Source: Zygnema circumcarinatum SAG 698-1b (lineage: Eukaryota; Plantae; Zygnematophyceae). From it: a stretch of DNA of 39,392 nucleotides. Shown here piece by piece: positions 1 to 39,392 of this stretch (position 1 is the first letter of the stretch; the number at the start of each line of letters is the position of its first letter). The stretch covers positions 1-39,392 of the forward strand of contig JBBHKD010000021.1 in the NCBI GenBank assembly GCA_037447605.1, written 5' to 3'. A program made the position numbers and the translations under genes. Below the pieces are notes generated by a model. It did no database searches and was not told the DNA's origin. It saw only the letters and a list, made by a program, of their open reading frames with translations.

Positions 1-25
1 GCGTGTTCGAATGCGTGTGGCTCAC

Positions 26-195
26 AGCTCAAGAACGCTTCTGGTTGCGCCGCATCCGACCGTGCCAGTTGCCGTAGATTTAGGTCACTCAAGTTCCAGG
101 ACGCAGAGGAGTCTTGTTTGTTGCGAATGCCACAATGGTGAAGATGTCCTTGCTTCAAGCGAGCAGATTCAGGATTGGATTGAGGCCGCGGTCCG
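26..195 (-). pseudogene. Possible degenerate exon 2 (LRRNT cap) of the same gene
   Basis: Minus strand has an acceptor-like TTTTTGAAG, fragments SWNLSD / NWHG / VGCGATRSVLEL in different frames, and a phase-2 GTGAG donor at 25. No single open frame. Confidence 0.3.
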
Positions 196-223
196 CTTCA
201 AAAAGCACAAACAGAGGCCCCGC

Positions 224-339
224 TGTAGTGTACAATAGGGGTATAGAACAACGTAGTACACTTTACGGTCCTTAGCTAGTGTCGGCGGTCCTTGGTAGAT
301 TCGGTCACAGTCTAAACAGTGCGCTAGAGCGTTGTTCTT
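224..339 (+). repeat. 5' LTR remnant of element A
   Basis: Near-identical to 2435-2550. Match stops at ...TGTTCTT and the sequence jumps into IN-RT linker coding (DTFKIFYDSDGED...). Confidence 0.9.
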
Positions 340-2417
340 CAGATACATTCAAGATCTTTTATGATTCGGATGGCGAAGATTCAGCGGCGCGAGAAGGAAC
401 GAACGGTGGAGATGCGCCAGTGGGCGTCACGTCACCAGTTCGCGATGGTTTTGACGATGGAGATGCTTCGTCGGGCGCCTCACCGACCGCTGAGATTGAT
501 TCACCATTGTGATGTATCTCCACCGCCAATCGTCCACTGGACGCGTCCAGTCATGAAGCGGTGGGCGCCGACGCAAGAAGATCCTTATACGCCAGTACTT
601 TCGCTGCCCTTTGACCGAATTAATTTCCCGGATCAACCGCCCCAGACATGGAATCACACCTTCTCAATTAACAGACGATGGCTCTACTCGGGCCAGAGCC
701 GCATGTATGGGAGGAACTCGGGGAGCACGGCACCGGAGGCCGTCCAACCGCTACAGCTCCTCCGTGTACGACGTGAGCGGATCGAGAGGCTCGAGGAGGA
801 GAGTACCCAACGACTCCTTAGATTTCGTGGGGATGGCTGAGGCCATGATGGTGAATATAGCCGAGCCCCAATCCCTCTCTGAAGCTTTAGAGGGGGCAGA
901 TGCTGAGAAGTGGGAGACAGCCATTGAGAGCGAGCTAGGGAGTCTCATGGAAAATCAGACGTGGCGGCTGGAGGCATTACCAGCGGGTACGAGAGCGATA
1001 GGCTGCAAGTGGGTCTTTAAGGTGAAACGAAAGTCTGATGGGAGTATCGACAGGTATAAAGCCAGGCTGGTAGCAAAGGGGTTCAGCCAGAAGTACGGGC
1101 TGGACTACTCTGAAACCTTTGCCCCTGTCGTCAAGTTCAACTCCCTCAGGTCCTTGATTTCCATAGCAGCTGCTGAGAAAATGCACGTCCACCAGCTTGA
1201 CATAAAAACTGCCTTTCTCTATGGTGACCTAGAGGAAGAGATCTACATGGACCAGCCAGAGGGCACGGTGAAGGAAGGCGAGGAAAATCTGGTGTGCAGG
1301 CTGGTGAAGCAAGCTGGTGGTGCAAGCTCCTCGCATCTGGTACGAGAAAATTGACCAGCTCTTGCAAGAGAATGGCTTCACCAGATTTCGGACAGACCAT
1401 TCAGTTTACCGCAAGGGAGAGGGGGACGAGCTGATGTATGTAGGAATATACGTGGATGACCTCATCATCATCAGCCCCTCCATGACCGGAATCCAGGACC
1501 TCAAAGATCTGCTCAAGTCTAACTTTCAGATGTCAGACTTAGGAGAGGCAGAATATTTGTTAGGGATCCAGCTCAAGAGGGGGCAGGAGGGGAGCCTATT
1601 TCTCTCGCAGGAGAAATACGCGAAGGACATCCTTCTGAAGTTCGGGATGCAGGACTCCAGGCCTGTTACCAGTCCCATGGACCCCTCCATCCACCTCACA
1701 CGTGCGATGTCGCCCAGGACGGAGAAGGAGGCGAAGGAGATGGCTCGGATTCCGTACAGGTCCGCGATCGGCAGTCTCATGTACCTGATGGTCGGCACGC
1801 GGCCTGACCTGGCCAAAGCGGTCAGCACGGCTTCAAAGTACATGGAAAATCCAGGCCGTACGCATTGGGAAGCGGTCAAACGGATCTTTCGATATGTGAA
1901 AGGTACGACAACTTTTGGGATCAATTATGAAGGAGGTATGAACCAAGTGTACGGATACACTGATGCAGACTGGGGCGGTGATTTCGATACTTCTAAATCA
2001 ACCTCAGGATACGCGTTCATTAATGCGGGCGGCGCGGTGACATGGAGCTCCAAGCTCCAAGATACGGTTGCGCTTTCAAGTACGGAGGCAGAGTACATCG
2101 CGGCCTGCCACGCGTCCAAGGAGGGAATCTGGCTCCTAAACTTTTTCGATGAGTGCCAGCGCCCTCAATATCCGGTACATCTCCTCACCGATAACCAGTC
2201 GTCGATTGCTTTGATAGAGAATCCAGTGTTTCACAAGAGATCGAAGCATATCAGGCTCCAGTATCATTACGTTAGGGAGCAGGTCGAAGACGGACTGCTG
2301 ACCATTGGATTTGTCGGCACAAAAGAACAAGCGGCCGACATGATGACCAAGGGGGCCAACGGGGAAACGGTATGGAAGAATTCCGTACTGATTGGCGTCG
2401 GACCATTTAGTGGCTAG
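340..2417 (+). pseudogene. pol: Copia pol remnant: IN-RT linker, reverse transcriptase, RNase H (frameshifted near 1310)
   Basis: ORFs 611-1354 ([29 protein letters not shown]) and 1317-2417 (YVDD, GYTDADWGGD, SSTEAEY, KHIRLQYH). The SLYGL motif is deleted at the junction. Confidence 0.95.
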
Positions 2418-2434
2418 CGAACCGAGAGGGGGAA

Positions 2435-3255
2435 TGTAGTGTACAATAGGGGTATAGAACAACGTAGTACACTTTACGGTCCTTAGGTAGTGTCGGCGGT
2501 CCTTGGTAGATTCGGTCACTGTCTGAACAGTGCGCTAGAGCGCTGTTCTTAGTGGGAAGACGACAGGTTTAAATAGGACACGTGGAGGGCGGCGATAGGC
2601 CGCGCCACCAGAGGAGTCCGCTTAGTTTGATAAGTGTTCTGTAGACACGTGGCGCGCGACGATAGGTCGCGCGGCTATGAGTTAGCTTAGTACGGATTAT
2701 TGGAGGTGCGAAGGAGCGCGGAAGGTTCAGAGCGACGGAGGAGCTTTCGGAGGAGAGTTTCGGTACGGACACTCCCCTCCCCATGGCGGCCTCTCGAGCT
2801 GAGCTCCTGCGCGGTGCGGAGCGAACTTCAGGAGGCGCGGAGCGACCTTGACGACATGGAGGTGGCACGCGGTGGCACGCGGTGGAACGTTGAGGTGCTT
2901 CAGCGGCTAGTATTTAGGTTACTTAGTGCATAGTTCTAGTTACCCTTAGAACCTTGCATCTCGGCTCGTGGTGCTGAGTGTAGAGGCCTGCTGTATGGGC
3001 AGCAGTAGATAGGTGTGTAGGGCAGAGCATTAGGAATCGCCTGAGGGCTGAATTTCTGTGTGTAACCCTTTCCTATTTATTTTAAGGAGTTTTGAGCCAG
3101 TGGGGGCTTTCTCCTTTACTTCACTTCTCGGTGTCTTTTCTTTCAGCTTTTATTCTTTCCTTCCAGTGTGTGCATTGGGGGTGGGTGTGTTCGCTGAAAT
3201 ACAAGCATGTCTGAGAGTGCAGTGAATGAGAGAGACCAGGCTCTAGTTTCCAACA
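2435..3255 (+). repeat. 3' LTR of element A (821 bp)
   Basis: Follows PPT, TG..CA ends, TSD on right. Contains a GGTGGCACGC-like 10-mer x3 at 2861-2890 and the conserved hairpin at 3084-3116. Confidence 0.93.
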
Positions 3256-3323
3256 CCCGCCGCGGGCAGGCCGCCCCTCCCCTTCTTTCATAGAGGGCGG
3301 GCGGGCGGGCCGCGGCGGCTCAC

Positions 3324-3426
3324 TGTCTCGCGGGTCGATGGCCTTAGCGGCGGCTTCGCGCGGGGCGGCGGCGGCGGCAAAGAGGAGGAGCGCCGCCGCG
3401 AGAGAGAGAGACCGCGCGCGCGCCAT
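3324..3426 (-). CDS. First exon of a secreted/receptor protein gene, probably LRR-RLK (signal peptide MARARSLSLAAALLLFAAAAAPREAAAKAIDPRD)
   Basis: ATG at 3426, basic N-region then hydrophobic h-region, ends ...GAC A|GTGAG (phase-1 donor at 3323). A DPxD end resembles LRR-RLK exon 1 leading into the LRRNT cap. Element A sits in the following intron. Confidence 0.65.
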
Positions 3427-3979
3427 CGCGGCCAAGCGCCCGCCGAAGACACCACGGGACGCGGGGGCGGCTAGAGGCGAGGAGAGGGCGGGGGGGGAGG
3501 GAGGGCGCTTTCCTCCGCCATGGCTTGGGTCAGGGACGTACGGCGGCACGTTACCTTGGACGGTTAGTGTACAGTACAGTACTTTACAGTACAGTATATC
3601 ATGGGGACGCGATACTTTGTACAAATGACGGTTACAATCCACCGACTTTATGTACGGTCAGGATGTTTCCAATGTTCGGAATTATGATCAGTCAATGGGA
3701 TTCATGCCACGTCAAAGTCAACTGAGCTCCATGATTGGCTGCCGGCAGATGGCTGACAATGGCGTATCTGGAATATATGACGTCACAAAACCCGGCCGCC
3801 CGGGACCAATCGTACGGTCTTCCTGGAGGTGCCGCAAATCGCTCGCGGCCGATGTCGCATCGGACGACCGGAAATTGTGATTGGGTCCATCGGATAGTCG
3901 ACAGCGCGCCACGCCACGCCACGTTGCGATCACATTTTTATTGCGTTGCCGTAGGCAAAAGCTTTGTCATCGTTTTCAT

Positions 3980-4378
3980 CCGTACGATGGGTTCGATTAG
4001 ATTGTCAAAGATGAATTTAATGAAAATGGGGAATAGTTACCGCGAGTTTGAAGCTGCCACGTCGCGCGTCCGGATTGGTTGTGCGTTTTGTTGGATCGAA
4101 TGAGCAGAAAATGGGGTATATCGTGTAACCATTCAGTCATTGCCACGTGTCGTTTAATACGTACAACAGCTTTCGATTTGAATGTTTAATGGGATTTACG
4201 GATTCGATTAGGTTGTGAACGATGAATTTAATGAAAATGGGGTATAGTTGCCGCGAGTCTGAAGTTGCCATGTTGCGCGTCCGGATTGGTTGTGCGTTTT
4301 GTTGGATCGAATGCGCAGAAAATGGGGTATATCGCGTAACCATTCAGTCATTGCCACGTGTCGTTTTCTATGTACGAC
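3980..4378. repeat. Tandem duplication, ~211-bp unit x2
   Basis: TTCGATTAG...GATGAATTTAATGAAAATGGGG...CATTCAGTCATTGCCACGTGTCGTTT occurs at 3992 and 4203. Confidence 0.9.
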
Positions 4379-4542
4379 AGAGGGCGGTTTGTATGTTTAC
4401 GGGACCTATTGTTGTAAATAGGGTATGTGTCGCAGCGTGTTACAATTTGTCACGTTGTGCATTCTTATTGGTTCAGCACTATGTCGCTTATCCAATCAGG
4501 TGTTGCCACGTAGCCCTAAAATGGGAAAAAATCCAAAAATAA

Positions 4543-4603
4543 ACCACACACAAACTGAACGACAGAATGAAACCCCATTCTGTCGTCGCAGTTTGTGTGT
4601 GGT
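4543..4603. repeat. 61-bp inverted repeat (15-bp + 11-bp perfect stems)
   Basis: ACCACACACAAACTG/CAGTTTGTGTGTGGT and ACGACAGAATG/CATTCTGTCGT, loop AAACCC. Confidence 0.9.
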
Positions 4604-5780
4604 AAAAAAAAAAATAATAATCAATCTAAATATTACAACATGTGGCCACATGTTGTATTAATTTAGTTTGATTATTTTTTATTTTTTTTTGTTAGTAAAA
4701 GTCACACACGCAATTACAGACAATTACAAACACTGTCACAGGATAAAAAATACAAACAAACAAACACACAAAAAGGCTGAAAAATCTAAAAGTCTCAGAA
4801 AGAGAAAAAAAGAAAAAAAAAACATAATCAATCTAAATATTACAACATGAGGCCTTATGTTGTATTAATTAGTTTGGTTCTATTTTTTTTTTTTTTTTGT
4901 AAAAATCACACACGCAATTACAGACAATTACAAACACTGTCACAGGAAAAAAAATACAAACAAAAAAACACACAAATAGGCTGAAAAATCGAAAAGTCTC
5001 AAAAAGAGAAAAAAAGAAAAAAAAAACATAATCAATCTAAATATTACAACATGAGGCCACATGTTGTATTAATTAGTTTGATTAAATTTTTTTTTTTTTT
5101 TTGTAAAAATCACACACGCAAATACAGCACCCACAAACACTGTCACAGGAAAAAAAATACAAACAAACAAACACACAAAAAGGCTGAAAAATCTAAAAGT
5201 CTCAGAAAGAGAAAAAAAGAAAAAAAAAACATAATCAATCTAAATATTACAACATGAGGCCCCATGTTGTATTAATTAGTTTGGTTCTATTTTTTTTTTT
5301 TTTTTGTAAAAGTCACACACGCAAATACAGCACCCACAAACACTGTCACAGGAAAAAAAATACAAACAAACAAACACAAAAACAGGCTGAAAAATCTAAA
5401 AGTCTCAGAAAGAGAAAAAAAGAAAAAAAAACATAATCAATCTAAATATTACAACATGAGGCCTCATGTTGTATTAATTAGTTTGATTCTATTTTTTTTT
5501 TTTTTTTGTAAAAATCACACACGCAAATACAGCACCCACAAACACTGTCACGGGAAAAAAAATACAAACAAAAAAACACACAAATAGGCTGAAAAATCGA
5601 AAAGTCTCAAAAAGAGAAAAAAAGAAAAAAAAAACATAATCAATCTAAATATTACAACATGAGGCCTTATGTTGTATTAATTAGTTTGATTAAATTTTTT
5701 TTTTTTTTTTGTAAAAATCACACACGCAAATACAGCACCCACAAACACTGTCACAGATAAAAAAAAAAAAAAAAAAAAGA
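4604..5780. repeat. AT-rich tandem repeat, ~204-bp unit, ~5.7 copies, each unit with an internal palindrome
   Basis: ATAATCAATCTAAATATTACAACATG recurs at ~4617, 4824, 5027, 5230, 5433, 5637. The array ends in an A-run. Confidence 0.95.
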
Positions 5781-5838
5781 AATGAAGAAGATGATGATGA
5801 AGAATGAAGAAGATGATGATGAAGACGATGATGAAGAT
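5781..5838. repeat. GAT/GAA trinucleotide low-complexity tract
   Basis: gaagaagatgatgatgaagaatgaagaagatgatgatgaagacgatgatgaagat. Confidence 0.85.
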
Positions 5839-6107
5839 TTCGAACATCGCTCTCTCCAGGACCGGGTCCTTCCGAAACTGTCCAGGGTTATTTGCTGTTC
5901 AGGACAAGAGTGTAAGCGTAAGGAAAAAACTTATTTACATCATGAGCACATTATTATATATTTTTATTTTTGGTAGTTTCCAAAACTTTCAAAACTCGAA
6001 ATTTCCAGATTTCCAGCATTTCAAAATGTCCAGCTTTTCCAAATTTCCAGCTTTTTCCAGCAAATCTTTATAGTCCAGAGGACTGTCTTGGGGACTGACG
6101 GACTTTT

Positions 6108-6109
6108 TG

Positions 6110-6141
<32 letters not shown>

Positions 6142-6270
6142 AGTGACTGACTGACTGACTGACTGACTGATTGACCGACAGACTGACAGACACGGACTGA
6201 ACTTCTGAGTGACTGACTGACAGACGGACAGACAGACTGGCCGACAGACTGACAGACTGACTGACTGACT
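6108..6270. repeat. (GACT)n / GACA / GACG tetranucleotide microsatellite, followed by a TCCTTCC-rich tract to ~6410
   Basis: Direct inspection. Confidence 0.9.
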
Positions 6271-6410
6271 TGTTAGTTAGTAGCCTCCATTCTTCCTCAA
6301 CACCACCTTCGACCTTTCCCCCTTCCACCACACTCCATGTTTCATCCATCCTTCCTTCCTCCTTCCTCCTTCCTTCCTCCTTCCTCAACACCATCACATT
6401 TTTCTTCCTT

Positions 6411-6864
6411 CGCCATGGGTCCCCTACTGCCAGGAGGCAAGACCTTCTAAAGGCGGCAGACCTTCGAAAGACGGCAGAAGGTGACCGGGTCACCTGCTGC
6501 CGCTACTACTTAAGCTGCTCAGCTGCGCTGATTAGATTAACCTCATACTACACGCCAATGGGGGTGTGTAGCGAGCTGAGGCCGAGCCTGTAGTCAAGGG
6601 GAAACTGTGCTGCTAGTCTTGGGAATAGAAAGCGGGGTAGTGCAAGCTGCATTAAGCAGTCTGGGGCTGCTTGAATCTGTTGTACTCCACCTCCAAGGAA
6701 ATCAGAGTTTTATGCCCGGTGGGGCTTTCTCTATCTCAGCGTCTCTTGTCTCACATCTGTCTTGAGCTTTCCTTTCGCGAACAGCTGCTGCGAAGATGTC
6801 TACGACTGAAGAGCCGAGTGGAGGCGACTCTGTCAAAGGTGGTTCCACGATGGAATTACCAACA
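6411..6864 (+). repeat. 5' LTR of B (U3 truncated)
   Basis: Ends GGAATTACCAACA followed by AG-TGGTATCAGAGC. Homologous to 32777-33211. Confidence 0.92.
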
Positions 6865-8513
6865 AGTGGTATCAGAGCTGATGGAGACATTCGGCACACT
6901 ATTCCTGTCTTTAAAGGTACTGACTACAAGGACTGGCGGTGGCATATGATGACCCTCTTGCAGACCAAGAACCTGGTCAAGTACGTGAACGGGAGCATCA
7001 AACCACCGACTGTGGATTCGCCCATGACTGCCGACGAGCTATCAACATGGACGATGAAGGACGCGCAAGTGAGGCTTCTTATCGCCTCAAGCGTCTGAGG
7101 GAACCCTGCGAAGATGCTTCGGGAGCTCACTTCCGCCTACGATATGTGGCAGAAGCTCGCCAACATCTACGACGTCATTGATATTACTGTCAAATTCGAG
7201 CTCTACGATGAGCTGATGCAGATGAAGATGGCCCAAACCGAGGAGTTGACGAACTACGTGATTCGTTTCGACGAACTGATGGCAAAATTCGTAATCGCCA
7301 GGCAGCCTATCGTCAAAGATCATCAGATTGTGAGCTTCCTCAGAGGTTTGCCGATCCGGTTTGCACCAACCATCAACTCCCTAAAGACTTTGCTCGTTCG
7401 ATATCTGCTTACCCTTGAGGAGGTAATAATGCGAGTGAGAGCGGAGGAGAGCACGATCAAAGGATCGAAGAAGTCCGGATCCGAGGACGTGATGGCGATC
7501 GAGCAGAGGAGGCCTCAGAAGAAAAGTGGAGCGCCGGACAGACTTTGTACTTTCTGCAAACGCAAAGGTCACCTTGAAGCCGACTGCCGAACCAAGAAGG
7601 CTGCCCAGGGCAACGCACCGACCCCGAGCGCACCCAAGAAGGACGGCAAGAACAAAGGCAAGGAGATCATCTGCTACAAGTGCGAGCAGCCGAGACACAT
7701 GGCGCGGAACTGCACAGGAGATGTAGCCGCCCAGATGAGCACGAGTATATTGGCTAGTAACACCAAGCACGCACCTTTTGTAAATCAGATTTCTGTTAAT
7801 GAAATTGACTATTCTGATTACTTGCCGTGGCTCATAGATTCAGGTGCTTCAAAGCACATGTGTAGCGACAGGTCACTATTCTCTCACATGCAGACGTTGG
7901 ATGAGTCACGCGCGGTGACGTCAGCCACGGGAGACCAGATCGCCGTCACACAAGGAGTAGTCCAGCTGTCACCACGGGGTGAAGGAACAGCTTCCCAAAT
8001 CAGGATTGGTAGCGTATTGCACACCCCAACCCTTAGAAATAACTTCTTTTCCGTTAGTCAGATCTGCGGGAGTGGATACGAGGGGATTTTCAGGCAGAAT
8101 ACCTGCAAAATAGTGCATAGACAAACCAAGAAAATTTTGTGTCGAGGGACCCAGAGGGGAGGACTATATTACTTAGACTGAAGACCGGTAGAACCGGAAT
8201 TCGTCACATCTGCGCACGCTGAGAGTAGCAAGCGCAAAGAGGGAGCGTCGAAGCCCGCTTTTACAAGCGCGGCCCGCACCCGCAACTCTGTCCACGGTTC
8301 GAAAATCACCGAGCAGGGATTGACCGTAACAGCTCTGGGGAGCAATTGCGATGATGGCGAGACGAAAGTGTGCACTCCACGCAGTGCAACTAGCGGCCAT
8401 GGCTCTACCCGCGCGGACGTTGGGAGCAGCCATTTTCGACGAGCGAAGGACGTTCCGACGGGAACACGCAAAATCGAAACCACGAGCGTCACCGACAAAG
8501 TGAGTGACAAAAA
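6796..8513 (+). pseudogene. gag-pol: B gag (two CCHC knuckles) - protease - spacer; premature stops at 7096 and 8179
   Basis: CTFCKRKGHLEADC, CYKCEQPRHMARNC, WLIDSGASKHM, GLYYLD. The TGA codons align with K and W in paralog E. Confidence 0.93.
6867..6878 (+). promoter_or_regulatory. Primer binding site (tRNA-iMet) of B
   Basis: TGGTATCAGAGC 2 nt after the LTR end. Equivalent PBS at 13637-13648(-), 19466-19477, 21915-21926, 30303-30314(-), 34765-34776(-), 36563-36574(-). Confidence 0.95.
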
Positions 8514-9194
8514 TGTGAGAGGGGCAGAGGGATGAGAAGCAAATTCACCTTCCACCCTTTCTCCCTCTTCACTGTCCATGGAAACTTCCCTCCTGGTGCC
8601 CGCAGCACTCTCACTCATTTTTCACTCACGTGCATACACAACACACGAGAGGCGGAATAGAAAAACGTAGGAGAAAGCTCCCAGCCTAAAACTCCTTTAT
8701 GATGACAAGCTTTCCAACTTAAGCCCCCATAAGCCTAGTCAAGCTTTCACCACATGATCACTTCACCTTCACGTGAGGCAGCTCTCCACACACGGAGACT
8801 CCTCACAAAGGTCCACCTCCTATTGCCAAAGCCATGCCTTCAAACTGCCATAGCCTTGCAATGCGTATCAAGAAGGTTTCTAACTTACACACCCACTCTC
8901 ACTATATAGTATGGGGCTGTGACGTGACCATGTCACGTCACACGCGCCGGGACCATGCATGCAACAACCTTATTCAAACAACCTAAATAAACTACTTCGT
9001 GTCTTGCTATGCATAGTACACCCAGCCTGGCAACGTACCAACACCACCGCCCTAACCCAGATGGCCATGTACTCTACCGCCGGGCTGAACACCCCGCCGT
9101 CCTTCATAAGGACTATCCTCCGTACGCAAAGTAGGCTCCGCCGACTCCACCGACTNNNNNNNNNNCTAATCTGAACTAACTATGTACACTAACA
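8514..9194 (-). repeat. 3' LTR of C (collapsed by N-gap 9156-9165)
   Basis: Matches 13651-14586 on either side of the gap. Confidence 0.93.
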
Positions 9195-9212
9195 TTCCCC
9201 CTCTTTGGCACT

Positions 9213-12200
9213 TTAGTTCCTGAGAGGCCCCAGCCCAATGAGATCCGAATTAATCCTCAAGGTCTCACCACTGACTGCCTTCGTCAGCATATCGGCTGCC
9301 TGCTCCCTGGTTCCAATGAACTTGATACTGACAAGTCCCTCTCTCACCTCCTGTCTCACGTAATGGTATTGGATCCGGAAATGCTTGCTCCGCTTGTGGA
9401 ACACCGGATTCCCCATTAGAGCAATAGAGGACTGATTGTCCGTGAAGAGTGGTAAGGGGAGCTGAGGCCGCTCACACTCCCCAAAGAAGTTCCGCAGCCA
9501 CACACACACGCCGGCTGCATGGCAAGCTGCCATATAATCTGCTTCAGTGCTGGAGAGAGCCACTGAAGACTACAAGGTGGAATTCCATGTGATGGCCCCA
9601 CCTGCATTCAAGAAAACGTATCCAGATGTGGAGCGGGATGAATCCAAATCCCCTCCCCAGTCAGCGTCTGTATAGCCATAGACTCGGCTGCGAGTCCCCC
9701 TCTCAAACCTGAGGCCATAATCCACAGTTCCCTTCAGAAACCGAAATATACGCTTGACTCCTTCCCAATGCTCCTCGCCGGGGTTCTCCATGAATCTGCT
9801 TGCCGTGCTCACGGCTTTCGCAAGGTCAGGCCTCGTGCCTGTCATCAAATACATGAGGCTCCCAATCGCAGATCGATATGGCACTCCTGCCATTGCCTTT
9901 GCCTCCTCCTCTGTAGACGGGGACATCTCCTTCGTGAAGCGAACTCCAGCCTCCATGGGACTTGTGCATGGCCTGCACTCCCACATGTTGAACTTCCGCA
10001 ACACATCTTCTGCATACTTCCTTTGACAAAGGAATAGCGAACCATCTGGCCCCCTCTTCAGCTGGATCCCCAAGAGATATTGGGCCTCTCCAAGGTCAGT
10101 CATCTGGAAATTCTCCTGCAAGAGCTCCTTCAACTCTGCAATGCTGCGAAGAGACTTGCTGATCATGATCAGGTCATCCACATAGACCCCAACAAACAAC
10201 TTATCATCATCTTCGCCAACTGAGTACACACAAGTATCAGTCTCAAAACGATCAAACCCATAGCCCTGTAAGAGTTCATCGATCTTCTCATACCACACGC
10301 GAGGGGCCTGCTTCAGCCCATACAAACTCTTCACGAGTCTGCACACAAGGTTCTCCTTTCCCTTCTCGCACTTCCCCTCCGGCTGCTCCATGTATATCTC
10401 TTCATCAAGATCTCCATACAAGAAAGCAGTCTTGATGTCCAACTGGTGGACATGCATCCCCTCTGCGGCTGCAATAGAAATGAGGGAGCGGAGGGAGTTG
10501 AACTTCACCACAGGAGCAAAGGTCTCTGTGTAGTCAATCCCCTCCTTCTGACTGTAGCCCTTGGCCACAAGTCGCGCCTTGTACCTATCGATGCTGCCGT
10601 CCGCCTTCCTCTTAACCTTGAAGACCCATTTGCAGCCGATGGCACGCCTCCCAGGTGGGAGCTTCTCCAAGCGCCAAGTCTGATTCTCAATCAGACTGTT
10701 CCACTCACTATCAATGGCCTCCTGCCACTTGATCTGATCTGGCCCCTCAACAGCTTCCCCGTAAGTCTGAGGCTCAACAGCATGGGCCATGTAACAATGG
10801 GCAATCATGTCCATGTCACCTGAGAATGATGCAGAATGATCCTGGGCATTCTTTCGTGCTTTCTTCCGCATGCGCTTCGTAGGCACAGCCGGACTGAAAC
10901 GATTTGGAGGCCGCCTGGTCCTCCCACTTGTCTTCTCCATCACAGAGGGATGCTCTTCAGGCTGCTCCACAGCTCGCATTGGAGCTGACACTTCCTCCTC
11001 TGGCTCATCAGCCATCTCCTCCAGCAACTCTTCATTCGCCGCTGCACGTGGTTCTGAAGCCACCAACTTATGCGGCATGCTGGCTGCCTCCTCTCGTGAA
11101 CTGGAGGTCTCCTCCTGAGACTTCGTAGCTGATGCCTCCTTCGATGGTCCCACGGACTCCTGCATGTCTCCCCAATGTGGAGAACCCAAGGGAGTAAAGG
11201 TCACCGGTTTTGTCTCATCATCACTCTCTGACTCTACAGGCCGTCGTGAATGAATGGGCGTGGCACTCTCCTCCGTCTGAGCTGGAGTGGCCACTGGCAC
11301 CTTCTCCTGCTCAGGGTGACTCACAATCACTTCACCTTCATAGGTGAATCCGAGTGGACACGACTCATCAGCACGCCTCCATGAGTGGGTAAAGGGGACG
11401 TGTGCAGCATCCTCATCCACCCTCACGTCCCTGCTGATCTCTACCTTCTTGGTCTCAAGGCTATACACCCTGTAAGCCCTGCAATCACTGGCGTATCCAA
11501 GAAAGAAGCCCTCCTTGCCCCTTGGGAAAAACTTCCCTCCACGCGCGACCTTCGGTATCGCATACCAGCACTTTGATCCAAATGCTTTCAAGTGTCCCAC
11601 AGTGGGCTTCGTCCCACTCCACACCTCATCAGGCACTCGATCCTCCAAGACCGATGACGGACACCTGTTCCTCACATAAGCGGCAGTCATCACTGCTTCT
11701 CCCCAAAATGTCACAGGAAATGGTGAGTCATGCAACATCGTCCTTGCCATGTCTCCAAGAGTCCTGTTCACTCTCTCTGCAGCTCCATTACTCTGCGGTG
11801 AGTATGGAGCAGAGAACTCCTGCTTGATTCCCAAGCCTCTCAAATACTCACTGAACACCTTGTTCTTGAATTCTCCTCCATTGTCTGAACGGAGGTTCTT
11901 GAGTAGATGGCCGCTCTCCCGCTCTGCACGCATCTTCCAAGCTCTGAAGGCTGGATAAGCGTCAGACTTCTGTGTCAAGAGCACCACCCAAATCTTTCGT
12001 GAGTAGTCATCAAGGAAAGTGATGAAATATCGACTTCCTCCCAAGCTCGCTGGGGTGATGGGGCCACACAAGTCTGTGTGCACAAGCGCCAACGGCTCCT
12101 TGGCGCGCCCCTCTCCATCTCCTCTTCGCACGAATGGCCCACGATGGATCTTCCCTTTAATGCAGTCTTCGCAAATCCTCTGTGGATCAACCGCACCCTC

Positions 12201-13755
12201 CAAGTCCAAGCCTCGGACCAACCCCTTCTGAGCTAACTCCCGCATGGCTCGAAAACTCACATGCCCAAGCCTCCTATGCCACTTCTGCACCTCATCTTGG
12301 GTCATAAGCAAAACTGACTCTCCTTCTTCTTCAGGCTTACTCCACTGTAAGACGTACAGGCCCTCTCTCCGGTGCCCCTGAAATAAGACATTCCCAGTTT
12401 TCTTATGTCTAGCCACGCAATTCTGCTTATCAAAAGTGACTGAGTAACCCCTGTCGCACACTTGTCCCACAGACACAAAGTTGTGCTGCAACCCAGGGGT
12501 ATAAAGCACGTTACCAATCATGGTAGCTGCCCCTTCACTCTCTCCTCCTAAGACGATCCTCACGTCGCCTCCGCTGGTCACCTTCACTTCCTCACCAGTC
12601 GCTGACTGAACTGAACGAGGGGCCTGGAGCGATCTCATCTCGTAGAACAACCCCCAGTCTGCACACATGTGCGTCGACGCCCCTGAATCAATGAGCCACG
12701 GCTTCTCGGGTCCTTCACACATTCTCCCCACAAACTCCACATGCTCCTTCTCAGCAAACATCAAGTTTGTATCAGTAGCAGCACTTCTGCAATCAATGCT
12801 CTTGTGACCCTTCTTCTTGCACTTGAAGCAAGCGCCTGTGAACTCCTTCTTGCTCGACTTCGTCTTGGCGTCCCCTCCCTTCACTTGGGCCGCCTTGCCG
12901 GAACGGCACTCGTTGGAGTAGTGACCTGGCTTCCCACAAGTGAAGCATGTCCCCTTGGGACGATCTCCGCCACCTCCTCCTTTCGCCTTGCCTTTCCCAA
13001 AAGGCTTCCCCTTCATCGCCAACACGCTCTCACTCGCATCGGATGCGTCATGAAGAGCGTCCTCTTCACGAATCCGCTTCTTCACCTGCTCAAGGTCAAA
13101 GAAAGTGGTAAGTAATTCGAAGAAGGGCAGCGCATGTCTTGATCAGCGGCTGGCAAGTAACCAAACTTTAAGAGTGATCTTGTGGTCGACTCAAGACCGC
13201 CTTGCATCACCACTGAAGCGGCGCACATGAAACGTCAAAGCGCCCCATGTAGTCAGTCAGCTTCTCATCCAAGCTCATCTTCATCTTCCCGAGCTCCGTG
13301 GTACAGGTGCACCACTGTGACGCTGTCCTTCGCATCGTACATGTCCTCCAAACACTTCCACATCTCGTGTGACGTGCTGAGGTCGTAGAGCATGTGTGAA
13401 GGCGTCCCCTTCACACTCATTGCAATCTGAGTGATGGCCTTGTTGTCACGGGCCTTCCACTTTGCAAGCTCCTCCACGGATGTAGCGGCGGCGCCTTCAC
13501 CTTCCCAGTCACATGACCAAGAAGTCCCTTCCCTTCAAGTATGGGAGTCAGCCGCCACTTCCATCCCTTGTAGTCTGTCCCATCAAATGCAGGGACATTA
13601 AACTTCACACTAGCCCCGGTTTCCTCTTCACCATGAGCTCTGATACCACTTGTGAGAGGGGCAGAGGGATGAGAAGCAAATTCACCTTCCACCCTTTCTC
13701 CCTCTTCACTGTCCATGGAAACTTCCCTCCTGGTGCCCGCAGCACTCTCACTCAT
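9213..13755 (-). pseudogene. gag-pol: C gag-pol polyprotein (Gag, 2 CCHC, PR, IN, RT, RH); indels at 13085-13500 and a stop at 9570
   Basis: 1171-aa ORF with DSGAS, WHRRLGH, HTDLCGP, RSDNGGEF, NGAAER, YVDD, DADWGGD, plus RNase H ORF 9213-9563. PR-IN-RT-RH order is Copia. Confidence 0.96.
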
Positions 13756-14586
13756 TTTTCACTCACGTGCATACACAACACACGAGAGGCGGAATAGAAA
13801 AACGTAGGAGAAAGCTCCCAGCCTAAAACTCCTTTATGATGACAAGCTTTCCAACTTAAGCCCCCATAAGCCTAGTCAAGCTTTCACCACATGATCACTT
13901 CACCTTCACGTGAGGCAGCTCTCCACACACGGAGACTCCTCACAAAGGTCCACCTCCTGTTGCCAAAGCCATGCCTTCAAACTGCCATAGCCTTGCAATG
14001 CGTATCAAGAAGGTTTCTAACTTACACACCCACTCTCACTATATAGTATGGGGTTGTGACGTGACCATGTCACGTCACACGCGCCGGGACCATGCATGCA
14101 ACAACCTTATTCAAACAACCTAAATAAACTACTTCGTGTCTTGCTATGCATAGTACACCCAGCCTGGCAACGTACCAACACCACCGCTCTAACCCAGATG
14201 GCCATGTACTCTACCGCCGAGCTGAACTTCCCGCCGTCACCCACAAGGACTATCTTCCGTACGCAAAGTAGGCTCCGCCGACTCCACTGACTTCGCCGCC
14301 TTCCGCCGCCGCATCATTCCTCGATTCCGTACTCCAGGACCGATTCCTCGGAGCGGTACTGAATGTCGGACTCCTGGCCGTACTGTCCGTACTGTCGACT
14401 GTCCGTACAGTCTGTACTGTCCGTACAGTCTCTACCGGCAGCTTGGTCGGTCTCGCCTCCGCGCGCACGCTCTTGAGTCAACCATGAAGTAAGTCCGCCC
14501 CCATACATCTCACACCTAGAAGCACACCCCTAGGAACTAAGCGCCAACACAAACATGCTAATCTGAACTAACTATGTACACTAACA
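13651..14586 (-). repeat. 5' LTR of C (936 bp)
   Basis: TG..CA termini, adjacent PBS, TATA-like TATATAG near 14040. Confidence 0.95.
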
Positions 14587-14591
14587 AAAAA

Positions 14592-16134
14592 GACCCGCGC
14601 TAATTGTACGGACAGTATACGCGCGACGACGACAAAAGTCGGAGCCCCCAATTTTGGTCGGCGCACCGAAACTTCATGTCGTGATGTGACAAGTCGACAA
14701 ATGTTCGCGGCCCCTGGCGGCGCGCGAAATTTCACTCAAGGGAGTAGGGAGTCAACATTCAATGGGGGATTGGAGTCCGTGCACTCGGCCTCCGTCTCAG
14801 CCCAGCTTTGGCACCGCCGACTTGGACACCTATCGTATAGTGGTCTGGCGACCCTTGCAACTCAGAGCATCGTCCGAGGTTTTCCCCTCACGACGCTCTC
14901 GAAGACGGGAGATGTCTGCCCCGACTGCGCGGCAGGAAAGATTCACCGTCACCCCTTCACGACCCACGGCGGGGAGGCATTCCGCGCGACACGGCGGTTG
15001 GAGTTGGTCCACAGTGACATCTGCGGCCCAATCACTCCGGAATCGAAGGGAGGATCAAGGTATTTCATTACATTCCTTGATGATTACTCGAGGAAGATTT
15101 GGGTTGTGCTACTGGAGCACAAGAGCGCGGCATTCGATACCTTTCGTACTTGGCAGACAAAGGTAGAAAGGCAGTCCGGTGAGAGGATTCAGAGGCTCCG
15201 GACGGATAATGGGGGAGAATATAAATCCCCTACAGAGAAGGTCATGACAAGTCGCGACCTTACCGTTGAGGAAACACGCAAGGAGCCACAACACGCGCGG
15301 ACTCGAGTTGAGCCGCTCCCGGCCATTGAATTTCTCCCCTTGAGGGACATTCCGGGAGATGAGGACCTGCCACCACCAGTGTCTACTCCCTTCATCCCAA
15401 CGGATCAAACCCCACTACGGCGCACGGAGACGCCGCAACGTGGAGGAGTGGCCTTCCAAGAGGAAGCGCCAGAATCGGCATTCCCGGAGGAACAGCCCGA
15501 TAACGACCTGCCCGATATTGACTACGATCACGACGACCATGAAGATGAAGCGGAAGAACTCCAGCCTACGCCGGCACCAACCAAGTGGGTGCCGCGGCAC
15601 GGGATGGACCCACCCTTGTACGCCAACGCGAAGGGGTTTACACCCAACTACAAGGTGAAACCGCTTTGGAGGCCCAGGAACAAACCTGACAGGTACGGGG
15701 AATACGGTCCGAGAAACCCATGGACTCAGAAGGAAAAGAGCACGACGGGAAATCCTGAGAAGGTACCCCTTGACTCGGCCGGCTTCACGAGAATGGCACT
15801 CTGCCTTATGGCACATTTCGAGGAGCCGCCAACCTACTCCGACGCATTGGATGGAGCGGAAGCAGCGAAATGGAAGGTAGCCATAAATAGCGAGCTGAAT
15901 AGTCTTAAGGAGAATGGGACGTGGCGGCTAGAGGAGCTACCCCCAGGACGAAAGGCAATCGGCTGCAAATGGGTGTTTAAAGTCAAAACGAAATCAGATG
16001 GGAGTGTAGACAGGTTCAAGGCACGGCTAGTGGCAAAAGGTTCCGCACACAAATTCGGAATCGATTATTCTGAAACCTTTGCACCCGTAGTCAAGTTCAA
16101 CTCACTGCGCGCATTGATTTCGATCGCGGCGGAC
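14592..16134 (+). pseudogene. pol: B pol middle part: integrase (in-frame deletion of ~400 bp of the core near 15225), linker, RT N-terminus
   Basis: WHRRLGH..HSDICGP..RTDNGGEYK jumps straight to SPTEKVMTSRDL, whereas E has ~135 more residues here. Confidence 0.92.
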
Positions 16135-17053
16135 TGTTGAAGCAGGGGACTGTTCGCTGCCTCCGGCAACACCTCGTGTGTCGCCCTCCACAGGAACACG
16201 TGTTCCCACTGAAGATGACATTTCCACTTTATCACTCTCAAGGCTCTATCTCAATTCAATCATTGCCCATAACTCACAGAAAGATTATCAGAGATAAGCA
16301 CAGCGGATAACAACTGAGAGAAGTGTAGGAGAAAGCTCACGGCTCTAAAACTCCTTATATGAAATGTCCACCCACATGAAGTTCTCCCACCAAAATGCTA
16401 TTTCTCTTACTCAGTACCTCACGACACAAGTAAGGCAGCCCGGCAGCACGAGCAGGCACATAATAAGTAACTAGTGTGGTTAACTTCTACATAGTAAAAC
16501 TAATCACTATATACTTAACATGGCGCTGTGACGTGACACATATGTCACGTCACGGCCGCCATTGCCAGTCCTTGCAAACCGGCCGAGCGGCGCACTCAGA
16601 CTCAGTGCGCTACGCCATCATTCTCGTAAACCTATGGCAGCGCCGACCTACAATCGGCTCCTCCGTACAGTTCCGTCATTTTGCCAGCCTTAGTCAGCGA
16701 TCTCCGCGTGCCGACTTTCGTCCCTACATTCGAATCTGCAGACCCACTCAGCGAGTGGTGCGCGTGTCGCGTCATGATTTGCCGTCGACTTTGCCACCTG
16801 ACATTTTCTCCGTCGCATCCGCACCGCAAACCAGCGCTCCGCGATCCGCGATCCGCGATCCGCGTTTGCGCCTCGACCAATCAGCGCCGCTCGTCAATAC
16901 TCCGCGCACTCGCGGCGCACTCGAAGAGTTTAAGGCGCTGACGTCATCCTAAATTAGTCTAGAAGCACAACTACAAGCGTAACCTAACTGAGTACCACAA
17001 CAAGTTAGTGCGTGTTCAATGCAATGTCTAACTATGATACACTAACACTAACA
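16135..17053 (-). repeat. 3' LTR of D (919 bp)
   Basis: Homologous to 30317-31236. Confidence 0.95.
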
Positions 17054-17069
17054 ATCCCCCTCTTGGGAC

Positions 17070-18598
17070 TCAGTTCCTCATGGGCCCCAGCCCTATGAGC
17101 CTACTGTTCACTAGCAATGTCTCCCCACTGACCCCTTTGGTCAACATGTCCGCAGCTTGCTCTTTTGTACATACGAACTTCACCACTATCATCCCCTCCA
17201 CTACCAATTCCCTCACGTAATGGTATTGCACCCTAATGTGCTTGGTCCTCTTGTGGAATACAGGGTTTCCCATCAAGGTTATGGACGACTGGTTGTCCGT
17301 AAACAAAGTCACCGGAGTTTGTGGTCTCTTACATTCATCAAAGAAGTACTGGAACCACACTCCCTCCTTTGNNNNNNNNNNGTTGATCGTGATGTGTCCA
17401 CGTCACCTCCCCAATCTGAGTCGGTGTATCCGATCACTCTAATTGGCCCCCTCTCATACCTGAGGCCGTAATCCAGGGTTCCCCGTACATACCTGAAGAT
17501 TATCTTCACGGCTTCCCAATGTTCAGGACCCGGATTCTCCATGAACCGACTTGCTGAGCTCACGGCTTTGGCCAAGTCCGGTCGCGTACCAATCATTAGG
17601 TACATGAGACTTCCGATAGCAGATCTGTACGGCACTCCGTACATCCGTTGTACCTCCGCATCCGTTGCGGGCGCCATCTCCTTTGACAGTCGCGCCCCGA
17701 TCTCCATGGGGCTGGCACACGATCTGCAATCTTCCATATGGAATCTCGCAAGTACGTCTGCGGCGTACTTCTTTTGACACAGGAAGAGGCTTCTGTCTTG
17801 CCCCCTCTTCAGTTGTATCCCTAACAGATATTGCGGTTCCCCTAGATCCGACATCTTGAAGTTCGCTTGCAGCAGCTCCTTCAAATCATTGATTCTCTCC
17901 AACGAGAGACTCACAATAATGAGGTCGTCAACGTAGATCCCAACGTACATGAGATCCTCGTCCTCCCCTTGTCGGTAAACGGAATGATCCGTTTCGAGTC
18001 GCGCGAATCCGTTCCTCCTGAGAAGATCGCCTATCTTCTCATACCAGATCCTGGGCGCCTGTTTCAGTCTGTACAGACTTTTTACTAGGCGACAAACCAG
18101 ATCCTCCTTGCCCAGGACAAGTTTCCCTTCGGGCTGTACCATGTAGATCTCCTTTGCGAGATCTCCGTACAGAAACGCGGTCTTGATGTCGAGTTGATGT
18201 ACGTGCATCCCCCTCGGCCGCTGCAATCGAAATTAGGGCGCGGAGCGAATTAAATTTTACCACGGGTGCAAAAGTCTCCCTGTAGTCAATTCCGTACGCC
18301 TGGCTGAAGCCTTTCGCCACCAGACGCGCCTTGTACCGATCGACGCTCCCGTCCGCCTTCCGCTTCACCTTGATCACCCACTTGCATCCAATGGCCCTTC
18401 TTCCCCTCGGCAGCTCCTCAAGTCGCCATGTCCCGTTCTCTAGCAAGCTGTCCCACTCACTGTCAATCGCTGCTCGCCACTTTTCGCCATCGACCCCGTC
18501 GTGCGCCTCCTCAAAGGTTTGCGGTTCGGTGATCATGAAGCAGTGCGCTTCTCCCGCGAGTTCAGCCGAGTCAGTGGGCACTCTCTCCTGCACAAGGT
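17070..18598 (-). pseudogene. pol: D RT-RNase H (gap at 17372-17381); second copy of RT at 19957-21047
   Basis: ORFs 18039-18593, 17309-18226, 17070-17360 and 19939-21042 with YVDD, GTRPDLA, KHIRVQYH. Confidence 0.93.
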
Positions 18599-19463
18599 TG
18601 TTGTTCGGCGCTAGAGACCGTACAACTATTGGACATAGTCTCTAGGGCATGAAGGACTTAGGCGCGAACGCCAAGCGACAAGGATGGTCGCGCGGGCGCG
18701 GACGCGGAGTTAACTTCTTGGTACCGTGACGTGACAAACCGAACATATTTCAGGCGTACGGCCGACGGGACGCGCGACGCGACTAAGGGACGCGGAGCGC
18801 GAAATGTGAACGTGGGCGCGACGTGACAAGTGTTCGCGGGCGCAACTCGGAACTGAAACTGAGAAGTTTCAGTCAGGTGCGAAACGGAATTTGCGCACAC
18901 CGCGTTTTGGTACGCGTTCTGGGAACTTGTACGGACGCGACGGCGAAGCGGCAAACGGCGCTAAGTGACTACCCACTAAAAGGTGACCGGAAGCCGGCTA
19001 TGGCGGGTGAGAGACCACTAAGCAAGCGGTCCAGCCCTTGCAAGACGGCAACCGTGACAGGGTCACGGCTTGCAGAGCTACTTAAGCGGCTCCATGGGGA
19101 GCTGTTGGTACCCTGAATCGACCCTGAACCTTTATGGGGAGGTTCACGCCTCATACTACCGCATAGGGGAGCAGTGCATTCCTGGAGTGTAGGTAGCGAG
19201 CTGAGGAAGGGTCGAGTAGTCAGTGGCAGCCGTATCAAAACGCTTCCGCAAAGCATAGGATAGAACCAGCGTCATGAGTAGAGACTGCCTGCACCTGTTG
19301 TATCTTTCCTTTGTATAAATAAGAGGTTTTTCGGCCGGTGGGCTTTTCTCCTACATTCTGTCACACAGTTCCAGCTTGACGATCGACAGTCAGCATGGCC
19401 GCGACAGATGCGAGTGAAGACACGACGAGAGGAGGTTTGGTGTATGACACATCATCCTCAACA
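18599..19463 (+). repeat. Duplicate copy of E 5' LTR
   Basis: Apparently identical to 21048-21912; lies within the 2.45-kb duplication. Confidence 0.9.
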
Positions 19464-21047
19464 AGTGGTATCAGAGCCTCTGATGGTGATATACGGCATA
19501 CCATCCCTATCTTTAAGGGAACTGACTACAAGGATTGGCGGTGGCAGATGACAACCTTACTCCAGAGCAAGGGGCTGCTGAAGTACGTCAACGGGACGAT
19601 CACACCACCTGCCAACTTCACCACCCTGTCTCCGGACGAGCTGGAGCAAACGACGTGGTGGAAGAAGGACGTTCAAGTGAGGATGCTTATATCCTCAAGC
19701 GTCAAGGGGAATCCGGCAAAGATGCTGCGCGAGCTTCAGACTGCCCAAGAGATGTGGCAGAAGCTCTCAGCCATCTACGACACCATCAACACGAACGTGA
19801 AGTTCGAGCTCTACGACGAATTAGTGCAATTGAAGATGGGTCAGACCGAGGAACTGACATCCTACGTCATCAGGTTCAGCGATCTGATGGACAAGTTCGT
19901 CATTGTCGCCAAGGCAATCGACAACGACCAGCAGATCGTCAGCTTCNNNNNNNNNNCACGGCTTCCCAATGTTCAGGTCCCGGATTCTCCATGAACCGAC
20001 TTGCTGAGCTCACGGCTTTGGCCAAGTCCGGTCGCGTACCAATCATTAGGTACATGAGACTTCCGATAGCAGATTTGTACAGCACTCCGTACATCCGTTG
20101 TACCTCCGCATCTGTTGCGGGCGCCATCTCCTTTGACAGTCGCGCCCCGATCTCCATGGGGCTGGCACACGATCTGCAATCTTCCATATGGAATCTCGCA
20201 AGTACGTCTGCGGCGTACTTCTTTTGACACAGGAAGAGGCTTCTGTCTTGCCCCCTCTTCAGTTGTATCCCTAACAGATATTGCGGTTCCCCTAGATCCG
20301 ACATCTTGAAGTTCGCTTGCAGCAGCTCCTTCAAATCATTGATTCTCTCCAACGAGAGACTCACAATAATGAGGTCGTCAACGTAGATCCCAACGTACAT
20401 GAGATCCTCGTCCTCCCCTTGTCGGTAAACGGAATGATCCGTTTCGAGTCGCGCGAATCCGTTCCTCCTGAGAAGATCGCCTATCTTCTCATACCAGATC
20501 CTGGGCGCCTGTTTCAGTCTGTACAGACTTTTTACTAGGCGACAAACCAGATCCTCCTTGCCCAGGACAAGTTTCCCTTCGGGCTGTACCATGTAGATCT
20601 CCTTTGCGAGATCTCCGTACAGAAACGCGGTCTTGATGTCGAGTTGATGTACGTGCATCCCCTCGGCCGCTGCAATCGAAATTAGGGCGCGGAGCGAATT
20701 AAATTTTACCACGGGTGCAAAAGTCTCCCTGTAGTCAATTCCGTACGCCTGGCTGAAGCCTTTCGCCACCAGACGCGCCTTGTACCGATCGACGCTCCCG
20801 TCCGCCTTCCGCTTCACCTTGATCACCCACTTGCATCCAATGGCCCTTCTTCCCCTCGGCAGCTCCTCAAGTCGCCATGTCCCGTTCTCTAGCAAGCTGT
20901 CCCACTCACTGTCAATCGCTGCTCGCCACTTTTCGCCATCGACCCCGTCGTGCGCCTCCTCAAAGGTTTGCGGTTCGGTGATCATGAAGCAGTGCGCTTC
21001 TCCCGCGAGTTCAGCCGAGTCAGTGGGCACTCTCTCCTGCACAAGGT

Positions 21048-21912
21048 TGTTGTTCGGCGCTAGAGACCGTACAACTATTGGACATAGTCTCTAGGGCATG
21101 AAGGACTTAGGCGCGAACGCCAAGCGACAAGGATGGTCGCGCGGGCGCGGACGCGGAGTTAACTTCTTGGTACCGTGACGTGACAAACCGAACATATTTC
21201 AGGCGTACGGCCGACGGGACGCGCGACGCGACTAAGGGACGCGGAGCGCGAAATGTGAACGTGGGCGCGACGTGACAAGTGTTCGCGGGCGCAACTCGGA
21301 ACTGAAACTGAGAAGTTTCAGTCAGGTGCGAAACGGAATTTGCGCACACCGCGTTTTGGTACGCGTTCTGGGAACTTGTACGGACGCGACGGCGAAGCGG
21401 CAAACGGCGCTAAGTGACTACCCACTAAAAGGTGACCGGAAGCCGGCTATGGCGGGTGAGAGACCACTAAGCAAGCGGTCCAGCCCTTGCAAGACGGCAA
21501 CCGTGACAGGGTCACGGCTTGCAGAGCTACTTAAGCGGCTCCATGGGGAGCTGTTGGTACCCTGAATCGACCCTGAACCTTTATGGGGAGGTTCACGCCT
21601 CATACTACCGCATAGGGGAGCAGTGCATTCCTGGAGTGTAGGTAGCGAGCTGAGGAAGGGTCGAGTAGTCAGTGGCAGCCGTATCAAAACGCTTCCGCAA
21701 AGCATAGGATAGAACCAGCGTCATGAGTAGAGACTGCCTGCACCTGTTGTATCTTTCCTTTGTATAAATAAGAGGTTTTTCGGCCGGTGGGCTTTTCTCC
21801 TACATTCTGTCACACAGTTCCAGCTTGACGATCGACAGTCAGCATGGCCGCGACAGATGCGAGTGAAGACACGACGAGAGGAGGTTTGGTGTATGACACA
21901 TCATCCTCAACA
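21048..21912 (+). repeat. 5' LTR of E
   Basis: TGTTG...CAACA, followed by PBS. Confidence 0.95.
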
Positions 21913-24900
21913 AGTGGTATCAGAGCCTCTGATGGTGATATACGGCATACCATCCCTATCTTTAAGGGAACTGACTACAAGGATTGGCGGTGGCAGATGA
22001 CAACCTTACTCCAGAGCAAGGGGCTGCTGAAGTACGTCAACGGGACGATCACACCACCTGCCAACTTCACCACCCTGTCTCCGGACGAGCTGGAGCAAAC
22101 GACGTGGTGGAAGAAGGACGTTCAAGTGAGGATGCTTATATCCTCAAGCGTCAAGGGGAATCCGGCAAAGATGCTGCGCGAGCTTCAGACTGCCCAAGAG
22201 ATGTGGCAGAAGCTCTCAGCCATCTACGACACCATCAACACGAACGTGAAGTTCGAGCTCTACGACGAATTAGTGCAATTGAAGATGGGTCAGACCGAGG
22301 AACTGACATCCTACGTCATCAGGTTCAGCGATCTGATGGACAAGTTCGTCATTGTCGCCAAGGCAATCGACAACGACCAGCAGATCGTCAGCTTCGTGAG
22401 AGGTCTGCCAGCCCGCTTTGCACCAACGATCAATTCGCTGAAGACCCTGCTCGTGAAAAACTCGCTCACCCTCGAGGAGGTTCAGATGCGGGTGAGAGCA
22501 GAAGAGAGCGCAATGAAGGGATCGAAGAAGTCGAGTCCCGAGGACGTCATGGTGGTCGAACAACGGAACGCCCAGAAGAAAGGTGACGCGCCGAGAACAT
22601 TCTGCAACTACTGCAAGCGAAAGGGACATCTCGAAGCCAATTGTCGCACTAAGAAGGCAGCTCAGGGCGGAGGACGCCCCAACAACGCTCCTCAAGGCGA
22701 CAAGAAGAAAGGCAAGGAAATGCTATGCTTTCAGTGTCAGAATCCGGGACACCTAGCCCGCAACTGTCCAGGGTCAGTAGCGGCTCAAGTAGAGGCAAGT
22801 CATATGGCTAGTGATGCCAAGCCCGCTGAATATGTAAATCAGATCTTTATGAATAAAGCTGATGTTTCACCGTGGCTTATAGACTCAGGTGCCTCAAAAC
22901 ATATGTGTGGTGATAAGTCTCTCTTCACAGAGATGACGTTGCTCGACCAGTCACGATTTGTGACATCAACAACCGGAGACGAGGTCTCCGTCACCCACAG
23001 TGGAGTCGTCCAGCTGTCACCCATAGGGGTAGGGACACCTTCCCAATTCATAATCGGTAGTGTACTACATACCCCAACCCTTAAGAATAACTTCTTTTCG
23101 GTTAGTCAGATCTGCAAGGGCGGATACGAGGGTGTCTTCAGGGAGGAGTCCTGCAAGATAGTGCACAGAAAAACGAAAAAGGTTCTATGTAGAGGGACTC
23201 AGAGGGACGGACTTTACTATCTAGACTGGTTTTCTTCTAGCAAGGAGTTCGTCTCATCCGTGCGTACTGGGAGTACACGCGAAGGATCAACGCGAGCCTC
23301 TCACGGCTCGCTCAACGATCAGGAGCCTGCCCGCGCCACGGCCAGCGCGACGAGCAAAGGATCCGCGCGCAAGGGAGCGCGTGAAGGTGGGGAGACGAAT
23401 CACGCTAGGGGACGCCCAGAAAGCGAGATACGCGTCCACGAGCCTGCTCACAACGGAAGGAGCAGCGACAGAGGAGTCGCGCCCACCTCGGGGAGGGAGC
23501 GCGAAGGCGGGGCCGCGCGCGCTAACGACAGCGCGCTCAAGGACCGTAGGGTGGCGAACCCGAAAAGTGGAGTTCGCGACGGTACGGAATCGTACGGAAC
23601 CCATGTCGAGGTACAAAGTTCCAAATCGACTCGCCGTGACATGACAAGTCGAAATCATCTAAAGAGTACAGAGACCGGCTTCATTGAAGGAAAGGAATCC
23701 GTACAAGAGGCTTCAGACGCGGCGCATCTGTGGCACCGCCGACTTGGTCATTTGTCGTATAGCGGCCTGAAGGCCCTTGCGACCCAGAACCTCGTTCGAG
23801 GACTTCCCGTTGCGAAGATCTCGACACCAGAAGCTGTCTGCCCCGACTGCGCGGCGGGCAAGATACACCGTTACCCTTTCAAGAGCTTTGGAGCGGACAA
23901 GCATCGCGCATCCAAACGGCTGGAGTTGGTGCAAAGCGACCTGTGCGGACCGATCACTCCCACGTCAAAGGGCGGTGCAAGGTACTTCATCACCTTCCTT
24001 GATGATTACTCACGGAAGATATGGGTTGTACTGCTGAAGTACAAGAGTGAGGCGTTTGAGACCTTTCGGACCTGGCAGAAAGAGGTAGAAAGGCAAACCG
24101 GAGAGAAGATTCAAAGGATCCGAACGGACAAAGGAGGAGAATACAGGTCCCTCCAATTCTCTGAGTACCTTCAGTCATTAGGGATAAGACACGAGTTCAC
24201 CGCGCCCTACAGCCCTTAGAGCAACGGAGTTGCTGAGAGAGTGAACTGCACCCTAGGCGATATGGCACGGGCCATGCTGAGTGAGTCCCCCTTTCCATTA
24301 GACTTTTGGGGAGAGGCAATCCTCAGTGCAGCTTACATCCGGAATAGATGCCCCTCCTGTGCCCTGAAAGATGAGCGTAGAGTACCTGAGGAGTTGTGGA
24401 GTGGCAATAAGCCTACGGTTCAGCATCTTAGAGTCTGGGGCTCAAAGTGCTGGATAGCGATTCCAAAGACCAAGCTGGAGACGAAGTTTAGCCCACGAGG
24501 AGAGTTTGGATACTTCCTCGGCTACAACACCGATAGCTTGACGTATCGGGTATGGAATCCCTCCACTCAGAAGGTCATGAGTAGTCGTGACCTTACAGTC
24601 GATGAGAACACCAAGGTGGAGCAGAAGGTGCGGACGAGCGTGGAGCAGCTTCCCGACATTGAGTTCTTACCAGTGCGGGACGTCATAGGAAGTGAGATGC
24701 TACCACCCCCTACCGAGGCCCCCTTGTCCCCAGCGACAATGGAGTCGCAAGAAGAATTCCCTCAGCGCCCGGAGGCGCTGCAACGACCCTCCCCGACACC
24801 TCAAGAGGAGCTGCACGGAGGAGAAGAGCCCGAAGAAGACAACTTTGAGCAAGAATCCACGGAGGAAGAAGCGATTGAGGCACCGGCACCGCGTCCTTGG

Positions 24901-26691
24901 ATACCGCGTCATGGTATGGATCCACCCCTGTATGCCAATGCTAAAGGGTTCACGCCAAACTACGGCACGAAACCACCGCTTAGAAATAGGCGACAACCAG
25001 ATTGGTATGGGAGAGGAGGACCTCTGAAGATGCCGACGATAAGGAGTGAGGAACCAGAAGAGAGAGTTCCCCTCGACTCCGCCGATTTTGCGAGAATGGC
25101 GATCTGCTTGATGGCACACGAAGGAGAGCCGCAAACGTACTCTGAAGCGTTGGAGTGCGCAGACGCAGCCAAGTGGAAGGTGGCCATCAAGAGTGAACTC
25201 GACAGCCTAATGGAGAACGGAACGTGGCGATTGGAGCCGCTACCTCCAGGCCGCAAGGCCATAGGCTGTAAGTGGGTCTTCAAAGTCAAGAGGAAATCAG
25301 ACGAAAGTGTGGACAGATATAAGGCGAGGTTAGTGGCGAAAGGTTTCTCGCAGAAGTACGGGATAGACTACTCAGAAACATTCGCACCCGTTGTCAAGTT
25401 CAACTCTCTAAGGTCACTGATTTCTATAGCGGCTGACGAAGGAATGCATGTCCATCAACTGGACATCAAGACTGCCTTCCTCTATGGGGAATTAGAGGAG
25501 GTGATCTACATGCAACAGCCGGAGGGGACGGTTGAACCAGGAACCGAGCACCTCAGCTTCAGACTTGTGAAGAGTCACTCAAGCAAGCTCCAAGGATCTG
25601 GTATCAAAGGATACACGACTTGCTTCTGAAGAATGACTTCACACGCTTCGAAGCAGACCACTCGGTCTACAAGAAGGGCGAAGGAGCGGCTCAAATGTTC
25701 GTCGCGATCTACGTTGATGACCTGATCATTGTGAGCGCCTCCATGGTGAGCATTTAGGGTCTCAAGGGGTCTCAAGGACCTGTTGAGGCAAAATTTTCAG
25801 ATGAGCGATCTTGGACCTGCAAAATATCTCTTAGGAATTCAGCTTAAGAGGGGGAAGGACAGCAACATGTTCCTAAGCCAGGAGAAGTACGCTAGGGAGG
25901 TCCTAGCACGCTTCAGAATGGACAAATGTAAGCCCAGCTCCTCTCCCATGGATGGGAGTACGCCGCTGAGTCAGGACATGGGTCCTCGGACGGGAGCGGA
26001 GAAGAAGGAGATGGCGGGGATTCCGTACAGGTCTGCGATTGGCAGCCTGATGTACCTTATGATTGGAACTCGACCGGATCTTGCTAAGGCAGTGAGTACG
26101 GCCAGCCGGTACATGGAGAATCCCGGATTACAGCACTGGGAATGCGTCAAGAGAATCTTCCGATATCTCAAAGGGACGCTTCACTATGGAATCCGATTTG
26201 AGAGGGGGAGCGCCAGCGAAGTGTACGGATACACTGACGCTGACTGGGGAGGAGACCCGGATACGGCCAAATCCACTTCTGGATACGCATTCTTAAATGC
26301 GGGTGGCGTCATCTCGTGGAGTTCAAAACTGCAAGAATCAGTAGCATTATCATCTACCGAATCTGAGTACATGGCTACGTGTCACGCTGCCAAGGAGGCG
26401 GTGTGGATTGCGATGTTCTTTGAGGAGTATGGGCGGCCACAAACTCCCGTGCAGATTCTCTCGGACAACAAATCTTCCATCGCGCTGATTGGAAACCCCG
26501 TGTTTCATCGGAGAAGCAAGCATATCAAGATTCAGTACCACTTCACTCGAGAACTGGTGGATGCTGGCGAAATCGCCGTGTTATTCGTACGGACGGCTGA
26601 CATGGACGCTGATATGCTAACGAAGGGCGTCAACGGACCGACAATGTGGAGAAACAATCATCTCCTAGGTTTGGGCCCCTTCAGAGCCTAG
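21844..26691 (+). pseudogene. gag-pol: E gag-pol polyprotein; stop at 24217, frameshift ~25577, stop plus short duplication ~25755
   Basis: ORFs 21844-24219, 24241-25629, 25783-26691 carry Gag, 2 CCHC, DSGAS, HHCC, DDE, RT and RH motifs. Confidence 0.96.
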
Positions 26692-26706
26692 TCCCAAGAG
26701 GGGGAT

Positions 26707-27571
26707 TGTTGTGCGGCGCTAGAGACCGTACAACTATTGGACATAGTCTCTAGGGCATGAAGGACTTAGGCGCGAACGCCAAGCGACAAGGATGGTCGCG
26801 CGGGCGCGGACGCGGAGTTAACTTCTTGGTACCGTGACGTGACAAACCGAACATATTTCAGGCGTACGGCCGACGGGACGCGCGACGCGACTAAGGGACG
26901 CGGAGCGCGAAATGTGAACGTGGGCGCGACGTGACAAGTGTTTGCGGGCGCAACTCGGAACTGAAACTGAGAAGTTTCAGTCAGGCGCGAAACGGAATTT
27001 GCGCACACCGCGTTTTGGTACGCGTTCTGGGAACTTGTACGGACGCGACGGCGAAGCGGCAAACGGCGCTAAGTGACTACCCACTAAAAGGTGACCGGAA
27101 GCCGGCTATGGCGGGTGAGAGACCACTAAGCAAGCGGTCCAGCCCTTGCAAGATGGCAACCGTGATAGGGTCACGGCTTGCAGAGCTACTTAAGCGGCTC
27201 CATGGGGAGCTGTTGGTACCCTGAATCGACCCTGAACCTTTATGGGGAGGTTCACGCCTCATACTACCGCATAGGGGAGCAGTGCATTCCCGGAGTGTAG
27301 GTAGCGAGCTGAGGAAGGGTCGAGTAGTCAGTGGCAGCCGTATCAAAACGCTTCCGCGGAGCATAGGATAGAACCAGCGTCAGGAGTAGAGACTGCCTGC
27401 ACCTGTTGTATCTTTCCTTTGTATAAATAAGAGGTTTTTCGGCCGGTGGGCTTTTCTCCTACATTCTGTCACACAGTTCCAGCTTGACGATCGACAGTCA
27501 GCATGGCCGCGACAGATGCGAGTGAAGACACGACGAGAGGAGGTTCGGTGTATGACACATCATCCTCAACA
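26707..27571 (+). repeat. 3' LTR of E
   Basis: About 10 substitutions versus the 5' LTR by hand count. Confidence 0.95.
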
Positions 27572-30403
27572 AAGGTTAGTCTGCGAGGGCCTGTATTGAT
27601 CAGGCCTCCTCACCACGCGGGTGCTCCTCCGCGGTCCTTGCGTTCTCCCACTCCTTGAGTTGAAGAAAATCCCCGGGACAAACCCGGGAGGCATGCTTGC
27701 CAACATCGCCTCTCTTTCAGCCGTCTCCAAGTCCTTAGACTCCTGTCCATGTAGCGGCACAGTTTCGGCCGAGTTCTCCTCGTCTGACAGGTGAGTGTGT
27801 AGTGGAGCCGTTTCCGTCAAAATCTGCGGCTCTCCCGCTTGCGGCACTTCGGGTTCAGCTCCCACGGCCGCTTCGACGCTTGGTAACGTTTCCGGTTCAG
27901 CTCCTTTGCTCTCGGGCGTGCTGACCTCCTCCAAAACAAGGACCTGGATGGCATCAACGCCTTCTCCCCTGGTCTCCACGTCTTCGTACACAATCTCCAA
28001 CTCTGTCTTTGGGGGTCGGGTCTCACCTAGTCGTGTCGCCGCCCCTCTCTCATCCACCGTGATGTCCCTCGAACTCTGAACCTCGTTCACCCGAGGGTTC
28101 CACATCCTGTAAGTGTGGCTGTCGGTGTTGTAGCCGAGGAAATACCCCTCCACGGCTCGAGGATCGAACTTCCTCGTTTTCTTCGCCTTCAGCACTGCCG
28201 TCCAGCAGCGCGCTTCGAAAGCCTTCAGGTGGGACACCGTGGGCTTCCTCCCACTCCACACCTCTTCAGGAACCTGTTCCTTAAGAACAGAGGACGGGCA
28301 TCTATTTCTAAGGTAGGTGGCAGTCATCACTGCCTCTCCCCAAAACGATGCTGGAAAGGGGAAATCAATCAACATGGTCCTCGCCATGTCCCCCAGCGTC
28401 TTATTTACCCTCTCAGCAGCTCCATTACTTTGAGGGGAGTAAGGAGCAGAAAATTCATGCCTTATTCCGCGAGTCCTCAAGTACTCGCCGAATTCCTTCG
28501 ACTTGAATTCCCCTCCGTTGTCCGAGCGCAGAGTCTTCAGCTTGGATCCGCTCCTTCGCTCCATCTGTACGTGCCACTCTTTGAAGGCTCCGAAAGCCTC
28601 AGACTTGTTCTTGAGAATTTTCACCCAGATTTTCCTCGAAAAATCATTGAGAAATGTGATGAAATATCGGGCTCCACCAGTCGTTGCCGGTGTCACGGGA
28701 CCGCAAAGGTCGGTGTGAACCAGACCCAGCTTCTCTTGCACATGGAACGTGTCCTCTCCACTCCTCGCGAATGGTTTTCTGTGCGCCTTCCCCTCTATGC
28801 ACTCATTGCAAAACCCGAGCTCCTTCTCAACTATATCTACATCTAACCCGCGGACCAGCCCCCTTGCGGCAAGCTGTTGCAGTCCCCTATGGTTCAGATG
28901 ACCAAGTCTACGATGCCAAAGATTTACTGCACTTTCAGATATTGCCATTACCCCTTCATCTTCCTCTCTTCTATAATGAAGGTAATATAGGCCTCCCTTT
29001 TCATACCCCTCAAACAGCCGCTTTCCGGTCTCCAAATGAGTAGCCACGCATGACTTCTCCCTAAAGGTAATCTCATACCCCTTCTTACACACTTGGCTAA
29101 CAGACATAAAATTCTGTTTCAGCTCAAGGGTGTGTAGAACATCACCGATGCACAGACGCTCTTCTCTCTCTTCTTCGTAGATGATGGAGCCGTCTCTGAG
29201 TCGCATCTTGACCACTCCTCCCTTCGTGACTGTCACTCCCTCTCCGGTTGCCGAGTGAACAGATCGGGTCCTCTCCAACGTATCCAACGTGGAGAACATC
29301 TGCTTGTCGCCACACATGTGCATGGAAGCGCCAGAGTCAATCAGCCATGGCCGCTTCAGATCCAGAACCTGGATCTTCCCAACAAAGTCAGAATTTTCTG
29401 TGAGCATGAGGTTCGTCTCCACCGCCACTTTGCAATCTGCAGTCTTGTGGCCTCTCTTCTTGCACTTGAAGCAGATTCCCTTGAACCCCTTCTTGCCGGA
29501 TGACGAAGCTCCTCCTCCCCGATCTGGGGTGCTCTTGTTCTTGAAGCAGTTCGCCGAGTAGTGGCCAGTCTTGCCACACGTGTAACACGCTCCCGCGGGG
29601 CGTTCACCTCGGTCTGTCTTCAACGTGCCTCCTTTTTGGTCTTGACGCGAGTGCAGCGCCAGCACCCTCTCTTCGGTGCCGCCAACGTCTTGGACTGTAT
29701 CCTCCTCCTCAATCCTTCGCTTCACTTGCTCAAGGGTCATTATGGAGTTCGTTAGTACTGTCCTAAGAGCCGCAACTGCCACATCAAACCGACCAGGCAG
29801 TCCTCCTAGAAACTTGCTGATCTTATGGTCCCCCTCTAACAGTTTCTGCAAGGCTATGAACCTCTCCATTAGAGTGTCAAATCTGACCATATATTCCCCT
29901 AGTTTCTCATCTGAGGACATCTTCATCTTTCCTAGCTGCGTGTAAAGGCTGACAATTGTCACGTTATCCTTTACATCATACATCTCTTCTAAGCACCTCC
30001 ACATAGCATGTGAAGTCTTGAGATCGTACAGCATAGACGAGGGACTTCCCCTCACACTCATGACGATCTGGGTAAGGGCCTTGTTATCCTTAGCCATCCA
30101 TCTGACGAGCGCCGTGTCGTACTCCGACTGCTGCTCCGCCGTGGCTCCCTCCGGCAGCACCGGTGCCTTGATGGTGCCGTCAACGTACCCGAGTAACCCC
30201 TTGCCCACGAGCAAGGGGACCAGCCGCCATCTCCACCCCTTGTAGTCCGAACCATCGAACGCTGGGATGCTGAACTTCACGTGGTCCTCCTCGCCACCAT
30301 AGGCTCTGATACCACTTGTTGAAGCAGGGGACTGTTCGCTGCCTCCGCCAACACCTCGTGTGTCGCCCTCCACGGGAACACGTGTTCCCACTGAAGATGA
30401 CAT
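27572..30403 (-). pseudogene. gag-pol: D gag-PR-integrase, open up to the E insertion
   Basis: ATG at 30403 inside the LTR; CYTCGKTGHYSANC, CFKCKKRGHKTADC, DSGAS, WHRRLGH, RSDNGGEF. Confidence 0.95.
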
Positions 30404-31236
30404 TTCCACTTTATCACTCTCAAGGCTCTATCTCAATTCAATCATCGCCCATAACTCATAGAAAGAATATCAGAGATAAGCACAGCGGATAACAACTGAG
30501 AGAAGTGTAGGAGAAAGCTCACGGCTCTAAAACTCCTTATATTAAATGTCCACCCACATGAAGTTCTCCCACCAAAATGCTAGTTCTCTTACTCACTACC
30601 TCACGACACAAGTAAGGCAGCCCAGCAGCACGAGCAGGCACAGAATAAGAAACTAGTGTGGTTAACTTCTACATAGTAAAACTAATCACTATATACTTAA
30701 CATGGCGCTGTGACGTGACATGCTGTGACGTGACACACATGTCACGTCACGGCCGCCATTGCCAGTCCTTGCAAACCGGCCGAGCGGCGCACTGAGACGT
30801 AGTGCGCTACGTCATCATTCTCGTAAACCTACGGCGGCGCCGACCTACAATCGGCTCCTTCGTACAGTTCTGTCGTTTCACTAGCCTCAGTCAGCGATCT
30901 CCGCGCGCCGACTTCCGTCCGTACATTCGAATCCGCGGACCCACTCAGCGAGTGGTGCGCGTGTCGCGTCGTGATTTGCCGCCGACTTGGCCGCCTGACA
31001 TTTTCTCCGTCGCATCCGCGCCGCAAACCAGCGCTCCGCGATCCGCGTTTGCGCCTAGACCAATCAGCGCCGCTCGTCATTACTCCGCGCACTCGCGGCG
31101 CACTCGAAGAGTTTAAGGCGCTGACGTCATCCTAAATTAGTCTAGAAGCACAACTACTAGCGTAACCTAACAAAGTACCACAACAAGTTAGTGCGTGTTC
31201 AATACAATGTCTATCTATGATACACTAACACTAACA
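30317..31236 (-). repeat. 5' LTR of D (920 bp)
   Basis: TG..CA, PBS adjacent, 15-bp duplication of the palindrome arm at ~30708-30722. Confidence 0.95.
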
Positions 31237-31241
31237 CGGAC

Positions 31242-31375
31242 GAGGGGATGCACGTCCACCAGCTGGACATCAAAACGGCATTCCTCTATGGAGATCTCGA
31301 GGAGGAGATCTACATGCAGCAACCGGAGGGAACGGTTGAACCAGGAGCAGAGCACCTCGTCTGCAGACTTGTCAA
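31242..31375 (+). pseudogene. pol: B RT continuation, ends at assembly gap 31376-31691
   Basis: [30 protein letters not shown]. Confidence 0.9.
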
Positions 31376-31691
31376 NNNNNNNNNNNNNNNNNNNNNNNNN
31401 NNNNNNNNNNNNNNNNNNNNNNNNNNNNNNNNNNNNNNNNNNNNNNNNNNNNNNNNNNNNNNNNNNNNNNNNNNNNNNNNNNNNNNNNNNNNNNNNNNNN
31501 NNNNNNNNNNNNNNNNNNNNNNNNNNNNNNNNNNNNNNNNNNNNNNNNNNNNNNNNNNNNNNNNNNNNNNNNNNNNNNNNNNNNNNNNNNNNNNNNNNNN
31601 NNNNNNNNNNNNNNNNNNNNNNNNNNNNNNNNNNNNNNNNNNNNNNNNNNNNNNNNNNNNNNNNNNNNNNNNNNNNNNNNNNNNNNNNNNN

Positions 31692-32610
31692 NGATTTAGT
31701 AATGTCGGTGCTTTGACTTAAGTGAGTGCGCCGCGAGTGCGCGGAGTACGAACGAGCGGCGCTGATTGGTCGCGAAGCTGACACGAGTGCGCGGAGTACG
31801 GAGTCACGACTTTTGATTGGTCGAGGCGCGGCCGCGGATTCGTGAAGTACGGACGCGCGAGACTCTGATTGGTCGCGGCGCGGGCGCGAAACGCGGAGCG
31901 CAAAGTTGCGGCGCGGAAACGACATGGAAGATATTTGGCGGCGAATCGGAATGCGCCACGTGGACCACTCGCGATGTGGGTCCGCGAGTTTGAGTGTACG
32001 GCCGAGGTGTCGGCGGGCGAAGACCGAAGGAGCGCTGGCGAAACGGCGAAACTGTACGGACGGATGTACGAGCCGACAAGAACTAGGTCGGCGCAGCCGT
32101 AGGTTTACGAGGTCACTAGCTGGTCGCTATTCCTGAGTGCGCCCACTCAGACTCTGTGCATGGGCTTGCAATGGCGGACGCGACGTGACATGTGTGTCAC
32201 GTCACGGACGCCATATTATATATAGTTGTTAGTTTGACTATGGGAAATAACCCACCCACACTAGTCTGTCATAGTCTCGGGTCTTACTCTGTGCCTGCTC
32301 GTGCTGCTAGGTTGCCTACACTTGTGTCGTGAGGTAGTGAGTAAGAGGGACCTTGAAGTAGTGGGAGAACTTCATTGTGGGGAAGACATTTTATTATAAG
32401 GAGTTTTAGAGCCGTGAGCTTTCTCCTAACTCTCTCTCTTTGTGATTTCCGCTGTGCTTATCTTGAAGCTTCATTCTGTAGTTATGGGCGATGAGTGAAG
32501 TAAGGTAGAGCTTTGAGAGTTGAATGTCTTCATCGGTGGGAACTCAAGTTCCAATGGAGGGCGACACCCGAGGTGGCGCCGGAAGCGGGGAGCAGAACCC
32601 TGCTTCAACA
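31692..32610 (+). mobile_element. LTR F (D-related family; solo or 3' LTR) inserted in the 3' LTR of B
   Basis: Diverged homolog of the D LTR in opposite orientation. Ends CCCTGCTTCAACA with no PBS after it. The left end is in the gap, so the TSD (CGAAT) cannot be confirmed. Confidence 0.85.
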
Positions 32611-33211
32611 CGAATGTGCACGGACGCGAACGGGGGAGGGCGCGCGGAGTCGCTAAGTTGAGGAACTGTACGGACGCGCGGATCCACTCTCCAACCGGCA
32701 AAATAGCGACTTTGGAGAGGAAGACGGCAGCCAGAAAAGCTCCACGGGCTAAGAGAGGGGACCATCGCCAACGAAGCGCCATGGGTCCCCTACTGCCAGG
32801 AGGCAGGCCTTTGAAAGACGGCAGAAGGTGACTGGGTCACCTGCTGCCGCTACAACTTAAGCTGCTCAGCTGCGCTGATTAGATTAACCTCATACTGCAC
32901 GCCAATGGGGGTGTGTAGCGAGCTGAGGCCGAGCCTGTAGTCAAGGGGAAACTGTGTTGCTAGTCTTGGGAATAGAAAGCGGGGTAGTGCAAGCTGCATT
33001 AAGCAGTATGGGGCTGCGTGAATCTGTTGTACTCCACCTCCAAGGAAATCAGAGTTTTATGCCCGGTGGGGCTTTCTCTATCTCTCCGTCTCTTGTCTCA
33101 CATCTGTCTTGAGCTTTCCTTTCGCGAACAGCTGCTGCGAAGATGTCTACGACTGAAGAGCCGAGTGGAGGCGACTCTATCGAAGGTGGTTCCACGATGG
33201 AATTACCAACA
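32611..33211 (+). repeat. 3' LTR of B (distal part)
   Basis: 32777-33211 matches 6411-6864; ends TACCAACA, followed by G RT sequence rather than a PBS. Confidence 0.9.
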
Positions 33212-34316
33212 AGCCAAAGCCGTGAGCTCAGCAAGTGGGTTCATGGAGAATCTAGGCCCTGAACATTGGGAAGTCGTGAAGAGAATCTTAGGTATGTACG
33301 GGGGACTTTGGAGTACGGCCTCAGATATGAGAGGGGGCCAAATCGGGTGATTGGATACACCGATTCAGATTGGGGAGGTGACGTGGATACGTCAAGATCG
33401 ACTTCGGGATTCGTATTCCTGAATGGAGGCGGAGCCATTTCATGGAGCTCCAAACTTCAAGATTCGGTGGCGTTGTCGAGCACAGTGGGCGAGTACATGG
33501 GAGCTTGCCATGCAGCCAAGGAGGGAGTGTGGTTTCAACATTTCTTCAAGGAGTGTGAGAGGCCGCAAGTGCCCGTAACCTTGTTCACGGACAATCAGTC
33601 GTCCATTGCCTTGGTGGAAAATCCAGTGTTCCACAAGACGACCAAGCACATTAGGGTGCAGTATCACTATGTGCGCGAATTAGTGGAGGAGGGGATGATT
33701 GTTGTGAAGTTCGTAGGGACGAAGGAGCAGGCTGCAGACATGTTGACGAAAGGAGTCAGCGAGGAAACTCTACTAGTGAATAGCAAGCTAATTGGGCTAG
33801 GGCCCATGAGAAACTGAGTCCCAAGAGGGGGATTGTTAGTGTTAGTGTATGATAGTTAGTACATGGAACAACACTAACTTGTGGTACTCAGTTGTTGAAC
33901 ATGCGAAACTTGCTAAGTACGAGTTTAGATGACGTCAGCATTTAAATTGCAAGAGGTGTGCGCCTAGCGCGCGCACAGAGTATGGATGGACGGCGCGGAT
34001 TGGTCGCGGCGCAGACGCGAGACGCGGAGCGTGAAGTGGCAGCGCAAAACGACGATGGAATGTCGGCGACGAATCGCGCCGCGCCACGTGGGCCACTCGC
34101 GTAGTGGGCCTGCTGGTTCAGGCGTACGGCAAGCGGGGTTGGCGGCCGGAAAATGTTAAGGGAACCGAGCCGTGCGACGGAACTGTACGGATGGGCCAGA
34201 AATAGGTCGGCGCCATCGTAGGTTTACGGGACCACTAGTGTAGGTCGCTATTTTGGTTGCGCCGCTTTGCCGAATGCAAGTATCAGCTATGGCGGCCGTG
34301 ACGTGACATGTGTGTC
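33212..34316 (+). mobile_element. Copia G remnant (D-related): RT end and RNase H 33212-33817, PPT 33823-33833, truncated 3' LTR 33834-34316
   Basis: AKAVSSASGFMEN..GYTDSDWGGD..GLGPMRN closely matches D. LTR starts TGTTAGTGTTAGTG like D. Confidence 0.9.
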
Positions 34317-35420
34317 GACGATAGTCGTCGGTGGAGCGCAAGAGGAGCAGCTCCAAGGATGAGATCTGCCGCTCCAAACGATCGGCTCGATCGTCCTGGG
34401 CGGCAGCGCGCTCGAGGAGTTTGTTGCGCTCCTCGGCGACGGGTTGAAGGTCCGCCAAAGTGAGCGGCCGACCAAAATCAGCATGGTGGGGGGGATTGGC
34501 GAGGTCGTCCTCCCAGAGATTGGGACCCGGAGATGGGGTCCGCGCGGCGGAGGTGGCGGTAATCGGAGCAAGGTCCGGTGGTGCATCCTTGGCAGCAGGG
34601 ACGTGCTCCCCCGAGGCCTCGCCCATGGCGAGATCGACGGGTGTAGGTGGGGGTGGTAGGAGAAGAGGAGGCGGGTCAGACGAACCCGGATCCCCGATTC
34701 CCCGAGCTTGAGTAGTGACCATTGCAGCCCCGCTTTGATAGAGTAGCCCCAAGAAAGAAAGAAAGCTCTGATACCAATGTAGCAGGGGTCTCAAAAGCAG
34801 GCAGCCAAGCAGGAGAGTCAGTGAGAAATGCCGGTTTCCAGGTTGAATGCTCTTGCATTCGCCCCTTGCCCCTATACGCTCCCCCCGTCGAACCCTCTAC
34901 CGGCATGAGGGACCGAGAGCAGGGCTGGCCAATGGCGAGACGCCGAATGGCCGGTCTACTAGCCCGTGGCTGTTCGCCACGTGGCTAGTTGGCGCGCCAC
35001 GTAGGCGCACTGAGATATTCCACGGTGTCCCCGCGTCTGGCGGGTCTGACTAGCTGCGCTAGAGATCCGATACGCGAATGCGACACGGATTGTATCGCAA
35101 GTGCGACGCGCGCATACGACACCGCTTACGACACACGTGCGACGCGCGCGTGAGATGCGGCGCCGATGGCGGCGCGCGTCCGTACAGTCCGCGGTCCTAA
35201 CATGTCGGTTCGTCTGACAGCCTGGGACCGGACCGCACTGACTATCGGTACGATAGAACCGTACGGAGATCTCTGTGTGGTGCACGTAGCGCCCACCGCC
35301 CTCTATGGCTGTAGCGTTTCGCTACACTTCGGTTCAATCAAGAGAGAGAGAGCCCCAACCGTGAGGCGGGAAACTGAGAAACATAGTCAAGACTAGAAAG
35401 AATAGCGTGCTCATCTTACG
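34317..35420 (-). mobile_element. 5' fragment of LTR element H, probably Ty3/Gypsy (LTR ~34778-35420, PBS 34765-34776, gag start 34722)
   Basis: ...GCTACA-T-TGGTATCAGAGC, then gag-like MVTTQARG with Pro-rich and coiled-coil-like segments. The outer LTR boundary is uncertain and no pol remains, so the superfamily is inferred. Confidence 0.6.
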
Positions 35421-35473
35421 GATGATGCGAGAGCATGGAACTGTGAATTGCAACGTATCCATTCCGAACTCAC

Positions 35474-35544
35474 AGATGCGAGAGAGAGAGAGGTTGGCCA
35501 GAGAAGAGGGCACAGAGCCATTCAACGCATTTGTAGAGAGGTTC
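35474..35544 (-). pseudogene. Orphan plant-type LRR exon (NLSTNALNGSVPSSLANLSLS..)
   Basis: Fits LxxNxLxGxxPxxLxxL, has a GTGAG donor at 35473. The acceptor reads TGCAT instead of TGCAG and the 71-nt length breaks frame. Confidence 0.7.
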
Positions 35545-35811
35545 ATGCAATTTAAAAACTCGTTTCTTTAACGGTAGAAGCGACATGGTTTGATAAAGAA
35601 ATAATAAAATATTGTTCATTATTATTATGTGTATGGGTTAAATATGGGAATATTCAAGCATAATTTTGTTGGTTTTTGTGCATATGAATTGCAGCATACA
35701 GAACTGCAAACATATTTCTTATAACACCTGCAGGTGAGCAAGAGTGGCGAACTGAAAGTCATGGATCTCTCCGCTCAGTTGGTTGCTTGAAAGGTCCCTA
35801 ACAAGAAAAAA

Positions 35812-37988
35812 GGCCGCCTTGCCGGAACGACACTCGTTGGAGTAGTGACCTGGCTACCCACAAGTGAAGCATGTCCCCTTGGGACGATCTCCGCCACCTC
35901 CTCCTTTTGCCCTGCCTTTCCCAAAAGGCTTCCCCTTCATCGCCAACACGCTCTCACTCGCATCGAATGCGTCTTGAAGAGAGTCCTCTTTACGGATCCG
36001 CTTCTTCACGTGCTCAAAGGTCAAAGAAGAAGTGGTAAGAAATATTCGAAGGGCGCTGCATGTGCCGTCAAAGCGACTGGGCAAACCAACCAAGAACTGG
36101 CTGATCTTATGATCTGACTCAAGACCCTTGCCCATCACCACAAAGCGCTGCATGAGGCTGTCAAAGCGCCCCATGTAGTCAATCAGCTTCTCATCCAAGC
36201 TCATCTTCATCTTCCCGAGTTTCGTGTACAGATGCACCACAGTCACACTGTCTTTCGCATCGTACATGTCCTCCAAACACTTCCACATCTCATGTGAGGT
36301 GCTGAGGTCATAGAGCATGTGTGAAGGCGTCCCCTTCACACTCATTGCAATCTGAGTGATGGCCTTGTTGTCTCGGGCCTTCCACTTTGCAAGCTCCTCC
36401 ACGGATGTAGCCGGCGGCGCCTTCACCTTCCCAGTCACACGACCAAGAAGTCCCTTCCCTTCAAGTATGGGAGTCAGCCGCCACTTCCATCCCTTCTAGT
36501 CTGTCCCATCAAACACAAGGACATTAAACTTCACACTAGCCCCGGTTTCCTCTTCACTGTGAGCTCTGATACCACTTGTGAGTGGGGCAGAGGGATGAGA
36601 AGCAAATTCCTCTCCAACCCTTTCCCCCTCTTTGCTATCCATGGAAACTTCTCTCTTGGTGCCCGCAACACTTTCACTCATTTTTCACTCAAGTGTATAC
36701 ACAACACACAAGAGGCGGAATAGAAAAACGTAGGAGAAAGCTCCCAGCCTAAAACTCCTTTATGATGACAAGATTTCCAACTCAAACCCCCATAAGCCTA
36801 GTCAAGCTTTCACCACATGATCACTTCACCGTCACGTGAGGCAAACACACGAAGACTCCTCACAAAGGTCCACCTCCTCTTGCCAAAGCCATGCCTCAAA
36901 CTGCCCGTAGCTTTGCAATGCTCATCAAGAAGGTTACTAACTTACACACCCACTCTCACTATATAATATGAGGCTGTGACGTGACCATGTCACGTCACAC
37001 ACGCCGGGACCATGCATGCAATAACCTTATTCAAACAACCTAAATAAACTACTTTGTGTCTTGCTATGCAAAGTATGTCTAGCTTGACATTGTACCAACA
37101 CCACCGTTCTAACCCAGACGGCCATGCACTCTACCGCCGAGCTAAACACCCCGCCGCCCTCACAAGGACTAACCTCCGTGCGTGCGTGCGTCCTCAAGAA
37201 ATTCTCCCCGATTTTGCTGAAACCACCTTTTTGTACAGTAACTTTGTGTTAGCCGTACTATCCGCACTATCCGTACTAGCCGTACTAGCTGTACTAGCCA
37301 TTAGGGCTTACGCAAAACTCACCTAATCTCCCCGCACGTGCCGCCGTAAGAGGCGCTCGCTCTTCTCCTCTTGTTCTTGGCTTTGAAATGATACGATGCA
37401 ATACAGTACGATACGGTACGATATGGTACGTTGCGATACTTAACTCCCCGATACGGTACTAGCCGTACAAGCTAAGACGAACAACACAGCGGAAAACTAC
37501 GTCTATGCGTTACGATACGGAACGATACGATACGATTATAATCGATACAGTAATATACGATACGATATGGTAAGGTACGATACGTACGGTTCAACATAAA
37601 CTCTAACATAACACCGCCCGTCTATTGGTAACACGAACCTTATATATGCAAAATCAATATTTTCGCCTCATATTGGCCAAAACCAGGGTGGAAAATATAA
37701 GGACCCCCTACTGTACTGAATGTCGGACTCCTGGCCGTACTGTTCGTACTGTCGACTGTCCGTACAGTCCGTGCAGTCCGTTCAGTCTCTACCGGCAGCT
37801 TGGTCGGTCTCGCCTCCGTGATCGTACGATCCACATTGGCCGCTCAGTCAGTCACGCCTCCGCGCGCACGCTCCTAAGCCGTACGATGAGGCAAGTCTGC
37901 CCCAATACATCTCACACCTAGAAGCACACCCCTAGGAACTAAGCGCCAACACAAATATGCTAATCTAAACTAGCTATGTACACTTACA
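35812..37988 (-). mobile_element. Copia I, C-family copy truncated after the first zinc knuckle
   Basis: 5' LTR 36577-37988, PBS 36563-36574, gag 35812-36681 highly similar to C, with stops at 36496 and 35854. Confidence 0.93.
37180..37712. other. ~530-bp foreign insert replacing ~95 bp of U3 in the LTR of I
   Basis: Absent from the C LTR (14260-14355 equivalent). Contains CCGTACTAG 9-mers and CGATA pentamer runs. Confidence 0.8.
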
Positions 37989-38368
37989 GTTTCATCAGAG
38001 TTTAATCAGTGGAGTTCAAATCTCCCCACTCGAGACAACATTGTTCACGAGTTGCATGGCGCCTTCCGCTACTTCAACAAATTCGTCTGTCATGTTGTAA
38101 TCCTACGATGCTACCACTACCAGCAGAGTAGCATCCTACTGTCCAAACATCCATTATTGTACATTAACAATGTCGATATATTCGAACACCTTCATTTTCG
38201 CCATTTTCAAGCACTAATCCTAATAGTATCTGTATGAAGGCCAAAGGCCAATAATGGCTACGAAAGAAAATCTCAAATCAACCTAATTAGAGGCGATTGG
38301 GAAGACTCTCAACCAATGGTGACAATTACTAGGAGGCAAGGAGTCTCCGAGAGGCTACGTTTCTTTTC

Positions 38369-38698
38369 TTACCTTGCAATCACAGCACTCTGCTCTTGCA
38401 CCATTGATGTATTACTGCTTTGGTTTTTGAAATAATCGGATGGTATGGTGATTTCTAGGTGCTCCTCCACAGGCTGAATGGGTGGTTGAAAAGGAACTTG
38501 AGCGCCCTCCATCTTCGCCTTGAGCATTCGTAGCTGACTCGCAACATCGGCCATTTCCGGTCGATACGCGGAAACCTTTTGAAGGCAAGAAGCGGCAATG
38601 CTCGCCAAGGTCTGCATGTCGTTTAGCGAGAAGTTTCCATCCAGGGTGGGGTCAGCGATTGCAGCGAGGCCCAAAGAGCTTCGAATGCGTTGCAAGGC
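38369..38698 (-). CDS. Receptor-like kinase (RLK/Pelle), probable last coding exon, kinase subdomains X-XI and tail
   Basis: TTCCAG| acceptor; IADPTLDGNF...ASCLQ...RPEMADV motif. Ends IAR* (AG|GTAAG could alternatively be a donor). Confidence 0.85.
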   Translation of the reverse strand, partial: ALQRIRSSLGLAAIADPTLDGNFSLNDMQTLASIAASCLQKVSAYRPEMADVASQLRMLKAKMEGAQVPFQPPIQPVEEHLEITIPSDYFKNQSSNTSMVQEQSAVIAR

Positions 38699-39039
38699 CT
38701 GGAAAGAGAGAGAGAGAGAGACTCAATAACTGGCAATAGCATCCTTTTATCATCGTTAGCTCCAATCAATCATGTTGTACGGGACTAGAGGCTGTACAAC
38801 GTTTGGCCATGGATGATGGCCATCATGAAACATGATGGTTTTGCTTGGTTTCACATCATAGAACAAGTTTATACTGAACCTCATTATGTGCTGATTGGCT
38901 TAACATAGCAACTTTTAAAATCAAGAATATACGTTTGGCGTTTTGCAAAACCACATCATGACTAGATCATGAACATAACCTTTTCATGCCATCATCATAA
39001 TTTCATGACTGTAAGGGATGTGCAGGATGGGGCCCATAC

Positions 39040-39127
39040 CCAGCCTGCCAATGAGGTCACGTCTTCGTCAGTTTGAGTGATCACTGCTGGCAAGCCAGTA
39101 ATAAGCTCAAGAATGACGACCCCAAAG
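39040..39127 (-). CDS. RLK kinase exon, subdomain IX: (S)FGVVILELITGLPAVITQTDEDVTSLAGW
   Basis: GCAG| acceptor, |GTATGG donor, splices in frame to the exon at 38698. Confidence 0.88.
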
Positions 39128-39392
39128 CTGCGCAAGTGTGCCACCACAAGTGCATCAGTTTTTAGTCATATTTCGTATTTTTTGCGTACAATGGGACTTC
39201 TTTAGTGAGCTGACATGACGAGGCACAAAGGCTTGCATCGCTTACATCTCACACTCACGAACCAGTGGGGTATAGCCACCTTGTCGGTATGCATGAAAGA
39301 TCCAAGATTATCCAAGAATCTAATTGCAATGTGATCCTAGGCTTAATTTTAGCACGAACGGGGGAAAATTGCGCAAGAAGTCCACTTTGTTG

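Follow-up and report, generated by a model that had tools for sequence, protein, structure and literature searches.

The window, a 39,392-nt stretch of DNA from the streptophyte alga Zygnema circumcarinatum analysed here at its full length, is a nest of Ty1/Copia elements on both strands. Pfam domains Retrotran_gag_2, zf-CCHC, Pol_BBD, gag_pre-integrs, rve, SH3_retrovirus and RVT_2 lie in Copia order on either strand, and the Gag-PR-IN-RT order, TG..CA LTRs, PPT and tRNA-iMet PBS are likewise those of Ty1/Copia elements. Comparison of the window with itself delimited LTR sets A to E, with D3 as a subfamily of D (Table 1). The PPT, AAGAGGGGGA, is followed by an LTR start of TGTTG or TGTTAG, the LTRs end in CAACA or CACA, and in 5' LTR copies AG plus TGGTATCAGAGC, the tRNA-iMet PBS, comes directly after the LTR end. 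In every family the gag ATG lies within the LTR, and its frame continues through the LTR end and the PBS. Gag-Int protein identity between families is 36-70%, with B and E nearest and D and E furthest, and a CCHC zinc knuckle is encoded by these elements (Pfam).

Within these LTRs lies a short motif that an earlier note on this DNA had described as a conserved, U-bulged RNA hairpin. When the five family versions of the motif were combined into a covariance model and the whole window was searched with it, the search returned 12 sites of 28-33 nt with scores of 36.9-48.2 bits (E 1e-7 to 7e-11), the next best match reaching 11 bits. Eleven of these were on the earlier list, and the quoted strings were present on the stated strand in 11/11 intervals; the twelfth is explained by the E LTR occurring three times. 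All 12 copies are inside LTRs and in sense orientation relative to gag.

The motif starts 158-212 nt past an upstream TATATAG box, the gag ATG follows 43-106 nt past its end and the LTR ends 111-192 nt past it, so that the spacings previously claimed to a TATA-like box and to the gag ATG hold on measurement. The AT-rich run said to precede the motif adjoins it in 5/6 LTR versions, B having GGAAATC only. This adjacency is strict, while the distances to the ATG, the LTR end and the upstream TATATAG all vary.

Table 1. Features of the Copia LTRs in the window. LTRs were delimited by self-comparison, and motif copies are matches to the covariance model.
Feature	Family and copy	Position	Strand	Remark
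LTR	A, 3' LTR	about 2433-3255	+	element's RT at 611-2417
LTR	B, 5' LTR	6411-6864	+	
LTR	B, second copy	32777-33213	+	
LTR	C, 3' LTR	8514-9155	-	cut by N gap
LTR	C, 5' LTR	13651-14292	-	
LTR	C, third copy	36577-37182	-	90% like C
LTR	D, 3' LTR	16135-17053	-	PPT precedes
LTR	D, 5' LTR	30317-31236	-	
LTR	D3	ends at 32610	+	72% identical to D overall
LTR	E, extra copy	18598-19464	+	
LTR	E, 5' LTR	21046-21912	+	
LTR	E, 3' LTR	26706-27572	+	PPT precedes
Upstream TATATAG	C	14039-14045, 36959-36965	-	after palindrome
Upstream TATATAG	D	30689-30695, 16507-16513	-	just after GTGAC..GTCAC palindrome
Upstream TATATAG	D3	32219-32225	+	after palindrome
AT box adjoining motif	A	3074-3084	+	TATTTATTTTAAGG
AT box position	B	6697-6703	+	degenerate, no TATA-like box
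AT box adjoining motif	C	13834-13841	-	CATAAAGG
AT box adjoining motif	D	30538-30544	-	TATAAGG
AT box adjoining motif	D3	32391-32398	+	TATAAGG
AT box adjoining motif	E	21763-21770	+	TATAAATA; candidate downstream TATA and/or poly(A) near-upstream element
Motif	A, 3' LTR	3084-3116	+	48.2 bits
Motif	B, 5' LTR	6704-6732	+	
Motif	B, second LTR copy	33051-33079	+	
Motif	C, 3' LTR	8669-8696	-	
Motif	C, 5' LTR	13806-13833	-	
Motif	C, third copy	36732-36759	-	
Motif	D, 3' LTR	16327-16355	-	
Motif	D, 5' LTR	30509-30537	-	
Motif	D3	32399-32427	+	identical to D
Motif	E, extra copy	19322-19352	+	absent from earlier list
Motif	E, 5' LTR	21771-21801	+	
Motif	E, 3' LTR	27430-27460	+	
Leader, motif to gag ATG	E	21802-21843	+	55% pyrimidine in first 40 nt
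gag ATG	C	13755	-	
gag ATG	D	30403	-	
gag ATG	E	21844	+	
PBS	C	13637-13648, 36563-36574	-	
PBS	D	30303-30314	-	
PBS	E	21915-21926	+	

Sequence conservation and relatives

The motif is the top local alignment in 7/10 pairs of LTR families, and in four pairs its alignment score beats all 100 shuffles (A-C 34 vs 27, A-D 46 vs 28, C-D 47 vs 27 and D-E 33 vs 27). About 82% identity extends across 35 nt at the motif while the remaining LTR does not align, and between D and D3 the motif is the best-kept 30-nt window of the LTR (0.97 vs 0.72 overall). To call the LTRs otherwise unalignable, as had been done, is nevertheless too strong: they also have in common the TGT..ACA termini and a GTGAC..GTCAC palindrome accompanied by either TATATAG or TTAAG, and B and E additionally share a 60-nt block.

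The invariant columns are the unpaired TTTT, in keeping with the claim that the U-rich 5' bulge is kept in all families, and the 3' run TTTCTC, not the stems; the purines of the 5' half vary without compensation. The string CTTTCTCC(T) varies only by a single base in B and an additional T in E, and it is directly followed by T-A in B, C, D, D3 and E, with two extra T first in A. Since the motif is the best local alignment in most pairs despite protein identities of only 36-70%, the alignments identify it as a real conserved, orientation-specific cis element of the LTR that is evidently under selection. The cis element proposed in the earlier note, conserved, oriented and upstream of an in-LTR gag ATG, is upheld; RNA structure as the cause of its conservation is not supported by the tests below.

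No homologue of the motif was found outside this genome in IMG/VR, the JGI metagenomes or the contigs of distant kin. The pattern matches in IMG/VR (15) and in the JGI metagenomes (39) are attributed to chance, as none has the inner stem or, within 400 nt, a PBS; the one match inspected closely falls within a 212-aa ORF of the other strand. Close protein kin were not found either, Gag-Int giving best identities of 25-44% and the first 260 Gag residues no match. Among 120 distant polyproteins, five carry GIRA, the PBS-encoded peptide, near the N-terminus, and the contigs of four such kin (P0032, P0063, P0093 and P0098) have an in-frame PBS and a gag ATG within the LTR; the covariance model finds no motif in these LTRs. 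Nor is it present in a further LTR element of the window whose PBS, at 34765-34776 on the minus strand, is the same. Judging from these sequences, the design of an in-LTR gag ATG with an in-frame PBS is widespread, and the motif appears to belong to one Copia clade of this genome, as far as accessible data go.

Tests of the proposed hairpin

A stem / U-rich bulge / stem / G-rich loop can be folded in all five families, by RNAalifold and by single-sequence folds. The folding energies of -7.2 to -11.9 kcal/mol correspond to z-scores of -1.81 to +0.35 against dinucleotide shuffles, so the motif is no more stable than such shuffles. The check for covariation, made with RNAalifold on the five distinct family sequences, gave a term of +0.81, which is a penalty and not above controls. 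In the same five sequences 79.3% of cells pair vs 76.2% in column shuffles (83/500 shuffles as high), and 2 pairs show a double change vs 1.0 in shuffles (130/500 as high).

Both double changes fall in the inner stem: pair 15-24 goes from C-G to G-C in E and pair 16-23 from C-G to U-A in C. In the outer stem, what had been presented as a compensatory change is in B a paired one-base deletion, one G and one C being lost together, which does fit pairing; E has an uncompensated A-C there, and a D3-like contig from another data set (X1, below) has G>A at 32400 with the partner unchanged. In family D an extra 5' base pairs with the otherwise bulged U, and non-canonical stem positions are mostly G-U on the sense strand.

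The predicted fold depends on where the RNA ends. When it ends at the motif, the hairpin has P 0.7-0.99 in A, B, D and D3; with 150 nt of downstream leader added, A and C drop to a P of about 0 and E keeps no outer stem, so that 3/6 LTR versions are left without the hairpin. Good prediction at an RNA end and poor prediction within a leader would suit a role in 3'-end formation or nascent RNA over a leader role. Loop palindromes of the dimer-initiation kind were considered and set aside, as only B and E have one. Rfam 15 gave no match at gathering score in the window, and none on the motif even at E<10. The fold is weaker than claimed and its statistical support is thin: stability and covariation do not exceed their controls, the structure is out-competed in the leader of A and C, and these tests do not support RNA structure as the cause of the conservation.

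Promoter-like elements

The upstream TATATAG box stands behind a GTGAC..GTCAC palindrome that is bZIP-like, and B and E have CTACTTAAGC in its place. By its letters it seems a good plant-type TATA, and the AT run adjoining the motif looks equally good; the TATAAGG of D and D3 has the same TATA context as the CaMV 35S promoter. Only if the upstream TATATAG is the sole promoter can the motif be placed in R/U5.

From the first T of the TATA-like box beside the motif to the conserved Y-A step the distance is 33 nt in C, D and D3, 39 nt in E and 37-44 nt in A, and positions -10 to -1 of that step are a CT-only run, the 3' half of the motif (CTTTCTCCT). Because the host is a streptophyte alga, it is fair to judge the LTRs by plant promoter rules. 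The TATAAA of Arabidopsis and rice promoters has its peak at -35 and is usually separated from the TSS by a direction-sensitive Y patch; Y-R, most often CA or TA, is found at 77% of TSSs (PMC1832190). Judged by eye against these published positions, with no null model, the LTRs show a TATA-like box inside the -50 to -20 range, a pyrimidine patch and a Y-R step, B lacking the TATA.

The first 40 nt after the motif are 68-80% pyrimidine in A, B, C, D and D3, against an upstream mean near 47%. No uATG occurs between motif and gag ATG in B, E or, by eye, A, whereas 1-4 ATGs are present in the 200 nt that precede the motif.

Four small public contig sets, none of them labelled as RNA, were compared with 27220-33215, and only X1 matched. 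Its contigs pass from LTR ends into unrelated flanks and hence look like DNA copies. The D3-like one is 92% identical from exactly the TATATAG (32219) to the LTR end, while the U3 before it differs, so that the part from box to LTR end behaves as a conserved module.

Discussion

We suggest, as a reading that is plausible if still short of probable, that the AT box and the motif may form a downstream core promoter, possibly doubling as a 3'-end signal. AT box, 28-33-nt motif and pyrimidine-rich stretch would be one module at which transcription begins or ends within the LTR, recognised chiefly at the DNA level by the Pol II apparatus of the host. In this module the AT box would serve as a downstream TATA box, the motif would fill the spacer between TATA and start, and its invariant 3' half would be a plant-type pyrimidine patch. 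The inferred start is the conserved Y-A step just past the motif (CCT-A-C), and the resulting mRNA would carry a CT-rich leader of 40-105 nt ahead of the in-LTR gag ATG. The upstream TATATAG may then be viewed as an additional promoter, an arrangement known from barley BARE. Where RNA includes the box and the U-rich motif, either in the 3' LTR or after a start at the upstream promoter, the two would probably also take part in 3'-end formation, as the TATA region of plant Copia LTRs has been proposed to act as a poly(A) signal too, and a small hairpin could bring the A-rich signal closer to the point of cleavage.

An explanation by primary sequence, as a polypyrimidine tract or DNA site, had been named in the earlier note as what would refute an RNA element. 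It is live, and the sequence evidence leads us to favour it, because the fold is unsupported, the TTTT and the pyrimidine half are the most invariant parts and the AT run makes a good TATA. Several observations stand against a promoter at this place. B has no TATA-like box beside the motif, and the spacing in A is 37-44 nt; the upstream TATATAG of C, D and D3 is no poorer a match to the plant TATA consensus and directly follows the bZIP-like palindrome, so that it could be the sole promoter; and the D3-like X1 contig is conserved from exactly that upstream box onward. A plain core promoter also leaves unexplained the conserved 5' half (AGGAGTTTT) and the GC-rich centre, together with the sense-strand G-U bias and the two compensatory pairs.

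The rival view, that of the earlier note, is of a hairpin formed by the sense-strand RNA within its 5' leader, in R or U5. On that interpretation, which we regard as possible though doubtful, RNA from the upstream TATATAG/TTAAG promoter would carry the hairpin for packaging or dimerisation, strand transfer or translation, and its G-rich, GGUG-type loop may be offered to the Gag zinc knuckle. The common stem/U-bulge/stem shape in all five families is consistent with it, as are the two inner-stem double changes, the paired G/C loss in B, the extra pairing base in D, the G-U bias, a promoter-like block of palindrome and TATATAG 158-212 nt upstream, and the encoded CCHC zinc knuckle. It has to contend with stability and covariation that do not exceed shuffles, uncompensated outer-stem changes in E and the X1 variant, an unpaired bulge and loop conserved as much as the stems, and a structure that within the leader has P about 0 in A and C and loses its outer stem in E. 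Loop palindromes fit for a kissing dimer occur only in B and E, and distant kin with the same gag-in-LTR design do without the motif. Another reading of the same letters, unlikely in our judgement, makes them a signal for poly(A) addition and termination alone, placed where R meets U5 and without part in promotion: the AT run would be the near-upstream element, TTGTA-type words (B, E, A) far-upstream elements, and the U-rich motif with the Y-A step the cleavage element, the hairpin tuning spacing or the use of the 5' copy. Every LTR needs a 3'-end signal downstream of its promoter, and in B and E no AATAAA-like word lies between motif and LTR end; the AT run, U-rich flanks and Y-A step resemble plant poly(A) sites (PMC3601003), and prediction of the hairpin is strongest for RNA that stops at the motif. 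B, however, is without a clear A-rich box, and the gag ATG would come to lie in U5 behind a 250-300-nt leader with 1-4 uATGs. Near-upstream elements of plant poly(A) signals lie 10-30 nt before the cleavage site, and the AT box, 33-39 nt before the Y-A step, is beyond that range unless the hairpin compacts it.

There is a slight chance that the motif is instead a palindromic DNA site for an unrelated factor of host or element (a dimeric TF, or a chromatin or silencing target), or that it reflects recent common descent. The imperfect inverted repeat AGGAG...CTCCT with its invariant half-sites would suit a dimeric site, and conserved palindromes are known in Sirevirus Copia LTRs (PMC2829016, PMC4728375); yet the halves are asymmetric, with the TTTT bulge on one side only, and 12/12 copies have the same orientation relative to gag. 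Families at 36-70% protein identity are too diverged for neutral retention of about 82% over 35 nt, which argues against common descent.

Three further candidates were rejected. A 5'-UTR intron (GTGAGT upstream, pyrimidine tract and CAG after the motif) is inconsistent, C having no AG, and spliced genomic copies would be expected. As for the TCP site II, the GCC box and the TCT initiator, no match extends beyond a single family. Complementarity to a tRNA, of the primer-activation type, comes down to a 6-mer, AGAGCC, common with the PBS region by chance, and the window has no tRNA genes.

The boundary module favoured above can be taken further, in a form that we think rather improbable. One AT box may act both as downstream TATA and as poly(A) signal for RNA that comes from the upstream promoter or is read in the 3' LTR. 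The start would require about 33 nt after the TATA and cleavage <30 nt after the signal, two demands on spacing that a hairpin folding only in RNA would reconcile; RNA pools of the BARE kind would then predate land plants. The better predicted stability of the hairpin at an RNA 3' end would match such a spacing device.

LTRs evolve fast, and a block held across families of 36-70% protein identity marks an indispensable step. If the block is a start/stop module, it can aid U3/R/U5 annotation of algal Copia elements and the prediction of retained promoter competence in LTRs, among them solo LTRs that may drive host genes. It would also allow a test of whether the strategy of two promoters and two RNA pools, to our knowledge described for barley BARE alone, is ancient. 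Should it prove an RNA hairpin, it would join the very small number of structures outside yeast that are defined as candidates for packaging or 3'-end formation in Copia elements.

Comparison with known systems

HIV-1 TAR starts at transcript +1 and works via Tat and P-TEFb. The motif is like it in its shape of stem, pyrimidine bulge, stem and G-rich loop, and family C shares with the TAR apex a run like CUGGGAGCU..CUC. It is unlike TAR in lying upstream of, or >120 nt downstream of, the candidate start sites, neither of which would place it at +1, and no Tat-like ORF was found among the scanned long ORFs (200 aa or more), which hold only Gag, protease-barrel, integrase and RT domains. The likeness is a resemblance of shape only, and the earlier description of it as an analogy agrees with the lack of an Rfam match.

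The Rex-responsive fold of HTLV-1 is a parallel for a spacing role: Ahmed and colleagues reportedly found in 1991 that this structure, between poly(A) signal and cleavage site, brings the two within working distance. A similar fold would let one AT box serve as TATA and as poly(A) signal. The HTLV-1 structure is about 250 nt and binds Rex, whereas the putative fold here is about 30 nt and weak.

Sirevirus LTRs, as described by Bousios et al. (2010, PMC2829016; 2016, PMC4728375), likewise carry conserved motifs and palindromes near TATA across diverged families. Those motifs belong to another clade, have another sequence and lie upstream of the TATA.

Among plant Ty1/Copia elements, HMMs of Pseudoviridae LTRs have a highly conserved TATA, no conserved AATAAA and a very short R, and the poly(A) site lies in T-rich context near the TATA, which has been proposed as a poly(A) signal too (PMC3601003). 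The LTRs of Tnt1, Sire and Retrofit (Benachenhou et al. 2013, PMC3601003) are like those described here in their late TATA-type box near the (here putative) 3'-end site, T-rich flanks, the proposed dual promoter/poly(A) role, the TGTT..AACA termini and the tRNA-iMet PBS. The algal LTRs differ from them in the 28-33-nt imperfect palindrome after the box, conserved letter by letter, in a second TATATAG about 160-210 nt upstream and in having the gag ATG inside the LTR; no palindromic spacer after the TATA box is described in PMC3601003.

BARE offers a model for two promoters in one LTR. Its upstream-TATA RNA carries R and is packaged, while its downstream-TATA RNA is capped, polyadenylated and translated and starts too far downstream for R (Chang et al. 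2013, PMC3735527). C, D and D3 resemble it in having two candidate TATA boxes per LTR; B and E, unlike BARE, lack an upstream TATATAG. In BARE the two RNA pools were demonstrated by RLM-RACE and VLP analysis, whereas here we infer them from boxes and contexts. Should the dual-box reading be true, a BARE-like split between replicated and translated RNA would exist in a streptophyte alga and would predate land plants.

LTR modules and a candidate promoter

A D3-like contig from X1, a public sequencing run stored as DNA-like contigs, matches the LTR of D3, a subfamily of family D, at 92% identity over 32219-32610, exactly from the upstream TATATAG, the candidate promoter, to the LTR end, and its sequence 5' of that box is unrelated to D3. 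This contig points to LTRs in which U3 was exchanged and a promoter-to-U5 module was conserved.

A D-like LTR fragment at 33840-34400 (+), with a PPT before it, aligns with D until just short of the upstream TATATAG; as unrelated sequence replaces the rest, the fragment lacks the motif (the conserved element beside the AT box). In an E-like LTR variant in X1, 106 nt are missing (window 27286-27391), the deletion ending 38 nt before the motif, and the block CTGCACCTGTTGTAT, the AT box and the motif are retained in that order.

The B, C, D and E LTRs share a conserved GTGAC..GTCAC palindrome, doubled in C and D with ACGT cores, and 10-20 nt past it lies TATATAG in C, D and D3 or CTACTTAAGC in B and E. 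Together, these are likely the LTR's enhancer and upstream promoter.

Positions of LTR features and of repeats between Copia elements
Feature	Position	Strand	Remark
GTGAC..GTCAC palindrome	6481-6493
GTGAC..GTCAC palindrome	14056-14078
GTGAC..GTCAC palindrome	16528-16553
GTGAC..GTCAC palindrome	21503-21515
GTGAC..GTCAC palindrome	30725-30750
GTGAC..GTCAC palindrome	32185-32205
GTGAC..GTCAC palindrome	36976-36998
AT-rich 203-bp satellite	4606-5778
211-bp repeat	3992-4380
(GACT)n tract	6093-6270
PBS of further LTR element	34765-34776	(-)	LTR end CTACA+T
gag ATG to PBS	21844-21929
gag ATG to PBS	13637-13755	(-)
gag ATG to PBS	30303-30403	(-)
gag ATG to PBS	6796-6878

Duplication, repeats and a motif-free element

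The third E motif copy is explained by a 2.44-kb direct duplication (17507-19946 versus 19957-22395, 99.8% identity), which includes part of a minus-strand RT, one E LTR and the beginning of E gag. The repeat is either a genuine duplicate (tandem or nested) or an artefact of assembly. An AT-rich satellite lies between Copia elements: its 203-bp unit recurs in 5.7 copies, and every copy contains an internal palindrome as well as long A/T runs. Also between Copia elements are a 211-bp repeat, present in 1.8 copies, and a (GACT)n tract; GC here goes down to 0.32. Because the C-family 3' LTR is interrupted in its 5' part by an N run (assembly gap) at about 9156-9165, 642 bp is a lower limit for the length of the C LTR.

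A further LTR element at 34740-35300 (-) has a PBS identical to that of the motif families. The motif is absent from its LTR, and the element's first ORF (34156-34794) gives no Pfam hit. The element could belong to another lineage or be non-autonomous.

A gag start inside the LTR

In the motif families the 5' LTR contains the gag ATG, and the ORF stays open past the end of the LTR and through the tRNA-iMet PBS, where it encodes the peptide ..SGIRA... Since distant environmental Copia elements (L055, L056, L057/L058 and L059/L060; polyproteins about 37% identical) have the same design, this is a widespread architecture and no peculiarity of the Zygnema genome.
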